DNA of 64,000 bases from the IMG/VR virus record IMGVR_UViG_2657245709_000001, positions 1 to 64,000 of that record; one strand, 5' to 3'. The position numbers and the translations under genes are program-made. Below the pieces are notes generated by a model. That model made no database searches. It had not been told where the DNA came from and was given only the letters and a program-made list of their open reading frames with translations. This stretch comes from a virus. Lineage: Duplodnaviria > Caudoviricetes. Each line of letters opens with the position of its first letter. Positions within the stretch are counted from its first letter, which is position 1. Positions 1-64,000 of the stretch are shown here, piece after piece.

Positions 1-1176
1 TCACTGGCCGCCGTGCAGCCCCCTCCAGGTCTCTGCCGCTTCGCGCATGTCCTCTACCTCGACATGGACGTACTTCCGCTTGGTGAAGTCCGCGTTCGCA
101 TGCCCGGCCCAGCGCGCGAGGATATGGTCCGGCACGCCGTTGTTGGCCAGGTAGCTGAGGCAGGAGTGCCGCGCGTCGTACAGCCGGACTCTGCGCAGCT
201 CGAACTCGCGCATCAGTCGGTACGCGTGCTCCCGCAGGTGCCTCGTATTCCTGGCGACACCGAACTCATTGACGACGACCCAGCCGCTGTCAACGTATGC
301 CTCCCCCGCTGCCAGCTTCTCCTGGGCCTGGCGCGCCTTGAACTTCTTCAGGGCTTCCAGGACAGGCAGCGGGAGCGGCAGGAGTCGCTCACCGGCCTCG
401 GTCTTGGCGTCCTTCTCGAGGACAATGACGTTCCCGATCATGGTGCGCGTGACAGCGATCTCGAGGGTCGCGTTCTTTAGGTCCAGGTACTCCCACCGGA
501 GGCCCACCACTTCGGCAGGCCGCAGCCCCATCAGGGAGAACAGCAAGGGAGCGTGGAGCCGGTCCCGCGGGATCTTCGCGACGAACTTCTGGACCTCCTG
601 AACCGACCAGGGCTTGACCCTGGGCCTCTCCCGCCTGTCCAGCTTCTTGTCCGCGAGGCTGACGCGAACGCCCTCCGCCGGGTTGGTGACGCGGAGCCGT
701 TGGACAACGGCAGCGGCCAAACACTCGCGGAACTTACCGAGGATGCCTTCGACAGTGGACACGGCAAGGCGGCTGCCTTTGCTTCCCCCCGCCCTCCTGC
801 CGGATGCAACGATCATGTCGATGCAGTCGCGGACTTGCTCCTGCGTGAGTTCCTGGAGCTTGATCGGGCCCAGAATGTCGACCATGTGGATGAGGGCATG
901 GCCGTAGGTACGGATGGTCGTCGTCTCGACGTCTCGTTCCTTCTGCTTCAGCCACTCCTCGATCCACTGCGCCACCGTGATCCTGGTGGGCAGCACCAGG
1001 GTGCCGGCCGCTTTCTGCGAGAGGATCCTGCCGTAGGCAACACGGGCTTCGTCCTCGTCTTTTTTCGTGACGGTTAGCTGACGCCGCTTGCCGTTCGGAT
1101 GCACTCCCACGTCGATCACGAACCTGTAGCGCACCTGCCCACTCGGCAGAGTGATCACCTTGATCGGGTCAGCCAC
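1..1176 (-). CDS. int: Tyrosine recombinase / phage integrase (391 aa)
   Basis: GTG at 1176 with GAGAGGA RBS (the longer ORF start at 1431 is unlikely). N-terminal arm-binding segment, then catalytic motifs GLRPAE (R), KTEAG (K), LYDARH (H/YxxR), AGH and RKYVH (Y). Confidence 0.95.
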   Translation of the reverse strand: MADPIKVITLPSGQVRYRFVIDVGVHPNGKRRQLTVTKKDEDEARVAYGRILSQKAAGTLVLPTRITVAQWIEEWLKQKERDVETTTIRTYGHALIHMVDILGPIKLQELTQEQVRDCIDMIVASGRRAGGSKGSRLAVSTVEGILGKFRECLAAAVVQRLRVTNPAEGVRVSLADKKLDRRERPRVKPWSVQEVQKFVAKIPRDRLHAPLLFSLMGLRPAEVVGLRWEYLDLKNATLEIAVTRTMIGNVIVLEKDAKTEAGERLLPLPLPVLEALKKFKARQAQEKLAAGEAYVDSGWVVVNEFGVARNTRHLREHAYRLMREFELRRVRLYDARHSCLSYLANNGVPDHILARWAGHANADFTKRKYVHVEVEDMREAAETWRGLHGGQ

Positions 1177-1515
1177 GGCGCATCCTCTCGAGCCAGAGCC
1201 GCACGAGGTCAGGCGTGATGGCGACGAGGCGGGCGGCCCCCAGATCTCGGCCGGGCAGTTCACCCCAGGAAAGCGCAGGGACATAGGGGTCCCTATAGAA
1301 GTGGCGGACGCGCCGCCGCGAAGAACGGGCCATGGGTTCCCTTTCGGGCACGGCCTGCGGGCCGCATCGGCTTTCACAGGCCTGGGGACTGATGCGGTCC
1401 ACACTGCGGGCCGCGGGCGAGTTGCACGCATGCGAGTTAGTTGCGTGCGCTAGATAGTGTGCCGTACTGTCCACGGACGTTCAGTTAGGTTGCGAAACTT
1501 CACCGGGAGGCACCC

Positions 1516-1722
1516 ATGACCACCGCAGCCCTGGAGGAGGTCCGGTCGTGGCCTGGCACCGTGAGCATCCAGAAGGCGGCGTCCGCGCTCGGCATCTCGA
1601 GGAACCAGCTCTCCCGGCTGATCAGGTCCGGCCAGTCGCCCGTCAGGACCATCGAGATGGGTTCCCACTGTCGCATCGTGACAGCCTCGCTGGCCCGAGT
1701 GCTGGACGGCGGCGAGGCCTGA
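1516..1722 (+). CDS. Excisionase-like helix-turn-helix protein (68 aa)
   Basis: GGGAGG RBS. TVSIQKAASALGISRNQLSRLIRSG is an HTH_17/Xis-type motif. Divergent from the integrase. Confidence 0.8.
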   Translation: MTTAALEEVRSWPGTVSIQKAASALGISRNQLSRLIRSGQSPVRTIEMGSHCRIVTASLARVLDGGEA

Positions 1723-1728
1723 AAACTA

Positions 1729-1759
1729 GTCCGGGCCCGGCGGCAGGCCGGGCCCGGAC
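1729..1759 (+). terminator. Hairpin after the Xis-like gene
   Basis: Perfect 13-bp stem GTCCGGGCCCGGC / GCCGGGCCCGGAC with a 5-nt loop, 6 nt after the stop codon. Confidence 0.6.
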
Positions 1760-1954
1760 GGACCCCCTCGATCCCGACTTTGCGGAGTATGGACGAGGGG
1801 GCACCTGCCGCCTGGGACACGAAGGTCCAGGGCGCCAAGTTTTGGGCCATTCAAGGGACTTGGCCTGAATGCATCATTCAAGCACTTTGCGCATCTGCTG
1901 AAAAGTGCCTGGCTGGGCACAGACACAAGATCCTTTGCCCGCCACGGTGGGTGC

Positions 1955-2239
1955 GTGCCACAGGAGGAGCCCGACTGGTCGGTCCTGCGCCGCCGCGCGA
2001 TCGGCGAGCGCATCCGCACCGTGCGCAGGCACCGCAAAATGACGCAGGAGCAGGTGGCCCACGCCATCGGCGCCGACCGCCGCAGTGTGGTCCGGTGGGA
2101 GCGTGGCCAGCGGGACCCGGCCCTGTCCATGCTCGTGCAGATCGCGGACGTCCTGGACGTGCCTCTCGCGCTCCTGGTCGACGACACCCTGGAGATCGAC
2201 CTCACCGTCGCCACCCGGGACAGCCGCCCCGCCTCCTAA
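1955..2239 (+). CDS. XRE-family HTH transcriptional regulator (94 aa)
   Basis: IGERIRTVRRHRKMTQEQVAHAIGADRRSVVRWERGQRDP is a typical HTH_3 domain. Confidence 0.88.
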   Translation: MPQEEPDWSVLRRRAIGERIRTVRRHRKMTQEQVAHAIGADRRSVVRWERGQRDPALSMLVQIADVLDVPLALLVDDTLEIDLTVATRDSRPAS

Positions 2240-2381
2240 CGATCCCGAGGCCGCCCGGCCGTCGCCGCCGCCCGCCCCGCGCGCTGGAGCCGATCCCCGA
2301 CGCTGCACCCCCAGCCCGTGCGGCAGTCGGGGCAGTTGCGGCGGTGCCCCTGCCACGCGGACTGCAGAGCCGAGCGGTCGG

Positions 2382-2873
2382 TCAGGGCCATCGGACCGAC
2401 GGCTCGGCCGCTTCGCGGGCCCGCACCGCGCACGCTCCTGTGATGAGCATCTGCTCGATGGCGCTGCTGTCGCAGAGGTCGTCCTCGTACCGGGGCGGGG
2501 TCGCCCAGTGCGTGCTGGGTGGCTCCGTGCGGTGCGGCGCCGGGACAGGCAGGTAGACGTCGCGATCGAGGTACTTGGCCAGGTGGTCGAGGTGCCAGTC
2601 GAGGCCGGAGGGGACGAGGGCGTAGTAGGAGGGCCCGGCTGGTTTCCTGTGGTCGCAGATGATCGCGCCGTTGAGACGGCTCATCGCGGACTTCGCTTCG
2701 GCCGGCGTGCTGATCTGCAGTCCGGCACTGACGAGCTGCCAGGGCATCCGCACGGCGGAGAAGTTCGAGCCGAGGGCGACGAGTGTCACGCCCTCTCTTC
2801 TCAGCTCGTGCTCGCCATGAGCGGGCTTGAAAGCTGACCTGGCGAGCCAGGCGATCACTCTCTCGGGGTCCAT
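2382..2873 (-). CDS. Hypothetical protein of a type common in Streptomyces mobile elements
   Basis: ATG with AAGGAG RBS, 163 aa, normal composition (FSAVRMP...YYALVP...YLPVPAP). Confidence 0.7.
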   Translation of the reverse strand: MDPERVIAWLARSAFKPAHGEHELRREGVTLVALGSNFSAVRMPWQLVSAGLQISTPAEAKSAMSRLNGAIICDHRKPAGPSYYALVPSGLDWHLDHLAKYLDRDVYLPVPAPHRTEPPSTHWATPPRYEDDLCDSSAIEQMLITGACAVRAREAAEPSVRWP

Positions 2874-2985
2874 GGGTTCTCCTTGAGTGCCGTACGTGCA
2901 GGTGGCGCCCCGGCGGGAACGGCCTCACCGCCGCCGGGGCGCCGCACCCGCCCGGCCCGGGAGCGATTCGGGGCCGGGCGGGGGG

Positions 2986-3342
2986 TCATCGGCTGGGCGC
3001 GGGACCCGGGGCGAAGAGCGTCTCCCAGTGCGTCGAGAGGGCGAGCGTCACGCGGGCCAGGCGGCGGGCGTGGGCGGCCTCTCTGCCCTCCTCCGGCTGC
3101 TGGCCGAGCTTGCGCCGGGCCTCGGCCAGACCGGCGAGCGCGCAGACCTGATCGGCTGTCGAAGGGCGGCTGCCCGTCAGCTCCTCGACGGCGGGTACCA
3201 GCTCGTGCAGGTGGCCGGTGAGGGCCTCGGTCAACGCGGCGATCTCGTCGCGCGAGGCGGCGAGCGCAGCCGGGTCGAGCACGATGGCGGCGGTCTCCCG
3301 CATGATCGCCAGGTCCGGGTGCACCTGCCGTGCGGCGGTCAC
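2986..3342 (-). CDS. DUF6415-like helical protein (118 aa)
   Basis: GTG start overlaps the upstream stop (GTGA). The pattern LTGHLHELVPAVE...ALAGLAEARRKL...ARRLAR resembles DUF6415 (recalled, not searched). Confidence 0.6.
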   Translation of the reverse strand: MTAARQVHPDLAIMRETAAIVLDPAALAASRDEIAALTEALTGHLHELVPAVEELTGSRPSTADQVCALAGLAEARRKLGQQPEEGREAAHARRLARVTLALSTHWETLFAPGPAPSR

Positions 3343-3800
3343 CGCGACCTCCTCGGCGGACACGCCCGGTGCGTGTAGAGGGTGGCGCCGCCCGTGCCGG
3401 ACGGGGCCTGGGTCAGGTGCCGTTCGAACTCCTCGCCGGGCCCGATCTGCCGCGCGCAGGAGGCGCAGTACCGCACCGGGGTGTAGACGAGGACCAGGCG
3501 GTGCAGCTCGGCACCGAGCGCGCAGTCGGTCCGGCCCTCGTCGCGGCACTTCGGGCACAGCGGCGCGTGCGCGACGAGGGCCCGGTGCGCCCGCTCGGCG
3601 ACGGCCCGGCGCGAGGCGCGAGGGAACCACGTGCCGACTGGGCCCACCTGCTCACCGAGGTCAACGGCGGTCTCGATCCGTAGCGGCTCGCCGCCCCACA
3701 CACAGGCGCGGCCGGCTGCCCTCGCCTCGTCCAGGCCAGCGAACTTCGGGAGAGCGAGTGCTTCCAACACCTCGCGGCTCACGTCTGTTTCGGCGGGCAT
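3339..3800 (-). CDS. Cys-rich hypothetical protein (153 aa), probable zinc binder
   Basis: ATG at 3800 with GGAGG RBS. Contains CVW, HAPLCPKC, CASC and HRAC motifs. Confidence 0.7.
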   Translation of the reverse strand: MPAETDVSREVLEALALPKFAGLDEARAAGRACVWGGEPLRIETAVDLGEQVGPVGTWFPRASRRAVAERAHRALVAHAPLCPKCRDEGRTDCALGAELHRLVLVYTPVRYCASCARQIGPGEEFERHLTQAPSGTGGATLYTHRACPPRRSR

Positions 3801-3900
3801 ACCTGCCTCCCCGGGTCCGGTGGTTTGTCTCACACCGGGACCGTAGGCAGCACCTGGCCAGGCCACCCGAACTGTCAGCTCGGGTGGCCTGGCAGCTCGC

Positions 3901-5103
3901 CTAGACCAAGCCGATCCGCTTCGCCAAGGCTTCGGCCTGCCGAGCCTGCATGGCCCGCGCCCTGCGAATCACGGTCAGGACCAGATGCCGCGCCAGAGGA
4001 GTGCGGGCCAGGTCTTCTGGCGCGACCGCCTCCAGCCCCAGCAGGGTGAGTAGGACTGAGGCGTCGTCTCGCCGCTGGCTGTGGCAGGCGGCCACCTCAA
4101 GCCCGAACGTGAACGCGCGCTCCAGCGAGGGCACACCGCTCGTGTCGATTGCGTCGGCCGTATGCAGCGCTTCCCCTGTCTCACCCGCCTCCATATCGAT
4201 CGACAGGGCGTGCAAGGCGATGTTCGTCGGGCCGAAGACCGTCCAGCCGATGTTGCTGGCATCCCCGACCCGGCGGGCGGCCGGCGCCGCTTTCTCCGTC
4301 AGCCGTTCCCGAGCCTCCCACCACTGGCGCCGCCGGGCCGCGCCGACCACAGCGACGAGCTGGAGCGCGCCACCCATCGCCGCCTTCTGAACCTCCGGCA
4401 GCCGCGCTGTGGCCACCTGCTCGGCAGCCCGTAGCGCCAGCTCCTCGGCTTCACCAGGCTGACCGGCTGCCAGGAGCACGTGCCCGAGGTTCCACTGGGC
4501 GGCGGCAATCCGCAGCGGGTCGTCCGCGTCCTCGGCCGCGCGCATCGCCCGGTCTGCGGCGAGCGTGGCGAGGTCTACGCGGCCGGTGCGCCGGAGATAG
4601 GAACGGAGAAGGCAGTACAGGTCAGCCGCTGCGCGAAGGACAGCCCGGCGCTCGTCCGCGTCCGTCCCAGCACGCGCTGCGCGCACGGCGTGTTCGACGT
4701 CGGCCACCAGGCTGGGCAACGTGCTGGCGGCCTGAGTGAAGCGGTCAGCCGCTGTCTGCCAGCTATGCCACGCCGCTTCCACATGCTCCCTCAGCTCTGC
4801 TGCTGCCACCGGCGCAGCACTGCGCGCGGGCCCGTACCCGAGCAGGGCCCGGCCCACTGAGGTTTCTGCGGTGTCGTCTGCGGACTCGTCCGCGGGCGCC
4901 TGCTCGGAGAGCAGGGCAGCAGCGGGCACGCCCAGCTCCTGGGCGAGGAGGTAGAGGATCGGCAACGACGGGATCTTGAGGCCGCGCTCGATCTGGGACA
5001 GGTAGTCCGGTGAGATCCCGACCAGCCCGGCGACCGCGTCCTGGCGCCGGCCGCCGCGGTAGTGCCTGATCCGGTCCCCGATGGGAAGGTCTGTTGCAAC
5101 CAT
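3901..5103 (-). CDS. XRE HTH regulator with C-terminal TPR-like helical domain (400 aa)
   Basis: AAGGAG RBS. N-terminal HTH (QDAVAGLVGISPDYLSQIERG) followed by Ala/Leu-rich helical repeats (AAAQWNLGHVLL). Confidence 0.88.
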   Translation of the reverse strand: MVATDLPIGDRIRHYRGGRRQDAVAGLVGISPDYLSQIERGLKIPSLPILYLLAQELGVPAAALLSEQAPADESADDTAETSVGRALLGYGPARSAAPVAAAELREHVEAAWHSWQTAADRFTQAASTLPSLVADVEHAVRAARAGTDADERRAVLRAAADLYCLLRSYLRRTGRVDLATLAADRAMRAAEDADDPLRIAAAQWNLGHVLLAAGQPGEAEELALRAAEQVATARLPEVQKAAMGGALQLVAVVGAARRRQWWEARERLTEKAAPAARRVGDASNIGWTVFGPTNIALHALSIDMEAGETGEALHTADAIDTSGVPSLERAFTFGLEVAACHSQRRDDASVLLTLLGLEAVAPEDLARTPLARHLVLTVIRRARAMQARQAEALAKRIGLV

Positions 5104-5183
5104 GTGCGCCCTCTCCTTGCTCGCTGGTCTGAGCGTAGGGTGCGCCTGTCGCGGAGGCGTGAGTTCGGGGAGAGGAGCATTCG

Positions 5184-5843
5184 GTGCCGGAGCTGGTGCT
5201 GTGGGACATCGATCACACGCTCATGGTCACGGGCGGGCTCGGGCGTGAGCTGTGGGCGCAGGCGTTTGCCGAGGTGACCGGTGTGGAGATGCGTGAGCAG
5301 GCGGCCGTCACGGGATCAACGGAACGCGTGATCCTCCGAGAAACCGCCAGACTGCACGATGTCCCCTATACGGATGGCCTCTTCGAGGACTTCGCCCAGG
5401 TCCTTGGACTGGTACACATTCGCCGGGCAGCCGAGCTACGTGAGCGAGGGCACGCCCTTCCCGGGGCCGCCGTAGTTCTCGCGGCGCTCACCGAGCAGGG
5501 CGTGCCTCAGTCCGTCGTGACCGGCAACGTTCGTGCGGCTGCCGAGGTGAAGCTGAGCGTGTTCGGGCTGGACAGCTACCTGCGCCTCGAGAACGGCGCG
5601 TACGCAGAGGACGGTGAGGACCGCGCTGATTTGCTGCGCACGGCTCTCGGGCGTGCGGGCACCAGCCCGGGAGAGGCCGTGTTCCTCGGCGACACCCCCG
5701 CTGACGTTGCGGGCGCCCGGACCGCGGGCATCCGGGTCGTCGCCGTCGCCACGGGACGTACTTCTGCTGACGACCTGGCGGCCGACGTGGTGCTCGACAA
5801 CCTCTCGGACACCGATAGGGCACTTGCCGCCATCTGGGCATGA
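5184..5843 (+). CDS. HAD-family hydrolase/phosphatase (219 aa)
   Basis: GAGGAG RBS. Motif I LWDIDHTL, motif II VVTGN, motif IV GDTPAD. Confidence 0.92.
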   Translation: MPELVLWDIDHTLMVTGGLGRELWAQAFAEVTGVEMREQAAVTGSTERVILRETARLHDVPYTDGLFEDFAQVLGLVHIRRAAELRERGHALPGAAVVLAALTEQGVPQSVVTGNVRAAAEVKLSVFGLDSYLRLENGAYAEDGEDRADLLRTALGRAGTSPGEAVFLGDTPADVAGARTAGIRVVAVATGRTSADDLAADVVLDNLSDTDRALAAIWA

Positions 5844-5849
5844 CGAAGA

Positions 5850-5879
5850 GCCCCCTCCCGCCCGTAGGCGGAAGGGGGC
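5850..5879. terminator. Hairpin between the convergent HAD and lysis genes
   Basis: GCCCCCT-C-CCGCC / GGCGG-A-AGGGGGC stem with a 4-nt loop. Confidence 0.6.
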
Positions 5880-5890
5880 AGAGGAACGGT

Positions 5891-6268
5891 TCAGCGGGAG
5901 TCGCGGGCAGCGACCAGCTCGGGGTCCATCGGTATCAGCGGCAGGCCCGCCGCCCGGAGCTGCTCGTCCTGCGCGCTGATGTGGTCCAGCGCCAGACCGA
6001 GCAGCCGGTCCGTCCGGTCCGCGCGCGACCGCGATTCGCGTTCCGCGTCCTCGAGGACGCGCATCCTCGTGTGAAGGGCGGACATCTGGTCCTGGAACCA
6101 CCTGTACATCTCCGGGCTCACGCTCCAGGTCCCGGCAGGCTGCCCCGGCGCCGCGGGCAGTTCCTCGTCATCGTCGTCCGCGCGGTTGCGGGCGACGAGG
6201 GCAACGAGGATGGACGCGGTGGCCGGGACGAGGATGGCGAAGGCGGAGAGCCACGGGTTAGTGTCCAC
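5891..6268 (-). CDS. Lysis-cassette membrane protein with coiled coil (125 aa)
   Basis: One N-terminal TM helix and a C-terminal coiled coil. Last gene of the lysis block. Confidence 0.7.
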   Translation of the reverse strand: MDTNPWLSAFAILVPATASILVALVARNRADDDDEELPAAPGQPAGTWSVSPEMYRWFQDQMSALHTRMRVLEDAERESRSRADRTDRLLGLALDHISAQDEQLRAAGLPLIPMDPELVAARDSR

Positions 6269-6683
6269 GGCTCACCGTCCGGGTCGCGCGCATCAGGATC
6301 AGGACCAGGCCGGCCCGGGACAACCACATGCCGACGCTGCCCCAGGCGTTCGACGAGGCTCCGGCGATGGTGGCGATCAGGTAGGCGGTCGCCCACATCA
6401 GCGGGGGCGCGATCGAGGCGACGATTCCCGGGACGTCCCAGACCGGCCGCAGCAGGCCGTAGGCGACCGCGATCAGGCCGCACCCGATCCACACCCACCC
6501 CCAGCCCTCCATGCACATCCGCTGGAGCAGGATCTGGATGCCTCGGACGGTTCCGTAGCGGGGGTCGATCGCGATGCTGGCGCCGTAGTAGATCGACGAG
6601 GCTCCGGCGACGATGAATCCGAGGCCGCGCAGGTGGATGTGCTGCTGAAGCTTCGAGGCGCCCTCGGCGAGCCTGCCGGTCAC
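6258..6683 (-). CDS. Multi-TM membrane protein, holin-like (141 aa)
   Basis: GTG start coupled to the upstream stop (GTGA at 6680-6683). About 4 hydrophobic helices. Confidence 0.7.
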   Translation of the reverse strand: MTGRLAEGASKLQQHIHLRGLGFIVAGASSIYYGASIAIDPRYGTVRGIQILLQRMCMEGWGWVWIGCGLIAVAYGLLRPVWDVPGIVASIAPPLMWATAYLIATIAGASSNAWGSVGMWLSRAGLVLILMRATRTVSRGH

Positions 6684-7000
6684 GGGGTGCCGGGGGCGGC
6701 CGGCGTGCCGGTCTGGGTGGAGGTGGCGGCTTCGATGCGGGGCGCGATCCCCGAGGGGCGCCACAGGGTGTGGTAGGCGAGGCCGATCGCGACGGCGGCC
6801 GTGAGGATCCCGGTCGTGATGGGCTTCCCGGCGAAGTCGTCGTTGAAGTAGGCGGTGCCAGCGCCGTCGGCGACGGCGACGAGGAGCATGAAGATGCCCT
6901 TGACGGGGCCCGACCAGCGCGGCTGGACAACGATGGCGATGACGGGCGGCAGAGCGTAGCCGAGGGCCGCGGCCCAGAGCTCGGCGTTGGTGAGGTGCAT
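6680..7000 (-). CDS. Holin (106 aa)
   Basis: Three TM segments with PPVIAIVVQPRWS, directly downstream of the endolysin. Confidence 0.75.
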   Translation of the reverse strand: MHLTNAELWAAALGYALPPVIAIVVQPRWSGPVKGIFMLLVAVADGAGTAYFNDDFAGKPITTGILTAAVAIGLAYHTLWRPSGIAPRIEAATSTQTGTPAAPGTP

Positions 7001-7073
7001 CGAGATCCCTCTCCTGGTGCTCGGCGCCGGACGGGTGTCCGGCGCCTTCGGGACTGTCAGCGGGCGCGGGCGG

Positions 7074-8156
7074 TCAACTTGTCTTCCACAGCAGCGCGGT
7101 GAGCACGGCGGACTTCACCGTGACCGGGTCCGCGCCGTTGTTGAGCAGCCGGATCCGCATGGTTCGGCCGGCCGCCAGGTGCTTCGTGAGCGGGGTGACG
7201 TGGAAGGAGTCACCCTTGGTCCCGATGGCCTCGTCGATCGGGTGGTCCTTGGCCAGGGTCCCGCCCGTCGTGTACTCCGACATCCTGACCTGCACGGTCT
7301 CGCCTACGGGCAGGTCGCCGATGCGGAGGCTGACGCTGCCGGTGAACCGGCAGGCGCCGCGGGCGAACACGCTGCTGGCGGCGGGGTGCTGGTCCGCGGT
7401 GTCGGTCCACTCGGTGGTGAAGGCGATCTCCGTCCACCGTCCGGGCGCCAGGCTCAGGGGCTTGGCAAGGCCGAGGTTCACTTCGTCCGGCACGGGGTCC
7501 TCCTCGATGGTCGTGGTCTGCCCCGCCGCCCAGGCGCGCAGCTCTGACTCGGGCAGATAGGCGATGGAGCGGTCGAGCGGGCTGCTGGTGAACTGCCAGA
7601 TGAGGGGGCGCCAGCCGGACACAGTGGGCTGCGGGGCCGCCTCGGCGCGCGCGTAGTCGGCGGTCTTCCAGGGGTAGGCCGGGTACCAGAGCGGCAGGCC
7701 GTCGGGGACGTGTCCGGCAGCCAGGTCGCTGCCGGAGGTGTAGATCCCGACGCGCTGCGCGGGGAACGCGGACTGCACGGTGGCGATCCACTGCCGTACC
7801 CAGGCGAGGATCTGCCCGTTGCTGCGCCCGCGGTAGTTGCGGCTGTCGGGGTACGCCTCGAGGTCGAGCCAGTGCGTGAAGTCGTGCTGGAGACTGGCGA
7901 CCGGCGCGACGGCGCCGATGTAGTTCGCGGCTTCGACGAGCGGGTCCTGGTTGGGCCAGGCGAAGTGGTAGCCGCCGACCAGGATGCCTGCGGCGAGCGC
8001 GCCCTGGACGTGGCGGCTGAAGGCCGCGTCGTGGGCGCGCTGCCCCTCGGTGGCCTTGACGAGGGCGAAGGCCACCCCGGCTCGTCGGTGGGCGGTCCAG
8101 TCCTGGTTGCCCTGGTGGGCGGAAACGTCAAGACCGCGACAGGTCGAGGTGCTCAT
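7074..8156 (-). CDS. Endolysin, GH25 muramidase with a C-terminal beta-rich domain (360 aa)
   Basis: ATG at 8156 coupled by TGATG. GH25 motifs GLDVSAHQ, KATEG, GGYHF, LDLE and IWQF. Confidence 0.92.
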   Translation of the reverse strand: MSTSTCRGLDVSAHQGNQDWTAHRRAGVAFALVKATEGQRAHDAAFSRHVQGALAAGILVGGYHFAWPNQDPLVEAANYIGAVAPVASLQHDFTHWLDLEAYPDSRNYRGRSNGQILAWVRQWIATVQSAFPAQRVGIYTSGSDLAAGHVPDGLPLWYPAYPWKTADYARAEAAPQPTVSGWRPLIWQFTSSPLDRSIAYLPESELRAWAAGQTTTIEEDPVPDEVNLGLAKPLSLAPGRWTEIAFTTEWTDTADQHPAASSVFARGACRFTGSVSLRIGDLPVGETVQVRMSEYTTGGTLAKDHPIDEAIGTKGDSFHVTPLTKHLAAGRTMRIRLLNNGADPVTVKSAVLTALLWKTS

Positions 8157-8350
8157 CAGGAGCCTCCGCCGACGTCGTTGTGGTCCTGGTCCTTGAGGAG
8201 GGCGTTCGCCGCCGCGTGCCAGGCCGTCTGGATCCGCGCGGGCAGCGCCTCCCAGTCGGGCAGTGCGTCGCCGTTGAACGCTCGGCCGCCGACGGACTCC
8301 ACGTACGCCTCGTACGCAGTCTGGGCGGGCTGGTGGGGTTCGGGTGCCAT
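8156..8350 (-). CDS. Small phage protein (64 aa)
   Basis: ATG at 8350 with GGAGG RBS. AYEAY...LPDWEALP...AW pattern; coupled to the endolysin start. Confidence 0.7.
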   Translation of the reverse strand: MAPEPHQPAQTAYEAYVESVGGRAFNGDALPDWEALPARIQTAWHAAANALLKDQDHNDVGGGS

Positions 8351-8749
8351 GAGTGCCTCCTGATGGCCGGAGAAGGCCCCGCCGGCGCGGCTGGGACCAG
8401 GTTGTCGGTGAGCGGGGGTCAGGGCCGCTGTAGGGCGGCAGCCCCTCAGCCCTGGCGGGCTTCCGGGCCCCGCCGGGGCAGCGCACCAGCGTCGGCGGCG
8501 AACGGTCTGCCCGGGGTTCAACGACAGGAGTGGTGCGACCGGATAGGGCTGCGCTGGCACACGCGCACCTGGTCGGTCTGCTGTGCGCTTCGTCGTGGCG
8601 GGCGTTCTGTGGCCGAGGTCGTCGACGCCGAGGTGTGTGAGCACGAGAAGGGGGGAGGGAGGAGTGGTGCGGCCGGTGGGTGCCCACGGACCCGTGCGGT
8701 GGCGGTCACCCCGAGGGGTGGTTGATCAGCCAGGTACTAGTGCGCGCGC

Positions 8750-8930
8750 GGTGGTGACCCCGGCGGGAACGGTTTCCGGTCTCAGGTGGTGACCCCGGCG
8801 GGAACGGTTTCCGGAACCCGGTACGCACCGGGTTCCGGGTCCAGGGCGCCAGGCGCTCGGAACCCGGTGCGCACCGGGTTCCGGGTCCAGGGCGCCAGGC
8901 GCTCGGAACCCGGTGCGCACCGGGTTCCGG
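8750..8930. repeat. Composite repeat locus: two 30-bp direct repeats, then three 26-bp palindromes at 46-bp period
   Basis: GGTGGTGACCCCGGCGGGAACGGTTTCCGG at 8750 and 8785. CGGAACCCGGTGCGCACCGGGTTCCG at 8812 (1 mismatch), 8858 and 8904, separated by an identical 20-bp linker. Confidence 0.95.
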
Positions 8931-8949
8931 GCTCGGCTGCTTCTGATCA

Positions 8950-9498
8950 TCATCCGGAGAACCAGAAGCAGCCGAGCGATGAGCAGACGTCGCTTCCGGC
9001 GTTCGTGTTGAGAGCGCCACCGGAGTTCTGGTTGCCCTGCACCTCGATGTAGTCGTTCACCGCGCACACGACCTGGCAGACCGTCACCAGGCCGCAGCTC
9101 CCCGCGGCCGTCGCCGAGCTCGTCTTCACGAAACTGCCGGTGACCGCGGCCCCGTTGACCGTGATGCGGACCGCTCGGTTCGCGGTGCCGTTCGCTGCGA
9201 ACCCCACGCTGCCCGTGACATCCCACGTGCCGGCCACCGGCACCACAAACCTGGACGTGTTCGTCGTCGTCGAGTGTCCGTTGTCCGAATCGAAGAACTC
9301 GCTGTCCAGCGTCAGCGGCGTCCAGGTGTCGTTCGACAGCGCCTGCGCCACCGTGGCGTAGCCCCGGAAGCGCGGGGCCCCGTTGGTGCCGCTGCCCAGA
9401 CACCAGTCGCCCATGGCCTTCACGCTGGCGTTCCACAGCGCGCCCGTCAGGTAGTTGCCGGGCTGCTGGCTGGCGATGACCGGCGGTGTGCGGGGCAT
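8950..9498 (-). CDS. Minor tail / receptor-binding protein with a C1q/TNF-like beta fold (182 aa)
   Basis: GGAGG RBS. SRFVVPVAGTWDVTGSVGF...NDYIEV pattern; last tail gene. Confidence 0.7.
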   Translation of the reverse strand: MPRTPPVIASQQPGNYLTGALWNASVKAMGDWCLGSGTNGAPRFRGYATVAQALSNDTWTPLTLDSEFFDSDNGHSTTTNTSRFVVPVAGTWDVTGSVGFAANGTANRAVRITVNGAAVTGSFVKTSSATAAGSCGLVTVCQVVCAVNDYIEVQGNQNSGGALNTNAGSDVCSSLGCFWFSG

Positions 9499-9507
9499 GG
9501 GGGCCTC

Positions 9508-12500
9508 CTAGTAGGCGAAGCAGATGGCGTCGAACCCGGCGACGCTGTCCCAGGTAGTGGAGTCGGTGGTGCCTGCCGGGAGCGGTTCGCAGACGACATC
9601 GCCGCTCGCGTGGGACTTGGTGGTGGCGGCGGTCAGAGTGAGCGTGCCGGTGGTCCATCCGGAGGCGGTATTGCCGACCGCGGAGACGGTGACGGTCTCC
9701 TGGTTGGCGGTGCCCTGGCCGAGGACGAGCTGCTGGCCGGGCGCGATCTGCGCGGCGAGCACGTTGGTGTTGTCCTGGCCGGCGCGGACGGTGACCGTGG
9801 TGACGCCGGCGGCCGGGGACGTCGCGAGGGTGGTGTGCCAGGCGGCGATGATGCCGTACGGGCTCAGGTCGGCCGGGGATCCCTGGAGGGTGAGCTTCGC
9901 TTCGAGGTCATCCCCCCAGGCCCACTCCAGGTTCTCGACGAACATCTCTACCGTCACCGGCGGGACCCCGGGCGGCCGCCGTACGGCCCGGGCGCGGGTG
10001 CCCAGCTCGAGGCCGAGGCAGACCGGCCAGAGGGCGGGGTTGGCGGACGGGTGCAGGACCAGGGAGCTGACGCGGGTGGCGGGGCGCCGGTAGCGGGAGA
10101 TGAGGTAGCTGGCGGCGTCCTGGCACTCGTCGGCATTCGTCGAGTTGATGGTGCGGGTGATCGGCCGCTTGAAGAAGGCCTTCGTGCTGGGGGCATCGGT
10201 GTCGTAGAAGAGCTGCCCGGTGGACTCCTGGGTGACCTCTGCAGCATTGGCCAGGTGGGTCGGGTCGAAGTCGGTCTCGCAGCTCTCGTACGGCAGCTCC
10301 CCGAGATCCTCTCGCTCCCCGAACACGTACAGGGGGGCGAAAGCGTTGTAGCGGTCGCTGCGCGACTTGAAGGTGATGGTGCCGTCCCGGGCGATGTAGT
10401 GGGCTCCGCCCTCCGTTGCCACGACGGCCTCGAGGGCACTCACAGCGTCCTGGCCGTCCGTCGCGGCGGGGCCCATGGACGTGGTCAGGCCGGTCTGGAG
10501 ACTGGTGGGTCCCGTGTATCCGGCGTAGCGGAGGATCCGCCGGTAGCGCGCGGTCGTCGACTCTCCGCTGGCTGCAGCCTTCCACGCGCTGTACATCCCG
10601 GTGATCTGCGCAGAGGAAATGGGAATGGTGGGGAACTCGACGATGAAACTGATGTCACCCTTATAGTTGTTTGCAGTTCCGTTTCCAACGGTGACGTCGA
10701 CGAATCCGCCGACATTGTCGGAAATCAACCCCGTAGGCGTTCTATTAACTGCAATTCCGCCGAAGTAGGAAGCAGTGGCGCCGTCCAGAGAAGCGAACAT
10801 CTGCTGGGTGTTCTGGTTGTAGCCGAACCACAGCAAATGCCAGTTTCCATCGACACAGTTGGCTGAGCCGCCGAACGGGACGACGTTCGAGGCACCGGAT
10901 GGGCCTTGGATCCACAGTCTCGGCACACCGTTGGAGTCCAGGTAGAGGTAGATGTGCGCACCCGACGGGTTCCCGCCCGAGCGCTGGCCATCCATGCTGC
11001 TCCACAGGAAGGCACCGCTCGTAGGTGTGGGGCCGGTGTACCTGAACGCCATCAGCCGGGACCACTGGGACGGGTCTGCGGGACCCATAATTCCAGCGGA
11101 CGACAATTTGACGAATGACGCGGGCGCAGTGAGAGCGACGCCCGGGCTGCCGTTGTTGAAATTTGCCACCGTCCCCGTACTGCCGGTGTAGATTCCATTC
11201 ACGGTGTCAGTGGCCGTGATTTCCGCGCCCAGGGTGACGACGCCCGGCCCGTATTTGCCAGCGGCGATTGACGCTGCCGGGTAATTCCCAGTCCAGTCCG
11301 CCACGCTGGATGAGCCGCTCGGGTCGTCGAATTTGTAGACGAACCGCGGTGAGAGGGAATTGATTTCCTGCGTGAGCGGGTCCGCCAGCGTTTGCTGGCT
11401 GAGGAGCGCCAGCGAGTCGACTGCGGACGGAGAGACGCGCCCGTACGTGCCGTCCTGCCCCCACTGCGCCGGCCAACGCTCGGTCCACCCGGCGTAGACC
11501 GGGTACCAGATGCCGGGTACCTGCCAGGTGGTGGCCTGCGCGCCGGCCTCAAGCTGCCAGCCGTCGACCTGGACGGCGCAGGCAGCGGCAGCGGTCGCTG
11601 CGGTCGCCACGCCGGAGAAGAATCCGGCGGCGCCTGCGGGCGCGGTGGCGGTGACGACGAGCGTCGTCCACCCAGCGCTCGCCGAGCCCGCCAGGACCGC
11701 GGTGGTGCCGTAGCTGGTGGTGGACGGGGTGAGGCCGCCCGCCGTCGTGTACCAGCCCAGCGCCGCTGCGACGGAGAGGCTGCTGGACTGGGTGATGTTC
11801 CGGACGCGGAGGCTGACGGTGTACGTGCGGCCCGGTACGACAGGAGGCCGAGGGGCGTAGCAGATCCTCGACTGCGCGGGGGCCGAGGCGGGGACCGCGA
11901 ACTGCATCACGGTGGATCCCTGCCAGGCGCTCGCGGTGGTGACGAAGGTGGCCGCGGTGTCCGTGCTGGAGAAGATGCCGGTGGCCGCTGTCACGATGAC
12001 TCCCGAGAAGCCGCCGAGATCCCCGCCGGTCGCCATCACCTGATCGAGGAGATTCCGGCTGGGCGGCCACTGCGCCCGCCGCCGGTAGGGCTGGTAGGGG
12101 TTGATGGATCCGTACCAGGGCCCGGCCGTGTTGGTCGGCTCGAGGCGCCCGTCGTCGTTCGCCAGCTCGAGCTGCACCTCGGCCGCGCGCACCTGGTCGG
12201 TTTCGTACTGGCGGCCGCGGCCGACGGTGACGCCGTTCCGTACGCGCTCGGAGATGTCGACGTAGCGGTCGAGGGGGACGGTGCCTCCGTTGCTGTCCCA
12301 CAGCGGCCCCCAGCCGTCCTCGATCCGGGGGAAGTTGAGGTTGATCTCGGCAGGGGCGGTGACGGTGGTGCCGACCTGATCCACGTAGGCGTACATGCCC
12401 GCGGCCTCGGTCCCGGAGTAGCCGCACAGCCACACAGCCTGCACCGCGCCCGCCGGCCAGGAGTGCGGGATGGTCGCGCCGGGCGTCCAGGACCAGCCGT

Positions 12501-12921
12501 CCGGCGACGTGTCGAAGAGGAAGTTGCCGGCCTGCTCCCGGATACGCCACCAGGCGTGCAGGAACGGGTTGTAGGTGCCGACGGACACGGTCGTGGTGAC
12601 ACCGGCGTTCAGGACGGCGGCCGACAGGCTCCCGCCGCTGTAGATGAGCGTGGCCCGGTTGCTCGCGTCGAGGCTGAGCCGCATCAGGAGCTGCGTGCCG
12701 CCGTTCCCGACCGGCGGCGGGACGACCCGGGCGTAGACCGCGCTGCTCGTAGCGTCCCAGGGACCCGCGGCACCGAGCTGCGGGTACGACGTCGTGCACG
12801 CGATCTGGACCCGGTCGAGGACCTGGTCCAGGCTCACGTCCGGGGCACTGGTCGAGGCGCTCCAGGTCGGTCCGAGGGCCGGTGCCCCGAAGAAGTCCTG
12901 AAGGGCAGCCAGTTTCGGCAC
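9508..12921 (-). CDS. Large minor tail protein with carbohydrate-binding and LamG-like domains (1137 aa)
   Basis: Directly after the tape measure. Contains VTVGRGRQYETD...LELANDDGRL, a CBM-like PGRTYTVS...VDGWQLE segment and a LamG-like DGNWHLL segment. Confidence 0.85.
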   Translation of the reverse strand: MPKLAALQDFFGAPALGPTWSASTSAPDVSLDQVLDRVQIACTTSYPQLGAAGPWDATSSAVYARVVPPPVGNGGTQLLMRLSLDASNRATLIYSGGSLSAAVLNAGVTTTVSVGTYNPFLHAWWRIREQAGNFLFDTSPDGWSWTPGATIPHSWPAGAVQAVWLCGYSGTEAAGMYAYVDQVGTTVTAPAEINLNFPRIEDGWGPLWDSNGGTVPLDRYVDISERVRNGVTVGRGRQYETDQVRAAEVQLELANDDGRLEPTNTAGPWYGSINPYQPYRRRAQWPPSRNLLDQVMATGGDLGGFSGVIVTAATGIFSSTDTAATFVTTASAWQGSTVMQFAVPASAPAQSRICYAPRPPVVPGRTYTVSLRVRNITQSSSLSVAAALGWYTTAGGLTPSTTSYGTTAVLAGSASAGWTTLVVTATAPAGAAGFFSGVATAATAAAACAVQVDGWQLEAGAQATTWQVPGIWYPVYAGWTERWPAQWGQDGTYGRVSPSAVDSLALLSQQTLADPLTQEINSLSPRFVYKFDDPSGSSSVADWTGNYPAASIAAGKYGPGVVTLGAEITATDTVNGIYTGSTGTVANFNNGSPGVALTAPASFVKLSSAGIMGPADPSQWSRLMAFRYTGPTPTSGAFLWSSMDGQRSGGNPSGAHIYLYLDSNGVPRLWIQGPSGASNVVPFGGSANCVDGNWHLLWFGYNQNTQQMFASLDGATASYFGGIAVNRTPTGLISDNVGGFVDVTVGNGTANNYKGDISFIVEFPTIPISSAQITGMYSAWKAAASGESTTARYRRILRYAGYTGPTSLQTGLTTSMGPAATDGQDAVSALEAVVATEGGAHYIARDGTITFKSRSDRYNAFAPLYVFGEREDLGELPYESCETDFDPTHLANAAEVTQESTGQLFYDTDAPSTKAFFKRPITRTINSTNADECQDAASYLISRYRRPATRVSSLVLHPSANPALWPVCLGLELGTRARAVRRPPGVPPVTVEMFVENLEWAWGDDLEAKLTLQGSPADLSPYGIIAAWHTTLATSPAAGVTTVTVRAGQDNTNVLAAQIAPGQQLVLGQGTANQETVTVSAVGNTASGWTTGTLTLTAATTKSHASGDVVCEPLPAGTTDSTTWDSVAGFDAICFAY

Positions 12922-12936
12922 CGCGGTCTCCTCTGC

Positions 12937-15900
12937 TCAGCGCTTGTAGGCGGGGTAGGTGCTGGAGTTGCGCATCCCCTTCTTGAGGAAGCCCTCCTCG
13001 ACGACCTTCACCAGCTCCCGCTCCGTCATGACGTGCCCCCGCACTTCGACCTTCACGGTGCGCCGGTCGACGTAGGTGTACGAGCCGCTGCGCTGGGCGG
13101 GGATGCGGTAGCTGGACGCGTTCGCGGAGAACGCGGCCTGGCTGATGCTGCTCGCGCTGGTGACCTGGGTGGACAGCCGCTTGGCCGCGGTCACGGCGTG
13201 CCGTGCTGCGCCGGTGATACCGACGGCGAGCCCCTGGGGGATGTAGCCGCCGATGTCTGCGAACACCTGCGACGGCGACTTGATGCGCAGGGCGTGCCGG
13301 ATCGCTGCGGCCATCTTCTTGGCGATCCGGACCATCTGCTTCTCGATGGCCTTCTCTTGCCGCTGGAGGCCCTTGACCAGGCCCTGCGCGGCTTTGATCC
13401 CGGCACCGTACATCGCGTCCGCGACGACCGCGCCGGTCTCCTTGGCCTTGGCCTTCATGCTGGTCTGGAGGGAGTTGACCTCCTTGACCTGTCCCTTCGA
13501 GGCAGCGGCCAGGGCGCGGGCGGTGTCGCCGCCGCCCTCTACCCCGGCCGACGCGATCTGGTCGATCAGGTCGGCGCGCAGGCCCTTCTTGCGGAGCATC
13601 GCGAGGTTGGCGGTGAACTCGGCAACCTTCCGCGCCTGCTCGCGCATGCTGGCGACGACGTCGAACGAGTTCACGCTGCGGCCCTCGTCGGGGGACGCGG
13701 TGACCACCGACATGCCCTGCATCACGCTCGAGGCGATCTCGTCGCGCTTCGACGTCCACGACTTCTGGAGGTCGGCCAGCTTCTTCTGGGCGTCCTTCAG
13801 CTTCTTGGCGGTCGCGTCGCGTTTCGCCGCGAGGGACCGCATCACCCGGTCCTCGCGCTTCACGTACCGCTCGACGCCGGCGAGCGCCTTCAGCTTCTGG
13901 GCGACCCACGCGTTGGTGCGCCGGCCTGCCCTGGTCCTGCTGCTGGTGCGCTGGTCGGTGAGGTGATTGCGGGTCTGCAGGATCAGGGTCTCGATCCGCT
14001 TGGTCGCGGTCTTGACCTTGGCGGTGCTGCCGGTGAGGCCTTCGACCAGGCCCTGGTTGATGTAGATGCCCAGCGAGCGGAAGACCTTCGACGGCGAGTG
14101 GATGCCGAGGGCGGACTTGAAGGCGTTCTTCGCGCTGTTGGCGATGCCGGACATCACCGAGCTGACGCCGATGGACTTCAGGCCGTTGATGAGGCCGCGG
14201 ATCATGTCCCGGCCAGCGGAGGTGAGGAGGGAGCCGAGGGGGCCGAGGGCCTTGCGTGCCCGGCCGGGGAGCCCCCTCACCCAGGCGACCGCTTCGAGCG
14301 CCTTCTGGATCGTCGCGGCGCGGAACTTCAGCCACGCCTCGAGCGCGCGCACGCCGAGAGAGGTGGCGAGCGAGGACAGGGCGGCCTTCGCCCTGCCCGG
14401 CAGGCCTCCGATCCAGGTGATCAGGGCCCGGCCGGTGTTGACCGTGGCGCGGTAGGCGTTCGAGAACCCCCTGCTGATCATCTTCCAGTGGGTGACGATG
14501 TACGCGACCGCGATCCCGATGGGCCCCGTGAGCAGCGTCAGGAGCATCGGCCAGTGCGCCTTGACGAAGTCGACGACCCAGCCGATGGCGGTGGTGATCG
14601 CCTTGAAGGCCCCGTTGCAGAAGTTCCGGAACCAGCCGATCTTGTTGTACGCCAGGATCAGCGCCCCGACGAGCGCAGCGATCGCGAGGACGACGAGCAT
14701 GATCGGGTTCGCGGACATCGCCGCGTTGAGGACCCACTGCACGGCAGCAGCAGTCCGCGTCGCGATCGTCGACGCGACGAGCCGCGCTTTCTGCACCGTC
14801 CAGGCGATCGCGGATCGGGCCGCGGCGAGCGTCGCCTGGCCGACGGACCGCGCCAGCGTGAGCGCGGCGGTGCCCGCCGTCCGCATCGCTGCACCGGCGC
14901 CGCGGACCGCGCCGACCAGACCGGCCCAGGCAGCACGGCCCGCACTGGCGGCGGCGCGGCCCGCACTGCGGCTGAGCGTCACCGCGGCGCTGCCAGCGGC
15001 GCGCATCGCGCGCCCGGCGCCCTGGGCCCCGGCGACTACGCCCGACCACGCCGCCCGGCCGCCGCGGCCGATCGCCAGGCCCGCGGTGCGCCCGAACGAT
15101 ACTGCTGCGCTCCCGGCGCTCTTGATGCCGCGTCCGGCGGCCTTCGCCCCGCTGATGCCGCTGTTCCACGCTCTGCGCAGCGCGCCGCCGAAGCTGCCCG
15201 CCCGGCCGGAGAAAACGGATCCTGCGACCTGGGCGGAGCGGAAGCCCTGGACGATCCGTCCGCCCGCCTTCACGCCGGCCACGCCGAGCTTGGCGAGCGA
15301 GCCGATCGGCTTGACCACCGACATGGTCAGCTTGGCGGCGTACGCGACGACGGCCAGGGCGAGGACGCCGCCGATCACGGAGGCGAGCGCGACGGCTACC
15401 TTCTGGTGGCGTGCGAACCAGTCGGCGGCGGCGGTGACGACCGGGATGAGCTTGGTGCCGATCTCGATCGCCAGGACCGAGACGGTCTGCTTGGCCTTCG
15501 CGAGGCGGACGTTGAAGAGCTTCTGGGTCGCGTCCCAGCCCTCGACGTCCTTCGTCGCGTGATTGTAGGACTCGCGGACTTTGTGGACGCGCTCGTTATA
15601 GCCGTCGGTGTTCTCCCCGGTGAGCTGCAGCGCCGTATTGAGGCCGATCGCGCCGCCGAGCATTTTGCGCATGGCCTCGGTATAGGTCTGCGCCGCCGGG
15701 CCGCCCTTTTTCAGCTCGTCAGCGAAGCCGTGCGAGTTTTTGAAGAGCGTCTTGAACTGCGCGCCTAGCACCTGCTGACTGGCAGGCATTTTGCCGATGG
15801 CCTTGGAGAACTGGTTCCCGGTGAGCGTCCCTTTCTCCAGGCCGTGGGCAAGCTCCTGGAGTTTGGGCGGCATCAGCGAAATCATTTTGCGCATGTTCTG

Positions 15901-16836
15901 CGCAGCGAATTTCGTGTTGTTGAAGCTGGACAGCAGGACCGTGCCCGACTTGCCCATCTTCCCGAGGACGGTCTTCGACAGCAGGTCGAACGTCCCTGCG
16001 AGACCCCGGCCACCGTGGTCGACGTCCTTCATCTTCGTCGCGACGTCCGTCGACGACAGCCCCAGCCTGGCCATCTCCTTCACGGCCACCTGGTTGGGAG
16101 ATGCCAGCGAGCGGATTGTGGAGGCCAGCTCCTGCGTGCCCTCGCGCGCGCTGGTGCCGTGCTGCGTCAGGGTCGCGAGAGCGCCTGAGACCTCGGAGAA
16201 CGAGATCTTGTTGGCCGAGGCGATCGGAAGGACTGTTGACAGGGAGGAAGCGAATTCCTCCATTGTCATCTTGCCTTCACCGGCGGCCGTCTTCATGGCG
16301 TTCATCACCTGAACGCTCTTGTCGGCCTTCAGGTGATAAGAAGCCATGACCGAAGTCATTGCGTTGGTGACAGATTCGAGCGACGCGTTCTCTTCGCGCG
16401 CGCCCTGGGCTGCCGCCTTCAGTACTTTTAGACCGTTGGAGCCGCGAATACCGGCCTTTTCGATCTGGTACATGCCCTCAGTGAGGTTATGCCAGTCGGT
16501 GCCCGTATCTTTCGCGACGTCAAGAATGCCCTTTCGAACGGTTTTCAGGTTGGAAAGGGTTTCTCCGGCGGCGGTGTGCAGCACCATCGTGCCGGCCTCG
16601 AAATCGCCGGCCATCTTCATGGAGGCGACCGCCGCACCGGCACCGACCAGACTGACCGAGCGGCCCATCCGGGCCATGCCCGCCGCCACGGTCCCACTGG
16701 CCTGCCGCATCCCTGCGGCCGTGCCGTTTACCTGCGCGCGGGCCTCCCGCATCGTGGCGCGGAGCTGGGTGATGTCACCCATGAACCGCGCGACAACGGG
16801 AGGCAGCAGTCCCCCGCCACCGCCACCGCCGCTCAT
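12937..16836 (-). CDS. Tail tape measure protein (1299 aa)
   Basis: Longest tail ORF, Ala/Gly/Lys-rich and helical. TP901-type core, ANPIMLVVLAIAALV and two LxIxSPSxVF motifs. Start taken at ATG 16836. Confidence 0.93.
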   Translation of the reverse strand: MSGGGGGGGLLPPVVARFMGDITQLRATMREARAQVNGTAAGMRQASGTVAAGMARMGRSVSLVGAGAAVASMKMAGDFEAGTMVLHTAAGETLSNLKTVRKGILDVAKDTGTDWHNLTEGMYQIEKAGIRGSNGLKVLKAAAQGAREENASLESVTNAMTSVMASYHLKADKSVQVMNAMKTAAGEGKMTMEEFASSLSTVLPIASANKISFSEVSGALATLTQHGTSAREGTQELASTIRSLASPNQVAVKEMARLGLSSTDVATKMKDVDHGGRGLAGTFDLLSKTVLGKMGKSGTVLLSSFNNTKFAAQNMRKMISLMPPKLQELAHGLEKGTLTGNQFSKAIGKMPASQQVLGAQFKTLFKNSHGFADELKKGGPAAQTYTEAMRKMLGGAIGLNTALQLTGENTDGYNERVHKVRESYNHATKDVEGWDATQKLFNVRLAKAKQTVSVLAIEIGTKLIPVVTAAADWFARHQKVAVALASVIGGVLALAVVAYAAKLTMSVVKPIGSLAKLGVAGVKAGGRIVQGFRSAQVAGSVFSGRAGSFGGALRRAWNSGISGAKAAGRGIKSAGSAAVSFGRTAGLAIGRGGRAAWSGVVAGAQGAGRAMRAAGSAAVTLSRSAGRAAASAGRAAWAGLVGAVRGAGAAMRTAGTAALTLARSVGQATLAAARSAIAWTVQKARLVASTIATRTAAAVQWVLNAAMSANPIMLVVLAIAALVGALILAYNKIGWFRNFCNGAFKAITTAIGWVVDFVKAHWPMLLTLLTGPIGIAVAYIVTHWKMISRGFSNAYRATVNTGRALITWIGGLPGRAKAALSSLATSLGVRALEAWLKFRAATIQKALEAVAWVRGLPGRARKALGPLGSLLTSAGRDMIRGLINGLKSIGVSSVMSGIANSAKNAFKSALGIHSPSKVFRSLGIYINQGLVEGLTGSTAKVKTATKRIETLILQTRNHLTDQRTSSRTRAGRRTNAWVAQKLKALAGVERYVKREDRVMRSLAAKRDATAKKLKDAQKKLADLQKSWTSKRDEIASSVMQGMSVVTASPDEGRSVNSFDVVASMREQARKVAEFTANLAMLRKKGLRADLIDQIASAGVEGGGDTARALAAASKGQVKEVNSLQTSMKAKAKETGAVVADAMYGAGIKAAQGLVKGLQRQEKAIEKQMVRIAKKMAAAIRHALRIKSPSQVFADIGGYIPQGLAVGITGAARHAVTAAKRLSTQVTSASSISQAAFSANASSYRIPAQRSGSYTYVDRRTVKVEVRGHVMTERELVKVVEEGFLKKGMRNSSTYPAYKR

Positions 16837-16914
16837 CCGAAACCGCCCTCCGGGCACAGCGAGCGGCCCCGTCCGCCGTGCACCCGGGACGGGCACAGCG
16901 CAGGGGCCGCTCAG

Positions 16915-17370
16915 TCAGTGGTGGGCGGCGAGGGCGGTTCGCCAGGCGCGGTGGTACACGGCGCCGATCTGGCCGGTCGTCACGAGGCGCTCGTACGCGG
17001 GCTGCACGTACGGGCGCGGCGGTAGTTCGGCGCCGCGGCCGACGGGACCGCCGAGCTCCTGCACGCGGCCGTAGACGGCGGTCGGGCCGACCTGGGCGAC
17101 CCAGCGGCCGAAGCCGGCCGGGACGGGGCCGACGACCTTGATGGACCTGCGCAGGGTGCCGGTGACGAGCGAGGGCGGGTCACCCGGCGCGGACGGCGTC
17201 GGGGTCCCCTTGGGGTGGCTGCTCGTGGTGAGCATCTGCTTGATCGCGGCCTCGGCCAGGTGCGCGGCGTGCGCGGTCGCGACGCGGGTCGCGCGCTGGA
17301 GATCCCGCTCGAGGCCCTGCATCGCGGCGTTGAACTGGGCGAGGCCGGTGATGTGCACGGATCCGGCCAC
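16915..17370 (-). CDS. HK97 gp10-like neck / tail-completion protein (151 aa)
   Basis: ITGL, TGTLRRSI, YGRVQELG and PPRPYVQPA motifs. Confidence 0.8.
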   Translation of the reverse strand: MAGSVHITGLAQFNAAMQGLERDLQRATRVATAHAAHLAEAAIKQMLTTSSHPKGTPTPSAPGDPPSLVTGTLRRSIKVVGPVPAGFGRWVAQVGPTAVYGRVQELGGPVGRGAELPPRPYVQPAYERLVTTGQIGAVYHRAWRTALAAHH

Positions 17371-17376
17371 CAGCGT

Positions 17377-17640
17377 TCACCCCCTCTCGGCGTCGCGCTG
17401 TGCCTTCTCCTGGGCGTCCGCGCGGATCTCGTCGACGAGTTCGGCGAGGTCGGGGAGGCTGTGGAACACCTCGAGAGGCAGGGCGTCGACCTGGTCGGGG
17501 GTCCAGTGGTAGCGCTCGGCGTACCAGAGGTAGTCGAGCGACCGGTCCCAGCGGGTCTCCGGGTACCGGGTGCTCGAGCGGGCGTTGGCGGGGTCCTCCA
17601 GCCGTGCTTTCAGCCGGCGGAGGGTTCGGTAGGGGACTCC
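17377..17640 (-). CDS. Tail assembly chaperone C-terminal extension (gpT-like), reached by -1 frameshift
   Basis: 87-codon open frame with no usable start. It overlaps the end of the chaperone in the -1 frame and encodes YLWYAERYHWTPDQVDALP. Confidence 0.75.
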   Translation of the reverse strand, partial: GVPYRTLRRLKARLEDPANARSSTRYPETRWDRSLDYLWYAERYHWTPDQVDALPLEVFHSLPDLAELVDEIRADAQEKAQRDAERG

Positions 17641-17972
17641 GGGTCAGCCACCTGCTCCGGCGTCGCCTCCGCCTGCTCCGGGAAGATCAGCTTGTGCGCG
17701 GCCTTGATCTCCGGGAGCTTCTCGACGGCGGCGCTGTCCGCCAGGGACAGAAGCCCCAGGGAGTCCGCGGTGGCCGGCATCGGGAGCTCGAAAGACCAGG
17801 CGGCGATCATCATGCAGATGACGCCGTCCGCCATCTCGACCTCGGTCGCGAGGGTCAGCTCGGACTCTTCCGCGAGTCCGACCAGCTTCAGCGCCCGCTT
17901 CTTGTCGGCGCGGCGCAGATCGGCGGGGTCGCGGAGTTCGACCCAGTTCCCGGAGGGCAGGGCGTGACGCAT
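17610..17972 (-). CDS. Tail assembly chaperone (gpG-like, 120 aa)
   Basis: ATG at 17972 with AAGGAG RBS, immediately after the tail tube gene. Confidence 0.8.
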   Translation of the reverse strand: MRHALPSGNWVELRDPADLRRADKKRALKLVGLAEESELTLATEVEMADGVICMMIAAWSFELPMPATADSLGLLSLADSAAVEKLPEIKAAHKLIFPEQAEATPEQVADPESPTEPSAG

Positions 17973-18019
17973 CGGTACTCCTTGAGGTGAGGGTGTGAGG
18001 GTGGGGTGGGCCCGGTCGG

Positions 18020-19261
18020 TCAGTAGGTGCCGGGGGCCACGTTGCAGGTGACGGAGATCTTGCAGGGGCTGTAGGAGCCGCTGCCGCCCGCGTTCGTCGT
18101 GTTCAGCACCGCCTTGAAGCTGTTGCTGTACTCGACGGCGGTCTTCGACCCGTCCGGCTCGGCCTCGACGAAAGCGACCTTCGCGAAGTCGAAGACGATG
18201 GCGCCCGCGTTGAGGCCGGCCAGGCCGTTGTTGATGGCCAGTTGGAGCTGGGGCTGCGAGTTGTTCAGCATGTACAGCAGCGGGCTCTCGTCGGCGGCCA
18301 CGAAGTTGAGCTTGCCCTCGACGGTCAGGCCGGCGCGCTGGATCACGTACGGGACCTGCGAGCCGTTCCCCGTGAAGTACGGGTTGATCTCCCTCTTCAG
18401 GGAGATCTCGCCGTCGGTGACCGTGGAGATGAGCGTGCCGCCGGTGGCCGGGCCGCCGATCCCGACGGACATCCGCCACGAGGCGATCGGTGCGACCGTG
18501 CCGGGGTTCGAGGTCGGCGCGGAGCCGAGGACCACGGACGGCCACGAGGTGGCCTTCCCGTCCCACGTGAACAGCTCGCTCTCCGAGTTCCACTTGAAGC
18601 CCATCTCGGAGAACACCGCGCCGGGGTACTGGCGGGCGCCGCTTGTCGCGGTTGGGCCGAGCATGTGGGTCAGGGTGTGCGTGATCGGCTGCCCCGTGCC
18701 GGAGTTGAGGAGCGCCCACGCGTAGGTGTACGGGCCGGTGACGGGCTGCACTGCCTGGCTTGAGGCATGCGGGTAGACGAGACCGCCCGTGGGCGTGGTG
18801 AGCGGGATCGTGTACGGGCCGGACCCTGACGGGGTGCCGGTGGTGAAAACTTCCGCCGTGGCACCGGACCCGATCTGCACGACCGTCCCGGACGGGATCG
18901 TCGCCGTGGTGGAGATCGACGCGGCGCCCGCGACGGCGGACGCCGCCAGGGTGGTGGCGCCGGAGCCGGTGGACGTGCCCGTCGTGGACAGGTCGCCCAT
19001 CAGGTTGCGCAGGAAGTAGCTGATCCCGTCCAGGAAGACCGGGCCGCCGAGGTCGAGGTCGGCGGTCGCCACGCCGGGGATCTGCGCGAAGGAGTCGGTG
19101 CCCATCGCGCCCCTCCACGCCTTGTCCTCGAGGAACTTCGGCTGGTCCTTGGGCTTGAAGTTGTCGACGAGGACCGTGGAGGTCATGGGCACCGGCGTGC
19201 CGGCCGTCGTCTCGTTGGCGATGCCGACGAACTGCTTCGCGGGTGCGTACGTGGTGGGCAT
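18020..19261 (-). CDS. Major tail tube protein (413 aa)
   Basis: FVGIANETTAGTPV N-terminus, Thr/Gly-rich beta composition, and position before the chaperones. Confidence 0.85.
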   Translation of the reverse strand: MPTTYAPAKQFVGIANETTAGTPVPMTSTVLVDNFKPKDQPKFLEDKAWRGAMGTDSFAQIPGVATADLDLGGPVFLDGISYFLRNLMGDLSTTGTSTGSGATTLAASAVAGAASISTTATIPSGTVVQIGSGATAEVFTTGTPSGSGPYTIPLTTPTGGLVYPHASSQAVQPVTGPYTYAWALLNSGTGQPITHTLTHMLGPTATSGARQYPGAVFSEMGFKWNSESELFTWDGKATSWPSVVLGSAPTSNPGTVAPIASWRMSVGIGGPATGGTLISTVTDGEISLKREINPYFTGNGSQVPYVIQRAGLTVEGKLNFVAADESPLLYMLNNSQPQLQLAINNGLAGLNAGAIVFDFAKVAFVEAEPDGSKTAVEYSNSFKAVLNTTNAGGSGSYSPCKISVTCNVAPGTY

Positions 19262-19264
19262 CGG

Positions 19265-19636
19265 CTACTCCTTGCTGCTCAGGAGGCCGCCGGCGTTGTC
19301 CGCGGCCTGGTTGGGCTTCTTGCGGGTCTTCGCCCACCGGCCGTCTGCAGGCGGCCCGTCGGGCCAGTCGAAGACCGTGGCGGCCTGCTCGGGGATCTCC
19401 GGGCTGGTGTCGGTGGCGGGTACGAGCGGCTGGTGGGCGTAGCAGGTGAGGGGGACGTGCGGGTACACGCAGCCGATGCCGTGCACGTACTCGTAGACGC
19501 CCGGCGTCAGCTCGGGGCCCTCGTCCTGCCCGGCGCCCTGGCCGTCCGTCTCGGTCCCGGGCGCAGATTTGCTCTCCTCGGTAGCCGGCTCGTCGGGGGC
19601 TTCGTCGGTGGACGTGCGCGTGCTGGTCTTGGCCAT
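19265..19636 (-). CDS. Small acidic virion-region protein (123 aa)
   Basis: GGAGG RBS; lies in the structural operon. Confidence 0.7.
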   Translation of the reverse strand: MAKTSTRTSTDEAPDEPATEESKSAPGTETDGQGAGQDEGPELTPGVYEYVHGIGCVYPHVPLTCYAHQPLVPATDTSPEIPEQAATVFDWPDGPPADGRWAKTRKKPNQAADNAGGLLSSKE

Positions 19637-19683
19637 GCGGGCCTCCTGGTCGTGGAAAAGGTGGGCCCGCGCGGGGGCCTGGG

Positions 19684-20217
19684 TCAGGCTTCGATGTACT
19701 CGACGGCCGCGAAGCGCACCTCGAAGTAGCCCTTGGTGAGTCCGGCCTTGGTGGCGGGTTGCGAGTACTCGACGTCGATGCCGTCACCGCCGGCCTCGGT
19801 GACGTGCTCACCGGCCTGGAAGACACAGCCGCCGAGGGTGCGGTCCCGCCGCATGTAGGCCACGAGCGCGTCCCGCAGCGCGTACGCGTCGTCTTGGGCT
19901 TCCTCCGCGTACGGGGTGTTGCTGCGCAGGAACGCGTGCAGGAGCACGTCGTAGACGATCAGCTTCATCCCGCTGTGTTCGCCGCCGAGTGCGACCCGGC
20001 GCTCGTGCTGGCGCGGGATGGTGACGAGGAGGACGCAGCCGGTGCGGGCGCCTGCCGGGAGCCCGTTGACGTAGTCGGCGATCTTGTCGTCCGTGGGGAT
20101 GCCGCGCCGCACGACGCCGATGCCGGGGACGGGCGAGCTTCGGTAGGTGCGGGTGACCGGGTCGTACTCTCCGCCGAAGTAGCTGGCGATGCCGTCGAGA
20201 ACGCTGGTGATCGACAT
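19684..20217 (-). CDS. Tail terminator-like protein (177 aa)
   Basis: Position, plus the RRDRTLGG motif. Confidence 0.7.
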   Translation of the reverse strand: MSITSVLDGIASYFGGEYDPVTRTYRSSPVPGIGVVRRGIPTDDKIADYVNGLPAGARTGCVLLVTIPRQHERRVALGGEHSGMKLIVYDVLLHAFLRSNTPYAEEAQDDAYALRDALVAYMRRDRTLGGCVFQAGEHVTEAGGDGIDVEYSQPATKAGLTKGYFEVRFAAVEYIEA

Positions 20218-20220
20218 CGT

Positions 20221-21108
20221 TCACCTGACCCGGGCGTAGTTGGCCAGGGTCCGGCGGGCCTCCTTGAGCAGGCCCATGCCGGTGGGGCGCGAGTCCTCCG
20301 TGCGGGTCGACGAGCTGGCGTTGTCCGGGTACTCGTCCTCGTCTTTGGTGCCCGGGCGCATCAACTGGCTCATCGTGTGCAGGACGACCGCCCGGCGCAG
20401 GTCCGCCGGCACGCCGGAGAAGTCGTGGTCTTCGGCGTGCGCGTTCCGAAGGGGCTGAAGGAGCGACACGACGGTGGTGTCGGGCAGGGTGCTGGGGGCG
20501 GGCGGGATCCAGGCCGGGTCGACGGTGACGGTCTCCTCGAGACCCGGGTCCCAGATCCGGTAGCGGCCGCCGGGCATGATCCCGGTCGGGTCGGCGACGG
20601 ACAGGGTCGTGTCCCCCGCCTCCGCGCTGTCGGCGAGGACCGTGGCGGTGTGCCCGGCGACGTAGACGGCCTGGGTGAAGAGGTCGCCGCCCACGCCCGG
20701 GCTGCCGAACTGGAGGCTGCCGGACCAGGCCACGGTGCCGGCTGTGGCGAGCGAGACGACGATGTTCGTGTCCTGCTCCACCCACACGGTCGGGGTGGTG
20801 AGGACGGTCAGGGCGGTCGGCGCGTACCCGTAGCCGAAGCTGACGACCTGGAGGACGGGCCCGTGGTCGGCATGCAGCTTGAGGAGTTGGTCGGAGCCGA
20901 CGAAGATCCGCTCGGTCTGCGTGTGCAGGTGGGCGCCGAGGGGCTGGTCGAGTTCGCTGTCGGCCCAGTCGGATGCGGCGAGGAGCAGGTTGGTGAGCTC
21001 GGCGGTCTGCGCGTCCGGATTGGTGCTGTCGACGTTGAGGCCCTGGGTGTCCAGGTAGGTCGGGTGGGCGCGGAATGCGGCGGCGGACACGTAGGGGACG
21101 GCGGGCAC
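20221..21108 (-). CDS. Head-to-tail adaptor (295 aa)
   Basis: PYVS...LLLAASDWAD...VPADLRRAV...LANYAR pattern. Confidence 0.75.
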   Translation of the reverse strand: MPAVPYVSAAAFRAHPTYLDTQGLNVDSTNPDAQTAELTNLLLAASDWADSELDQPLGAHLHTQTERIFVGSDQLLKLHADHGPVLQVVSFGYGYAPTALTVLTTPTVWVEQDTNIVVSLATAGTVAWSGSLQFGSPGVGGDLFTQAVYVAGHTATVLADSAEAGDTTLSVADPTGIMPGGRYRIWDPGLEETVTVDPAWIPPAPSTLPDTTVVSLLQPLRNAHAEDHDFSGVPADLRRAVVLHTMSQLMRPGTKDEDEYPDNASSSTRTEDSRPTGMGLLKEARRTLANYARVR

Positions 21109-21137
21109 GTCACCTCCAGGGGGGCGGGGGCGGGCGG

Positions 21138-21509
21138 TCAGTCGGTTGCCGGTCCAGCGGCAGTCCGGGTCCAGGAGCCGTGCTCACAGCCGACTGCGGT
21201 GGTTCCGGGCCCGGTCGGCCAGCCGCCGGGGAAGCAGGTCGTGCACGGGGCGGGGGCGTCGGCCGCCCTCGGGGTGCTGCTGCTCTCGTCCCGGGGGTCT
21301 CCGACGGCAGGGACGTCGCTGTCGCCCGGCCCCGGCAGGGTGTCGGCGCCCGCCACCGGGCCGTCGCCGCTGTCCGGGGTTACGCCGGTGCTGGGGGCGC
21401 CGTCGTCCGGCGCGGACTCCTGGCTGCTGGTGGTGTCGGCTGCCGGGCCCTGGGTGTCGTCCGGGTTCGCGGTGCTGGTCTTCGGCGTCGTGGTCTTACG
21501 CGCAGCCAT
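21138..21509 (-). CDS. Low-complexity protein with C-terminal Cys/His motif (123 aa)
   Basis: ATG at 21509 with GAAAGGG RBS. CTTCFP...CEHGSW at the C-terminus. Confidence 0.65.
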   Translation of the reverse strand: MAARKTTTPKTSTANPDDTQGPAADTTSSQESAPDDGAPSTGVTPDSGDGPVAGADTLPGPGDSDVPAVGDPRDESSSTPRAADAPAPCTTCFPGGWPTGPGTTAVGCEHGSWTRTAAGPATD

Positions 21510-21529
21510 GATTGCCCTTTCAGTTCTGG

Positions 21530-21802
21530 TCAGTTGTCGCGGCGGCAGGTGCCGCCGCAGCGGGAGCAGGTCGTGAAGAAGGCGCCGAACCCACAGTCGG
21601 AGCAGCGGTATCCGCCACGGGTGTGACCCCCGAGAGCGGAAGGGAACGCGCCGTACTCGCGCAGGGCGCGTTCGTGCTGGGGGTTGTCGACGGTGACGGT
21701 GCCGTCGCGGCCGGCGGTGTAGGAGGTGACGGTGCCGGTCTGAGCGCCCTGGATGTCGATGCCGCGGACGGCGCCGTCGGGCAGGCAGAGCTTGGGGGCC
21801 AT
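21530..21802 (-). CDS. Small zinc-ribbon protein (90 aa)
   Basis: ATG at 21802 with GGAG RBS. CSDCG...CSRCG motif. Confidence 0.7.
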   Translation of the reverse strand: MAPKLCLPDGAVRGIDIQGAQTGTVTSYTAGRDGTVTVDNPQHERALREYGAFPSALGGHTRGGYRCSDCGFGAFFTTCSRCGGTCRRDN

Positions 21803-21830
21803 GAGGAACTCCGGGTGAGGGTGGGGAGCA

Positions 21831-21867
21831 GCGCCGGGGCCGCTCAGCGGCCGTAGGGCCCCGGCGC
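21831..21867 (-). terminator. Hairpin downstream of the major capsid gene
   Basis: 11-bp stem GCGCCGGGGCC / GGCCCCGGCGC. Confidence 0.5.
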
Positions 21868-21879
21868 ACGCGGGGCTGG

Positions 21880-23598
21880 TCAGGCCCGCTTGATGCCGGT
21901 GATCGCGCCGTTCCAGGCGGGGGCGTAGCAGACGAGGGTGCCCATCCAGTACGAGCTGGACTCGAAGGCGAACTGGGTGACGGGCCAGTCGACGCCCATC
22001 ATGTCCTGGACGTTGTAGACCGCCCAGACGTCGCTGACCTCGGAGTCCGGGAGCGGGAGGGTGTCGGAGATGATCGGGGCGTTGCCCTGCGGGAGCCAGG
22101 GGTGGACTTCGACGTTGACGCCCTTGCCGGTGACCTCGTTGATGATCGTGTTGACGACGTCGCCGAGGGTGACCCCGGTGAGCTGGTCCTGGGTGATCGT
22201 CATCCGGTAGTTGCTGGACGTCGACGTCTTCAGCGAGTCGCTGAGCTGCTTGCGGTCGGAGCCGTTGAGCAGCGTGCGGTCGGGGTCGGCCTTCACGTTG
22301 TCGTACAGGGCCGCGAAGGCGTCCTGCCACTCCGAGCCCGGGTTCGATGTCGACAGGGCCGCGTTCAGACGCTTGACGTAGCCGGAGTCCGCGCCGGTGC
22401 AGATCGGCAGGATGCCGTCGTAGCCCGCGGTGTACGCCGTGGTGTCCCCGGTGACTGCCGAGGCCGCCGTGCCGGACGTCGGGAGTGCCCCCTGGAGGGT
22501 GAAGGTGTTCGTCCCCGTCCGGCCGGCGTACCAGCGGGCGGAGTCGCCGGGGTCCGAGGAGCCGGTGGACACGTACACCCGCATGCCGGTGGCGCCGGCG
22601 GGGAGGGTGACGGTGACGTCGACGACCTGGCTCGAGGGGGCGACGGTCGCCGCGCTGGAGAGCACGGACTGTCCGAAGTCGCCGGCGTCGGCGGTGACCT
22701 TGACGTAGATGTTCGTGCTGACGCCGGACAGCGCGGTCTCGCCGGTCGCCGCCGAGCGGGCGGTCAGGGTCACGTTCGAGGGCGCGGCCAGGGCCCCGAG
22801 GAAGCCTCGCCCGCTGGTGCCGCGGCCCAGGAGCAGCATCCGCTCCTCCAGCAGCATGCTCGAGTAGAGCAGGCTGGTGCGGGAGAGCTGCCGGATGTCC
22901 TGGTAGCCCTGGCCTGCGTACTGCGCGGACCAGGTGACCGCGTCCGACACGGAGAACTGGCTGTAGGGGACGGTCTTGTCGTAGCCCGCGTACGTGATCT
23001 TCGGGCCGCGCGCGTAGTACAGCGAGTTCGCCGCCCCGGACGGGGCGAAGTTCGTCTGCGTCGTGTCCTGGATACCGGGGTGGATGTTGGCGACGCCGCC
23101 GGTCGCCGTACCCGTGAACCCGGAGATGACCTTGAACTGGTGGGCCAGGCCGATGCCCTTGCGGCGCGGCAGCCGGTTGCGGATCGGGGTCGGCCGCGGT
23201 GTGAGCATCTTCGCCGGGGCCTCGAGGTCGTACGCGACCAGGCCGCTGGAGAGCGGGGACGTGGTGGTGATGTCCTTCATCAGGTCCGGCTGGTCCGCCT
23301 TCAGGGCGTCCAGGGCGGACGTGACGGACGCCAGGGCGTCCGGGGAGAGAGCCTTGGCCATCTCCGGCGAGATGGCCTTCGACAGGGCGTCGAAGGCCGT
23401 CGCCGGGCCGCTGGTGTCGAAGGAGATGCCGCGGCCTTCACCGAACGACTGGGCGATGACTGCCTGGTCCACCACGCGGGTGGGCGCCTGGTCGAGAGCC
23501 GACATCAGCTCGTCGAACCGGCGGGAAACTTCGGCCTTGGTCAGTGCCGGCGCCTCCGGGGAGTCCCCGAACAGCACCTGCGCCTTGGGCAGAGCCAT
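21880..23598 (-). CDS. Major capsid protein with an inserted Ig/FN3-like domain (572 aa)
   Basis: Follows the protease/scaffold gene. AYDLEAPAKML...PIRNRLPR N-terminal region, VHPWLPQG and APAWNGAITGI C-terminus, strong codon bias. Confidence 0.85.
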   Translation of the reverse strand: MALPKAQVLFGDSPEAPALTKAEVSRRFDELMSALDQAPTRVVDQAVIAQSFGEGRGISFDTSGPATAFDALSKAISPEMAKALSPDALASVTSALDALKADQPDLMKDITTTSPLSSGLVAYDLEAPAKMLTPRPTPIRNRLPRRKGIGLAHQFKVISGFTGTATGGVANIHPGIQDTTQTNFAPSGAANSLYYARGPKITYAGYDKTVPYSQFSVSDAVTWSAQYAGQGYQDIRQLSRTSLLYSSMLLEERMLLLGRGTSGRGFLGALAAPSNVTLTARSAATGETALSGVSTNIYVKVTADAGDFGQSVLSSAATVAPSSQVVDVTVTLPAGATGMRVYVSTGSSDPGDSARWYAGRTGTNTFTLQGALPTSGTAASAVTGDTTAYTAGYDGILPICTGADSGYVKRLNAALSTSNPGSEWQDAFAALYDNVKADPDRTLLNGSDRKQLSDSLKTSTSSNYRMTITQDQLTGVTLGDVVNTIINEVTGKGVNVEVHPWLPQGNAPIISDTLPLPDSEVSDVWAVYNVQDMMGVDWPVTQFAFESSSYWMGTLVCYAPAWNGAITGIKRA

Positions 23599-23668
23599 AG
23601 CCCTGCTCCTTCCATGGGAAAGGCCCCACGCTGGGGGCCGGTTGAACGTGAGGGGGGTGCCGCAGGGG

Positions 23669-25417
23669 TCAGGCGTCGGCCTTGACGAGCAGCTCGCGGC
23701 GGCGCTCGAGGTAGCCCTCGCGCAGATCGCGGTCCTGGCACGCGTCTGCCTTGGCGAGGAGCGCGGCGGCGTCGGCGCGCATCTGGTCGGAGTCCGACTT
23801 GCGGGCCGCGGACGTCTCGGCCGCGGTCCGGGTCAGGGCCGGACCGCCGGGGACCGGCTGCGCCTGGAGCGCCTCGATCGTCTGCGTCGCCTTCGTCAGC
23901 TCGCCCGTGAGCGCCTGGATGCGCTCCTCCTGGGCGGTGCCGGCCTCTGCGAGCGCGGACGTCACGAGCTCGGCCACGTCGGCCTTCGTGAGGGGTGCCT
24001 CTGCCGTCGCAGACGCGGTCTTCTCCGGGGAGGCGCCGGCCTCGGGGGCCTCTTCCTTCTTCCCGGTGTCGGGCGCGTCGGCCTTGGCGGTGTCGGCCAG
24101 GGCCATCTGGTCGGCAGCGTCCTGCTCCCGCTTGAACCACTTCAGGGAGCGGACGGCATCGAGGAGGAGGCCGATGCTGATGGCCTTGCGGAGGTCGCCA
24201 CCGGCGAGGCACTCGGCCTCGGCGATGATCAGCTTGGCGATGCAGGCGACGGCGGCGTCCGCCCCGTTGATCTCCGCCTCGCCCTCCTCCTCACCGTCAT
24301 CGCCGTCGGCCTTGGTGAGCGCCGGCACCAGCGCGCGAAGGTCCCGGAGGATGCTCTCCGCCTGCTCCACGACCGCCGGCTGCTCACCGGCAGCACCGGT
24401 CTCCGAGGTGTCGGCCTTCTCGCTCTCCTTGAGCGAGCCGTTGCCGTTCCAGTTCTCGGGCACCATGCCCTCCAATCCGAGGGCTCGCGCCCGCTTGATG
24501 ATGTGCTTACGGATGGCGTCGTGGTCCGAGCCGCTCCGGCCGACCGCCTTGATCGCCTTGCGCAGCTCAGCCTTGCTGCGGATCGGGTACGAGCCGTCAT
24601 CCATCGCCGCACCCGTCTGCGCCGCCCGGCGACGGGCGGCCGCGGAGAGGTCGGCCTTCCCCAGCTCGGACAGCCGCCGCTCGACCCGGGCGTCGACCAA
24701 GCCCTGCACCATCTCCTCGGTCACCGGCTGGCCCGCGACCTTGAGGAGGAAGGACGGCGCAGCGATCGCCACACCGGCCTCGTCGGCCTTGACGGTCTCG
24801 GTGGTCACCGAAGCACCGGCGGCGGCGAGGCTGTTGAGCGCGGCCTGCACCGGGGCGGGGAGCTGCGCGTACAGCTCGTCGGCGATCCCGAACGAGGCGG
24901 CGTCCGACTTCTCGACGACCGTCCCCTCCACGGCCTCCAGCTCGCCGGCGCCGTCCGCCTTCGCGATCTCGAAGAGCGTGGTCGGGTTGCAGGGCCGGTC
25001 GACGATCGAGACCTCGACGATGTCCCCGCCCACGACCTCGCCGCCCGGGGCGTCCGCCTTGCCCAGGCGGACCTTCGGCCCCTTGATCCCGACCGAGTAG
25101 CCCTTGAGGACCTTGTGCTTGACCTTCAGACAGGCAACGGGGTCGACGATGTGCGAGGCGAGCATGTGCCCGCTGTCACCGTCCCCTTTCACGAGGCCCA
25201 CTCCCACCCCGACGGCCCGCTTCGCGTCGTGCTGTTCGCGCACGTTCGCGCCCTCGGCGAACCACGCGGGCATGGCGGTGTCCAGCCACGCCGAGTTGAG
25301 GCGCTGCCGGTCCCGGTCCAGGTGGGAGGACGCGGCGGGCCCGTAGACCATGTACGTGCCGTCGTCCTGCTCCTCGGCCTTGGTGATCGGCGTCCACGCG
25401 TACGCAATGTCGTCCAC
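23669..25417 (-). CDS. Prohead protease-scaffold fusion (582 aa)
   Basis: HK97-type protease motifs DRDRQ, NVREQH, GYSVG and EVSIVDRPCNP, with an acidic coiled-coil C-terminus. Confidence 0.88.
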   Translation of the reverse strand: MDDIAYAWTPITKAEEQDDGTYMVYGPAASSHLDRDRQRLNSAWLDTAMPAWFAEGANVREQHDAKRAVGVGVGLVKGDGDSGHMLASHIVDPVACLKVKHKVLKGYSVGIKGPKVRLGKADAPGGEVVGGDIVEVSIVDRPCNPTTLFEIAKADGAGELEAVEGTVVEKSDAASFGIADELYAQLPAPVQAALNSLAAAGASVTTETVKADEAGVAIAAPSFLLKVAGQPVTEEMVQGLVDARVERRLSELGKADLSAAARRRAAQTGAAMDDGSYPIRSKAELRKAIKAVGRSGSDHDAIRKHIIKRARALGLEGMVPENWNGNGSLKESEKADTSETGAAGEQPAVVEQAESILRDLRALVPALTKADGDDGEEEGEAEINGADAAVACIAKLIIAEAECLAGGDLRKAISIGLLLDAVRSLKWFKREQDAADQMALADTAKADAPDTGKKEEAPEAGASPEKTASATAEAPLTKADVAELVTSALAEAGTAQEERIQALTGELTKATQTIEALQAQPVPGGPALTRTAAETSAARKSDSDQMRADAAALLAKADACQDRDLREGYLERRRELLVKADA

Positions 25418-25458
25418 CTGCTGCTCCTTTCAGTACCGCAGCGGACCGCGGAGGTTGG

Positions 25459-28161
25459 TCAGCCGAGGCCCTCCGGCATGAGGACGCAGCGGCAGGAGGG
25501 ATGCCCCGGCGGGATGCCGTGCCCGCTGGGGAACTGCTGGCTGAGCGGGATCGCGCCCGCCGCCTCGTTGTTCATGCACACCGGGCAGACCCGCTCGTCG
25601 ACCGCGGTGAACCACGACTTCTGCCGGACCCCGTTGGCCCGGTAGGTGTTGAGGCTCGCAGCGGACACGGCGCGCGCGATCTCGGTGACGGCGACGCGCT
25701 CGGCCCAGGCCGGGTCACGCAGCAGGTGCTGGATGGCCAGGGCCGTCGTGTCCGCGGAGTCGCCGCGGGCGAGGGCGTCGGAGAGCACCTTGGCGAGCCG
25801 GTTCATGCGGTTCGCGGCGACGCCCCGGATGACGATGCCGGACTCGTCCAGGAGCGCCTGCAGCCCGTTGAGGGGCCCGCCGGGGCGCAGGAGGCGGGCG
25901 GCGTCCGGGTCGCCGGGACTCCACTTCGACCAGTCGACGGTGCTGTGTCCGGCGAGGACGGCGAGGGCGGAGCGCTCGCCGATGACGTAGCCGTCGGTCT
26001 GGATCTCCCGGACGATCAGCAGGGCCCGGATCAGGCTGATGTTCTGTGCGGCCAGCCAGCCGACCGCGTCGTGCCAGGGCGTTCCCGGCATGCCCGCGCC
26101 GCCGCCTGCGGGCTGTACTCCGCCGAGGTCGGGCTCATCGGCCTTGGCGGTGATGCCGCGCTGGGCGATCCACCGCTCGGCGAGCGCCCGGGCGTCGAGG
26201 GCGCCGCCCATGGCCTTGATGATGCGCGGCTTCCAGTAGGCAGCGGCGCGCCGGTCCGCCGACCAGCCAGGCCAGTCCCGGACACGGTCAGTATCCGGGG
26301 AAGACGGTGCTTTTGGGACGGCACCACCACCGTCCACGGGCTCGGGCTCGGGCTCGGCGAAGAGGACGATCTCGCCGTTCACGTCGGGGGCGTCCGCCTT
26401 CGTGACCACGGTGAAGCGGAACGGCCGGCTCGGCGCGGGGTTGCGGCGGGCCCACCGGCGGAACGCCGCGAGCTCGACCTTGACGGCCTGCGCCCGCTCC
26501 GGGTCGGCAGCGCCCTCCTCGTCGATGTCGGCGTCGTCTTCGTCCGGCTCGTCGGCCTCCGGGGCTTCGTCGGTGCCCTTGGCCGGCCCGATGACTGCGC
26601 CCGGTGCCGCCTGGTCGGCCGCGCCCTCGAGGAAAACGACTCCGCGGGTGGTGACGAGGACCGGCTTGTCGGCCTCCGGGAAGTCGTACCGGGGCTTCCC
26701 CGCACGGTCGCGGGCCTCGTTCAGGGTGAGGCGGCCGGACTTGTAGCGGGCGTCGTCGACGGCGTCGGCGGCGGCCTCGTCCTCCTCCTCCAGGCCGAGG
26801 AACGCAAACTCGAGGTCGCGGTGCATCCGGAGGTGGAGGCGCAGGATGTCGGTGACGGTGTCCTGGAGCCAGCGGACGGTCGGCAGGGTGCCCTTGCGGC
26901 GCTGTACGGACGCCTGCCCTTCGTGCCAGCCCGTGCTGCCGAGGCCGCCCTGCTCCGTGAAGCCGAGCTCGGCGATGGTGGTGTCGAAGTGGGCCACCAT
27001 CAGCTTGATCAGGAACAGGTCGTACTCCGGCCGGTACCGCTCGGCGGCATCCGACTGCTGCCCCAGCTCCATGCCGGGCGGGAGGATCCGCAACCGGTGG
27101 CGCGCCCCGGTCGGCCCGTACGCGTCGTTGAGGAACGTCTCGTATTCCTTGAGCTGCGCCGGACTCCACCCCGAGGCGCCTGAGTTGGTGACGAGCGCGG
27201 ACGGGACGGTGCCGTCGGTGTACTCGGCCTTGATCCAGGAGCGGCGGCGCAGCCACACGTCCAGATCCTCGAGGCACTGCTCGACCGCGCTGTACCCGTA
27301 CGGGGTGTGGGCGCGGACGTTGCGGCGCCGGTAGACGAGGTGGTCGGAGCGGTAGCCGTTGAGGACGGCCCCGTCGGCGTCGGTGTCGGCGATGAACTCG
27401 CCGCGGGGAAAGCCCCACAGGAGCTGCTGGTAGGCGGGGTTCGGGGGCTGGGGACGTCCGCCGCGGTGGTCGCGCAGCGGCTTGATCGTGGAGCCGTCCA
27501 GCACCTCGAAGGCGTAGAGGTCGCCGCCGAAGGTGCGCCGCGGGTAGATCGCGATGGCGTCGAGGACGAAGTGCTCCTCGAGGAGCTTGGTGAGCCAGTC
27601 GGTGGTGGTCTCGCCCTGGCCCCGGTCGGGGCGCTCGAGGAAGTCCATGACCCGGGTGATCTCGGCGGAGTGCTGCTGGCGCAGGGCCTTGGCGACTTCG
27701 TGGTCCGGCTGCTCCGAGCCTTCCTGGGCGCGTTCGATGGCCTGCTCGGTGAGGCGCACCGTCCAGCCCAGGCTCGCGACTTCGTTCTTGCGGATCTCGA
27801 TGCAGCGGCGCGGCAGCCCGCCGGCGTCCGCAGCGTCTCGCAGCACCTTCCACGGCACCAGCCGGTCCGACATGCCCGGCAGGTTGGAGCTGACGGGGTA
27901 CTCGTTGAGGCGGGGCTCAGGACGGCCGCTGTCCGGGCGCGGCGGGTCAATCGCGGCCGGGTACAGCGGCACCCCGGGCCCGAACGCGACCGGCGGGTCG
28001 GTGCGCGGGAGCGGCGGGAAGACGCCGGTGGTCTGGCCGCCGAGCCGGTTGGCGGCCATGAGCGCGGCGACCTGCTCGGTGGAGAACGTCACCGCCGAGC
28101 TGCTGGCGGCCTTGTTGAGGTGTGCCGGCTGCCGGGAGCGTCCGCGCTGCTTCTTACCCAC
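25459..28161 (-). CDS. Portal protein fused to a Mu gpF-like head morphogenesis domain (about 900 aa)
   Basis: Portal motifs LDGSTIKP, YGYSAVE and TLNEAR. C-terminal TE...DERVCPVC...PPGHPSCRC. Start at GTG 28161 (or 28167). Confidence 0.9.
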   Translation of the reverse strand: MGKKQRGRSRQPAHLNKAASSSAVTFSTEQVAALMAANRLGGQTTGVFPPLPRTDPPVAFGPGVPLYPAAIDPPRPDSGRPEPRLNEYPVSSNLPGMSDRLVPWKVLRDAADAGGLPRRCIEIRKNEVASLGWTVRLTEQAIERAQEGSEQPDHEVAKALRQQHSAEITRVMDFLERPDRGQGETTTDWLTKLLEEHFVLDAIAIYPRRTFGGDLYAFEVLDGSTIKPLRDHRGGRPQPPNPAYQQLLWGFPRGEFIADTDADGAVLNGYRSDHLVYRRRNVRAHTPYGYSAVEQCLEDLDVWLRRRSWIKAEYTDGTVPSALVTNSGASGWSPAQLKEYETFLNDAYGPTGARHRLRILPPGMELGQQSDAAERYRPEYDLFLIKLMVAHFDTTIAELGFTEQGGLGSTGWHEGQASVQRRKGTLPTVRWLQDTVTDILRLHLRMHRDLEFAFLGLEEEDEAAADAVDDARYKSGRLTLNEARDRAGKPRYDFPEADKPVLVTTRGVVFLEGAADQAAPGAVIGPAKGTDEAPEADEPDEDDADIDEEGAADPERAQAVKVELAAFRRWARRNPAPSRPFRFTVVTKADAPDVNGEIVLFAEPEPEPVDGGGAVPKAPSSPDTDRVRDWPGWSADRRAAAYWKPRIIKAMGGALDARALAERWIAQRGITAKADEPDLGGVQPAGGGAGMPGTPWHDAVGWLAAQNISLIRALLIVREIQTDGYVIGERSALAVLAGHSTVDWSKWSPGDPDAARLLRPGGPLNGLQALLDESGIVIRGVAANRMNRLAKVLSDALARGDSADTTALAIQHLLRDPAWAERVAVTEIARAVSAASLNTYRANGVRQKSWFTAVDERVCPVCMNNEAAGAIPLSQQFPSGHGIPPGHPSCRCVLMPEGLG

Positions 28162-28194
28162 GAGCACCCCCTTCTGCGGTTGTCGGGACGGGGG

Positions 28195-28428
28195 TTACAG
28201 GCCGGCCGCGGTGTAGAGGCCGGTCGGGCACAAGGCTTCGTGCGTGATGCGCTCGAGGTCGGCCGCCGCGTGGGCGGCGGGTCCCTGGGCGAGCCACCGG
28301 CGTGTGCACAGCAGGTGGCCGGGGTGGGCGCGGCAGAGCAGGACCCGGATGAGGGCGTGGGCCCGGTGGCAGGGGCAGCGGGGTGCGAGGCCGGGCGGCG
28401 GGGGCCGCCAGGCGGGACGGACGCGCAT
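28195..28428 (-). CDS. Small Cys/His-rich protein (77 aa)
   Basis: GGAGG RBS; fills the gap between the terminase and portal genes. Confidence 0.5.
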   Translation of the reverse strand: MRVRPAWRPPPPGLAPRCPCHRAHALIRVLLCRAHPGHLLCTRRWLAQGPAAHAAADLERITHEALCPTGLYTAAGL

Positions 28429-28443
28429 CGGGGTTCCTCCGGG

Positions 28444-29919
28444 TCAGGCGGTGGCGTACTCGCGCAGCCACGCCATCTGCTGGTCGATGCCGCCGGGCGG
28501 CGTGTAGAAGGCCAAGTTCAGGGCGTCGGCGTCGTCCGGAGACCGGCCGAGCCTCTTCTTCGTGTCCTCCTTGGGCTCGACGACCGTGCGGCCGGCGCTG
28601 TCGAGCGTGTACTTCGGGGCGGTGAGCTGCGTGACGAGCTGCTCGCGGTCGCTCTCCTCGAGCTCGGAGAGGTCCCAGGACCGGTCCTCGGAGAGCTGCC
28701 GGGCGACGCGCCACCAGATCTCCGACCGCAGCCTCGGGAACCGGTCCGGCTCCTCCGACTTCACCGAGACGTTGACGGGGACGATGACGGCCTGGTGCTC
28801 GCCCTTGAGTGCCTTCTCCTGGAGGTTGCCGGCGATGCCCCACCCGATCCCGATGGAGTCGATCTTCACGGCGGTCGGCTTGACCTCCTGGATGATCGCC
28901 AGGATCCGCGCGGTCGCCTTGACCGGATCCTTCTCCCTAAACCCCCACCGGCGCCCGACCACCATGCCGCGCCGCTCGCGGACCACGGTCTCGTCACCGC
29001 CGGCACCCATGTCGATGCCGAGTTCGTGCGGGAGCTGCTGGTCGGCCGGGCGCTTCTCCTCGCGCTCGGCGTGGCAGGCGCGCAGGGCCGAGAGGCGCAC
29101 GACGCCGTCCTCGGCCTCGTTCGGGAACTCGCCCAAGACCTTGCTGATGTAGGTCGGGGAGGACTCGCCGAACTCGTCGCGCATGTCGTCGACGTACTCC
29201 TGGCTGACCAGGCTCGGCCGCAGCTCGTCCGGCACCGGCTCCCCGGTGAAGTTCGGGGTGTCGAACGTGCTGATGTGGATGGTGTGCCAGCGGGAGCCCG
29301 GCTGGCACACCCGCGCGAAGTGGGAGCCGGGGTCGTCCGGGTTCCCGATCGCGAGGATCCGGCAGTGCTCGCCCGTCGCGATCGACATAGCGGCGGTCCA
29401 GAACTGCTTGTTGATGCCGCACGCCTCGTCCAGGATCACCAGGACGTACTTGGCGTGGATGCCCTGGAAGGCGTGCGGGTTGTAGTCGGACGGCTTCCGG
29501 CCGAACGCGATCAGTTGCTTGTTGAGCTTCCAGTCGGTCTCGTTGACCCGGCCGATGAACTCCGTGCCGCGCGCTTCGGCCTTCACCCAGGCGGAGTTGA
29601 TCTCGGACCAGAGGATCGCCTTGACCTGGTCGCCCGTCGGCGCCGTGGTGACGACCCGGGCCTCGCCGGGCGGGTGCGTGTCGAGCCACCAGCACGTCAA
29701 CCGGGAAGCACTGAAGCTCTTGCCGCTGCCGTGGCAGGAGTGCACGGCGGTGAACCGGTTCGTTCTCACGGACTCGGCGATCTCGAGCTGTTTCGACCAC
29801 AGGTGCTCGCCCAGCTTGTCCTTCGCCCACAGGCCCGGCTGCGTGACGTAGGACTGGGCCTGCTGCTCCCGCTCGATTCCCTCATCCAGCCAGTCCGCGG
29901 CGAGAGCGAGAGCATCCAT
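28444..29919 (-). CDS. terL: Terminase large subunit (491 aa)
   Basis: Walker A CHGSGKS, Walker B VILDEA, coupling motif GNP, nuclease motifs GIDMG and SPDDADAL. Confidence 0.95.
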   Translation of the reverse strand: MDALALAADWLDEGIEREQQAQSYVTQPGLWAKDKLGEHLWSKQLEIAESVRTNRFTAVHSCHGSGKSFSASRLTCWWLDTHPPGEARVVTTAPTGDQVKAILWSEINSAWVKAEARGTEFIGRVNETDWKLNKQLIAFGRKPSDYNPHAFQGIHAKYVLVILDEACGINKQFWTAAMSIATGEHCRILAIGNPDDPGSHFARVCQPGSRWHTIHISTFDTPNFTGEPVPDELRPSLVSQEYVDDMRDEFGESSPTYISKVLGEFPNEAEDGVVRLSALRACHAEREEKRPADQQLPHELGIDMGAGGDETVVRERRGMVVGRRWGFREKDPVKATARILAIIQEVKPTAVKIDSIGIGWGIAGNLQEKALKGEHQAVIVPVNVSVKSEEPDRFPRLRSEIWWRVARQLSEDRSWDLSELEESDREQLVTQLTAPKYTLDSAGRTVVEPKEDTKKRLGRSPDDADALNLAFYTPPGGIDQQMAWLREYATA

Positions 29920-29934
29920 CGCGGGCCCCCTGCC

Positions 29935-30531
29935 CTAGACCGCCCGCAGGTGACGGGCGGCAACCGCCTTGGCCGCCGACGCCTCCGGGCCGGTGACGCC
30001 GGCGTGCGCGAGCGCGGCCTCGATCGCGCCGATCACGACGGTCGCCTGCTGCTCGCTGATCGCCGCCAGCCGCTCGTCGATCCGCAGCCGCCCGATCGTG
30101 CCCAGCACGTTCACGCACCGGTCCAGCGCCCGCTCGTACAGGGCGACCTCCGAGCGGAGCTGTTCAGCACGCTTGTCGTCGGTGTACCGGATCTGCTGGA
30201 GCTCGTTGACGCGGTCGGCGAGGGCGTCCTTCCACGCGATGACCTGCCCGGCGAGCTGGGAGAGCGCGGTGAGCGGGTTCTCCACGGCCGGGACGTCCAG
30301 GCGGGCCAGCGCGCGGCGGGTATCCGCCTCCAGACGCTCCTCGGCAACACGGCGCTCCCCGGCCGCGCGGTTCTGGCGGGCGGCGCCGCCGTGGACCCGG
30401 CAGACCGTCTGCCCTTTGAGCGCCCAGGCCTGGCAGCGCTCGCCTTTCTCGCCGTTCTTGCCCTTCTTGTGGGCGGTGCAGCGCCTCTTCTCCGTCGGGG
30501 CGCGGAGGTTGCCGGTGAGGTTGGCCATCAC
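29935..30531 (-). CDS. terS: Terminase small subunit, HGG-motif type (198 aa)
   Basis: C..H...C......CRVHGG N-terminus and a helical body, directly upstream of terL. Confidence 0.8.
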   Translation of the reverse strand: MMANLTGNLRAPTEKRRCTAHKKGKNGEKGERCQAWALKGQTVCRVHGGAARQNRAAGERRVAEERLEADTRRALARLDVPAVENPLTALSQLAGQVIAWKDALADRVNELQQIRYTDDKRAEQLRSEVALYERALDRCVNVLGTIGRLRIDERLAAISEQQATVVIGAIEAALAHAGVTGPEASAAKAVAARHLRAV

Positions 30532-31010
30532 TGGCCTGCCGGCATCCAGTGGTCCGGCAGCTCCACCAGCGGCGCCACTTCCAGGGGGGACGTGGGCAGT
30601 TGCTTCGGGGTGCAGTCGCAGTCCGGCAGGTCCGCTTCGTTCGGTGCGGTGCAGCCGCTCTGGTGGATGCGCGCGGCGGCCTCGAGGCTGATGGCGTGCT
30701 GGGCACAGGCGTATACGGCAACGAGGACGTCGTCGGCGGTCGGCAGCGGTCCGAAGTCGGGGGCAGGCTGCGAGAGCTTGACGGCCTCCGCGCGGCGCTT
30801 CTCTTCGAGGCCGCGGACGTCGGCCAGCTCGCTGTCGGTGGGGCGGCGCTGCCAGGAGACGACCGCTCGACGGCGGCAGGTGCCGCAGCCGTGGCCAGAA
30901 GTCCCCGGTTCCTGCAGCGAATCCGGGGCCGGGGAAGCGGTGGCGGGCCCGGGTGCTCCTTCGGCGGTCTGCGGTACGGGATCGGGCTGCGGCGGGCTGA
31001 GGGTGTCCAC
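30528..31010 (-). CDS. Cys-rich hypothetical protein (160 aa)
   Basis: GGAGG RBS; ATGA-coupled to terS. CGTC, CAQH and CDC motifs. Confidence 0.7.
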   Translation of the reverse strand: MDTLSPPQPDPVPQTAEGAPGPATASPAPDSLQEPGTSGHGCGTCRRRAVVSWQRRPTDSELADVRGLEEKRRAEAVKLSQPAPDFGPLPTADDVLVAVYACAQHAISLEAAARIHQSGCTAPNEADLPDCDCTPKQLPTSPLEVAPLVELPDHWMPAGQ

Positions 31011-31036
31011 GTCGCCTCCTCTGGGTTCGGTGTCGG

Positions 31037-31357
31037 TTAGGTGACGGTGAGCTGCCCGAGAGGAATCACGGGCTGCTCGGGGGTGTCGGTGATGCGGATG
31101 AAAACTGCGTACCGGCCTCGGCTAAGGACGGGCCCCGGGCTGCCGGGGCCTACGAGGACCTGCGCCCGGTAGGTGTTGGTGCCGGGGATGGGATTGGTGC
31201 CGTCCCAGCCGCCCGTGTACCAGGTCGTGGGGCGCCCGCCGACGGCCGTGAACGCGAACTCCACTACATCGACAGTGGGGTTGTAGGGCTGCCCCTGGGA
31301 GGTGACGGTCACCTCTGCGCCGATGTACTCCCGGCTGTCGCGGTCGATGGTCTGCAC
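31037..31357 (-). CDS. Small beta-sandwich structural protein (106 aa)
   Basis: GAAGGGG RBS. All-beta pattern GRYAVFIRITDTPEQPV. Confidence 0.7.
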   Translation of the reverse strand: MQTIDRDSREYIGAEVTVTSQGQPYNPTVDVVEFAFTAVGGRPTTWYTGGWDGTNPIPGTNTYRAQVLVGPGSPGPVLSRGRYAVFIRITDTPEQPVIPLGQLTVT

Positions 31358-31372
31358 CCGGCACCCCTTCGT

Positions 31373-33955
31373 CTACTCATCGACGCGCCAGCGGCTGCCG
31401 GTGAACCTGATCCGCCATCGGGTAACGCCCTCCTGCGCCGCCCACCGGCGCAGCGGCCCTGTCACCGTGACGGCCAGGTCCCTCAGCGCCCGAACGGTCT
31501 GCCACGCCCCGTACACGGCCGCGATCGCACCGGCCTCCAGGAGCAGCGCCGCGCCCCGCGACAGGCTGGTCTCCGTGCGGGCGGCAGCCGAGGAACTGGC
31601 TGTGCGTGCCGCGCGGCGCTGCAGCACCGCGGCGCAGAGCGCGTCGGCGCGCGCTGTCAGCGCTGCGGCGCGGGCCAGCCCGGCCGTGGTTGCGGCGGAG
31701 GCCAGTTGGACTGCCGCGGCACGGCGCAGCAGAACAGCACTCGCGACGGAGGCCGCCTGAAGGGTGATCGTCAGTGCCGAGCTCACCGTCCGGATGCTCG
31801 CGGCCGCCGCGGCGGCTGCAGCGGCGGCGCGCGCGACCGAGCGGGAAAGCGCACCGAGCCCGGAGGCTGCGGCCGAGCGCACGGTGGCGACACCACGACG
31901 CACAGCAGCGCCTGCGTGAACGGCAGTTGGGGCCACGATCCCGGCGCGGCGCGTCACGAAGGCGGTCGCGCTGCCGGTGGCGGTGAGGGGCCGGGCAAGC
32001 GTGCGCGCGGTGCTCGCGGTGCTGGTGGCACCGGTCGTCAGGGTGAGGAGCGTGCCGCGGCCGAGGGCCAGGGCGCGGGCGGCCACGCCGGAGGTCGCCA
32101 GGAGCAGGAAGAGCGCGGCGCCCGCCGACAGGACCGGTGTCCCGGAGGCCGCAGTCCGCAGCGCGAGCGCGACGAGGCGGCCGGACGCTCCGGCGCCGGT
32201 GCCTGCAGACGCGAAGGTCGGGCGCGCCGTACGGATGACGGCGGCCGTTCCGGTCGTGCCGGTGGCCTTGGTGCCGCCCAGGGCCCGGCGCACTGCGCCG
32301 GAGGCGAAGGCGGCCGTGGAGAGGACGAGGAGCGACGCCCGGCCGGGCACGGCTGCTGCCGTTCCGGTGCCGGACACCCGCAGGGCAACGCCGGCCCAAC
32401 GGGACAGAGCTGCTGACGTGCTGCTGGGCGCTGCGAGGACGACGGTGAGCAGGCGGGTGGCCGAGCTGCCCACGGTGGCGACGGCGGCGAAGGCGCGCGC
32501 TCGCGCCGCCGACACGACGGTGGAGGCCGACGCCGCGGCGGAGAGCGGCAGCGCCCGGGCGCCCGCTCGGGCGAGAACTCCCAGCCCTGCCGCGGGAGCC
32601 GTGTAGGTGGCGATGACGGCGCGACCGACCTGCGACGCCGCGAGCCCGATGATCGCCGCCGAGCAGACCCGGCCGACCGTACGGCGCAGGGCTGCCGCGC
32701 CCGCCACGCTCGCCGTGTACGCGGCGAACAGCGCCCGGGTGAGCAGCACCGAGCAGCCGGCGGTGGCCGCGCTGGTCCAGGTGCGGGAGACGCCCCGCCG
32801 CAGGGAGGCGGCACTGCCCGCGCTCGAGCTGTAGCTGCGCGGCAGGGACCGGCCGCTGGTACCCGCACCGGACGCTGCCGCAGACAGACGCACCCCAGTC
32901 GCCCGGGTCAGGCCCCCGACCGCGCTCCGGGCGGATGCTGCGGTTGTCGTGAGGCCGCGCCGCAGCCCGGGAGTGGCCGCGACCGGCTGCGCGAGCACCC
33001 GGCCGATCCCCCGGCGCAGCACCGTTCCCGCCGCGACCGGCTGTGCGAGGGCGCGGACGAGGCTTCTGCCGAGCTCGGTTCCGGCGGTCACGGCGGCGGT
33101 GAGGACGAGCGTCTGCACGAGACGGACGGCCAGCGCCCGGGCGGACACCGCGGTCGCCGCCAGCACCACGGCGCCGGCGCGCCGCGCGGTGCCTGTGGCT
33201 GCGGCACCGGCCGTGCGGAGCAGGCCGGCCCGGCGCTGGAGAACGGGCGCCCCCGTCCCGCTGCCGGACTGGCGAACACCTGCCCCGCGGACCACCTTGC
33301 TCATTCCTGCGGAGGGCGTGGTGAGGGTCACGGCTCCAATGGCGCTGACGAGGACCCCGAGGGTCGCCGAGTTGCCCGCCGGGCTCTGCGTGCAGGCGGG
33401 CGTGGATGTGCTGGTGACAGCGGGGTTCCAGATGACCGCGTTGCCCGCGCCCGTGACGGTGTACGTGAAGCCCGGGGTGGATCCGGCCGCGCTGGTGTTG
33501 CTGACGTACGCGTACCCGACGTAGAGGCGTGCACCGGCGGTCGGGGTGAGAGCGGGGAAGGTGATCGCGGTGTTGCTGGTGGCGACGGTGTTCCCGCCGG
33601 TGCCGTCGGCCGCCCACACGGTGGAGGCGAGGCTCGAGGTGAACTGCTCGGCGCAGAGCTCGGTCGCGGTCAGCATCACGCTCGAGCTGAACGTGATGCT
33701 GACGGTGGTCGAGGCGGTCCCGGTGATGGTGCCTAGCCACCACTCAATCGTGCCGTTGACCGTGGCCTCGGACACGGAAGCGATCCGGGTCCAGGTCGTT
33801 GGCCCGCCGCCGGTCACGCTCGCCACGGTGACGGTGCGGTCGGCGACGCGCACGGCCAGGAGCCACGCGTTGCCGACGGTCGGGCCGGAGACCGTCAGGG
33901 TGGTGACGCCCGTGCCCCGGGCCGTCTGGAGGGACCCGACAGCGGTAATCGACAC
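31373..33955 (-). CDS. Fibre-like structural protein: N-terminal beta domain plus a long Ala/Arg/Thr quasi-repeat shaft (860 aa)
   Basis: GAAAGG RBS. About 205-aa Thr-rich head, then roughly 19-aa periodic repeats. Confidence 0.7.
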   Translation of the reverse strand: MSITAVGSLQTARGTGVTTLTVSGPTVGNAWLLAVRVADRTVTVASVTGGGPTTWTRIASVSEATVNGTIEWWLGTITGTASTTVSITFSSSVMLTATELCAEQFTSSLASTVWAADGTGGNTVATSNTAITFPALTPTAGARLYVGYAYVSNTSAAGSTPGFTYTVTGAGNAVIWNPAVTSTSTPACTQSPAGNSATLGVLVSAIGAVTLTTPSAGMSKVVRGAGVRQSGSGTGAPVLQRRAGLLRTAGAAATGTARRAGAVVLAATAVSARALAVRLVQTLVLTAAVTAGTELGRSLVRALAQPVAAGTVLRRGIGRVLAQPVAATPGLRRGLTTTAASARSAVGGLTRATGVRLSAAASGAGTSGRSLPRSYSSSAGSAASLRRGVSRTWTSAATAGCSVLLTRALFAAYTASVAGAAALRRTVGRVCSAAIIGLAASQVGRAVIATYTAPAAGLGVLARAGARALPLSAAASASTVVSAARARAFAAVATVGSSATRLLTVVLAAPSSTSAALSRWAGVALRVSGTGTAAAVPGRASLLVLSTAAFASGAVRRALGGTKATGTTGTAAVIRTARPTFASAGTGAGASGRLVALALRTAASGTPVLSAGAALFLLLATSGVAARALALGRGTLLTLTTGATSTASTARTLARPLTATGSATAFVTRRAGIVAPTAVHAGAAVRRGVATVRSAAASGLGALSRSVARAAAAAAAAAASIRTVSSALTITLQAASVASAVLLRRAAAVQLASAATTAGLARAAALTARADALCAAVLQRRAARTASSSAAARTETSLSRGAALLLEAGAIAAVYGAWQTVRALRDLAVTVTGPLRRWAAQEGVTRWRIRFTGSRWRVDE

Positions 33956-33989
33956 CGGGCGCCCTTTCAGCCGGCCGGACTGCTCAGGG

Positions 33990-34628
33990 TCAGGAGAACG
34001 ACAGCTTCGTCGTCGCGGTGAGGCTGTCGCCGGAGTTGAGTGCGAGCCCGGTGAACGACGCGTGGAGCAGGAGCGAGCCGTTCGCGATGGCCGTGGAGCC
34101 GGGGGTGTTTCCGCCGGTGACGACCGCGCCGCTGGAGTGGGTGGCGGCGGTGGAGCCGTTGACGCCGCGGGTGACCGTCCACGTGGTGGTGCCCTGGCCG
34201 GCGGTTACGGTCATGACCTCCCCGTCGACCTGGATGTTGTAGTTACCCGAGCCGGGGAAACCCGAGGCGGACGCCACCGTCAGGGAGGTCGAGCTGGTCG
34301 AGGCGATCGCGGCGGACAGGGTCGTCGCGGCGGGCTTCGACGCGGAGTCGGACAGGAACGTTTCGGTGATGGTCTGACCGGATGCGGAGGTCAGGGTGCC
34401 CACGACCTGGTAGGTGTCGTTCGTCGAGGTCGTCGTCACCAGCGAACTCGTGCCCGCTACCCGGGATTCGGCGGCCTCGGCGAAGGGGGCGACGTCCGAG
34501 GCCGCGGCGGTCGGGGTGCCGATCCCCCAGCCGAGGTTCTTCGGCTCGGCCTGGGTGGGCGAGGTACCGATCAGGCGGCCGGCCACGATCTCCCGGCCCT
34601 TGGCGGTGAACACGACGGTCGTGGGCAT
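33990..34628 (-). CDS. Virion structural protein (212 aa)
   Basis: ATG at 34628 with GGAGGAG RBS. VVFTAKG...GWGIGT...ITET...LNSGDSL pattern. Confidence 0.75.
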   Translation of the reverse strand: MPTTVVFTAKGREIVAGRLIGTSPTQAEPKNLGWGIGTPTAAASDVAPFAEAAESRVAGTSSLVTTTSTNDTYQVVGTLTSASGQTITETFLSDSASKPAATTLSAAIASTSSTSLTVASASGFPGSGNYNIQVDGEVMTVTAGQGTTTWTVTRGVNGSTAATHSSGAVVTGGNTPGSTAIANGSLLLHASFTGLALNSGDSLTATTKLSFS

Positions 34629-34630
34629 GC

Positions 34631-34843
34631 CTACTCCTCCTGGGTGCTGGCGGACTGGGCCGCGCGGTTGGCCGCTCTGGCGCGGCGGTTGAAGCGGCGC
34701 TGGCCCCACACCCGCCACCAGGCGCGGCGCAGCGGGTTGCGATGCCAGTACACGCCGGTGCCGATGTCGACCGTGGTGCCGTCGGCGCGGGTGATCACGA
34801 AGTCCTGCGAGGCGGACTTGTGTGCCTTCGCGTTCTCGCTCAC
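34631..34843 (-). CDS. Small basic protein (70 aa)
   Basis: GTGA-coupled to the upstream gene. VITRADGT...YWHRNPLRR. Confidence 0.7.
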   Translation of the reverse strand: MSENAKAHKSASQDFVITRADGTTVDIGTGVYWHRNPLRRAWWRVWGQRRFNRRARAANRAAQSASTQEE

Positions 34844-35157
34844 CCGTGGCCGCTCTCCGGCTGGTCACCCGCGGCGCGGGCGGCGGCGTGCTCGGCGCGG
34901 ATCTCGGCGAGGCACTCGGTGTACGGGCGGCCGGTGGCCGCCTGCCGCTCCCGGGCAAGCCGCTTCACCTTCGCGTTGTTCTTCGGCACGGTCCCCTCCT
35001 GCTGCGCTCGCGTGGCCCGTTCCTTCTGCCGGGCTGCGGCCTTGCGCTGCCCGCAGACCGGCTCCTTCACCGGCCCGTCCAGGAGCCGCTTGACAACCTC
35101 CCGCTGCCGACGGCGCCGCTCAGCACGCCCGAACTTCGGCTGCTCCGGCATCAGCAC
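34840..35157 (-). CDS. Basic hypothetical protein (about 105 aa)
   Basis: Coupled to both neighbours. ARERQAATGRPYTECL motif. Confidence 0.6.
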   Translation of the reverse strand: MLMPEQPKFGRAERRRRQREVVKRLLDGPVKEPVCGQRKAAARQKERATRAQQEGTVPKNNAKVKRLARERQAATGRPYTECLAEIRAEHAAARAAGDQPESGHG

Positions 35158-35465
35158 CTCCCAGGCCGTGGGGAGCAGAAGGCTTCCGCCGCGCCCCGGG
35201 CCAGACCGAGCGCGAACTCAGCGGATTCTGGTGGTCGTTGGACGTGCACGACCACGTTCTGACCCGCGTCCTGGGGGTGCCCGGGAACGGCGACCGCCTC
35301 GAGGTGCGCGGTGCGGACGTGGGCTTTCAGCGGGTCGGCATCCACGGTGAGCGGCACGTACGGGCGCCCTGCGTTCGTCTCTACGTGGCCCGCCGACAGC
35401 GGGAGGTCGACGGGGGTTCCGCAGATCGGGCAGTCGACCGGGATCTTGGCGAGCAATGCAGTCAT
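35151..35465 (-). CDS. Zinc-finger-like hypothetical protein (104 aa)
   Basis: ATG at 35465 with GGAGG RBS. CPICG...HxxxxH. Confidence 0.6.
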   Translation of the reverse strand: MTALLAKIPVDCPICGTPVDLPLSAGHVETNAGRPYVPLTVDADPLKAHVRTAHLEAVAVPGHPQDAGQNVVVHVQRPPESAEFALGLARGAAEAFCSPRPGRC

Positions 35466-35466
35466 C

Positions 35467-35805
35467 TCAGGCCTCCGGAGCTGGCGTTGGCCACGCCCAG
35501 GTGCCGTCGGTGTCACCGTTGATGACGTGCTCGGCCCAGTACACGTCGGGGCCGTCCAGGAGCACCTTGAGGTTGACTGCGCCGGCCGCGCTGCCTGCGC
35601 GGACCACGATGGCCGGAAGCAGTTGGCCGGTGCGGACGTGCGGGGCGCGGGTCGGTGTGGCGGCGCGCTGTCGGGCGATGGCGCGGACGTCGGCGTGGCT
35701 GAGGCGGTAGAGAACCTGGCCCCCGAGTTGCGGGACGCGGGGCGGCCAGAACGTGCTGGGCCCCGGCGCGGGTGCGGGGCAGGGCTGGTCGGCGGGGTGG
35801 GACAT
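35467..35805 (-). CDS. Hypothetical phage protein (112 aa)
   Basis: GGAGG RBS. LPAIV...VNLKVLLDG...GTWAWP motif. Confidence 0.7.
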   Translation of the reverse strand: MSHPADQPCPAPAPGPSTFWPPRVPQLGGQVLYRLSHADVRAIARQRAATPTRAPHVRTGQLLPAIVVRAGSAAGAVNLKVLLDGPDVYWAEHVINGDTDGTWAWPTPAPEA

Positions 35806-35814
35806 CGGGCCCTC

Positions 35815-36183
35815 CTAGGGGCGGGTGGGCGGTGCCGGTTCGACAGCGATCAGTTCAGTGACCGTGAGAAGTCCGGCGCGGGAGGGGTGGGGGTCGTGGG
35901 ACATGTGGTCGGCCTCCCAGCACACGGCGTGCCGGACGCCCCGCGGTGACAGCCCCCACGCCATCCCGTACGGGCAGGGGGCGCCGTCGGGGACGGTGTA
36001 GAGGGCGTAGCCGTGGCCGTGGCAGAAGCCGACGAGCCGCTCGAGCCAGTCCTCGCCGCCGGCGGCGAAGTGCGGGACGGTGTGCAGCGGCAGCTCAAGG
36101 AGGCTGGCGACGACGGCCTGGAGGCAGTTGCCGGGGCGCCCGGCGGGGTCGTCGTGGAGGATCGTCTGGGTCACCGGTCGCAC
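35815..36183 (-). CDS. Small papain/C39-like cysteine peptidase fold protein (122 aa)
   Basis: GTG at 36183. Q...GNCLQAVVASLL...HAV...HDPHP suggests a Cys-His-Asp triad. Confidence 0.55.
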   Translation of the reverse strand: MRPVTQTILHDDPAGRPGNCLQAVVASLLELPLHTVPHFAAGGEDWLERLVGFCHGHGYALYTVPDGAPCPYGMAWGLSPRGVRHAVCWEADHMSHDPHPSRAGLLTVTELIAVEPAPPTRP

Positions 36184-36335
36184 GTCCGCGCCCCCGATCA
36201 GTTCCGTGGTGGTGGACAGCGGCCGGTGAGGCAACGGGACTGGCCCTCGGCCACGCGGCCTCGAGGGCGCTCGCAGCGCCGAAGGGGGTGTTGACCTCTG
36301 GGCAGAACCGCGCCCGCGGGCGGAGGCTGCGGGGG

Positions 36336-36746
36336 TCACCAGGAGCCCGTCCAGTCGCCGGGCCCGTCCCACATCGCCTCCACCGTCTGCCGGCTGCGGT
36401 GGGCGCCGCACAGGGGCCGGTAGAAGAGCAGCCCGGGGAGCGCGGCGACCTTGTCGGTCGGCTCCGCGCAGACGCCGGACGGCGTGGGGGCTTCGCAGCC
36501 CGACCAGCCCAGCACCTGCCGCTCCAAGTCCACGCGGTCGAGGAGTACTTCCCGCATGTGGGCGTACGCGCCGACAGGTGTGGGATGCCCGATGTCCCGC
36601 CACGCCTCGCTGCGCGCGCGACGGCCGCGGGGCTGGGCCATGACGCGCCTCGCTGCGTCCGCGCAGCACTCGATGTACCGGCCTGCGTACACCCATGTCC
36701 CGGCGCGTGGCCCGGTGGCGAGCTGCTTCACGGTGTGCTCCTGCAC
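36336..36746 (-). CDS. Hypothetical Cys-containing protein (136 aa)
   Basis: GTG at 36746 with GAGGGGG RBS. Confidence 0.55.
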   Translation of the reverse strand: MQEHTVKQLATGPRAGTWVYAGRYIECCADAARRVMAQPRGRRARSEAWRDIGHPTPVGAYAHMREVLLDRVDLERQVLGWSGCEAPTPSGVCAEPTDKVAALPGLLFYRPLCGAHRSRQTVEAMWDGPGDWTGSW

Positions 36747-37074
36747 GGCAGCACCCCCTCGGTGGCGTGGTGGGCGTGGTGTTGCCCGCGCGCCCGCCCG
36801 GGCCTGCTTCACCGGAGGGCGCGCGGGAGGGGGTTCCTCACGCCGTGGGTCTGGGAGTGCCCGCGCGGTGAGGAGAAGGGTCCGCTGCCCGGGGGCGCGC
36901 CGCAGTCCCGGCGGCGTGCCCAGCGATCCGCCCAGATGCCGGTCCGGGCAGCGGAGATTGGGGGGTGGACCACCGCACGCGCGGCGACCCTCGGCGCCGT
37001 GCGTGCGGCGGTCCGTCTCCCCGTACCCGCGGCTCGCAGGCGGCAGGTGCGGGAAGAGCTCGAGGGGCGGTGCT

Positions 37075-37329
37075 TCAGACGGTGGTCGTGGCCGGCATGC
37101 CGTAGGTGCGGCGGGCGCGAGCCCGGGTGGTTCGCTCGGCGCGGATCACGTCTGTTGCGCGGAAGAGGGGCTGTCCGGCGGGGGTGGTCATCGGCCGGCC
37201 ACTCTCGGTCCGGGCCTGCGGCAGGTGGCCGCGATATTTCCAGTTCCGGACGGTGTTCGGCTCGACGCCGGCGGCCTCGGCCGCCTCCTGGGCCGTCCAG
37301 AGTCGGGATTGCAGGTCTGACAGGTCCAT
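37075..37329 (-). CDS. MerR-type HTH DNA-binding protein (84 aa)
   Basis: ATG at 37329 with GGAGG RBS. WTAQEAAEAAGVEPNTVRNWKYRGHL. Confidence 0.8.
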   Translation of the reverse strand: MDLSDLQSRLWTAQEAAEAAGVEPNTVRNWKYRGHLPQARTESGRPMTTPAGQPLFRATDVIRAERTTRARARRTYGMPATTTV

Positions 37330-37436
37330 CGCCGGGCCTCCGTCCGGTGTGGGAAACGTGAAAGGCCCCGCGCTGGCGAGGCCCTGGATGCGGACATGGT
37401 GATCCGGGATCAGCATCACGCGTGATGCGCAGGGCG

Positions 37437-38240
37437 TCAAGCAGCGGTTTCTCCGGGCGCGCCGTCCGGGTGAACCGGCGTGCGCCGTGCCGCGAGTTCG
37501 GTGGCCGCGAGTTCTTTCACGTAGTGGGCGTACTCGGCGTGGGTGAGGAGGAGGCCGCACTGGGGGTCCTGGCACTCGATGTACGGGGAGTCGTCGACGA
37601 GCCGGAGGTCTCGGGACTCGGCGAGCCACGGCCCCCCGCACCGCTTGCAGGGGGCGAATCGTTTCGCCTCGGGGGCGGTGTCGCGGCGGGTGAAGCGGGT
37701 GGCCGCCCGGTGCCAGGCGGCGATCTGCGCCGCCGGGTTCCCGGACGGCACCAGGACGCGGCCCAGGCGCCCCGGCTCGTGCGTCTCGGTCGCGCACGGG
37801 TGTTCCTGGAGGAGCCAGACGATGTGCGCGGACAGCAGCTTGACCGTGCCGCTGGCCCAGATCCCCTCCCGCTGCCCGGTCGGCCGGACCGGCCGCTCAC
37901 GGAGGCGCCGGTGGAAGGCGACGTCGGCGGCCATCTCGCCCAGGCCGCCCACGATGTGGTCGATGAGAAGGCGGGCGGCCTGCCCGGGCCACGGGGTGGT
38001 GTCCGTCGGCGCTGACGTCGTCGACGCGGTCGGCACACCGCGCTGCCCATACACCGGCTCAAGGCTGACGGCCGCAAGGAGTTCGGGCAGTTCGGCGAGG
38101 TGCCGCCGCGCGCGGTCGACGCAGCCTTCGCAGTGGACGGGTTCACCCCAGACGACGGGCATGTCCTGCCCTGCTCCGCTGCGTTCGGCACGCCGCAGGG
38201 CGGTGTTGCAGACTCCGGGGCACGGGATCGAGGCGGCCAT
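37437..38240 (-). CDS. Zinc-ribbon protein, candidate late-gene regulator (267 aa)
   Basis: CPGVC, CEGC, CKRC and CQDPQC motifs. Sits next to the HTH gene at the early/late boundary. Confidence 0.65.
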   Translation of the reverse strand: MAASIPCPGVCNTALRRAERSGAGQDMPVVWGEPVHCEGCVDRARRHLAELPELLAAVSLEPVYGQRGVPTASTTSAPTDTTPWPGQAARLLIDHIVGGLGEMAADVAFHRRLRERPVRPTGQREGIWASGTVKLLSAHIVWLLQEHPCATETHEPGRLGRVLVPSGNPAAQIAAWHRAATRFTRRDTAPEAKRFAPCKRCGGPWLAESRDLRLVDDSPYIECQDPQCGLLLTHAEYAHYVKELAATELAARRTPVHPDGAPGETAA

Positions 38241-38292
38241 GAGGTCCCCCTTCGGGCATGGGCGGGGAAGAACTGTGCGGGCTCGGGAAAGC

Positions 38293-38326
38293 GAACTGCC
38301 CGCCTCCGTCTGGAGGCGGGCAGTTC
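38293..38326 (-). terminator. Perfect 15-bp hairpin in the leader of the 37437-38240 gene
   Basis: GAACTGCCCGCCTCC-gtct-GGAGGCGGGCAGTTC. Confidence 0.7.
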
Positions 38327-38383
38327 ACCGTGGACTCAACTCCATGCACATGCACATGCACAGCTACCCAGGCACGCACCATG

Positions 38384-38413
38384 ATCCTGCACCACAAACC
38401 ACCCGAATCGCAA
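38384..38413 (-). promoter_or_regulatory. Candidate housekeeping-sigma promoter
   Basis: Minus strand TTGCGA-N18-CAGGAT in an AT-richer intergenic segment. Confidence 0.4.
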
Positions 38414-38423
38414 GCAATACCGC

Positions 38424-38630
38424 CTACCGGGACCGGCACCAGCGGTGCCCGCACTCGATCAGCGCCGGATTCGTCCATGCGTGCACGAAGTCCGGCGGGC
38501 AAGCCGACGGCTCGACCTGCAACTCCTCCTCGAGCGCGCTGATCGCGGGGTACGACGGCCGGTCGTGAACCTCGCAGCGCCGAGCCGCGCGGCGCAGCAG
38601 CGCCTCCACGGGTCCGGGCAAGCCCCTCAT
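38424..38630 (-). CDS. Hypothetical protein (68 aa)
   Basis: ATGA-coupled to the upstream gene. Confidence 0.55.
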   Translation of the reverse strand: MRGLPGPVEALLRRAARRCEVHDRPSYPAISALEEELQVEPSACPPDFVHAWTNPALIECGHRWCRSR

Positions 38631-39238
38631 CCGGCGGCTCCCCCGGGCCGGGGCTGCGGGGTGCACGGCTGGTGGGCAATCAGGTCCAGATGCGCCCTCC
38701 ATTCGCCCTCTGGCGGAGGCGTGTACCAGTACACCCGGAGCTCCGAGCACTGCGGCCAGAAGTGGGCGTAGGCGCGGCGACCGTCCGCGACTGTCCCGTC
38801 GCAGACCCAGCGGGGTTCGTCGTTCCCGCAGGACGGACAGACCGGTCCTCCGCCCCCGCGCCCGCTGGAGTCGACCAGGTGCTCCTGCCACGCCGTCCAG
38901 TCGACGGACCGGTCCTCGTGAGCGGCCGGCAAGGAGACCGCGCTGAACGCCCACCGCGTGTACAGCCCGCGCCAGCGCTCGATGCCGACAGGGCTTTCAC
39001 CATCGGCGGCCTCGTCCCAGAGGATCCAGCAGCCGGCCGCGCGGTACGCGGCGCGTACCGCCTCGAGGGCCGGAGCCAGCAGCTCGGGGCTGGCCTGGCC
39101 CCAGGAGCGTGGCGAGCCGTGGAGGAGCCGCCACACCTCGTACTCGGTTCCGTCCATCCAGCCCGCGCAGTAGGCGGTCTCAGACACCCCTGACATGGCG
39201 TCGGCCAGCGCGCTCTGCTCGGGAGCCAGGGCGGTCAC
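38627..39238 (-). CDS. Hypothetical protein (203 aa)
   Basis: GTGA-coupled. MSGVSETAYCAGW domain plus a CPSC domain. Confidence 0.7.
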   Translation of the reverse strand: MTALAPEQSALADAMSGVSETAYCAGWMDGTEYEVWRLLHGSPRSWGQASPELLAPALEAVRAAYRAAGCWILWDEAADGESPVGIERWRGLYTRWAFSAVSLPAAHEDRSVDWTAWQEHLVDSSGRGGGGPVCPSCGNDEPRWVCDGTVADGRRAYAHFWPQCSELRVYWYTPPPEGEWRAHLDLIAHQPCTPQPRPGGAAG

Positions 39239-39702
39239 GGTCGCTCCCGGAAAGCAGGGCAGACGCAGCGCCGTGACGACTGGACGCTCAGGCCGGCGAT
39301 CGTCTCGGTGACGCGCACGGACAGGTTGCGCAGGCGAAGTCCCTCAACGGCGCACTGAGGCTCGGCGAACGCGGTCATGGAGCCAAGGGCCCGCAGCAAG
39401 TTGGCGGCTTCCTCGATCACGGCGGAGGACGGCGTCCCCTGGTCCTCCCACGGCTCGTGTCCGGCCTGTACGCGCCGGAGGACCGTGCGGGCCACGCCGT
39501 CTTCGACCCCCAGGCCCTTGGCGAGGTTCTGGTACCGGTCGAGGCCGGCTCTGGCCTGCCGCGCCGCGGCTTCAACTTCGGTGTGCTCTCTGGCCATCCG
39601 CTCGCGCAGTCCGGCGAAGGCTGAGAAGTCGAGGCCGGCAAATTCCGGCTCGCGGGAGGCGTGCCGTTGGAGAACGGGCGGGTTCGGCAGGCCATTGATC
39701 AT
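39235..39702 (-). CDS. Hypothetical protein (155 aa)
   Basis: ATG at 39702, ATGA-coupled. Confidence 0.6.
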   Translation of the reverse strand: MINGLPNPPVLQRHASREPEFAGLDFSAFAGLRERMAREHTEVEAAARQARAGLDRYQNLAKGLGVEDGVARTVLRRVQAGHEPWEDQGTPSSAVIEEAANLLRALGSMTAFAEPQCAVEGLRLRNLSVRVTETIAGLSVQSSRRCVCPAFRERP

Positions 39703-40163
39703 GGCGTCCACCTTCCGCTCGGTACGAGTGCGGCTCGGATGGCGCGCGGCGTGACGATGAGGCGTCGGCCGAGCTCCATCATCCGCACCTCCATGGCGGA
39801 CAGCAGTCGGTTCCTCTCGGAGAGGTCGCGCAGGGACCGCTGTTGGTCGCAGTGCCACAGCAGGTGCATCTCCTGGTCGGCGGCTGCCGCTACGGTCTCT
39901 GGCGAGGCGTCGGGGTCGACGAGCAGCCGGGCCCGCCACGGCGAGCCGATGTCGTCGCCGACTCCGTACGCGGTGTAGCCGCGGTCGAGGCGCCAAGACA
40001 GCCAGAACTCGGAGAACCGCATCGGGTGACTGGTCTCCGGGTCGGGAAAGGTGATCTTCGCTTCGCTGTTCGTGACGTACTCGGGATCCCAGCCTCGCCC
40101 CTCAAGGGTGGTGGAGAGCCGGCCGAGGAAGTCCTCCTGGTGATGAACGGCAGGGGTGAGCAT
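39699..40163 (-). CDS. Hypothetical protein (154 aa)
   Basis: ORF with typical composition, coupled to the downstream gene. Confidence 0.65.
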   Translation of the reverse strand: MLTPAVHHQEDFLGRLSTTLEGRGWDPEYVTNSEAKITFPDPETSHPMRFSEFWLSWRLDRGYTAYGVGDDIGSPWRARLLVDPDASPETVAAAADQEMHLLWHCDQQRSLRDLSERNRLLSAMEVRMMELGRRLIVTPRAIRAALVPSGRWTP

Positions 40164-40181
40164 GCGGGCCAGTATGACCCG

Positions 40182-40517
40182 TCACGCGTGGGACAGTTTG
40201 CCCTTTTGATCCGGGCAGTAGACGGCGACGGCGGCCGAGAGCAGCGCCGCTGACTCCCGGTCGGAGAATCCCTTCCTGGCGTAGGAGAGGGCGCTGGCGG
40301 CCGAGCCCGCTTTCAACTGGTCGCAGAGGTCGCGCCCCTCGGAGCCGAGCGTGCCGGCGAGCTTGTCGGTGGGGATCCCGCCGAAGTCGTCGGGGTCCGC
40401 CGCGGCCACGGCGTCGGCGTAGCGCTTGTCGCTCTCGGACGGGCTGCTGGAACAGCCGACGAGGACCAGGACGGCGAGGCCGGTTGCGGCTACGGCTGCG
40501 GGGAGTGTGTGTCGCAT
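40182..40517 (-). CDS. DUF732-like lipoprotein (111 aa)
   Basis: Signal peptide with lipobox LVGC. GRDLC...AAVAVYCP. Confidence 0.75.
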   Translation of the reverse strand: MRHTLPAAVAATGLAVLVLVGCSSSPSESDKRYADAVAAADPDDFGGIPTDKLAGTLGSEGRDLCDQLKAGSAASALSYARKGFSDRESAALLSAAVAVYCPDQKGKLSHA

Positions 40518-40727
40518 GCAGGCGATGGTGCAGCCACGTGAGGGGGCTTGCGGCCGGTATGGCCAAGTTGTGACCGCGCGTCCGCCGCGGGCGCCCGGCG
40601 ACGGGGAGGCCGCCGGGCGCCCCTCTGCGGGGGGATGTTCAGCCTGACAGGACACCGGGCACGGCAGGAACGTTTCCGCCCCTGCTTCACCCGTCCGTGT
40701 CACCGGCCCCTGGCCACCCCGCGGGCT

Positions 40728-41459
40728 CTATGCGGCGACGAGTTCGATGAACCGGTCGCGGGCAACCCGCCAGTAGGTCGCGGACTGCTCGATCCCGATG
40801 AAGCTGCGGCCCTCGAGAAGTGCGGCGGTGCCGGTCGTGCCGCTGCCAGCGAACGGGTCCAGCACCAGTCCCGGCTCCGGGACGATGCGGACCAACTGCT
40901 GCATGACGTCGAGGGGCTTCTGGGTGATGTGCACGCGGGCGTTTCCCCGCGGCTGGCTGCCGGTGAAGTGGCCAGGCAGGTAGACCGGCTGGTTGCCCGG
41001 CACCATCGCGCCGTTGCTGCCCCAGACGATGAACTCGCACTCCTGGCGCAGGCGTCCGGGCTGGGGGCGGGCGATCGGCTTGTGCCAGACGGCGACGCCG
41101 CGCCAGGTGTAACCGGCGGCCTGGAGGGCGTCGGTGGTGGCTGGGAGCTGGCGCCAGTCCGTGAAGACGAGCGCAGCGCCGCCGGGCCGTGTGAGGCGGT
41201 AGGCATGGGCGAGGATGAGGGACAGCCACGCAGTGTAAGAGCGCTGGTCACGGTTCTCGCCAGTGAAGTCACCGAGGTCGAACCCGTGGTTGCGGCCGCC
41301 CTCAGTGAGGTACTTCTCGCGGGCTGTGCGGCTCGTGCGCTCATGCATGGTCCGGCCGCCGGAGTTGTAGGGCGGATCGCAGATCACCGCGTCCACCGGG
41401 TCTGTGAGCGCGGGCAGGACGGTGAGGGCATCGCCTCGGTGGAGCTGCCAGGAGGGCAT
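40728..41459 (-). CDS. Orphan DNA methyltransferase, N6-adenine/N4-cytosine beta class (243 aa)
   Basis: DPPY precedes HITQKP and DPFAGSGTT. ATG at 41459 with GAGAGG RBS. Confidence 0.93.
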   Translation of the reverse strand: MPSWQLHRGDALTVLPALTDPVDAVICDPPYNSGGRTMHERTSRTAREKYLTEGGRNHGFDLGDFTGENRDQRSYTAWLSLILAHAYRLTRPGGAALVFTDWRQLPATTDALQAAGYTWRGVAVWHKPIARPQPGRLRQECEFIVWGSNGAMVPGNQPVYLPGHFTGSQPRGNARVHITQKPLDVMQQLVRIVPEPGLVLDPFAGSGTTGTAALLEGRSFIGIEQSATYWRVARDRFIELVAA

Positions 41460-41645
41460 GCGGTACTGCCTCTCGTGCGGTCGCGTACGCCGGTGGCGAG
41501 CGAGTCGGTGCACGGCCCCGGACGGGGCGCCCTCGAGCAGTTCCCGGTCATGATGCGGTTCAAGGTGCCCTGGTGAGCACTTCTCACCGCACGCGGGAGC
41601 GGGCGCCCAGCCAGGTGGCCAGGCGCCCGCTCCCCTGCCCTACGT

Positions 41646-42536
41646 TCAGGTACCCGCGACGGCGACCGGGTTGTCTCCGACCCAGCCGATCCGCGCGTCG
41701 ACGTTGGCCTCCGCGGTGCGGCGCCGCACCTTGTGCGTCAGCTCCGCCAGGCGACCGGTCTTCGTCCGGCACCGCTGCTGCGCCCCGGCATCGCAGCTCT
41801 CGCACTCGATCCGCAGCTCCTCCTCCTGGACGGCTGCGTCCCGCTCCCGTCGGCGCCGTTCCTGCGCCGTCTTCGATTCCCATGACAACAGCAGGGACTT
41901 GCGCACGCCGGCCATCCCCTCGGGGTAGGTGACCGTGTTCTCCGCGTACGAGGCGTCGCGGGCCAGGAGGAGGAGCTGGTTCGCGGTGGGGATGATCGCC
42001 GGGCCCCCGTACGTCTCGCGGTCGGTGTTCATCGCGGCGGCACCCCATCGGTCGCCGGCCGCGAAGCCGGTGGCGAGGGGGACGTCGCCGTCGATGATGC
42101 GGGCGATGCGCTGCAGGCGCCCAGCGCGGTCCCGCAGGGTGGTTGCCTCGCGGCGCAGGCAGTCGATGTCGTCGGCGAGTTCGACCGGTGTGTCCGGGGT
42201 TTCGGCGGCGCGCGCGAGCTGGTCCAACCAGACCGCCGCAGCGGAACAGTGCACGGCCAGTTCGTCGAGCGTGATCCGGTCCCCCGCTGACAGATGGTCC
42301 GTTGAGGCGTCGGAGGTGTCCTGCTGGCCAGGCAGAGGACGGTCCGGTGCGTCGACGATGGCGTGAATCCGCATCCCCTCCTTTCCGCGGGCGCGCCGCT
42401 CGACCGGACGCCCCACTACACCGAGCGCAGTAGCTGCCGCCTCCCAGGTGCGCCGAGCGGCATCGATGTCGGCGGACGTGACGGAGAGTTCGGCGCGGCC
42501 GTCATCCGGCAGCGGACCGTACGAGGTAGTGATCAT
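41646..42536 (-). CDS. Hypothetical protein with C-terminal zinc finger (296 aa)
   Basis: CESC-x6-C...H...RR at the C-terminus. Confidence 0.7.
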   Translation of the reverse strand: MITTSYGPLPDDGRAELSVTSADIDAARRTWEAAATALGVVGRPVERRARGKEGMRIHAIVDAPDRPLPGQQDTSDASTDHLSAGDRITLDELAVHCSAAAVWLDQLARAAETPDTPVELADDIDCLRREATTLRDRAGRLQRIARIIDGDVPLATGFAAGDRWGAAAMNTDRETYGGPAIIPTANQLLLLARDASYAENTVTYPEGMAGVRKSLLLSWESKTAQERRRRERDAAVQEEELRIECESCDAGAQQRCRTKTGRLAELTHKVRRRTAEANVDARIGWVGDNPVAVAGT

Positions 42537-42581
42537 CAGGTTTCCCCTAGGTGAAGCAGTTCGGGTGTTCGATTGCGGTGT

Positions 42582-42782
42582 TCAGTCGTCCGGTGCCGTG
42601 TTGCCGGCGTCGAGCTGGAGATAGGTCCGCCCGCCGTCGTAGGGGCGTGGGTCGGTCGTGTGGAACGACGCCTCGAGGACGGCGAGGACGGCGCGGGTGG
42701 TGGCTTCGTCAGCCGTGATCCGGATGTCGGCGATGCCCGGCAGGAACGCGCGTTCCCGGCGGGGCCGCGGCTCCCGGGCCAT
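42582..42782 (-). CDS. Hypothetical protein (66 aa)
   Basis: TGATG-coupled start at 42782. Confidence 0.6.
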   Translation of the reverse strand: MAREPRPRRERAFLPGIADIRITADEATTRAVLAVLEASFHTTDPRPYDGGRTYLQLDAGNTAPDD

Positions 42783-43165
42783 CAGGCGGTTCGGTAGGGG
42801 TCGCTGGCGCTGATGCGGGCGAGCCACACCGTCAGGGTCGCCTCGTCGACGGCGTCGAGGGCCGCCAGCAGGGTGGCCAGGGACTGCCTCATCGCAGCCT
42901 CCTTGGCGGTCATCCCGGCGGGCGTGATGCGCATCCGGAGGCTGCCGAGGACGTCCTCGGCGCTGGGCCGGGCCTGACCGTCTACGGGGTCGGCGCTCCA
43001 GGCGCGCCCGCGGAGGGCGCCCCAGGCTGCGCGGGCGAGACCGGTGCGCATGTGGTGAACGTCGGTGCCCATGCGGGCGACGAGGTGGTGGAGTTCGTCC
43101 ATCGAGCGGACGGTGCCGCCGTGGTCGACCCAGTCGGTGCGGTCGCTGGTGTGCTGGTGGTCCAT
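42782..43165 (-). CDS. Hypothetical protein (127 aa)
   Basis: GAGGA RBS; coupled to the downstream gene. Confidence 0.65.
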   Translation of the reverse strand: MDHQHTSDRTDWVDHGGTVRSMDELHHLVARMGTDVHHMRTGLARAAWGALRGRAWSADPVDGQARPSAEDVLGSLRMRITPAGMTAKEAAMRQSLATLLAALDAVDEATLTVWLARISASDPYRTA

Positions 43166-43178
43166 GGTTCCTCGGTGT

Positions 43179-43409
43179 TCAGAGCGCCTTGATGATCAGG
43201 GCGAGGACAACGACTGCGACGATCGCTGCGAGGATCCGCGCCTGGACCAGGTCGAGCTGGTACGAGACGGGCTGGATGGTCTCGCCGATCGGGTGGTCGC
43301 CACCGTGAAACTCGTCGCGATGCCGCTGCCCGTGCTGCTGCGCGCCTGCCTCGAGCTCGTAGGGGCTCGACTCGGTGCGGCAGCCGGGGCAGACGTACTT
43401 GTGGGGCAT
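43179..43409 (-). CDS. Small zinc-finger protein with C-terminal TM anchor (76 aa)
   Basis: CPGC...HRDEFH followed by ILAAIVAVVVLALII. Confidence 0.7.
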   Translation of the reverse strand: MPHKYVCPGCRTESSPYELEAGAQQHGQRHRDEFHGGDHPIGETIQPVSYQLDLVQARILAAIVAVVVLALIIKAL

Positions 43410-43440
43410 CGTGTGCCTGCTCTCAAGGTCGGGTGCAGGT

Positions 43441-43485
43441 GGTAGACGAGGACGGTAGACGACCGGTAGATGAGGGCGGTAGATG
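43441..43485. repeat. Four 8-bp direct repeats GGTAGA(C/T)G, clt-like
   Basis: Copies at 43441, 43454, 43465 and 43478 in the intergenic gap right after the 43503-44654 stop codon. Confidence 0.85.
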
Positions 43486-43502
43486 GCGTCTGACCTGGGC
43501 TT

Positions 43503-44654
43503 CTACCTCCTTCCAGGGGTGGGGGCGAGAGCGGCCGGGAGCGGGGTGTGACTGGTGGTGCTGACGGGGGTCGAGGGGCGCCCCCCGTCGTCCTGCTGGA
43601 GCCGCCCCGCGAGCACCTCCACAGCGGCCTCCTCCTCGCCCCCGGCGGGGGCCCCGCTCTCGCCCCCAGCGGGGGCCTGCGGGGAGGCGTCCGTCCCCTC
43701 TCCCGAGGGGCCCGCGGGGAGGTCTGCGGCCGGTGCGTCAGCTGGGGTGCGGAGACGGTGCAGAGCATGCGCGACGGGCACCCCCAGAGCAGTAACCAGC
43801 TCGTCCACGTGGACGCCGTGGGTGGGCCCGGTCCCGGACCCCCGGATCTGCATCTGCTTCACCGGGATCCCCACCCGGCCACAGTGGGCGCGGAGCACGC
43901 TCACGTCCCACGTGTCGGGGACACCCGGTTCATCCAGCAGGTCTCGGAGGTGGATGCCCTTGCGACCGGCGGCGACCGCCGCGGCTACGCGTTCACACAC
44001 CGTGCGCAGCAGCCAGTGGGCGCCGCCGCGCACCGCTGCTTCGTCCGGTGGCCCGTCCGGCTCGTCCACTTCTTCAGCGGCATCCGGCTCACCGTCCAGA
44101 GTCTCCTCGCCCCCGTCGTCTTCTCGGGCCTTGGAGCGCTTCTCGAGGCGGGCTGCGGCCACCGCGGCGGCGCACCAGGCGACGGGCATACCCGGGGCGA
44201 CGGCGACGAGTTCAGGGACCAGCGCGTGAAGGCCGGCCTGGACGGGTCGGTGCAGGAAGCACCAGCCGACCCAGCCGACTCCGGCGACCAGAGCCGCCCG
44301 GTCCGCCGAAACGGCGAACAAGACGAACCCGCGCTTCGGCGCCTTCGGCTTCCCCTTCGCGGACTTCGACTTCTCACTCCCCGGCTTCTCGGCCTTCGGC
44401 TCCTCCGAGTCCGGCGGCCCCTGTCCGGGCTTCTCCGGCGCCTTGCTGGCCTCGGGCGCCGGGGCTTCTTGTTCCTTCGTCTCCTCCGAAGACCTGTCCT
44501 TCTTCACCGGCGTGGCCGTCGGGACACCGCGGGCCGCCTGGATGCCTTCGCGCGCGGCGTTGCGGGCGAGCCGGACCAGGATGCGGCTGCCGGTGCCGAT
44601 GTCGAAGTACACGTCCAGGAGCCGCTGGTACGGCTCGGCCTCGGGCTCGGTCAT
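43503..44654 (-). CDS. Membrane protein with a C-terminal winged-helix-like domain (383 aa)
   Basis: ATG at 44654, ATGA-coupled. Two hydrophobic segments, an acidic linker, then GIHLRDLL...WDVSVLRAHCGRVGIPV...GVHVDEL. Confidence 0.7.
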   Translation of the reverse strand: MTEPEAEPYQRLLDVYFDIGTGSRILVRLARNAAREGIQAARGVPTATPVKKDRSSEETKEQEAPAPEASKAPEKPGQGPPDSEEPKAEKPGSEKSKSAKGKPKAPKRGFVLFAVSADRAALVAGVGWVGWCFLHRPVQAGLHALVPELVAVAPGMPVAWCAAAVAAARLEKRSKAREDDGGEETLDGEPDAAEEVDEPDGPPDEAAVRGGAHWLLRTVCERVAAAVAAGRKGIHLRDLLDEPGVPDTWDVSVLRAHCGRVGIPVKQMQIRGSGTGPTHGVHVDELVTALGVPVAHALHRLRTPADAPAADLPAGPSGEGTDASPQAPAGGESGAPAGGEEEAAVEVLAGRLQQDDGGRPSTPVSTTSHTPLPAALAPTPGRR

Positions 44655-45106
44655 GACGGGCTGCCGAGGTTGCCGAGGGTGGTCCGCGCCGCATTGAGGA
44701 TGATCGCGCCGATGCCACCGGCCTCGACGAAGTACATGCTGGCGGCGAGGGCCAGCACAGCGGGGATCCACTTCCGCTTCCAGCCGGGCCCGACCGCCAG
44801 GAGCGTCAGGGCGATCGCCATGCCGCCGGCGCCGGGATCGTTGAATCCCGACTGCTGGACGGTCGACGCGGGGATGCTGCCGAGGCCAGTGATGACGTCG
44901 CGCCAGTTCCCGCCCGCGGCAAGGCACACCGACCCGGTGACCAGCGCCCAGCCGGTGATCCTCTCCTTCGTGTTGATGGGGATCCGGTTGGAGCCGCTCA
45001 CGCCCAGGCACAGGGCGAGGAACATGATCAAGGCGATCCCGGACAGCGTGATCGTGCCGAGCCAGTTGCCCTTGGCCAAGGCGCCGGGGGCAGCGAGGGT
45101 GAACAT
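44651..45106 (-). CDS. Multi-TM membrane protein (151 aa)
   Basis: ATG at 45106 with GAAAGG RBS. Four Gly-rich hydrophobic helices. Confidence 0.75.
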   Translation of the reverse strand: MFTLAAPGALAKGNWLGTITLSGIALIMFLALCLGVSGSNRIPINTKERITGWALVTGSVCLAAGGNWRDVITGLGSIPASTVQQSGFNDPGAGGMAIALTLLAVGPGWKRKWIPAVLALAASMYFVEAGGIGAIILNAARTTLGNLGSPS

Positions 45107-45119
45107 GTGCAGGGGCCTT

Positions 45120-46208
45120 TCAGCGAGGTCCGGGAGCGTAGAGAACAACCGCGAGGAGCGCGGAGGCGAGCGGGATCCGTGCGAGCCACCGCAGGAACCA
45201 AGGCTGGTACCTGAAACGGCGGTCGATGGCCCAGTAGAGGCCGCCGCACATGCCGGTGGAGGCCACCAGGAGCGCGACGCCGGAGGGATCCAGGCCCGCG
45301 TAGTGCCCGTACTGGCCCAGGACGCCGACGAGTTCGTGGGCGATGCCGGGCGCGTAGCTGGCGCCCATCGCTGTGACGACGGCACGGCCTACGAGACCGC
45401 CGGGCAGGATGCTCGCCACGACGTGCGTACCCGAGAGCCGCCAGGCGCCGTACCCGCAGCCCAGCGCGAGGATCGCGCCAGCGATGCCCACGGCCCCGTG
45501 ATCGGCCGTGTACAGGCACTCCCCGAGGACGTCGACCGCGCCGATGCTGTAGCCGACCGCGGCGGCGGTCCCGGTGAACAGGATCGGGCGCATGTAGTTG
45601 GTGGATGTGCTGCTCTTGCTGGAGGCCGGGGCCTTCCCCGTGGGGGCGACGGCGCCGGGGCGCACATCCGGCTCCTGGGCTGGGGTGCCAGCGGCGTCCG
45701 GGGGTTCCGGTTCGAGCTGCTCGTCGCAGATCACGCAGAGGTGAGCGACGAGTTCGCCGTACGGCTGGGCATGGACGGGCACCGTGCGCTCGTGCGTGCA
45801 CTCTGGTTCGGGCGGGTTCGACGCGGGCTTCGGAAAGGGCAGCATGTCGCGTATCCGGAGGCGGGGCGTGTCGGTGGCGGCCTGCGCGCTCGGAGCCTTG
45901 GCCGCAGGGGGCGGTCCGGCCGGAGGCCGCAGTTCCTCGGTGCCCGTCGGCTCGTGGCGTGCCGGTTGCGAGGAAGGAGGGGCGTCCTCACGGTCCTCCT
46001 GGTGGTGCCCGTCGTTCTCGTCGAAGTCGAAGTTGTCCCAGTCGGACGGGAACGGGCGCGAGGGCGGCGGCGGGGGTGGCGCGATGAAGGTGTCGTCCGG
46101 GGCGGCGGACGTACCCGCCGAGCGCGGGGTGAGCTGCACCGGAGATTCGGGCCCGGTCGGTGTGCTCTCCCCGCCGCTGGTCTCCTCGGTGCCTGACGTG
46201 TGGGTCAT
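45120..46208 (-). CDS. Membrane protein: Pro-rich N-terminus, Cys/His knuckle and about 5 TM helices (362 aa)
   Basis: ATGA-coupled. CTH...HLCVIC motif and a hydrophobic C-terminal half. Confidence 0.75.
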   Translation of the reverse strand: MTHTSGTEETSGGESTPTGPESPVQLTPRSAGTSAAPDDTFIAPPPPPPSRPFPSDWDNFDFDENDGHHQEDREDAPPSSQPARHEPTGTEELRPPAGPPPAAKAPSAQAATDTPRLRIRDMLPFPKPASNPPEPECTHERTVPVHAQPYGELVAHLCVICDEQLEPEPPDAAGTPAQEPDVRPGAVAPTGKAPASSKSSTSTNYMRPILFTGTAAAVGYSIGAVDVLGECLYTADHGAVGIAGAILALGCGYGAWRLSGTHVVASILPGGLVGRAVVTAMGASYAPGIAHELVGVLGQYGHYAGLDPSGVALLVASTGMCGGLYWAIDRRFRYQPWFLRWLARIPLASALLAVVLYAPGPR

Positions 46209-46372
46209 GACGACCGCACCCAGGTGTCGAGGAAGGCGAATGCGAGGGCCGCGGCAGCGAGGGTGATCGTGGCCTTTGCCCCGTCCCGGCCGGGCGCCAG
46301 CACGGTCAGCGTGAGCGCTCCGGCCAGGCAGAGCATGTACAGGCCGGTCAGGGCGAGGTGGAGGGTGTGCAC
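46205..46372 (-). CDS. Unannotated 55-aa two-helix membrane peptide
   Basis: GTG at 46372 with GAAGAGGA RBS. Translates as MHTLHLALTGLYMLCLAGALTLTVLAPGRDGAKATITLAAALAFAFLDTWVRSS; the stop overlaps the next ATG. Confidence 0.7.
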   Translation of the reverse strand: MHTLHLALTGLYMLCLAGALTLTVLAPGRDGAKATITLAAAALAFAFLDTWVRSS

Positions 46373-46403
46373 AGCGGGGTCCTCTTCGGGAATCGGGCGC
46401 GGG

Positions 46404-48431
46404 TCAGACCAGCGCGGCGATCTTGGGCAGGGTGTAGCCGCGCGCGATGAGGTCAGCGGCTTCGCGGCGGCGGTCGCTCGCGGTGGACACGGACACGGAG
46501 AGGGCCTCGGCGATCTCGGCGAGTTCGACCGCGTCCGGGAGACCGCCGGCGGTGAGGATCATCCGGGCGACGCGGCGGGTGTCCCGCTCCCGCGGGGTGA
46601 GCCGGGCGGCGTCTTCCGCTTCGACGGCGCGGAGTTCCGTTTCGGCGGCGCGGCGCCGCGCTTCGACCGCGTCGAGACGCTCCGTCTCGGCAGCGCGCCG
46701 GGCTTCAGCGGCGCGCCGCTCAGACACTGCGGCATCCTCGTTGATCTTGGCGGCGCGCAGCCGTTCTTCAGCGGTCCGCGCCTCCGTTCCGACCGCGCGC
46801 CGGTCCGTTTCGGCAGCAGCGGCACGCGCTTCGGCCGCGCACCGTTCCGCGTCGGCGGCGGCCGTCAGACGGCGGCTCCGCTCCTCGGCGGCCTCCACCG
46901 CGGCCTGCTGCGCGGCGGTGACGTCCTGCTCCGTTTCGAGCGCGCGTCGGCGCGTTTCGACAGCGGCCTTGTGGGCTTCGGCGGCGGCCTTCTCGTTCTG
47001 CGCGATCTCCTGCTCGCGGCGCGCGGTTTCGGCCAGGGCGGCGAGGGTCTCCGCGTCGCTGTCGGCGGCGGCGCGGCGGGCTGCCGCCGCTTCGGCCTCG
47101 AGCCGGTCGGCCTCGGCTGTCGCGGCGGCCGCCGCGGCACGGTCCTCGGCGGCCTGCCGCGCGGCGGCGGCGGCGAGCGCCGACTCGGTGGCCTCCGCTT
47201 CCTGGATCGCGACCCGCTCCTCCGCCTCCGCGACCGCGGACGCCTTGGCGTACGCGGCGCGGGAAGCGACCGAAGCGACCGACTTCCGAGCCTCGGCCCG
47301 CTCCTCCGCTTCGGCGACCTCGGCCTGCTTGGCCAGGAGACGGATCCGGGCGTCGGCCGCGCGGATCTGGGCATCGACTGCCTCCTGCTCAGCGGTCTCC
47401 TGCTGCTGCGCCGTCTGGTCTGCCTCGGCCTGGCGGGCCTGCTCCGGGATCGCGAGCGCCTCGGCGACCGTGAGCCCGTAGCGCGCCATCGTGATCGGCA
47501 GCAGCGCCTCCTTCGGCGCGGACTTCCAGCCGCGCGGGTACCGCTCCCCCTTGGGGTAGAGGCGGTCCAGCTCCGCTCGGTAGATGAGCTGGTCACAGCG
47601 CCTGTCTACCGCTTCCTGGTAGGAGCTGATGCGCAGCAGGACCATGTCCCGGAACAGCAGGTAGGCGCCGAGCGGGTTCAGGAGCCAGCGCTCGCGCGGG
47701 ATGCTTTCCCGCGCCTCCTCACCGGCCTCGATGGCCTCGAGGCGGGTCACCTGCACGATGACCTTCCGCGCGGCCTCGACGGCGATGACGAACATCACCG
47801 GGATCACCGCGTGCATGCCGACACCGACCGGGTCCGCGGTCAGCGACCGTCCGCCGGACGCCGCGTTGAAGATGATCGTCGCGGCGGTGAAGGCGTGGGC
47901 GGTGAGGCGTACGAGGGGCCAGCGGATCCGGCGGCGGGTGAGGACGAGGTCGAGGGCGTAGAGGACGACGATGCCGACGTCGACGCCGATCGGGAAGACA
48001 GCGGCGAAGTCGCCGAAGCCTCGTTTTTCGGCCATGCGGACGAGGGCCCGGTAGGAGCCGTAGAAGCCGATCCCGGCGAGCCCGAGGCCGCCGAGGAGTG
48101 CGAGGAGGTTGAGGCCGTGGTGGGCTGCCCTCGGAACAGATTCCTGCGCGCTCGGAACGCCCGGGCGCGCGCCCGGAACGGCAACCGGTGCGCTCGGAAC
48201 GGCCCGGGTACGCGTCTTCGCACTGCGGGTGCGGCGCTGCGCGAAGGGCAGCCACGGACGGCGCTGGACGTCTGCGCTCGGAACGCCCGGGCGCGCGCTC
48301 GGAATGGTGGGCGGTGCGCTCGGAACGCCCGGGCGCGCGGTCGGAATGGTGGGCGGTGCGCTCGGAACGGCGGCGGGTGTGCCCGGGGCGGGGCGGCGGC
48401 GCCGGGTCACGAAGCGCGGCAGGAGGGGCAT
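46404..48431 (-). CDS. DUF2637-type (plasmid spread, Spd-like) membrane protein with long coiled coil and terminal HTH (675 aa)
   Basis: ATG at 48431 with GGAAGG RBS. GFYGSY...FPIGVD...TIIFN...HAVIP 4-TM domain, Ala/Glu/Arg coiled coil, then LAEIAEALSVSVSTASDRR. Confidence 0.8.
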   Translation of the reverse strand: MPLLPRFVTRRRRPAPGTPAAVPSAPPTIPTARPGVPSAPPTIPSARPGVPSADVQRRPWLPFAQRRTRSAKTRTRAVPSAPVAVPGARPGVPSAQESVPRAAHHGLNLLALLGGLGLAGIGFYGSYRALVRMAEKRGFGDFAAVFPIGVDVGIVVLYALDLVLTRRRIRWPLVRLTAHAFTAATIIFNAASGGRSLTADPVGVGMHAVIPVMFVIAVEAARKVIVQVTRLEAIEAGEEARESIPRERWLLNPLGAYLLFRDMVLLRISSYQEAVDRRCDQLIYRAELDRLYPKGERYPRGWKSAPKEALLPITMARYGLTVAEALAIPEQARQAEADQTAQQQETAEQEAVDAQIRAADARIRLLAKQAEVAEAEERAEARKSVASVASRAAYAKASAVAEAEERVAIQEAEATESALAAAAARQAAEDRAAAAAATAEADRLEAEAAAARRAAADSDAETLAALAETARREQEIAQNEKAAAEAHKAAVETRRRALETEQDVTAAQQAAVEAAEERSRRLTAAADAERCAAEARAAAAETDRRAVGTEARTAEERLRAAKINEDAAVSERRAAEARRAAETERLDAVEARRRAAETELRAVEAEDAARLTPRERDTRRVARMILTAGGLPDAVELAEIAEALSVSVSTASDRRREAADLIARGYTLPKIAALV

Positions 48432-48495
48432 CAGCGGGGGCCTTCCAGGAGCGAACCGAGCGGCTTCGGGCGGGCAGACCGACGCCCTCGGAACG
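48130..48495. repeat. Ten copies of CTCGGAA(C/T)G-like motif in 21-bp phase
   Basis: Copies at 48130, 48151, 48172, 48193, 48277, 48298, 48319, 48340, 48361 and 48487. All offsets are multiples of 21. Confidence 0.85.
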
Positions 48496-48517
48496 GGGCG
48501 TCGGCCGGTGGGGCGGG

Positions 48518-48871
48518 TCAGTAGCGGTCGCCGACGTGGGTCCGGCGCCAACGGGAGCTGCTGACGCAGACCGTGGTGCCGGTGTCGAGCAGGAGCTGCC
48601 AGCACTCGGCGGTGCGGTGCGGTACACGGCGGGTTCCGGCGGGTACCTGGCGGCACGTGCGGACGGTTGTGGTCTTCCGCAGGCGGTGCTTGGTCTGGGT
48701 GGTGCACACGCTGCGGTTGCGGCGTTCGCTGGTCCACGTGGTGTGCGCCGCGGTGTGCGTCTTCTCGACGACCCGGCCGTGCGCCGGGCTGCTGGAGTGG
48801 CCCGGCGTGCAAGCGGTGAGCGCGACGGCGAGCACGACCGCGGCCGCCGCGCCCCGCGCGGCCCTGTTCAT
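48518..48871 (-). CDS. Basic lipoprotein (117 aa)
   Basis: ATG at 48871, ATGA-coupled. Lipobox LTAC; Arg/Thr-rich with four further Cys. Confidence 0.75.
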   Translation of the reverse strand: MNRAARGAAAAVVLAVALTACTPGHSSSPAHGRVVEKTHTAAHTTWTSERRNRSVCTTQTKHRLRKTTTVRTCRQVPAGTRRVPHRTAECWQLLLDTGTTVCVSSSRWRRTHVGDRY

Positions 48872-49242
48872 TCCTGCCCTCCGGAGGGCAGGAACTTGGT
48901 CGCGGTCGCATGGACCGTCAGCCCGTCGACGACGCTGCGGACATCGACGTAAAGCGAACTGGAGCTGAAGGGCGTCTCCGCGACGGGGGCGCCCCAGTGC
49001 TCCGCCCACTGCCGGACGTCCTCCGGGCTCTCACAGAGGATCTGGATCCAGCTCGAGTCGCCGGGCTTCTCTCGGCTCCCGAAGTGGACGTCGACCGAGG
49101 AGGGAAGGGGCAGATGAGTGGGGAGCGAGGGGATGAGGGCGCGCGCTCGCTGGCCGAAGCGGAACGCGGCAGCCTCGACCTGGTCGACGCCGTGCTGGAG
49201 CTGCGACTCGATTGCGGCCCATCCGGGTCCGGGGCTGGTCAC
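48868..49242 (-). CDS. Hypothetical protein (124 aa)
   Basis: GTGA/ATGA-coupled on both sides. Confidence 0.7.
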   Translation of the reverse strand: MTSPGPGWAAIESQLQHGVDQVEAAAFRFGQRARALIPSLPTHLPLPSSVDVHFGSREKPGDSSWIQILCESPEDVRQWAEHWGAPVAETPFSSSSLYVDVRSVVDGLTVHATATKFLPSGGQE

Positions 49243-49814
49243 AGGTCACCGTCCAGCTCGGCGCGCTGGTCGGCGGCGGCGAGGGTCTCACCGGCGCGGG
49301 CCAGGGCGTTGGAGACGCAGGTGGGGGTGCAGTACCAGCGGTAGACGTCGTCGGTGCCGGCGACCAGGAGCCGGGTCCAGCCGAACATGTCGACGGGGTC
49401 GAAGTCGTGGTCGGTCCCGCAGCCGCGGGTGGGGCAGACGGCGGCGAGGTCGCGGAGCTCCACGTCGAGGAGCGACGCGAGCCGGACCCGCTCCTCCGGC
49501 AGGATCTCGACGTTCACAGCGATGCCGGCGTCGCTGGCGCACCTGATGACGGCCCTTTCTGTGAGCGCGGTCCCGTCCGGGTAGTCGACGCTGCCCGCCC
49601 AGTCGAGGTTGAGGGCGACGGGTGTGGAGGACTGCGCCCACTGGCGCAGATGGAGGACAGCGTCGCCGCGGCCGGGGTCAAGCTCCCAGTCCTGCGGGAG
49701 GCTCTCGATCTGGTTGGCGGCGTCGGAGAGGACGCCGAGCCGAACGGCGCTGCCGAGGATCTTCCGCAGGGCCCGGTGACGGGCGGTGAAGAGGTGTTCG
49801 GGCGTGTGCTTCAC
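49239..49814 (-). CDS. Hypothetical protein with C-terminal Cys motif (191 aa)
   Basis: GGGAG RBS. CPTRGC...YCTPTC. Confidence 0.7.
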   Translation of the reverse strand: MKHTPEHLFTARHRALRKILGSAVRLGVLSDAANQIESLPQDWELDPGRGDAVLHLRQWAQSSTPVALNLDWAGSVDYPDGTALTERAVIRCASDAGIAVNVEILPEERVRLASLLDVELRDLAAVCPTRGCGTDHDFDPVDMFGWTRLLVAGTDDVYRWYCTPTCVSNALARAGETLAAADQRAELDGDL

Positions 49815-49836
49815 GATCTGGTGCTCCCTGTCTGGG

Positions 49837-51201
49837 TCAGCGTCGCCGGAGAGCGAGCTGGAGGGTCGTTTCGTTGTCGGCGTGGGGGTCCAGGAGCTTC
49901 GCGACGGGCGGCAGTTGCTGGGTTGCGTCAGGGGCCGGGCGCGGGGCGGGGAGGGTGGGGCCGGCGTGAGCGTTGCCGCGGGTGACCCATCCGCGGTCGC
50001 GGAGCTTGGCGACGGCCCAGTACTTCGCCGGGTAGATCACGGCGACCTTGACGATGAGCTCGACCGGGGTGGCCCACAGCCACGTGAGCAGCTTGGTGGT
50101 CCAGTGCATGTGCGGCCGGCGGATCATGTACTGGGCGGTCTCGGCGTACCGGATGGCGAGGTAAGAGCCGAAGGCGATGGCCACGTACTCGGGGGCGGTG
50201 TGGAAGAAGACGCCGGACGCGGTCATGGTGAGCAGGACCGGCAGCATGATCCACTGGGTGACGGCGAGGAGGGGGAAGAGGAGCTTCTTCCACTCCAGGT
50301 TGATCACCGCGAACGGCAGAGCCTGCCAGGACGACTTGCCCCAGCGGAGACGCTGTTTGAAGAGGCCGCCCAGACTGTCGGGCATCGCGGAGTGGACGAC
50401 GGCGTCGTTGACGACGACGACGTCTCCCCGCAGCAGCGCATACATGGTGAGGCGGCGGTCGTCGCCGTTGGTGCCGGAGGACACGTAGTCGGCCAAGTTG
50501 TCGAAGACCACGTGGGCCCGGTAGAGGGCCAGAGCGCCGGAGGTGGTCTCCACGGCACCCAGGACGGACCGGGACGAGCGGATCATCAGGCAGGACGTGC
50601 CGATGTTCAGGTCCGAGATCCGGGTGATCCAGTTGTCGGCGAAGTTCCGGGTCAGGATCAGGCCCGTCGCCGCCATGACGCGCCGCTTCGACATGGCGCG
50701 CATGAGGTGCTCGAGGGCGTCGTCCCCGGGCACGGAGTCGGAGTCGACGGTGAGGATGAAGTCCCAGTCCTGGCGGCGCAGCGTCTGCAGGACGCCGGCC
50801 TGCGCGCAGCGCTTACCGCCGTTGGGTTGCCGGTGCCAGCGGATCTTCGGGTGTGGAAACGGGCGGACCGGGGCCTTTGCGGAGCCGTCGTCCATGACGT
50901 GGATCTCGGTGACGGGGTAGGTCTGCCGCAGCAGCGCGTCGAGCGCGGCGCGCAGCAGCTCGGGTTCTTCCTCGAAGGCGGGGACGATCGCGACGACCCG
51001 CCCGGTCGCGATGCGGCGCCGCGACCAGTGCGAGTTGACCTCGAGGGAGGAGATGTAGAAGGTGATGAGCCCTGCGTCGAACAAGTACAGGGCGGTCAGG
51101 AAGTGCCGGTCGCTGTCGCCGATGGCGAGGTGGTAGGTGGCCGCCCAGGCGGCCACCCCCACCGCGCCAAAGACGCAGGCGGCGAGCCTGCTGTACCTCA
51201 T
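49837..51201 (-). CDS. Processive GT2 polysaccharide synthase, hyaluronan synthase (HasA)/NodC-like (454 aa)
   Basis: Two N-terminal and about 3-4 C-terminal TM helices. Motifs DDGS, GKRCAQ, LTVDSD, SGALALYR, GDDRRLT and QRLRWGKS. Confidence 0.92.
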   Translation of the reverse strand: MRYSRLAACVFGAVGVAAWAATYHLAIGDSDRHFLTALYLFDAGLITFYISSLEVNSHWSRRRIATGRVVAIVPAFEEEPELLRAALDALLRQTYPVTEIHVMDDGSAKAPVRPFPHPKIRWHRQPNGGKRCAQAGVLQTLRRQDWDFILTVDSDSVPGDDALEHLMRAMSKRRVMAATGLILTRNFADNWITRISDLNIGTSCLMIRSSRSVLGAVETTSGALALYRAHVVFDNLADYVSSGTNGDDRRLTMYALLRGDVVVVNDAVVHSAMPDSLGGLFKQRLRWGKSSWQALPFAVINLEWKKLLFPLLAVTQWIMLPVLLTMTASGVFFHTAPEYVAIAFGSYLAIRYAETAQYMIRRPHMHWTTKLLTWLWATPVELIVKVAVIYPAKYWAVAKLRDRGWVTRGNAHAGPTLPAPRPAPDATQQLPPVAKLLDPHADNETTLQLALRRR

Positions 51202-51359
51202 CAGCCCGCGTACCTCTTTCCGCGGTTCGCGGCGCGGTAGATCAACGCACCGCCCACGACGAGCGCGATGATCGCGGCAATGGTCCAGCTGAATGCCGCG
51301 GTGCCTCCGAAGAGCGCGACGGACGCGCCGGTCTTCGCGAGGGTTCCTCTCCCGTACAT
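51201..51359 (-). CDS. Unannotated 52-aa peptide resembling a bare LAXTG sortase sorting signal
   Basis: AGGAG RBS, ATG at 51359. Translates as MYGRGTLAKTGASVALFGGTAAFSWTIAAIIALVVGGALIYRAANRGKRYAG; the stop is coupled to the synthase ATG (TGATG). Confidence 0.85.
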   Translation of the reverse strand: MYGRGTLAKTGASVALFGGTAAFSWTIAAIIALVVGGALIYRAANRGKRYAG

Positions 51360-51386
51360 GACCTGTTTCTCCTGTGAGTTGGGCGG

Positions 51387-52637
51387 CTAGAGCCGCTCGA
51401 TGTGCGGGGCGACGGGCATGACGCCCCGCGTGTCCAGCACGTAGGCCGACCCGTCGGCGACGCGCTGGAGGTCGAACTCGTCGTGCGGTGTGAGCAGCAC
51501 GACGGCGTCGTAGTGGCTCAGGTCGTCCGGCACCCGCGAGCCGGTGATCCCCACGTAGTTGGGCATCGGGCTCGGGTCGATGACGGTGACGAGCGCTCCC
51601 TTCGCAGTGAGGCGCCTGATGACCTCGAGCGCCGGGGACTGGCGCATGTCGGCGGTGCCGGGCTTGTAGGCCGCGCCGAGCGCGAGGATCCGGGCTCCGA
51701 ACATGCCCAGGTGGTGGCGCTGGTTGATGCCGTCCTGAAGGCGCTGGACCACGTAGTCGGGCTGGACGCTGTTGATGTCCTGGGCGAGCTCGACGAGGCG
51801 GACGGCGTGGCCGTGGCGGGTGCGGGCGTGGTGGGTGAGGTAGACGGGATCAACCGGCAGGCAGTGCCCCCCGACGCCCGGCCCCGGCAGGAACTTGGCG
51901 AACCCGAACGGCTTGGTGCCCGCCAAGTCGAGGGTGCGCCAGACGTCGGCGCCCAGGACGTGCGCGAGCTGGGCGAGTTCGTTGACGAGGGCGATGTTGA
52001 CGTGCCGGAACGTGTTCTCGAAGACCTTCGCGAGCTCGGCTTCCTCGAGGGTCTCGGCGAGGACGGTGCATTGGGTGATCCCGGCGTAGAAACGCTCGGC
52101 CAGGTCGCGGCAGCCGCGGGTGAGTCCGGACACGATCTTCGGGGTGTTCCCGAACGTCCACGCCGGATTGCCGGGGTCGATCCGCTCGGGGCTGAAGCCG
52201 ACGTGGAAGTCCTCACCGGCGGTCCATCCGGTGGCCTTCTCCAGGATCGGGACGACGATGTCGCGGGTGGTGCCCGGGTACGTCGTGGACTCCAGCACGA
52301 CCAGCGCACCGGCCTGCAGGTGTGCGGCGAGGGTGCGGGTCGCGTTCTCGACGAAGGACAGATCGGGCTGGCCGTTGGCGAGGGGCGTGGGCACGGTGAT
52401 GACGGCGACGTCGTAGTCGGCGAGCTCTGCCGGGTGGCGGGTGGGCTCGTAGCGGCCGGTCAGCAGAGCTCCGGCCAGCGCCTGGTCGTCGACGTCGTCG
52501 ACGTACGACTTGCCGTTCATGAGGTGGAGCAGTCGCTCCTCGGCGGGTTCGAACCCGATGACGGTGTGGCCGGCGGTGACGGCGGCCATGGCGAGGGGCA
52601 GGCCGACGTAGCCCTGCCCCATCACGGCGATCTTCAC
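51387..52637 (-). CDS. Nucleotide-sugar 6-dehydrogenase, UDP-N-acetylhexosamine (WbpA/WecC/TviB) type (416 aa)
   Basis: GQGYVG, TVPTP, ESTTYPGTT, SPERIDPG, KVFENTFR, GPGVGGHCLPVDP and AYKPG. Confidence 0.95.
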   Translation of the reverse strand: MKIAVMGQGYVGLPLAMAAVTAGHTVIGFEPAEERLLHLMNGKSYVDDVDDQALAGALLTGRYEPTRHPAELADYDVAVITVPTPLANGQPDLSFVENATRTLAAHLQAGALVVLESTTYPGTTRDIVVPILEKATGWTAGEDFHVGFSPERIDPGNPAWTFGNTPKIVSGLTRGCRDLAERFYAGITQCTVLAETLEEAELAKVFENTFRHVNIALVNELAQLAHVLGADVWRTLDLAGTKPFGFAKFLPGPGVGGHCLPVDPVYLTHHARTRHGHAVRLVELAQDINSVQPDYVVQRLQDGINQRHHLGMFGARILALGAAYKPGTADMRQSPALEVIRRLTAKGALVTVIDPSPMPNYVGITGSRVPDDLSHYDAVVLLTPHDEFDLQRVADGSAYVLDTRGVMPVAPHIERL

Positions 52638-52687
52638 GAGTGGAGGTCCTTCCAGATACCGGAAGCTGGGGTCAGCGGAGGCGGGGC

Positions 52688-52921
52688 CTAGACGTGTCCG
52701 GTCGAGGGCGCCCAGTCGGCGGCGTGCTTCCGGGCGGGGCAGGGGCTGTTCCCCGGGAGAAGCCCCTCGCGGATTCCGGACTCTCCGGTCGTCTCGCGCT
52801 GCTGCTGGGCCGTGCGCGAGTTCCGGAGGTCGGCGGCGCAGCGCGCCAGGAGCTCGGGGGCCGTGGCGCCCAGGTCCTCGACGACGTCGGTGAGGTCGAC
52901 GGGTCCCAGGTCGCGGCTCAC
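52688..52921 (-). CDS. Hypothetical protein (77 aa)
   Basis: GTGA-coupled to the upstream gene. Confidence 0.55.
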   Translation of the reverse strand: MSRDLGPVDLTDVVEDLGATAPELLARCAADLRNSRTAQQQRETTGESGIREGLLPGNSPCPARKHAADWAPSTGHV

Positions 52922-53256
52922 TGCGCCACCGCCAGCGTGCGCAGCCGCGCCGCGTACTCGGCGATCGTTCCGTCCACCGGGGGCAGCGCCTGTGTGACGA
53001 GCGGGCCGACGAGGGCTCGGTGGTCGTAGGACACGGCGGGCAGGAGGCTGCCGATGATGCTGGGGGTGAGGGTGGCGAGGTAGCCGCTGGTCATGCAGGG
53101 CTGCCAGGTGCCGCCGAGGGGGTGCTGGCGGGTGGCGAGCTGGGCGAGCCGACCGGCGAGGGCGATGAAGGCGCGGGCGGTGGTGGTGCGGCGCCAGGTG
53201 GAGTCGTCGTGGGGTGCGGGCCCGTTGCCGGTGGTGTGGTCGGTACGGTTGGGCAT
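52918..53256 (-). CDS. Hypothetical protein (112 aa), first gene of the leftward operon
   Basis: ATG at 53256 with GAAAGGG RBS. Confidence 0.65.
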   Translation of the reverse strand: MPNRTDHTTGNGPAPHDDSTWRRTTTARAFIALAGRLAQLATRQHPLGGTWQPCMTSGYLATLTPSIIGSLLPAVSYDHRALVGPLVTQALPPVDGTIAEYAARLRTLAVAQ

Positions 53257-53348
53257 GTCTGCCCTTTCGTCGCTGTCAGGGTGGACGCCCCCCGTCCCAA
53301 TGGGCATGCAGGCCCGGGTCGGGGGGCTTTGTGCATCAGCAGCCATCG

Positions 53349-53396
53349 GGCTGCTTCCGCCACTGTATGGCATGCCATACGCTTGCGGAAGCGGCC
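53349..53396. promoter_or_regulatory. Nested palindromic operator in a divergent promoter region
   Basis: Perfect 16-bp core GTATGGCATGCCATAC (53365-53380) with symmetric outer arms GCTTCCGC / GCGGAAGC. Confidence 0.75.
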
Positions 53397-53418
53397 TGCC
53401 CAAATCCCGAAGGAGCAG

Positions 53419-53745
53419 GTGTTGATCGAGGAGGAGGTCCAGCGGGTGGTCGACGCGGTGAACGCAGTGAGGGTCATCGAGGATCCCGAACGCCGGGGGC
53501 GAGCCATCACCCAGCTCCTCAAGGCGCAGTCCGAGGGGGAGCCGGACCTGCGCGAAGAGCGCCGCCGAATCGTGCTCGACTGGCGCGCGGAGGTTCCGCC
53601 CGTGTCTTTCCGTGTGATCGCGACGCGCCTCGGTGTGTCCCTGGGCACGGTGCAGGACATCGTGCGCGGACATTCCGGCCCCTGGGGCAACCGGAGGAAG
53701 CCGAAAAAGGGGGAGGCGGAACCCGAGGCGCCCGAAGGCGCCTGA
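53419..53745 (+). CDS. Small HTH repressor (about 108 aa)
   Basis: AAGGAG RBS; GTG 53419 or TTG 53422. SFRVIATRLGVSLGTVQDIVRG HTH. Confidence 0.82.
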   Translation: MLIEEEVQRVVDAVNAVRVIEDPERRGRAITQLLKAQSEGEPDLREERRRIVLDWRAEVPPVSFRVIATRLGVSLGTVQDIVRGHSGPWGNRRKPKKGEAEPEAPEGA

Positions 53746-53811
53746 CCCCCCGCCGGGTTTGCCGCAGGCGGGGGATCCGTGTGGCCTCCCGTGGGGAGCC
53801 GGGAGGCGCGG

Positions 53812-53844
53812 CGGGTCCTGCCGCCATCAGTGCGGCAGGACCCG
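53812..53844. terminator. Hairpin between convergent genes
   Basis: 13-bp perfect stem CGGGTCCTGCCGC / GCGGCAGGACCCG. Confidence 0.6.
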
Positions 53845-54090
53845 ACTTGGGGGCTTCACCTGGGGGGCTCAACCACCAGGACCACCATGCACCACAAATC
53901 GGCCACACCGATAGACGTCGGCCGAAACTAACTCCCCGAGTGCCGGAGGCGGCCCCCCTTCAGCTCGCCGAGCGCGGGCCGACAGCCGACTCCTCCGTCC
54001 CGCCGCCGCGAGGACGTCACCCAGCCGCGCGAAGCGGCCGGGCAGCACCACAAGGTGTTCGGGTGCCCAGGACGTACGGCCGATAGGTAG

Positions 54091-54456
54091 TCAGGCGTCG
54101 GAGGCGGACGGTGAGGTCTCGTCTCCCGAGCGCGACTGGAGATCTTGTGTAAGCACCCATGCCTCGTGCTCCTGGCGGGCGTAGCTGCGGGGGTGGTCCG
54201 TCCAGCGGAGGTCCCCGGCCGGGATGGGCCCGCGGCTGGTGCCGTGGGCCAGGTCGTGAGCGAGGAGCGCGCGGGCGTACGTGTCGGCGTCGACGAGCTG
54301 CTGTGCGGCCTCGTCGGGATCGAGTGGGCTGTCCGCCAGGCGGTCGATGACGGCGGCGCGGCGGACCAGGAACTCGCGGGTGCGGTCTTCGCCGTCCGGC
54401 TCGGCAGAGGCGAGGTGGAGGCGCTGTACCTCGTAGATCTCGGATAGCAGGTCCAT
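54091..54456 (-). CDS. Hypothetical protein (121 aa)
   Basis: ATG at 54456. LVRRAAVIDR...GPIP...W...RSYARQE. Confidence 0.65.
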   Translation of the reverse strand: MDLLSEIYEVQRLHLASAEPDGEDRTREFLVRRAAVIDRLADSPLDPDEAAQQLVDADTYARALLAHDLAHGTSRGPIPAGDLRWTDHPRSYARQEHEAWVLTQDLQSRSGDETSPSASDA

Positions 54457-54622
54457 GCTGTCACTGTCGCCGTGACGTGGACCCGGCGGGGCGGGGTCCT
54501 TCCGCCTTGTCTGAATTGGGGTGGCGGGTGGCCTGTTGCGGTAGATGGCGGGGTTCTTCGTCACCCAGCCCGGGCCGCGGTCACCGTTCTCGAGGGGATG
54601 CTCGGCATCTGCTCGTAGCGGG

Positions 54623-55426
54623 TCAGGCAGCGGGTGCGCCCTGTGCCCGCTCCGTGGCCAGCGCCTGGTGCCGGTCGTTGCTGCGTCGGGCCCCATCAGG
54701 GCCTACTGCAGCAGTCAGGGCCCGGCATCGCAGTTCCGCCCACAGTGCGACGGCAGCCGGGTCGGCGGCACGCCACGCGGGTACGGTGCTGGCCCAAGCG
54801 CTGGCGCCGGCCGCAGTGTGGCCGTCCTCGATGAGCCGGATGGCGGTTTCGGCGGTGTCGGCCCAGGCGGGGCCGCGTGCGGCGAGCGCCCAGTCGACCA
54901 GCCAGATACGGGTGCTGTCGGCGAGGAGGTTGTGGGGGTTGATGTCGCCGTGGACGAGGTGGGTTCCGTGCAACTGCTCAAGCTCCCCTGGCGTGGCGTG
55001 TGCGGCCCACTGGTCGGACCAGGAGGGGAGGTGAGGTGTGCTGGGGGCCGGCAGCTCGGCGGCGGTGAGGAGGTCGGCGACGGCGGCGAGGTGCGGGGAG
55101 CCGGGGGTGAGGTCGGCGTGGAGGCCGTCGACGGCGTGGAAGGCGATCAGGTCCCAGTCCCAGGAGGAGCAGGAGGAGGTGGTGCGCCACAGGAGTGCGG
55201 GCGCCGCGGGGCCGGTGTGGGGTGCGACGGCGGCTTCTCGGTCATGGCCGGCGGAGTGCCCCCGGGTGGCCTTCACGAAGAGTGCTCCGCTGCCGGTGTC
55301 GAGGACGGCTGCAGCGTGGCAGTTGAACCCGGCGGTGATGTCGCGTACGGCGGTGATGGTCCCGTGCCGGGTCGTCACGGCGTCGTGGATGTGGGCCGGG
55401 AGCCCGGCCCACGGGATGTGGGTCAC
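54623..55426 (-). CDS. APH/choline-kinase-like phosphotransferase (267 aa)
   Basis: GTG at 55426 (GTGA-coupled). GFNC loop, FVK, Brenner motif HGDINPHN and LVDW. Confidence 0.88.
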   Translation of the reverse strand: MTHIPWAGLPAHIHDAVTTRHGTITAVRDITAGFNCHAAAVLDTGSGALFVKATRGHSAGHDREAAVAPHTGPAAPALLWRTTSSCSSWDWDLIAFHAVDGLHADLTPGSPHLAAVADLLTAAELPAPSTPHLPSWSDQWAAHATPGELEQLHGTHLVHGDINPHNLLADSTRIWLVDWALAARGPAWADTAETAIRLIEDGHTAAGASAWASTVPAWRAADPAAVALWAELRCRALTAAVGPDGARRSNDRHQALATERAQGAPAA

Positions 55427-55500
55427 TGCTGGGTGGCCCCGCATTTGCGGCAGCGGTTCGCGCCGCTCCACTGGACCCATTCGTGATCGCATTCGGCCAT
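55423..55500 (-). CDS. Unannotated 25-aa Cys/His micropeptide
   Basis: GAAAGGA RBS 8 nt before ATG 55500. Translates as MAECDHEWVQWSGANRCRKCGATQQ; the stop overlaps the kinase start. Confidence 0.7.
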   Translation of the reverse strand: MAECDHEWVQWSGANRCRKCGATQQ

Positions 55501-55738
55501 GGCGGGCATCCTTTCGTGCTGGTACGGGCGGCACTGTAGTGGTGGCGGGGGCGTGCCGGGAGGGCGCACGGAGGCGTGGACGGCTCGGTCCGGCTCCCTG
55601 TTCGTTCGTCTCGAACGCTCGGCAACGCGAGCGCTACGGGTGTCACAGCCAGGTGACGAGGCACCGGTTCGTCGTCGACGGCTGGGGCTGCGGGTGGATG
55701 CTCGCTGCTCCGAAGTTGATCTGAATCGAGGGGGCGTC

Positions 55739-55984
55739 ATGTTGACGAGACTGAGGGCCGCAGTTGCGGGAGCGCTGCTGGCGGGAGCGCTGCTGGCGCC
55801 GGTGGCCGTGGCGACGGATGCGGTGGCAGCTACCTGTGCCCGGCACACGACGGGGGTGTGCCGGGCGAACTCGCCGCACCCGCGCGGGGCGATGGCGCGG
55901 TGCAAGGACGGCAGCTACTCCTACAGCGCTCACGCGCGGGGGACCTGCTCGAGGCACCACGGCGTGCGGTACTGGTACCGGTAG
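55739..55984 (+). CDS. Secreted DUF3761-like protein (81 aa)
   Basis: GAGGGGG RBS and a signal peptide. GAMARCKDGSYSYS...GTCSRHHGV..W. Confidence 0.8.
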   Translation: MLTRLRAAVAGALLAGALLAPVAVATDAVAATCARHTTGVCRANSPHPRGAMARCKDGSYSYSAHARGTCSRHHGVRYWYR

Positions 55985-56065
55985 CCGTCGCTGCTCGGGA
56001 AGTCTTCGGCCTGCTGCGCCCCGCCTCTTCGGGAGGACGGGGCGCAGCGGCGTTCGCAGGTACTC

Positions 56066-56398
56066 CTACTCCGTCATCTGCCTCTGCGCCGCCAGGAGGG
56101 TGGTCACCGTGGCGCCCTTGAGCGTGGTGGACATGGCCTCGACGAGGGCGTCCGCGGCCTCGGGCCCGTGCGTGGCCGCGACGTGCCGGACTCCGGCGAC
56201 GATCGCCTCGGCGAAGGCCGCGGCGCCCGCGGCCAGGTTCGCTTTCCCTTGCGGGAGGTGGGCGGCGAGGGCGTGGTCGGTGGCGGTGCCCTGGTGGATC
56301 TGCATGGCCTGGATGAAGGCGCTGCGGCGGGGGTTGGTCATGCCGTCAGGGTCCCAGCCGGAGGGCGTGGGCATGCGCACTTCCAGGAGCTTCGGCAC
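56066..56398 (-). CDS. Hypothetical protein (110 aa)
   Basis: Tightly packed in the early operon. Confidence 0.6.
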   Translation of the reverse strand: MPKLLEVRMPTPSGWDPDGMTNPRRSAFIQAMQIHQGTATDHALAAHLPQGKANLAAGAAAFAEAIVAGVRHVAATHGPEAADALVEAMSTTLKGATVTTLLAAQRQMTE

Positions 56399-56399
56399 C

Positions 56400-56618
56400 T
56401 CAGAGCGGCCAGCCGGTGACGGGCGGGCGTTCGCCGACGGCCGCGACGTAGGAGATGACGTCGTCGACCTCGTCGGCCGACGTGTCGTCGAGGTCGACGG
56501 TGGCGGCGCCGAGGGCGGGGATGAGGCCGGGCTGGATTTCCCCGGTGGCGTAGAAGCGGCTGATGGGTCCGCCGTCGCGGATCGGGCGGACGATGGCGCG
56601 GATTTGGGTCTCGGTCAC
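56400..56618 (-). CDS. Hypothetical protein (72 aa)
   Basis: GGGGAG RBS. Confidence 0.65.
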   Translation of the reverse strand: MTETQIRAIVRPIRDGGPISRFYATGEIQPGLIPALGAATVDLDDTSADEVDDVISYVAAVGERPPVTGWPL

Positions 56619-56671
56619 AGGTACTCCCCCGTGGTCGTGGTGGCGAGTTGGGTGGCGGCGGGGTCGGGTGG

Positions 56672-56902
56672 TCAGGCGGGGCCGACGTAGCGGTAGCCGG
56701 TGCTGGTCGGCCGGAAGCGGTCGAGGCGGATCCGCGTGCGTCGACCCGGCTTGGAGCCGCGGTGGCCGACGCTGCGGAGCACGACGAGTTCGACGATCGC
56801 GTGAGTGCCGTCGATCTCGGTGATGCGCACCTTGCGTCCGTGGCTGCGCGGGTCGTTGTCCTGCCAGATCTGGTCGATTGCGGGGGCGGGTGTGTCGGTC
56901 AC
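56672..56902 (-). CDS. Small SH3-like phage protein (76 aa)
   Basis: GAGGAG RBS. QIWQDNDPR...RRTRIRLDRFRPTSTGYR. Confidence 0.7.
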   Translation of the reverse strand: MTDTPAPAIDQIWQDNDPRSHGRKVRITEIDGTHAIVELVVLRSVGHRGSKPGRRTRIRLDRFRPTSTGYRYVGPA

Positions 56903-56955
56903 GTGTTTCTCCTCGCTGGGGCCCGGCCGATGGGCCCAGTCAAGCGGTCGAGTGG

Positions 56956-57147
56956 TCAGACGGTGGGCTCGGTTCCGTCGAAGGCGCTCGGGGCTGGGGC
57001 CTCGTAGTTGCCGTCCGCTCCGTTGCGGTCGCGGACTCCGCAGCAGCGCTCGCGCACGCGCTTGATGGCTGCTTGCGCCGCCTCCAGCTCGGCGCGCTGC
57101 GCTTCCTCGTCGTCGGCCGGGCGCTGCTCCGGGATGGGCGGGGTCAT
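56956..57147 (-). CDS. Hypothetical protein (63 aa)
   Basis: ATGA-coupled, GGAGG RBS. Confidence 0.6.
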   Translation of the reverse strand: MTPPIPEQRPADDEEAQRAELEAAQAAIKRVRERCCGVRDRNGADGNYEAPAPSAFDGTEPTV

Positions 57148-57344
57148 GGGCCCTCCAGGGTTGTGCAGTGGTCGCCGTGGGTGATCTGGCGGTGCAGGGT
57201 GCGCACGCGGCGGACGGAGCGGGCGTAGCTGATGGCGGTGCAGAGGGCGATGACGCCCGCGGTGACGAACGTCAGTAGACCGCCTGCGATGCAGAGGAGG
57301 GCGGCCAGGACGAGGAGGCCGGGGCCGGCGGACAGGTCATGCAT
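57144..57344 (-). CDS. Small membrane protein (66 aa)
   Basis: ATG at 57344, long hydrophobic stretch. Confidence 0.55.
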   Translation of the reverse strand: MHDLSAGPGLLVLAALLCIAGGLLTFVTAGVIALCTAISYARSVRRVRTLHRQITHGDHCTTLEGP

Positions 57345-58692
57345 CGCGCACCACGTCCTCGCCCTCGCCCAGCGCCAGGAGTCGGACGTGCCCGCGCATC
57401 CGCTCGTACTTCTGCTCCGTGTCGTGCCCGTCCCACTGCGCCCGCTCATCGTCGGCGTTGACGGGCGTCACGTGCTGGACGAGGTCGGCGTCGCGCGGGT
57501 GGATGTGCCAGGACATCTGCCGTCCGCCGACGGTCAGGTAGAGGAGCTGCCAGCCCTCCTGGTCCTCGACGTCCAGGGCGGGGGTGCGGACGGCGTTCGC
57601 GGGGTGGAGGGCGGCGAGCCAGGCGAGGAGCTGCGCGCGCTCGCGGTATGCGGCGTCGCGCTCGGCCTCCGCGCGGCTGAGGTGGCAGGCGTAGCACCAG
57701 TCCGCGCAGGGGAGTTGCTCGGTGCTTCCGTCGGGGTTGCGGAGACTGAAGCGGATGTGGTTGTTCATGCCGCGGTCGATGAAGGCCAGCCAGTGAGCGG
57801 TCTCTGTGCGAGCGGCTTCGACGTCGCGGATCTCTGCGTCGATGAGGGTGCGCAGGAGGTGGCTGTCTTCGGGGGTGAGGCTGTGGGTGGCGCGAGCGGC
57901 GAGCAGCCGCATGGTGTGACGGCGGCCGTCGGGGTTGTCCTCGTCCGAGGGAAGCGGGGTGATCGCGGTGTGCAGCTCGGCGAGTCGGGCGTCCCACCAC
58001 CGGGCCATGGAGACGCCGAGCGGCGGTGCTCCGGCGGCGATCCACCGCTCGTACAGGGCGACGACCCGGGCGTCCGGTGTCAGCGGTGTGGACGACGGGG
58101 GCGTGGCGTCGAGTTGGCGGACGAGCTCGAGGCGGGCCGCGTCATCGATGCCGGGGCGGGGAGTGACCAGAGACTCGCGGAGGGCGGCGAGGCGTTGTTC
58201 GGCGTCGCCGTCGCAGCGGTGCTCGGGGCCACCCCAGGTGCGGAGGCATGCCTTGCACCATGCCTCCGCGTCGTCGATGTCGAGGTACTCCTCCAGGACG
58301 GCGAGCGCCGTGGCGGAGGCCTTCTCCGCGTCGAATCCGGCTTCCTGTCCGTGGCCACTGCTGCAGGCCGTCTTCAGCGCGGTGGCAAGGCGATCCTGGA
58401 GGGGGTGCGTCGGGTCGGGTGCGGGGCGTGCCTGGATGGTGCAGGGGTCGATGGTGATGGTGCGGTGTTCCGTCTGTGGGGAGCCGCCGGTGGTGACCTT
58501 CCGCCAGGCGCTGCCGTCCTCGTCGTCGAGGTAGAAGGTGTGGCTTGCGTAGGTGACTTCGACGACATCGCGGAGGGTGCCGGTGAGGTGCCGGGCCCAG
58601 TAGGCGGGGAAGGCGGTGTTGTCGGTGACGACGGCTCGGAGGCGGCGAGCGGTGCAGGGGTCGCCGTTCCAGCGGGTCTCGGTCATGGTCAT
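57337..58692 (-). CDS. Multi-domain mosaic early protein with C-terminal WDGH-motif domain (451 aa)
   Basis: AYRERAQLLA...GW...QMSWH...WDGH. Confidence 0.75.
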   Translation of the reverse strand: MTMTETRWNGDPCTARRLRAVVTDNTAFPAYWARHLTGTLRDVVEVTYASHTFYLDDEDGSAWRKVTTGGSPQTEHRTITIDPCTIQARPAPDPTHPLQDRLATALKTACSSGHGQEAGFDAEKASATALAVLEEYLDIDDAEAWCKACLRTWGGPEHRCDGDAEQRLAALRESLVTPRPGIDDAARLELVRQLDATPPSSTPLTPDARVVALYERWIAAGAPPLGVSMARWWDARLAELHTAITPLPSDEDNPDGRRHTMRLLAARATHSLTPEDSHLLRTLIDAEIRDVEAARTETAHWLAFIDRGMNNHIRFSLRNPDGSTEQLPCADWCYACHLSRAEAERDAAYRERAQLLAWLAALHPANAVRTPALDVEDQEGWQLLYLTVGGRQMSWHIHPRDADLVQHVTPVNADDERAQWDGHDTEQKYERMRGHVRLLALGEGEDVVRDA

Positions 58693-59192
58693 CCCTCGGT
58701 GCGGGGTGTGGTTGCTTCAGCGGCCGGCTCGGTGAGGATGTGCGGGGTGTGTCCCCATAGGGCTTCGACGTGGTTGGCGGTGACGGGGACGTCTCGGTAG
58801 GGCTTGCCGGGCAGTGGTTCGCCGGTCTGGGCAGCCCACCAGCCGGCGCAGACCATCGCGCCGAGGGGCAGCCCGCGGAACGTCGCGACGGGGGTGTATG
58901 CGCCGGTGGCGGAGATGGGCAGTCCCTGGTGGCAGAAGAACGGCTCGTTCTCGGGGAGCTGCGCGCCGAGGGCTTCGCGTTCGGGCGAGCCGGGCCGGTA
59001 GGCGCAGTCGGCGCACGGGGTGCGCATGACGGCGGGTGGGCGTGGGGCGCGGTCTGCGGGGCCGCACGGGTCGTCGGTGAGTCCCTCACCCGTGCAGTGG
59101 TGGCATCGCTCACCGAGGGACTCGTCGGGGTCGGGGAGTCGTCCGCCTACGCAGAAGGGGCACTTGAAGGGCGTGATCCGGAGGTCTGTCAC
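58689..59192 (-). CDS. Cys-rich protein (167 aa)
   Basis: CPFC, CHHC, PCADCAYR, FFCHQG and CAGW. Confidence 0.7.
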   Translation of the reverse strand: MTDLRITPFKCPFCVGGRLPDPDESLGERCHHCTGEGLTDDPCGPADRAPRPPAVMRTPCADCAYRPGSPEREALGAQLPENEPFFCHQGLPISATGAYTPVATFRGLPLGAMVCAGWWAAQTGEPLPGKPYRDVPVTANHVEALWGHTPHILTEPAAEATTPRTEG

Positions 59193-59287
59193 CTGGCTGC
59201 TCCGCCGAAGCGGCTGGTGGTGCCGCAGTAGGGGCCGTTGGAGCCGTCTTCGTCATCGTCTTCGGGTACGGGCTCGCGGGTGATCAT
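59189..59287 (-). CDS. Unannotated 32-aa acidic peptide
   Basis: MITREPVPEDDDEDGSNGPYCGTTSRFGGAAR. Coupled by ATGA upstream and GTGA downstream, GAGGAG RBS. Confidence 0.6.
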   Translation of the reverse strand: MITREPVPEDDDEDGSNGPYCGTTSRFGGAAR

Positions 59288-59487
59288 GAGGTCTCCTCGT
59301 CAGCGAAGTGGACGGTTCCCGCGTGGAGTTCGCCGACGTGGGTGATGTCGGTGGCTCCCCCGAGGCCCTGGTCGGGGAGGTCGAAGATGACGCGGCCGGA
59401 GGGGAACTCCACTCCGTGGAGGTCGGGTTGGTCCGGGGCGCGGATGACGAAGCGTCGGGCGTACTGGATCTGATCGGGCTGCTGCAC
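59284..59487 (-). CDS. Hypothetical protein (67 aa)
   Basis: GTG at 59487 with AGGAG RBS. HGVEFPSGRV. Confidence 0.65.
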   Translation of the reverse strand: MQQPDQIQYARRFVIRAPDQPDLHGVEFPSGRVIFDLPDQGLGGATDITHVGELHAGTVHFADEETS

Positions 59488-59549
59488 AGTTCTGCTCCTG
59501 GTAGGTAGTGGCGGCGGCGTGGGGCTTTGCGGCTGATGAGGGTGGGCCG

Positions 59550-60101
59550 TCATCGGGCGCGGTTGCGCTGGATGGCTCGGGCGAGGAGGAATACCTCGGC
59601 GGGGATGGGTTTCTGGGTGTTGCGGTGGCTGCCGAGGATCTGCGCGAGGAGTCGCGCGGCGACGGGGTCGAGGAGGCCGGCGAGGACTCCTGGTGGGCCG
59701 CTGACGGCGTTGCCGACACCGTTCGTGAACCAGAGCCCCCGCTCGGCGTTCTCGGAGTGCCAGTAGGGGTTGGTGACGATCTCGTGGCTGGTGGCCGCTG
59801 CGAGGGTGCGGAGCTCCCTGGCTGCGGTGTCGCAGGTCTCGAGGGGCGTGGGACCTTCGGGAGCGCCCTGGTGCTGGGCAGGTCCGGCGGACTGGGTGAG
59901 GTAGAAGACGTTCGACGCCGGCGTCGGCGAGGTGCCGGAGTGGCCGGGGCAGAAGTCCTGGCCGCTGGGGTGGGTGCGCCAGCCGAGGCCGCGGCCGATC
60001 CCGCGTGCTTCCGTGATGCTGGGCGCGTCGGTGTAGAGGCGCACCGTGCAGGCGCCGTCGGCCCATGAGCGGTTGCAGTGGAGGGTGATGGTGGTGCTCA
60101 C
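59550..60101 (-). CDS. Hypothetical protein with N-terminal zinc finger (183 aa)
   Basis: GTGA-coupled. C...C...GW...DFCPGH. Confidence 0.65.
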   Translation of the reverse strand: MSTTITLHCNRSWADGACTVRLYTDAPSITEARGIGRGLGWRTHPSGQDFCPGHSGTSPTPASNVFYLTQSAGPAQHQGAPEGPTPLETCDTAARELRTLAAATSHEIVTNPYWHSENAERGLWFTNGVGNAVSGPPGVLAGLLDPVAARLLAQILGSHRNTQKPIPAEVFLLARAIQRNRAR

Positions 60102-60472
60102 CGGCCGCCCTCCGTCTGCCGCCCGGCGGGCTGCACAGAGCCGTTGAGGGTGGCCCGGGAGTTGTCGACGATCACCGTGGAGGGGAGCTTTTCGAGCGTC
60201 TCCCGGTCCGGGTGCCGGTCCAGGACCGGGGTGGTGCCGAGGAGGGCTCGGGCGAACTGGACGGCGGGCTCGTCGTCGGGGCGATCGATCCGGGCGCCCA
60301 GGAGCGAGAGCCGTTCCTGTTCTTCCTCGAGCCAGGTCGTCAGCGGGTCACGGAGTCGCATGAGGGCGGCGAGGTAGATGAGGAGGTGCTCGCTGTTGCT
60401 GTCGACGCGTCCTCGGGGTTGGGGTGCTCGGAGGAGGGTGATCGCGTTGTCGATGTCGGCAAGTGGGTGCAT
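60098..60472 (-). CDS. Hypothetical protein (124 aa)
   Basis: GAAAGG RBS. Confidence 0.65.
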   Translation of the reverse strand: MHPLADIDNAITLLRAPQPRGRVDSNSEHLLIYLAALMRLRDPLTTWLEEEQERLSLLGARIDRPDDEPAVQFARALLGTTPVLDRHPDRETLEKLPSTVIVDNSRATLNGSVQPAGRQTEGGR

Positions 60473-60542
60473 CGGGTGGGCCTTTCACGCCGGGGAAGGG
60501 GCGGGGGCGCGGCTCGTGCGCGCCCCGCGAGAGGGGCTTTTG

Positions 60543-60944
60543 TCAGGCTCGGGGCGCGGCGGGCTGGAGGATGGCGAGGACGTCACGGGCCGCGGCGTGG
60601 TACGCCTCGTGGTCCACGGCCGTGAGGCTCGAGTACGGGATGGACTGACGTCCGGTTGCCTGGTCGTGGGCGGCGAGGGTGCGGGCGACGTCGTCGAGGG
60701 ACGGCTGGGCGGGGCGCTCGCGCTCGTAGCTCACGATGATCTCGTCGACACCGGGCCAGAAGGCGACCGCGCCTTCGGGGATCGTGGCGTCCGCGGGGAG
60801 TTGGTGGTCGGCGCGGTAGGAGCGGATGGCGTCCTGCCAGGCGGCGTTGACGGCGGTGTGGTTGGCGCCGTGCGTTTGGTCGACGGGGACTACGAACTCA
60901 CGCCGGGTGTACGAGATAGCACGCTGCGTGTGCGACTGAGGCAT
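60543..60944 (-). CDS. Hypothetical protein (133 aa)
   Basis: GGAG RBS. Confidence 0.65.
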   Translation of the reverse strand: MPQSHTQRAISYTRREFVVPVDQTHGANHTAVNAAWQDAIRSYRADHQLPADATIPEGAVAFWPGVDEIIVSYERERPAQPSLDDVARTLAAHDQATGRQSIPYSSLTAVDHEAYHAAARDVLAILQPAAPRA

Positions 60945-60984
60945 GGCAACTCCACTGTCAGATAGAGGTTGTTGGCGGTTTGGG

Positions 60985-61170
60985 TCAGGTGCGGGAGTGG
61001 TCTGGTCGAGGACGCGGCAGGGTCTGGGGCATCCTGCGGCGGGCGGCGCGGGCGGCGCGGGCGGCGAAGAAGAGAGCGAGAGCGCCCGCGGTGACGAGCA
61101 GCGCGATGGCGACGGTTGCGAGGGCGGCCCAGCCGATGAGCGCGCCGACGAAGATGAATAGGCCGTTCAC
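60985..61170 (-). CDS. Small membrane protein (61 aa)
   Basis: GTGA-coupled. Long hydrophobic stretch with a basic tail. Confidence 0.65.
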   Translation of the reverse strand: MNGLFIFVGALIGWAALATVAIALLVTAGALALFFAARAARAARRRMPQTLPRPRPDHSRT

Positions 61171-62843
61171 TCGACGCTGCCGGATTCGTCGGTGATGCCC
61201 GGGCCGTTGTGGTCAAGCAGCTCGGGCCCGAGCCGGGCCGGATCGGCAGGCCTGGCGAGCAGGCGCTGCAGTCGGCCGACAACCGCGCGGGCCTCTTCGG
61301 GGCTGGCCACGAGGACGCGCACTTCGTCGACCAGGTCGACGGCGAGGTCACGCTCTCGGCGAAGCCGGGCCTGTTCAGCGTCCGCGACCTTGAGCACGGC
61401 GTCAGCGCACTGCACGTAGAGGTGTTGCTCCGGGTCACGGTCCCACCTCGAGACCGCTGTGGCGTACAACTCGCGGCGGGCAAAGGCGTCCGGTGTCCTG
61501 GGCTCTGGCTGTTCCGCCTCGGCGGCCAGGCTGTGCAGCATGGCGGCGGGGTCGCCGGTGTGCTGGGCTACGGCGTTGGCTGCCTCGTGGAGCATCGCCG
61601 CCTTGTAGGTGGGCAGCAGGGCCAGCAGCGCGGCGGCGGCCAGGCCGACGTCGACGGTGATGGTGCGGCAGGCGTCGGCCGCGCTCACCCCCAGGGCGTG
61701 GACGGGGCACTCGGGGTGTGTGACTGTGCCTCCGCATTCGCACGACCTGGCTTCATACCTGCGCCGCGCCGCGCGGACGATCTCCTGCACAAGGTCGGGG
61801 TCCTGACCGGGCAGGCCACTGACGGAGACTGGTTCGTCGTCGACGACGGTTCGGCACAGGTCCGGGATCTCCACCTCGGGCTGGGTGTCGGGCGTCAGAG
61901 CGAAGCCCGCCTGGCGGACCCCAGCCGCGCGCGACACGGCGTCGGTGATGATGCGTCCGGCCTGCTCGGTCCAGGCGCTGACGCAGGAGAGGACCGCGTC
62001 GATACCGCCGACCTGGGCTTCACGGGTGTCGGCGTAGAGGTGGAGGCGGTCGAGGATCTCGCGGTAGATGTCGGCGCGGACCGCGACCGCGTACGGCCGC
62101 TCCGCGGCGGCGGCCAGCGCGCGGATCGCGGCGTCGGCGTCGGCGCCGTAGGCCACCCGGTCGTGCGGGTGGGCGTCGGCCCAGGTACGGCCGCGGTTCC
62201 AGTGGGCGTAGAGGGTGCCGGCGACGAGGTCCCGCAGTTCCGCGTGCGGGCGGACAACCTGCGTGCGGGCGGCGTCGTACAGGTCACGGACCCAGCGGGC
62301 GTCTCCGAGCGCGGTGTGCGCGACGTCGTCGGCGGGCGGTTCGACTCCGAGGGTGCGGGAGAGGGTGCGGGAGGACCAGGGCAGGGGGCCTGCGGCCTCG
62401 AGGCCGGTGCGGGCCGCGGCGAGCTGGACGATGTCGTAGGGGCGGTAGTGCCACTGGGCGCGGCCGGGGCCGAGGAGGCGGCGCAGGTGCCGGTCGTCGA
62501 ACCCGGGGTTGGAGCCGATGACCACGGTGCCGGACAGGAGGCTGGTGATGGCGGTGACCACCTCCGCGCGGGTCATGGCCACGAGGGCTTCGCTGCCGTC
62601 GCCGGTGTAGGCGGCCTCGGCGTGCGGGGGCACGGCGAAGCGCTCCAGGTAGCGGCCGATCTGAAGGGCCTCGCGGTCGGCGGTGGCGAGGCTGGGGCGG
62701 ATCTGCCACACGTACTCGGTGTCGGTGTGGTGGCCACCCTCGAACTCTCTGAGGATCACGGCGACCTCCCAGGCGACACCGATCTCGGCGTCGAGGTGGG
62801 TGGTCTCGCAGTCCACGAAAGCCAGCGGCATCATGCTCGGCAC
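61167..62843 (-). CDS. DEDDh 3'-5' exonuclease domain fused to a long mosaic C-terminus (about 555 aa)
   Basis: ExoI VDCETT, ExoII NPGFD, ExoIII HTALGD. The start may be ATG 62834 or 62831. Confidence 0.82.
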   Translation of the reverse strand: MPSMMPLAFVDCETTHLDAEIGVAWEVAVILREFEGGHHTDTEYVWQIRPSLATADREALQIGRYLERFAVPPHAEAAYTGDGSEALVAMTRAEVVTAITSLLSGTVVIGSNPGFDDRHLRRLLGPGRAQWHYRPYDIVQLAAARTGLEAAGPLPWSSRTLSRTLGVEPPADDVAHTALGDARWVRDLYDAARTQVVRPHAELRDLVAGTLYAHWNRGRTWADAHPHDRVAYGADADAAIRALAAAAERPYAVAVRADIYREILDRLHLYADTREAQVGGIDAVLSCVSAWTEQAGRIITDAVSRAAGVRQAGFALTPDTQPEVEIPDLCRTVVDDEPVSVSGLPGQDPDLVQEIVRAARRRYEARSCECGGTVTHPECPVHALGVSAADACRTITVDVGLAAAALLALLPTYKAAMLHEAANAVAQHTGDPAAMLHSLAAEAEQPEPRTPDAFARRELYATAVSRWDRDPEQHLYVQCADAVLKVADAEQARLRRERDLAVDLVDEVRVLVASPEEARAVVGRLQRLLARPADPARLGPELLDHNGPGITDESGSVE

Positions 62844-62879
62844 AGGGAGAATTCCGTTTCATTCAGGGTGAGTTGACCG

Positions 62880-62981
62880 TCACCAGCGGGTGCGGGAGGC
62901 CAGGAGCAGACATCCGGCGGCGAGACCGAGACCGAGACCGGTCAGGGCCAGGAGGCCGGGGAGCTGCGGCACCGGCCTCAC
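62880..62981 (-). CDS. Possible 33-aa membrane peptide
   Basis: MRPVPQLPGLLALTGLGLGLAAGCLLLASRTRW fills the gap; RBS is weak. Confidence 0.4.
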   Translation of the reverse strand: MRPVPQLPGLLALTGLGLGLAAGCLLLASRTRW

Positions 62982-62990
62982 GGGCTGATC

Positions 62991-63398
62991 TCAATCCGGG
63001 TGAAGGGGACGCGGGCGGTCAGCAAGCCGGGGAACGCCAGCCGCAAGGTGGTCGGCGCGGTCGGCTGCGGCCAGAAGAGCCATCGCCAGACGCCGGGCAT
63101 CCGAGGGGTGCATGGACACGAAGTCGAGTTCGCGTTCCCAGTCGTAGATGACGTAGGGATCGGGCTGCGCGACGTACACGCAGTCGCGGGTCTCAGCCTC
63201 ATCCACGGCGCGCACGACCCAGAGCGGTGGCCGTGCGGCGAACGGCGCTTGCTGGTCGACACGCCATTCGAGTCCGGGCATCGAGTGGTCCGGCGGGTTG
63301 ATGAGGTCCGGCTTCGGGCGTTCGGCGCTGTCGGCGATGGCTACGAGGTGGCGTAGTTCGCGGCGGAGTTGGGCGAGCGTCAGGTCGTCTGCGGCCAC
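62991..63398 (-). CDS. Hypothetical protein (135 aa)
   Basis: GTG at 63398 with GGAGG RBS. ARRLAMALLAAAD. Confidence 0.65.
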   Translation of the reverse strand: MAADDLTLAQLRRELRHLVAIADSAERPKPDLINPPDHSMPGLEWRVDQQAPFAARPPLWVVRAVDEAETRDCVYVAQPDPYVIYDWERELDFVSMHPSDARRLAMALLAAADRADHLAAGVPRLADRPRPLHPD

Positions 63399-63958
63399 GG
63401 TCGAGCCTCCGTCTCGGGCGCAGGGAGGAACAGATGCTTGCCGTCGGCGGACTGGCAGTACGCCTCCGGGTGTCCGGCAGGGCGGTCGCAGGGCCGGTAG
63501 TAAATGCCGCTCACGCCCTTGGTCTTGCCGCAGTGGCGGGCCTCCGTCTCGGGCGCGGCGGGCCACGGGGCGAGGAGGTCGCGTCCGCAGCGCGGGTGCA
63601 CGCAGATCCCGCCGTCGTCCAGCTCGTCGGCGGTCACCTCGTGGAAGTCGGCCCACCGGCTCGCGGGTACCGGCTTGTGGGCGAGGCAGTGCAGGAGGGT
63701 GCCCCGGCCCTGCCGGTAGCCGACGAGGCCGCTGGCCGCGCGCTCCGCGATCTCACGCTCGGTGGGCACCTCGGTGGCGCCCGCCCACGAGGTCGTCTCG
63801 GGCGCGGCCGAGGTCTCCGGCTCGGGCGCGGCGGCGACACCCGGGCAGTGGACCGGGCGCATACCGGGCTGCGGCTCCCAGGCGTGCGGCCCGTGGCCGC
63901 CACGGAGGAAGGCGAGGCTGCACGAGACGGTGGGCGCCGCCTCGTCCGGCTGCGCCAC
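63380..63958 (-). CDS. Modular Cys/His-rich protein (192 aa)
   Basis: Three small Cys/His modules separated by APET(EAR) linkers. Confidence 0.6.
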   Translation of the reverse strand: MAQPDEAAPTVSCSLAFLRGGHGPHAWEPQPGMRPVHCPGVAAAPEPETSAAPETTSWAGATEVPTEREIAERAASGLVGYRQGRGTLLHCLAHKPVPASRWADFHEVTADELDDGGICVHPRCGRDLLAPWPAAPETEARHCGKTKGVSGIYYRPCDRPAGHPEAYCQSADGKHLFLPAPETEARPWPQTT

Positions 63959-64000
63959 GGTGCGGGGCCCGCCCGCCTCGGCAGCCAGACGGCGCAGCAG

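Follow-up and report, generated by a model that had tools for sequence, protein, structure and literature searches.

A TraB-less cassette of membrane protein genes with a phased GTTCCGA array in a temperate Streptomyces prophage, possibly serving DNA handling

The window, a stretch of 64,000 nucleotides taken from IMG/VR record IMGVR_UViG_2657245709_000001, belongs to an integrated temperate Streptomyces siphovirus of about 76 kb which carries an operon of membrane protein genes. We read this operon best as an accessory, locally regulated one whose membrane complex handles DNA, and give this reading a probability of roughly 0.4. Its core idea, that membrane proteins of the plasmid kind may act on phage DNA at the membrane, is already in print (Thoma et al. 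2015). New are the five-gene cassette without TraB, glycan genes that seem to have been inserted into the operon, and a conserved array of GTTCCGA motifs in 21-bp phase at the start of the DUF2637 gene.

By gene content the carrier is a genuine prophage, encoding portal, terminase, tape measure, a GH25 lysin and, at its left end, a tyrosine integrase, and it is flanked by host genes on both sides. The sequence-only reading had taken the window for a complete phage, which was wrong: the right end of the prophage lies at about 75.9 kb in window coordinates, some 12 kb beyond the window. The same reading had seen no FtsK/TraB ATPase, and here it can be extended. A profile search for the FtsK/SpoIIIE domain (PF01580) gave no match in the window or in the whole prophage region (C4:336-412 kb), and the domain was absent from the cassette contigs of all five closest relatives. 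A phage-plasmid would be an extrachromosomal replicon with partition, transfer and virion genes; this element is integrated, with a tyrosine integrase and without FtsK.

Genes were called by GC3 frame analysis together with reading of the sequence. Fourteen genes lie on the minus strand from 53256 down to 43179, oriented with the lytic genes and placed between replication and structural genes. Stop and start codons overlap at 6 of the 13 junctions and the other gaps measure 13-93 bp; the genes may be co-transcribed. Gene count, shared orientation and frequent coupling had all been recognized earlier; the end at 43179 did not hold, as the string continues into conserved phage genes. The first operon gene, p112 (52918..53256), was called from its GC3 frame and RBS and had no Pfam, NCBIfam or PADLOC match. 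It is followed by p77 (52688..52921), a small conserved protein with tblastn homologues in simpler phage loci, where they lie 0.4-1.2 kb upstream of DUF2637 (L083, L095, L098 and L100); in L072 the p77 homologue lies upstream of a GT2 gene and DUF2637.

Facing the operon on the plus strand is a gene for a small HTH protein of 108 aa (53419..53745), whose start is probably the GTG at 53419, preceded by AAGGAG. The protein is weakly typed, with an HTH_23 match of 21.3 bits against a cut-off of 24.6 bits (E 2.3e-4). The divergent intergenic region of 162 bp holds a 48-bp palindrome (53349..53396) found by repeat search, with overlapping 25-nt arms that are 84% complementary, and this palindrome is a candidate operator. 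Of the 80 IMG/VR DUF2637 loci kept in our survey, 18 had a homologue of the small HTH protein encoded divergently ahead of DUF2637, as had 4/5 close relatives. The divergent HTH gene named in the sequence-only reading is real, but its product regulates locally and is not the repressor of the phage; about 21 kb to its right, in the part of the prophage beyond the window, there is a Cro/C1-type HTH pair.

The central gene of the operon encodes a long DUF2637 protein of 675 aa (46404..48431). Family membership is clear, with 105 bits to PF10935 over residues 110-271 (cut-off 22.8, E 4.8e-30) and a match to phrog_32569 (E 5.6e-109). The AF2 model shows a disordered N-terminal tail, four TM helices, a juxtamembrane helical domain, a coiled coil of about 290 residues and a C-terminal three-helix domain. 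This agrees with the 4-TM/coiled-coil/HTH protein described from the sequence, with the restriction that the end is only HTH-like: it aligned with HTH domains in Foldseek, none of them significantly (best E 0.89). Downstream follow p55 (46205..46372), a two-TM peptide read from translation and hydropathy and ATGA-coupled to X362, and then X362 itself (45120..46208), a membrane protein of no family with a C-terminal TM bundle. X362 has 29 homologous clusters, of which the named ones are all hypothetical proteins from Streptomyces or Actinacidiphila. Next comes Y151 (44651..45106), a small polytopic membrane protein whose stop codon overlaps the start of Z383 (43503..44654), here and in 5/5 relatives, as in translational coupling. 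The last gene, W76 (43179..43409; phrog_32136, E 1.3e-5), has a CPxC...H-rich N-terminus and one C-terminal TM segment, with homologues at the same position on plasmid L005 and in 5/5 relatives. A crude hydropathy scan found TM segments in all six genes from DUF2637 to W76, which bears out the several membrane proteins noted before.

Z383 is built from an N-terminal helix, a linker rich in Lys, Glu and Pro, two TM segments and a winged-helix-like domain that is probably cytoplasmic; it has no ATPase domain and cannot be identified as a TraB/FtsK-type translocase. We found 46 representatives at E<=0.001. The query matched no Pfam family, and no family matched more than 3 of 38 aligned members at E<=0.1. 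Residues 205-302 were modelled by AF2 with pLDDT >90, and the best Foldseek matches were winged-helix DNA binders, again not significant (best E 0.15). Domains resembling DNA binders in confidently modelled regions of two membrane proteins argue for DNA handling by the operon, and the non-significant fold matches of both (E 0.15 and 0.89) argue against it.

A further feature that might point to DNA handling lies at the start of the DUF2637 gene. Nine copies of (C)GTTCCGA(G), all sharing a 21-bp phase, occupy 48128..48494 (minus strand) and span the upstream region, the gene start and the first ~100 codons. In this region 8/10 Val codons are GTT, compared with 0/38 in the rest of the gene and 18/632 (2.8%) in 14 other genes. 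Among four phages, this one and L010-L012, the motif islands are invariant and the spacers variable, while L014 has a variant form of the array; neither the plasmid cassettes nor pFP3 carry the array. The array is conserved at the DNA level, an upkeep that counts for DNA handling, and is a candidate protein-binding array. It may also be merely a set of operators to which the small HTH protein binds, which would count against that reading.

An array of operators would likewise suit a cassette that acts as a kil-type pore or membrane permeabiliser in lysis timing or host take-over, with the array silencing a toxic gene. The position over the 5' end of DUF2637 and upstream of it is a good place for repression, and the same cassette on plasmids is headed by a GntR repressor, as in the Kil-Kor pairs described in Thoma et al. 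2015; SpdB2, for its part, is reported to form pores and to promote the formation of spheroplasts. We nevertheless consider such a role quite improbable. The prophage has its lysin gene (7074-8687) with small genes beside it (5891-7000) about 40 kb away from the membrane cassette, at least nine phased sites over ~370 bp go far beyond a usual operator, and a pore could do without a coiled coil of 290 residues that ends in an HTH-like domain and without a winged helix anchored in the membrane.

Contigs of temperate actinophages commonly carry DUF2637 genes. Among the first 50 IMG/VR records with DUF2637, 13 were classed as proviruses, and 4/5 of the complete DTR records checked encoded a tyrosine integrase, which makes the carriers checked mostly temperate. 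The sequence-only reading had proposed a synteny survey across Streptomyces prophages. The cassette is conserved in 5/5 related prophage loci from different species, always at one position and with the same phage genes on either side. On the linear 312 kb Streptomyces plasmid NZ_CP108096, DUF2637, X362, Y151, Z383 and W76 are collinear with ours (E 4e-39 to 3e-8), X362 being 38% identical (E 9e-20) to the gene that follows DUF2637 there; this is the cassette behind a GntR repressor mentioned above. Such homology and synteny with plasmid cassettes, together with pFP3-like records whose annotations include phage structural genes as well as FtsK/SpoIIIE, could be taken to mean that a separate mobile element (a fragment of an AICE or plasmid) inserted here, or that the block is an inert leftover of recombination between phage and plasmid. 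This is very unlikely, given the shared site in all five related prophages, intact frames throughout with conserved coupling, a base composition like that of the rest of the phage, and a region of 42.5-54.5 kb that yielded neither genes for an integrase, a transposase or replication nor repeats flanking the block.

Between p77 and DUF2637 a glycan set seems to have been inserted that splits the operon core; it consists of UDP-glucose dehydrogenase, GT2, small membrane peptides and lipoprotein. The dehydrogenase, a UDP-glucose/GDP-mannose dehydrogenase family enzyme of 416 aa (51387..52637), matched PF03721, PF00984 and PF03720 at E 1e-34 to 3e-18 and phrog_9148 at E 3.9e-58, and a UDP-glucose dehydrogenase gene is present in 4/5 relatives. 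A single-TM peptide, p52 (51201..51359), called from translation and hydropathy, overlaps with its stop the start of a GT2 synthase of 454 aa (49837..51201; PF13641, PF00535, PF13632, PF03142). This enzyme resembles NodC, hyaluronan synthase and chitin synthase and is of the processive type, with a GT2 domain, the QxxRW-type motif QRLRW and TM segments. Its scores stayed far below the equivalog cut-offs for NodC (TIGR04242; E 8.7e-34, 117 bits against 550) and PgaC (68 against 422). In the PDB the only sequence matches besides a GalT1 were hyaluronan synthases, at a weak E 3.9e-4, and JGI labels many of its homologues "hyaluronan synthase". The matches of both enzymes agree with the polysaccharide cassette recognized earlier. 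The gene pairs hasA/hasB and cps3S/cps3D make synthase-dependent uronic-acid polysaccharides. The block shares with these pairs, and with the chlorovirus hyaluronan synthase, a processive GT2 with QxxRW-type motif and TM segments beside a UDP-glucose dehydrogenase; it differs in its weak PDB matches and low NodC score.

Further along are p191 (49239..49814), soluble, with a Cys-rich C-terminus and no Pfam or PADLOC match, whose homologues lie immediately upstream of DUF2637 in L010-L012, and p124 (48868..49242), known from its translation, with no Pfam family and no homologue among the relatives. ATGA-coupled to p124 is a lipoprotein gene (48518..48871, 117 aa), with a signal peptide that ends in the lipobox Cys (MNRAARGAAAAVVLAVALTAC...). 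The lipobox LTAC, judged by eye, agrees with the lipoprotein called before; a homologue (51%) was found only in L012/L026, and there was no Pfam match.

These genes give weight to the main rival explanation, namely that the operon is a module for superinfection exclusion or envelope remodelling (lysogenic conversion). The glycan pair would coat or alter the wall, the lipoprotein and membrane proteins would keep out the DNA of other phages or of conjugative elements, and the level in the lysogen would be set by the small HTH protein. A lipoprotein and swappable glycan genes within the operon look more like exclusion or conversion than DNA handling, and the GT2 subfamily varies among relatives at a kept position, a pattern typical of surface functions in an arms race. 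The cassette proteins also diverge faster (34-74% identity among relatives) than the flanking methylase (82-88%), and both the divergent regulator with its own palindrome and the mostly temperate carriers would fit. Against this, ten block proteins gave no PADLOC match, and the operon is oriented with the lytic genes and placed between replication and structural genes. Two membrane proteins with domains like cytoplasmic DNA binders, the DNA-level conservation of the motif array and the repeated pairing of DUF2637 with FtsK-type genes in AICEs and pFP3-like elements would all be left unexplained, and on balance we hold exclusion or remodelling to be somewhat unlikely.

The pairing just mentioned is found within this very genome. 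Its pSAM2-type element has the order GntR, FtsK-like (459 aa), DUF2637 (242 aa), Pfam SpdB (E 7.6e-29), RepSA and Int, and C9 carries a second FtsK-DUF2637 pair followed by a homologue of pIJ101 SpdA. An FtsK-like gene also lies 2-3.5 kb after the long DUF2637 gene in pFP3 and in 4/16 genome contig loci. Gene context thus suggests a link between the cassette and transfer machinery. Kinship to plasmid spread, as proposed from the sequence, stands in part: collinearity with a plasmid cassette and DUF2637 beside FtsK-like and SpdB genes speak for it, while no homology to pIJ101 Spd proteins and no translocase were found. The pIJ101 proteins SpdA, SpdB and KilB gave only E>1 with the block in BLASTP and a probability of 0.2% in hhalign; tblastn of pIJ101 proteins against the window gave nothing below E 0.6, and PF05122 (SpdB) matched none of ten block proteins scanned (including W76 and p55, leaving out p52). 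Sequence homology to these named spread proteins was thus not found, and an operon containing or adjoining a TraB gene, by which Spd genes are recognized, was seen neither in this prophage nor in its five relatives, only among homologues elsewhere. Both the missing translocase and the missing similarity to pIJ101 Spd proteins count against DNA handling.

According to Thoma et al. 2015, Spd proteins are defined functionally, by loss of pock formation or of intramycelial spread upon deletion; spreading of pSVH1 needs TraB, which binds 8-bp clt repeats, together with Spd proteins, and pSVH1 SpdB2 is an oligomeric pore former with four TM segments that binds dsDNA. The block resembles tra-spd operons of the pSVH1, pIJ101 and pSAM2 type in its small, often coupled membrane proteins, its divergent repressor and the DUF2637 member that the pSAM2-type element of this genome holds between its FtsK-like gene and Pfam SpdB. 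The DUF2637 protein recalls SpdB2 by four TM helices and possible DNA binding (the helices and the HTH-like end both being features of the AF2 model), and the repeat array recalls clt. The block differs in having no FtsK/TraB and no homology to pIJ101 Spd proteins or PF05122, in a small HTH regulator rather than GntR, in a long-form DUF2637 with coiled coil and HTH-like end, and in being carried by a tailed prophage.

Two phages are cited for SpdB2 homologues in Thoma et al. 2015, one of them VWB. Its gp24 belongs to DUF2637 (E 1.2e-35) and is 46-48% identical over that domain; the next two genes are similar in size, and one of them weakly matches Z383 (E 0.005). VWB, like our prophage, has no FtsK domain. 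In contrast, homologues of X362, Y151 and W76 and glycan genes were absent from the 18.6 kb examined, and gp24-gp26 are all annotated as hypothetical. phiC31, also cited for an SpdB2 homologue, had no DUF2637 match, so DUF2637 may not be the SpdB2 family, which again counts against DNA handling. Among plasmids, the nearest homologue of the DUF2637 protein is encoded on pFP3 (Streptomyces sp. F2, NC_023067), with 47-62% identity including the C-terminal domain. This linear plasmid record lists terminase, portal, capsid and tape-measure genes among its annotations, its DUF2637 operon is preceded by a divergent repressor, and pFP3-like contigs exist in IMG/VR. pFP3 differs by FtsK/SpoIIIE two genes after DUF2637, by ParA and DnaB and by a GntR regulator, whereas the element in the window is integrated, lacks FtsK and carries a different set of four genes behind DUF2637.

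Phage phi29 offers a parallel of another kind. Its p16.7, a small protein with one TM segment from a phage of a unicellular host, combines a membrane-anchoring segment with a coiled coil and a DNA-binding domain at its C-terminus and ties replicating phage DNA to the membrane. As far as this general description goes, the long DUF2637 protein follows the same domain logic.

In our reading the old core of the block consists of the small HTH, p77 and the long DUF2637 protein, a unit that recurs in temperate actinophage contigs, and in this phage family it is extended downstream by p55, X362, Y151, Z383 and W76. The DUF2637 protein, Z383 and their small coupled partners may form a membrane complex that holds phage DNA at the membrane through the GTTCCGA array, much as TraB holds clt repeats. 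Since the phage has no FtsK-type motor, such a complex would either tether and distribute DNA or hand it over. A more far-reaching version, which we regard as unlikely, is virion-free spread between hyphal compartments or chromosome copies, in which a TraB-less Spd-type complex on a clt-like array would borrow a host or AICE translocase and the glycan genes would remodel the cross-wall or surface. For DNA handling as such, the complex might only tether replicating phage DNA and distribute it among the genome copies or compartments of the hypha, or it might pass DNA to a translocase of the host or of an AICE. The glycan genes, under the same regulator, would add a surface polymer containing uronic acid, which may serve conversion or exclusion.

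Since the window has a G+C content of 70-73% throughout, genes were called by third-position G+C together with reading of the sequence. This gave 14 minus-strand genes between 53256 and 43179, which encode, from 53256 downward, p112, p77, a UDP-glucose/GDP-mannose dehydrogenase, p52, a GT2 synthase, p191, p124, a lipoprotein (117 aa, lipobox LTAC), a DUF2637 protein of 675 aa, p55, X362, Y151, Z383 and W76 (the numbers after p, X, Y, Z and W are lengths in aa). Stop and start codons overlap at six of the 13 junctions and the widest gap is 93 bp, so the operon described in the sequence-only reading, lipoprotein included, was recovered as 14 co-oriented genes. A crude hydropathy scan placed TM segments in all six genes from DUF2637 through W76 and also in GT2 and p52. 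On the opposite (plus) strand, the gene for a 108-aa HTH protein (53419-53745; weak HTH_23 match, under the cut-off) is separated from the block by a 162-bp divergent region that contains a 48-bp palindrome. The string of genes in block orientation runs past 43179 into genes kept in related phages, including those for a zinc-finger protein and a DNA methylase. No promoters were found by sigma-70 consensus scan, and terminator-like sites were few and weak. A hairpin 3' of p124 was rejected as a terminator, being no more stable than shuffled sequence and sitting within the lipoprotein gene. Located between dehydrogenase and GT2, p52 (51201-51359, minus strand) has LAKTG, a hydrophobic stretch and a basic tail; this resembles a sortase sorting signal, but signal peptide and passenger domain are missing and chance is possible. 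Just upstream of the block, a 303-aa protein (54623-55534, minus strand) showed weak aminoglycoside-phosphotransferase-like and RIO kinase matches (E about 1e-5 to 1e-4).

The window (G000:C4:335993-399992 in its own genome, G000) is part of a tailed prophage with a portal (phrog_2662, E 1.2e-87), a large terminase, a tape-measure protein, a GH25 lysin and a tyrosine integrase at 1-1431. The left flank consists of host genes, with a GDSL lipase immediately adjoining. The prophage extends about 11.9 kb beyond the right window edge, where it encodes a Phage_zn_bind_8 protein, WhiB, an ECF sigma factor and a divergent Cro/C1-type HTH pair, and the host adenylosuccinate lyase gene comes next. The window therefore holds an incomplete phage and not the complete one that had been assumed. 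The Cro/C1-type pair, about 21 kb from the block, is the likely immunity switch; the 108-aa HTH protein is a local regulator. No repeat of at least 18 bp was shared by the flanks; a 10-bp repeat at window positions -12 and 75919 showed no extended similarity, and att sites are not claimed. The window and its flanks contained no tRNA genes.

Five related Streptomyces prophage loci (L010-L014) all carry the cassette formed by DUF2637, X362, Y151, Z383 and W76, with p55 as an additional member in the window. That the block is an independent inserted element with its own ends, an alternative raised together with the operon, is unlikely because the cassette sits at the same place in all five relatives and the block has neither ends nor mobility genes.

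The dehydrogenase is a full-length family member. GT2 has processive-synthase domains and a QRLRW motif; it scored far under the NodC and PgaC equivalog cut-offs, and its PDB sequence relatives besides a GalT1 were hyaluronan synthases only (E 3.9e-4). Searches of NCBIfam and PADLOC gave no match for block proteins except weak GT2 matches. Judging from the enzyme pair, the product would be a uronic-acid polymer. The dehydrogenase was present in four of the five related prophages, and a synthase-type GT2 of another subfamily, missed by tblastn, was found at the same place in all five. Upstream of DUF2637 in L010, L012, L013 and L014 we observed this change of subfamily at unchanged position. 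Such replacement looks like a cassette exchange of sugar polymer specificity. We infer that the glycan set was probably inserted into an older operon, since p77 adjoins DUF2637 in simpler loci, and was later exchanged. Several features speak for an operon that serves as an exclusion or envelope conversion module: its glycan genes are swappable, it includes a lipoprotein, the cassette proteins diverge fast and the carriers are temperate. We consider this explanation less likely than the DNA handling proposed below.

The DUF2637 protein (PF10935, E 4.8e-30; two PHROG families of unknown function, E 5.6e-109) links the block to plasmids. With tblastn, matches to it were found in 341 plasmid records, 327 of them of Streptomyces. 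The top match was pFP3, a linear record of 34 kb whose annotation includes terminase, portal, capsid and tape-measure genes and in which a GntR gene lies opposite an operon of WhiB, DUF2637, two small genes and an FtsK/SpoIIIE gene. Plasmid matches were two for X362 and one for Z383, all of them syntenic. The 312-kb linear plasmid NZ_CP108096 encodes GntR, small genes and DUF2637, and then in order homologues of X362 (E 9e-20), Y151 (1e-8), Z383 (3e-8) and W76 (3e-8). Homology and synteny with plasmid genes thus extend over the order DUF2637-X362-Y151-Z383-W76.

The genome of the window offers further contexts. A pSAM2-type integrative conjugative element (L008, G000:C30:40001-56000), which looks complete, encodes GntR with a NUDIX gene beside it, a 118-aa protein, an FtsK-like protein (459 aa), DUF2637 (242 aa), Pfam SpdB (PF05122, E 7.6e-29), two small genes, RepSA (E 3.9e-152) and an integrase; in pSAM2 the gene after traSA is presumably the one named spdA. 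A second FtsK-DUF2637 pair lies on contig C9 (G000:C9:106.4-109.5 kb) with a homologue of pIJ101 SpdA right downstream. Judging from the L008 element, the C9 pair and the plasmid contexts, DUF2637 proteins are regular members of tra-spd regions. On contig C2, a gene with 66-68% identity to pIJ101 SpdB is present twice (G000:C2:90819-91664 and 108412-109257), and a weak FtsK-domain match lies about 2 kb from each copy, which gives both places the look of an integrated pIJ101-type transfer region. Besides that of the block, G000 has another long DUF2637 gene (L009, G000:C25:73786-75381; 46% identity over the domain), with host-like neighbours and no other cassette genes alongside.

Homology to established spread proteins did not extend to those of pIJ101: neither the block proteins nor the DUF2637 profile showed similarity to SpdB, SpdA or KilB. 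DUF2637 as a relative of pIJ101 SpdB was rejected, as sequence and profile comparison revealed no relation, and DUF2637 matches were absent from pIJ101 and phiC31. Thoma et al. 2015 cite two phages, VWB and phiC31, for SpdB2 homologues. Because VWB gp24 is a DUF2637 protein and phiC31 is without any, we do not equate DUF2637 with SpdB2. Plasmid records did not connect DUF2637 with this name either: the short AICE DUF2637 matched two plasmid records only (tblastn), and the sole gene name under a match was DUF2637.

The sequence-only reading had seen no FtsK/TraB ATPase in the window, and this can be extended to the rest of the prophage, as none of the 14 PF01580 matches in G000 falls within C4:336-412 kb. 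Likewise, none of the five cassette contigs of the related genomes had an FtsK match, and the sole FtsK-like match on NZ_CP108096 was weak and about 52 kb from the cassette.

IMG/VR was scanned with the DUF2637 alignment, which yielded 82 relatives, with 80 loci retained; the Z383 alignment had no stretch conserved enough to serve as a related-locus query, and megablast of the block DNA against the phage collection gave no match. A small HTH homologue was found in 18 of the 80 loci, divergent and mostly 0.6-2.9 kb upstream of DUF2637. A p77 homologue lay upstream of DUF2637 in five, just upstream in L083, L095, L098 and L100 and ahead of GT2 in L072. The full cassette was seen in L026 only (same provirus as L012) and partially in L046. 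FtsK-like tblastn matches occurred within 10 kb in 15 of 80 loci, and two of these resemble the host's own FtsK. In a whole-record search of the first 50 loci, PF01580 matched 12 records, including six of the 23 estimated to be at least 90% complete. A tyrosine integrase was encoded in four of five complete DTR records. From these counts, a unit of HTH and p77-DUF2637 recurs in temperate actinophage contigs, mostly without a translocase. Twelve of the 80 loci have, a few kb upstream of DUF2637, a homologue (45-67% identity) of a 451-aa protein of the window (57337-58692, minus strand; no Pfam family), which may belong to the same conserved early region as the DUF2637 unit. The 37.8-kb viral contig L027 (IMGVR_UViG_3300042934_000712), which has direct terminal repeats and is called complete, carries right after a long DUF2637 gene one for an FtsK-like protein with 82% identity to the pFP3 protein; L029 and L030 resemble L027. 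Elements in which an FtsK/TraB-like gene goes together with a viral classification seem to occur repeatedly in metagenomes.

For Z383, 46 representatives were found at E<=0.001; the query had no Pfam match at E<=0.1, and no Pfam family matched more than three of 38 aligned members at that threshold. Its AF2 model, with a mean pLDDT of 71.8, contains two TM helices. The C-terminal domain (residues 205-302) is modelled with confidence (pLDDT above 90) and has the order H-E-H-H-E-E-H-H; the top Foldseek matches were winged-helix DNA binders, none significant (best E 0.15; TM 0.56 to 2pg4). The DUF2637 protein model (mean pLDDT 73.9) shows a disordered tail, four TM helices, a confident juxtamembrane domain, a long helix of about 290 residues and a C-terminal three-helix bundle that aligns with HTH domains, again not significantly. 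Foldseek returned nothing at E<=0.001 for either model, a PDB search with the DUF2637 profile gave low-complexity and coiled-coil noise only, and X362 matched only 'hypothetical protein' clusters in the ESM Atlas, with scores below 0.9.

Across the DUF2637 gene start and the ~100 codons that follow it (48128-48494, minus strand) we found nine copies of the motif (C)GTTCCGA(G), at 48128, 48149, 48170, 48191, 48275, 48296, 48317, 48359 and 48485, all in 21-bp phase. GTT makes up eight of ten Val codons in codons 1-110 versus none of 38 in the rest of the gene, and 18 of 632 in 14 other window genes. In an alignment with L010-L012 the motif islands are invariant and the spacers variable; L014 has seven copies of CGTTTCGA, grouped in clusters within which neighbours lie multiples of 21 bp apart. 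The array is absent from the plasmid cassettes and pFP3. Two further exact copies of the 10-mer GTTCCGAGCG, the same motif, lie 46 bp apart at 8854-8863 and 8900-8909 (minus strand), in the stretch that separates the lysin gene from the tail genes, about 39 kb from the array. Window-wide, the motif count at up to one mismatch was not above that of shuffled sequence; what stands out is the phased cluster. The array is a constraint at DNA level and is most simply read as a putative protein-binding array. The part of the gene coding for the coiled coil (46615-46986) is built of 21-nt (7-codon) repeats with inverted copies of CGTT[CT]CGA at 46785, 46932 and 46953 (plus strand), and a 30-nt stretch shows 80% complementarity to a portion of the array upstream.

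From the plasmid and AICE link, the phased array and the DNA-binder-like ends of two membrane proteins, we propose tentatively, with a probability of about 0.4, that the cassette forms a DNA-handling membrane complex, TraB/Spd-like but motorless. Such a complex would operate as a TraB/Spd apparatus without the motor. DNA handling and exclusion or conversion may also both be true, for different halves of the operon. Thoma et al. 2015 suggest in one sentence that phages use Spd-like proteins in the mycelium; our literature search found this suggestion only there, and no paper testing it. New here are the TraB-less five-gene cassette common to phage and plasmids, the joining of this cassette and glycan genes under a single local regulator, and the phased motif array.

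Streptomyces hyphae contain many chromosome copies in connected compartments, which plasmids and AICEs handle by TraB plus Spd proteins; for temperate phages we know of no account of how one lysogenises or exploits an entire hypha. The locus makes the phage-Spd question testable, as it provides a defined cassette of five or six genes that occurs in both plasmids and phages, along with two membrane-anchored proteins that are candidate DNA binders and a conserved phased array as their possible target. It further shows that temperate actinophage contigs commonly carry DUF2637 genes, which have gone unannotated, and that glycan genes can travel within a DUF2637 operon.

Follow-up and report, generated by a model that had tools for sequence, protein, structure and literature searches.

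A mobile three-gene cassette in a Streptomyces prophage combines a hyaluronan-synthase-like GT2, a UDP-HexNAc-type dehydrogenase and a conserved LAxTG micropeptide

Introduction

What could a phage residing in Streptomyces make with a hyaluronan synthase (HAS)-like glycosyltransferase, a nucleotide-sugar dehydrogenase and a micropeptide encoded side by side, and is this gene set a property of the phage at all? In chloroviruses, the HAS gene is found near a precursor dehydrogenase. A related arrangement has been described in fungi and phycodnaviruses, in which a predicted UDP-GlcNAc 6-dehydrogenase and a chitin-synthase-like GT2 form a gene pair (Chen et al. 2014, PMC4059230). The locus analysed here lies in a window of 64,000 nucleotides, corresponding to positions 1 to 64,000 of the IMG/VR record IMGVR_UViG_2657245709_000001. 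We examined its coding evidence, the families and predicted fold of its products, its phage residence and its distribution, and weighed the possible products of the cassette against each other.

Results

The three genes of the cassette were co-oriented (Table 1) and the last two appeared translationally coupled, as the initial annotation had proposed, because the TGA stop of the micropeptide and the ATG of the GT2 gene had one base in common (TGATG; ctgATGagg). Third-position GC was 0.94 in both the dehydrogenase and the GT2; in this DNA of 70% GC, where spurious ORFs abound, it served as the coding signature by which genuine genes were recognised. A purine-rich, Shine-Dalgarno-like stretch was located 5′ of each of the three genes (AGGAGA in the case of the micropeptide ATG). 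All the motifs previously quoted, namely GKRCAQ, LTVDSD, GDDRRLT and QRLRWGKS in the GT2 and SPERIDPG and GGHCLPVDP in the dehydrogenase, could be read in the translations. The cassette was co-directional with the early-gene array, with gaps of 22-50 bp and only 22 bp to the next gene. A simple scan of its surroundings found no promoter or terminator signals above shuffle expectation, and this, together with the 22-bp distance, suggests that the cassette may belong to early lytic expression rather than to lysogenic conversion.

Table 1. Features of the cassette and of the surrounding prophage (window coordinates).
Feature	Position	Strand	Evidence or description
Tyrosine integrase, prophage left end	1..1431	-	Pfam Phage_integrase + SAM-like N domain
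Late module	7074..29919
Endolysin (late module)	7074..8687	-	PHROGs
phrog_5313 protein (late module)	9508..12921	-	PHROGs
Tape measure (late module)	12937..16896	-	PHROGs
phrog_13692 protein (late module)	21880..23598	-	PHROGs
Protease-like protein (late module)	23669..25417	-	PHROGs
Portal (late module)	25459..28167	-	PHROGs
Large terminase (late module)	28444..29919	-	PHROGs
DUF2637 protein, phage-family neighbour downstream of cassette	46404..48911	-	Pfam DUF2637; phrog_32569 E 1e-108
Membrane-embedded processive GT2 synthase, hyaluronan-synthase-like	49837..51201	-	454 aa, ATG start
Membrane micropeptide	51201..51359	-	52 aa, ATG start; MYG N-terminus, LAKTG, Trp-containing hydrophobic helix, basic tail
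Nucleotide-sugar 6-dehydrogenase, UDP-HexNAc type	51387..52637	-	416 aa, GTG start
Phage exonuclease-like protein, upstream of cassette	61167..62843	-	phrog_192 E 4e-22

The location of the cassette within a prophage, also proposed earlier, was corroborated by the integrase, the late module and the phage-type genes flanking it on both sides. The large terminase was 38-43% identical to actinophage terminases, and the DUF2637 protein had a partial homologue in Streptomyces phage VWB. Flank synteny with relatives, which was used to set the borders, delimited an insertion of ~76.1 kb spanning about window -76 to +76,008. On the left flank, synteny stopped at about window -77. Two relatives (G041 and G017) carried the empty site, at which the left and right flanks abutted with a 14-bp overlap. 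A 9-bp core repeat, TCCGTCCAC, was present at both ends of the insertion, immediately upstream of the adenylosuccinate-lyase gene, and synteny over window 44-64 kb was absent in 30 out of 30 relatives. A 14-mer search for att repeats gave nothing convincing, tRNAs were absent from the window and from 30-40 kb on either side, and window 40-64 kb produced no megablast match to phages. G012 was dropped as a related prophage, as only part of one gene was in common. With its integrase, packaging, head, tail and lysis genes and its defined borders, the host element is, by gene content, a temperate tailed-phage prophage.

The dehydrogenase contained all three Pfam UDPG_MGDP_dh domains and scored 381 bits against TIGR03026. 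HexNAc-type models (archaeal UDP-ManNAc dehydrogenase, 257 bits; TviB, 207; WecC, 200) ranked above those of the Ugd type (AglM, 170; TuaD, 129; Ugd, 33). Among PDB entries, the archaeal UDP-ManNAc dehydrogenase 4r16 (226 bits) and Cap5O (171) were the best matches, compared with 54-130 bits for UDP-glucose dehydrogenases. All function-specific NCBIfam models remained below cut-off for both the dehydrogenase and the GT2 (TviB, 207 bits versus a cut-off of 592). In the tree, the enzyme fell within the HexNAc clade (100/99), apart from all seven UDP-glucose-type sequences, including a HasB-like one. The cassette dehydrogenases formed their own clade with rhizobial and cyanophage enzymes and grouped with TviB/VipA at 100/100, the TviB side being favoured over WecC. 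Motifs separated cleanly along the same line. Among 20 aligned sequences, (S/C)PER..PG occurred in all five annotated HexNAc references and NPEFLREG or SPEFLREG in all seven UDP-glucose-type rows; the cassette enzymes had the former and GGHC..VDP, while both the latter and the UDP-glucose-class GG(S/Y/G)C.PKD motif were replaced. The proposal that this is a UDP-HexNAc rather than a HasB/Ugd/TuaD-type 6-dehydrogenase thus held for models, PDB ranking, tree and motifs. UDP-GlcNAc is the most likely predicted substrate, given the grouping with TviB-type proteins and the lack of an epimerase accompanying the cassette. UDP-ManNAc may still be the substrate, given that the archaeal UDP-ManNAc dehydrogenase was both the best single model and the best PDB entry and that the tree contained no such archaeal enzyme.

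The GT2 matched the Pfam domains Glyco_tranf_2_3, Glycos_transf_2, Glyco_trans_2_3 and Chitin_synth_2, and membrane helices flanked its GT-A domain, two on the N-terminal side and several on the C-terminal side. In a comparison of the family profile with PDB, HAS scored 111-117 bits, chitin synthase 45 and cellulose synthase 22; against plasmids, an annotated HasA gave 119 bits and NodC 81-96. The AF2 model (pLDDT 87, pTM 0.85) had HAS for all of its top 13 Foldseek PDB matches (TM 0.55-0.68), with an identity of only 16-19% in the structural alignments. The best full-length structural matches in BFVD included Ectocarpus virus ESV-1-84, and some other top entries were giant viruses. Among 58 homologues, the catalytic columns D104, D105, D153, D155, Q283 and R286 were invariant and D247, D248, R249 and W287 were conserved in at least 90%. 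GDDRRLT was identical in the aligned Chlorella-virus HAS (CvHAS). Profile and predicted fold thus indicate that the GT2 is closest to class I HAS, and it combines the DxD, GDDR and QxxRW motifs with a membrane architecture of the HAS type.

Orthology to HasA was a different matter. In a tree of 48 sequences, with one bacterial HasA reference and without CvHAS or vertebrate HAS, the GT2 was placed in its own actinobacterial clade, across a branch with an SH-aLRT of 98 from the HasA, NodC and Kromp-type sequences, rather than with characterised HAS; the annotated HasA open frame of pXO1 grouped with NodC and the Kromp-type GT2s. Donor specificity therefore cannot be transferred from either HasA or NodC. 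The scores against the NodC model TIGR04242 (117 bits, cut-off 550) and the PgaC/IcaA PNAG synthase model TIGR03937 (68 bits, cut-off 422) fell short of membership. The earlier reading of the GT2 as HAS-like was supported by motifs, profile and predicted fold, but the enzyme is not an orthologue of HasA; the quoted motifs run throughout the HAS/NodC/chitin-synthase superfamily. An origin of the GT2 as a copy of a MatB-type PNAG synthase was rejected, as the host had no close paralogue and its best ones were merely 27-28% identical.

The micropeptide had been treated as a bystander, but it turned out to be the most conserved partner of the GT2 family. Four close loci (L005, L006, L007 and L009) showed 69-79% amino-acid identity when aligned, and homologues in the same position were recognisable at GT2 identities down to ~30%, which argues that the micropeptide is a real gene and not a chance ORF. 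It was encoded upstream of the GT2 in 15 out of 18 genomic or phage loci and in 19 out of 31 viral-contig loci. The family was 50-57 residues long and consisted of LAxTG, a transmembrane helix and a basic tail; M1, G11, G37, R42 and R46 were invariant in the alignment, Y2, A8 and W25 were conserved in at least 90%, and a Tyr at position 2-4 was conserved in the dehydrogenase-linked members. LAXTG is the motif of class E sortases, as stated in PMC5148588. The complete sorting signal (LAxTG followed by a hydrophobic segment and a C-terminal basic tail) was present and conserved; the signal peptide and passenger domain of a class E sortase substrate were lacking, with only 5-22 residues before the motif. 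Ten host genes encoded sortase domains. Against NF058583 (LAXTG motif-containing small protein; cut-off 65 bits), the window micropeptide scored 22 bits; four of eight micropeptides matched at 18-28 bits and the other four, Kromp gp78 included, did not match. None of the 151 genomes from the genus and none of the 401 from the class had a match reaching the cut-off, and the matches in the genus were mostly C-terminal signals of large LAXTG proteins. Similar MY...LAxTG mini-proteins also occurred at sites that had no GT2 up to 1.5 kb away. A search of 263 homologues for natural fusions of the micropeptide with the GT2 gave a single regex match, which was internal and spurious.

The triad is rare and mobile. 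Of 401 Streptomyces genomes, 15 had the GT2, which was also present at 31 IMG/VR loci, and the order dehydrogenase, micropeptide and GT2 was kept in 13 out of 18 loci at GT2 identities of 38-83%. Besides this prophage, the cassette occurred in a second, unrelated phage context, next to a phage DNA polymerase, and on a linear plasmid; on the chromosome, it was located between glutamine synthetase, M55 peptidase and flavohaemoglobin genes in three strains and among other host-type genes in a fourth. It is therefore not specific to phages. The phage GT2s of the Kromp type, which form a large sister group, had the micropeptide and no dehydrogenase. A dehydrogenase was present at only 6 of the 31 viral loci (none within 3 kb in the other 25), so that the synthase would evidently be able to use host sugars alone. 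On the plasmid, an APH-family gene comes after the GT2. An APH-like kinase near the cassette (54623..55534) was rejected as a conserved partner, since only the kinase motif was common to it and the plasmid gene.

Discussion

The analyses presented here suggest that the triad probably leads infected cells to cover their surface in an unusual acidic sugar polymer. We propose, with a confidence slightly above even, that it forms a self-contained exopolysaccharide module capable of horizontal movement, which a temperate Streptomyces siphophage of ~76 kb carries as cargo among its early genes, and that it acts in the following way. The dehydrogenase would oxidise a host UDP-HexNAc, most likely UDP-GlcNAc, at C6 to UDP-N-acetylhexosaminuronic acid. 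The HAS-fold GT2 would polymerise this precursor at its cytoplasmic GT-A site, alone or alternating with UDP-GlcNAc, and its own transmembrane channel would serve to extrude the acidic chain. The micropeptide would be translated in coupling with the synthase and act as its dedicated membrane partner with a single pass, the basic tail setting an N-out/C-in orientation, and its LAxTG would probably be read by a host class E sortase. The polymer would then coat the infected or lysogenic hypha and change how accessible the wall is, for instance so that other phages could not adsorb; receptor masking and hyphal contact, as proposed earlier, would be possible roles.

The GT2 could instead produce neutral GlcNAc chains, either polymeric or oligomeric (chitin-like, PNAG-like or chito-oligosaccharides), with the dehydrogenase feeding another acceptor or modifying a minor fraction. 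The best NCBIfam models of the GT2, NodC and PgaC, are consistent with this, as are the fusion of some 42-46% identical homologues to the polysaccharide deacetylase domain PF01522 and the many viral loci, including the Kromp-type clade, without a dehydrogenase. However, the dehydrogenase is directly upstream in 13 out of 18 loci over a wide range of GT2 identities, and HAS, a hetero-polymer synthase with a uronic acid donor, ranked well above the chitin synthases in profile and fold, so we regard a neutral product as doubtful. Ordinary hyaluronan, made by a true HasA analogue supplied by a divergent UDP-glucose dehydrogenase, would fit the nearest solved fold, the JGI automatic annotation of many GT2 homologues as 'hyaluronan synthase' and the PHROGs label of the dehydrogenase family, 'UDP-glucose dehydrogenase'. 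The separation of the cassette dehydrogenases from every UDP-glucose-type sequence in the tree, their replaced motifs, the lower scores of Ugd-type models and the position of the GT2 outside the HasA clade make this product highly improbable.

A role in the phage life cycle can also be questioned, as the triad at ordinary chromosomal sites in four strains and on a linear plasmid could indicate an island that landed in the prophage by chance and is passive cargo. We consider this unlikely, given that the cassette recurs in two unrelated phage backgrounds, that the isolated phage Kromp and IMG/VR loci contain the GT2-micropeptide pair, and that the cassette is embedded here co-directionally and tightly spaced in the early-gene array. 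A more specific role of the micropeptide can also be envisaged. As a minimal class E sortase substrate, it could act as a covalent glycan handle: the HexNAcA polymer would be built on or transferred to its N-terminal tail, the tail would pass outward through the synthase channel, and the sortase would cut LAxTG and ligate the peptide-glycan to peptidoglycan. This role is decidedly unlikely; if true, it would constitute a phage-spread three-gene sortase route anchoring a polysaccharide to the wall without a carrier lipid or an LCP ligase.

Several known systems can be compared with the cassette. With class I HAS (CvHAS, Xenopus HAS1 and HasA), the GT2 shares the D, DxD, GDDRxLT and Q(Q/R)xRW..KS motifs, the helix layout and the best profile and fold, and, as with CvHAS, it is virus-encoded near a precursor dehydrogenase; it differs in low identity, in its separate clade, in a dehydrogenase of the HexNAc rather than the UDP-glucose type and in an obligatory-looking LAxTG micropeptide. 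The TviB/VipA/WbpA-type UDP-GlcNAc 6-dehydrogenases are sister to the cassette enzymes and share SPERI.PG, GGHC..VDP and 36-37% identity, although the cassette enzymes form their own clade and the TviB model scores far below its cut-off. IcaD and PgaD are small membrane subunits of poly-GlcNAc synthases with two transmembrane helices and no sortase motif. By description, they resemble the micropeptide in that the gene of a small membrane protein lies beside that of a processive GT2 and is co-translated, whereas their helices and the missing motif set them apart and no sequence relationship is expected. Streptomyces phage Kromp (MH744420), an isolated actinophage, provides a phage parallel in gp78-gp79, where a 56-aa peptide with LASTG, a transmembrane segment and a basic tail runs into the beginning of a GT2; the Kromp and window GT2s are 31% identical. 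Unlike the cassette, Kromp has no dehydrogenase, its GT2 belongs to the sister clade with HasA and NodC, and its peptide lacks the N-terminal Tyr. The Kromp genes are annotated only as 'hypothetical protein' and 'glycosyltransferase'. The fungal and phycodnavirus pair is likened here by description: a HexNAc 6-dehydrogenase adjoining a processive GT2, in viruses and with horizontal movement. It differs in that it belongs to eukaryotes and giant viruses, and the account of the pair reports no micropeptide (PMC4059230).

A full-text literature search did not turn up any account of an HAS-like synthase in an actinophage, in line with the earlier statement that no characterised case was known, or of a glycosyltransferase that has an LAxTG micropeptide as its partner. 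The conservation of a micropeptide directly upstream of this GT2 family is, at the level of sequence, the new element, and it provides a conserved, unstudied partner of 50-57 residues that is in effect a stand-alone sortase sorting signal. Should it couple sortase to the making of the polymer, two wall-assembly systems not known to interact would be joined. The virus-encoded hyaluronan/chitin synthase cassettes described to date come from giant algal viruses, and the triad is a real, rare and mobile actinophage counterpart of these HAS/chitin-synthase-like cassettes. The combination of a HAS-fold synthase with a HexNAc-type dehydrogenase predicts a polymer with N-acetylhexosaminuronic acid, whereas the named characterised synthases of this fold make hyaluronan, chitin or cellulose. 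The three genes are small, and they may open a way to new acidic polymers resembling glycosaminoglycans.

Organization of the cassette

The cassette comprises a dehydrogenase, a micropeptide and a GT2 glycosyltransferase gene, closely spaced on the minus strand, which holds almost every gene of the window. Because long ORFs are mostly spurious at a GC content of about 70%, genes were called by codon-position GC; GC3 was 0.94 in both the dehydrogenase and the GT2 gene. All the GT2 and dehydrogenase motifs quoted in the initial annotation were found in the translations, and the translational coupling it had claimed between micropeptide and GT2 was evident, the A of the peptide TGA being the A of the GT2 ATG. 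A Shine-Dalgarno-like stretch preceded each of the three genes. A simple scan detected no promoter or terminator of the cassette's own and the neighbouring gene was only 22 bp away, which together suggest that the cassette is probably expressed with the early genes. Chlorovirus hyaluronan synthases (HASs) are expressed with early genes.

Features of the prophage, in window numbering (negative positions and those above 64,000 are flanking DNA; L014 is a stretch of the window's contig)
Feature	Position	Strand	Remarks
Core TCCGTCCAC, left copy	-85..-77		G000:C4
Tyrosine integrase	1-1431		PHROGs/Pfam
Repressor-like regulator	3901-5103		PHROGs/Pfam
Endolysin	7074-8687		PHROGs/Pfam
Tape measure	12937-16896		1319 aa; PHROGs/Pfam
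Portal	25459-28167		PHROGs/Pfam
Large terminase	28444-29919		PHROGs/Pfam
N6/N4 DNA methylase, two Phage_zn_bind_8 zinc-finger proteins, ECF-type sigma factor	40728-41513, 41646-42536, L014:4416-5429, L014:9487-10095	minus	
DUF2637/phrog_32569 protein	46404-48911	minus	835 aa; E 1e-108 to phrog_32569
GT2 glycosyltransferase	51201-49837	minus	454 aa
Micropeptide	51359-51201	minus	52 aa
Dehydrogenase	52637-51387	minus	416 aa; GTG start
APH/RIO-like kinase-fold protein	54623-55534	minus	
Exonuclease-like phrog_192 protein	61167-62843		
Core TCCGTCCAC, right copy	76000..76008		G000:C4

The cassette resides in a prophage

Prophage residence, already proposed in the initial annotation, was borne out by the phage genes recognized with PHROGs/Pfam and by the insertion borders derived from flank synteny. 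Phage-family genes border the cassette on both sides, the DUF2637 protein on one and the phrog_192 protein on the other. The C-terminal half of the DUF2637 protein, encoded three genes downstream, is very long, rich in Ala, Glu and Arg and coiled-coil-like; Streptomyces phage VWB has a partial homologue of this protein. The methylase and zinc-finger genes belong to the prophage early region, the sigma factor lies near the prophage right end and an HNH-like protein is also encoded further right. About 2 kb upstream of the cassette, within the prophage, is the APH/RIO-like protein; it was considered as an orthologue of the APH-family gene located after the GT2 on a Streptomyces coeruleorubidus plasmid and rejected, a kinase motif being all they have in common.

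When the flanks of the window's contig were searched against 60 congeners, synteny ended at window position -77 and restarted at +75,995, and in two relatives with an empty insertion site (G041 and G017) the left and right flanks adjoined with a 14-bp overlap. The insertion therefore spans about 76.1 kb, with the cassette well within it, and may be a single phage or a phage plus adjoining cargo. Both junctions carry the 9-bp core TCCGTCCAC, whose right-hand copy immediately precedes the start codon of a purB-like gene for adenylosuccinate lyase. No tRNA was found near the insertion site, and for a phage with a tyrosine integrase it is unusual to attach at such a location, upstream of a purB-like gene and with a core of only 9 bp. 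A syntenic counterpart of window 44-64 kb was absent in 30 out of 30 relatives, the terminase reached at most 38-43% identity to known actinophage terminases and a megablast of window 40-64 kb against 50,697 phage records gave no match. Judged by sequence, the prophage represents an undescribed lineage.

The dehydrogenase is of the UDP-HexNAc type

Pfam recognized all three UDPG_MGDP_dh domains in the dehydrogenase. Every function-specific NCBIfam model scored under its cut-off, in the order archaeal UDP-ManNAc dehydrogenase (257 bits), TviB (207), WecC (200), AglM (170), TuaD (129) and Ugd (33). Among PDB sequences, 4r16 (226 bits) and Cap5O (171 bits) ranked above the UDP-glucose dehydrogenases (54-130 bits), and among annotated genes of the plasmid and phage collections the TviB/VipA enzymes (36-37% identity, 205-214 bits) were followed by WecC-type (29-32%, 162-181 bits) and UDP-glucose-type enzymes (26-31%, 112-125 bits).

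An IQ-TREE phylogeny of 28 sequences, assembled without archaeal UDP-ManNAc dehydrogenases, split the UDP-glucose from the HexNAc enzymes with a support of 100/99. The UDP-glucose side held E. coli Ugd, RkpK, a cyanophage UGD, three host paralogues and the HasB-like gene from the has operon of pXO1, so that the earlier assignment to a HexNAc rather than a HasB type agrees with the tree. Inside the HexNAc clade, a group supported at 100/100 united the cassette enzymes with TviB/VipA and left out WecC, the Ralstonia UDP-ManNAc dehydrogenase and the Cap5O-like enzyme. The motifs put forward as diagnostic separated the two types exactly as stated: (N/S)PEFLREG and GG(S/Y/G)C.PKD occurred in 7/7 UDP-glucose enzymes, (S/C)PER..PG and GGHC..VDP in 5/5 HexNAc references. 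The cassette form, FSPERIDPG, is closer to YSPERINPG of TviB than to CPERVLPG of WecC.

Other records also carried such enzymes. Another phage-borne glycan cluster lies in the circular, 42.6-kb record of a cyanophage, Aphanizomenon phage Yong-DA (ON073792.1). Besides two nucleotide-sugar dehydrogenases, one 42% identical to the cassette enzyme and the other of UDP-glucose type, this record encodes a polysaccharide export protein, a UDP-glucuronate decarboxylase and a glycosyltransferase. Three 'Staphylococcus phage SA ... Kay' records (OR844989.1, OR850398.1 and OR849864.1; UNVERIFIED_ORG, one of 282 kb) carry genes resembling icaA and cap5O and look like bacterial chromosome, not phage.

The synthase has a predicted hyaluronan-synthase-like fold

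Pfam placed the GT2 in the processive GT2 group, with a partial Chitin_synth_2 match. The top NCBIfam models were NodC (117 bits, cut-off 550) and PgaC/IcaA (68 bits, cut-off 422), and membership of either was rejected on these sub-threshold scores. Searched singly against PDB sequences, the GT2 matched one processive synthase, Chlorella-virus HAS (CvHAS), with GDDRRLT identical in the printed alignment. A family profile built from 58 homologues scored HAS of Chlorella virus and Xenopus highest (111-117 bits), followed by chondroitin synthase (66 bits, GT domain only), chitin synthases (45 bits) and cellulose synthases (21-22 bits); in the plasmid search, an annotated HasA reached 119 bits and NodC 81-96 bits. 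The AlphaFold2 model was confident (pLDDT 87, pTM 0.85) and displayed a GT-A core ringed by long helices, two of them N-terminal and four C-terminal. Its best 13 Foldseek matches in the PDB were all HAS (TM 0.55-0.68), with cellulose and chitin synthases next (TM about 0.5).

Since the profile, PDB and fold rankings all put HAS first, the label 'HAS-like' in the initial annotation is justified for motif, profile and fold, yet it does not extend to HasA orthology. In a 48-sequence tree that included two NodC, the pXO1 HasA open frame, one IcaA-like sequence, gp79 of the isolated Streptomyces phage Kromp (MH744420) and family members, and that was built without CvHAS or streptococcal and vertebrate HAS, the window GT2 fell in a distinct actinobacterial clade separated from HasA, NodC and Kromp gp79 by a branch with an SH-aLRT of 98. 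Clustered at 50% identity, the moderately large family numbers 113 clusters at E<=1e-30 and 906 at E<=1e-10; many members are called 'hyaluronan synthase' by the JGI pipeline and some are fused to a deacetylase domain. Full-length matches in BFVD came only from giant viruses, the best named one being Ectocarpus virus ESV-1-84, or from unnamed records, and tailed-phage proteins matched over the GT-A domain only.

The micropeptide resembles a bare sorting signal

In an alignment of 15 micropeptides, the shared features were an N terminus of the form M-Y-G/D (Y2 conserved in at least 90% of the sequences), the motif LAxTG (LAKTG, LARTG, LASTG, LAQTG, LAATG or LPRTG), a hydrophobic stretch of about 25-30 residues with a near-invariant Trp and a (Y/F)R...R..R tail in which R42 and R46 were invariant. 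This layout is that of a cell-wall sorting signal for class E sortases, whose motif is given as LAXTG (PMC5148588). The micropeptides, however, have only 5-22 residues before LAxTG and lack a signal peptide or passenger domain. The host genome carries 10 sortase-domain genes.

Assignment to NF058583 ('LAXTG motif-containing small protein') was rejected, as the highest score among the 8 peptides tested was 28 bits (cut-off 65); sub-threshold matches in the genus were chiefly C-terminal signals of large LAXTG proteins. Two free-standing 50-60-aa 'MY...LAxTG-TM-RR' mini-proteins were seen elsewhere in the class (L089, G502:C77; L090, G517:C1), and neither a GT2 nor a dehydrogenase gene lay within 1.5 kb of them. 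Micropeptides consisting of a bare sortase signal may form a broader, unstudied class in Actinomycetes.

In Kromp, gp78 (56 aa, LASTG) likewise overlaps gp79, a GT2 31% identical to that of the window, but there is no dehydrogenase. Scanning IMG/VR with the family alignment yielded 31 loci, with the peptide directly upstream of GT2 in 19 and a dehydrogenase within 3 kb in 6; the Kromp-like group retains the peptide and lacks both the dehydrogenase and the N-terminal Tyr. No natural peptide-GT2 fusion occurred among 263 homologues, and from conserved overlapping gene order alone we infer that the two proteins may associate physically.

The triad is a conserved, rare and mobile module

Close copies of the triad (GT2 identity 79-83%) were found in four Streptomyces genomes and a 104-kb IMG/VR viral contig (L005), and the order dehydrogenase-micropeptide-GT2 was retained in 5/5. 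Their flanks matched no other window protein except for one weak partial match in L005, where the genes surrounding the cassette include those for a phosphatase, a phage DNA polymerase and further PHROG families. In three strains the triad occupies a common chromosomal site, among glutamine synthetase, M55 peptidase and flavohaemoglobin genes, and the fourth has a different host-type neighbourhood. The triad is also carried by an S. coeruleorubidus linear plasmid, whose 57-aa peptide PGAP calls 'hypothetical'. A GT2 homologue at E<=1e-40 was present in 15 out of 401 Streptomyces species genomes, the window's included, with only one other close; the host lacks a close paralogue, the best being 27% (GT2) and 41% (dehydrogenase) identical. 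Across 18 loci, partly from closely related strains and so not independent, the dehydrogenase was present in 13 (GT2 identity down to 38%) and the micropeptide in 15 (down to 31%).

The phage-borne dehydrogenases of the window and L005 paired in the tree, and two homologous loci (L006 and L009) combined a window-type GT2 (80-83%) with a dehydrogenase grouping with those of loci whose GT2 is 44% identical (L029-L036). Such discordance between the two gene trees suggests that the cassette has undergone internal recombination.

A putative acidic surface polymer

Chloroviruses encode HAS or chitin synthases along with precursor enzymes. The initial annotation knew of no characterised actinophage case, and our full-text literature search found no described actinophage HAS-like synthase, nor any LAxTG micropeptide paired with a glycosyltransferase. 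A predicted UDP-GlcNAc 6-dehydrogenase paired with a chitin-synthase-like enzyme is described in fungi and algal viruses, its product being given as unknown (PMC4059230). The present cassette is the bacterial-virus form of such viral HAS-like cassettes, and in it the synthase is combined with a dehydrogenase of the HexNAc type and with a conserved micropeptide bearing a sortase signal.

In the proposed mechanism, the dehydrogenase would convert host UDP-HexNAc to UDP-HexNAcA (the N-acetylhexosaminuronic acid donor), a prediction that overall we hold slightly more probable than its converse. UDP-GlcNAc is the favoured candidate substrate, slightly more likely than not, because no epimerase accompanies the cassette and the enzyme groups with TviB; UDP-ManNAc is a distinctly less probable one, and another sugar accounts for the remainder. 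The HAS-fold synthase would polymerise UDP-HexNAcA, alone or alternating with UDP-GlcNAc, and extrude the resulting acidic polymer via a channel of its own. The micropeptide is probably a dedicated membrane partner of the synthase; that its sorting signal is read by a sortase is a more tentative proposal, and a role of the peptide as a covalent, sortase-ligated handle for the glycan seems improbable. As the most economical guess, the polymer made through UDP-HexNAcA would act as a surface mask against further phage adsorption.
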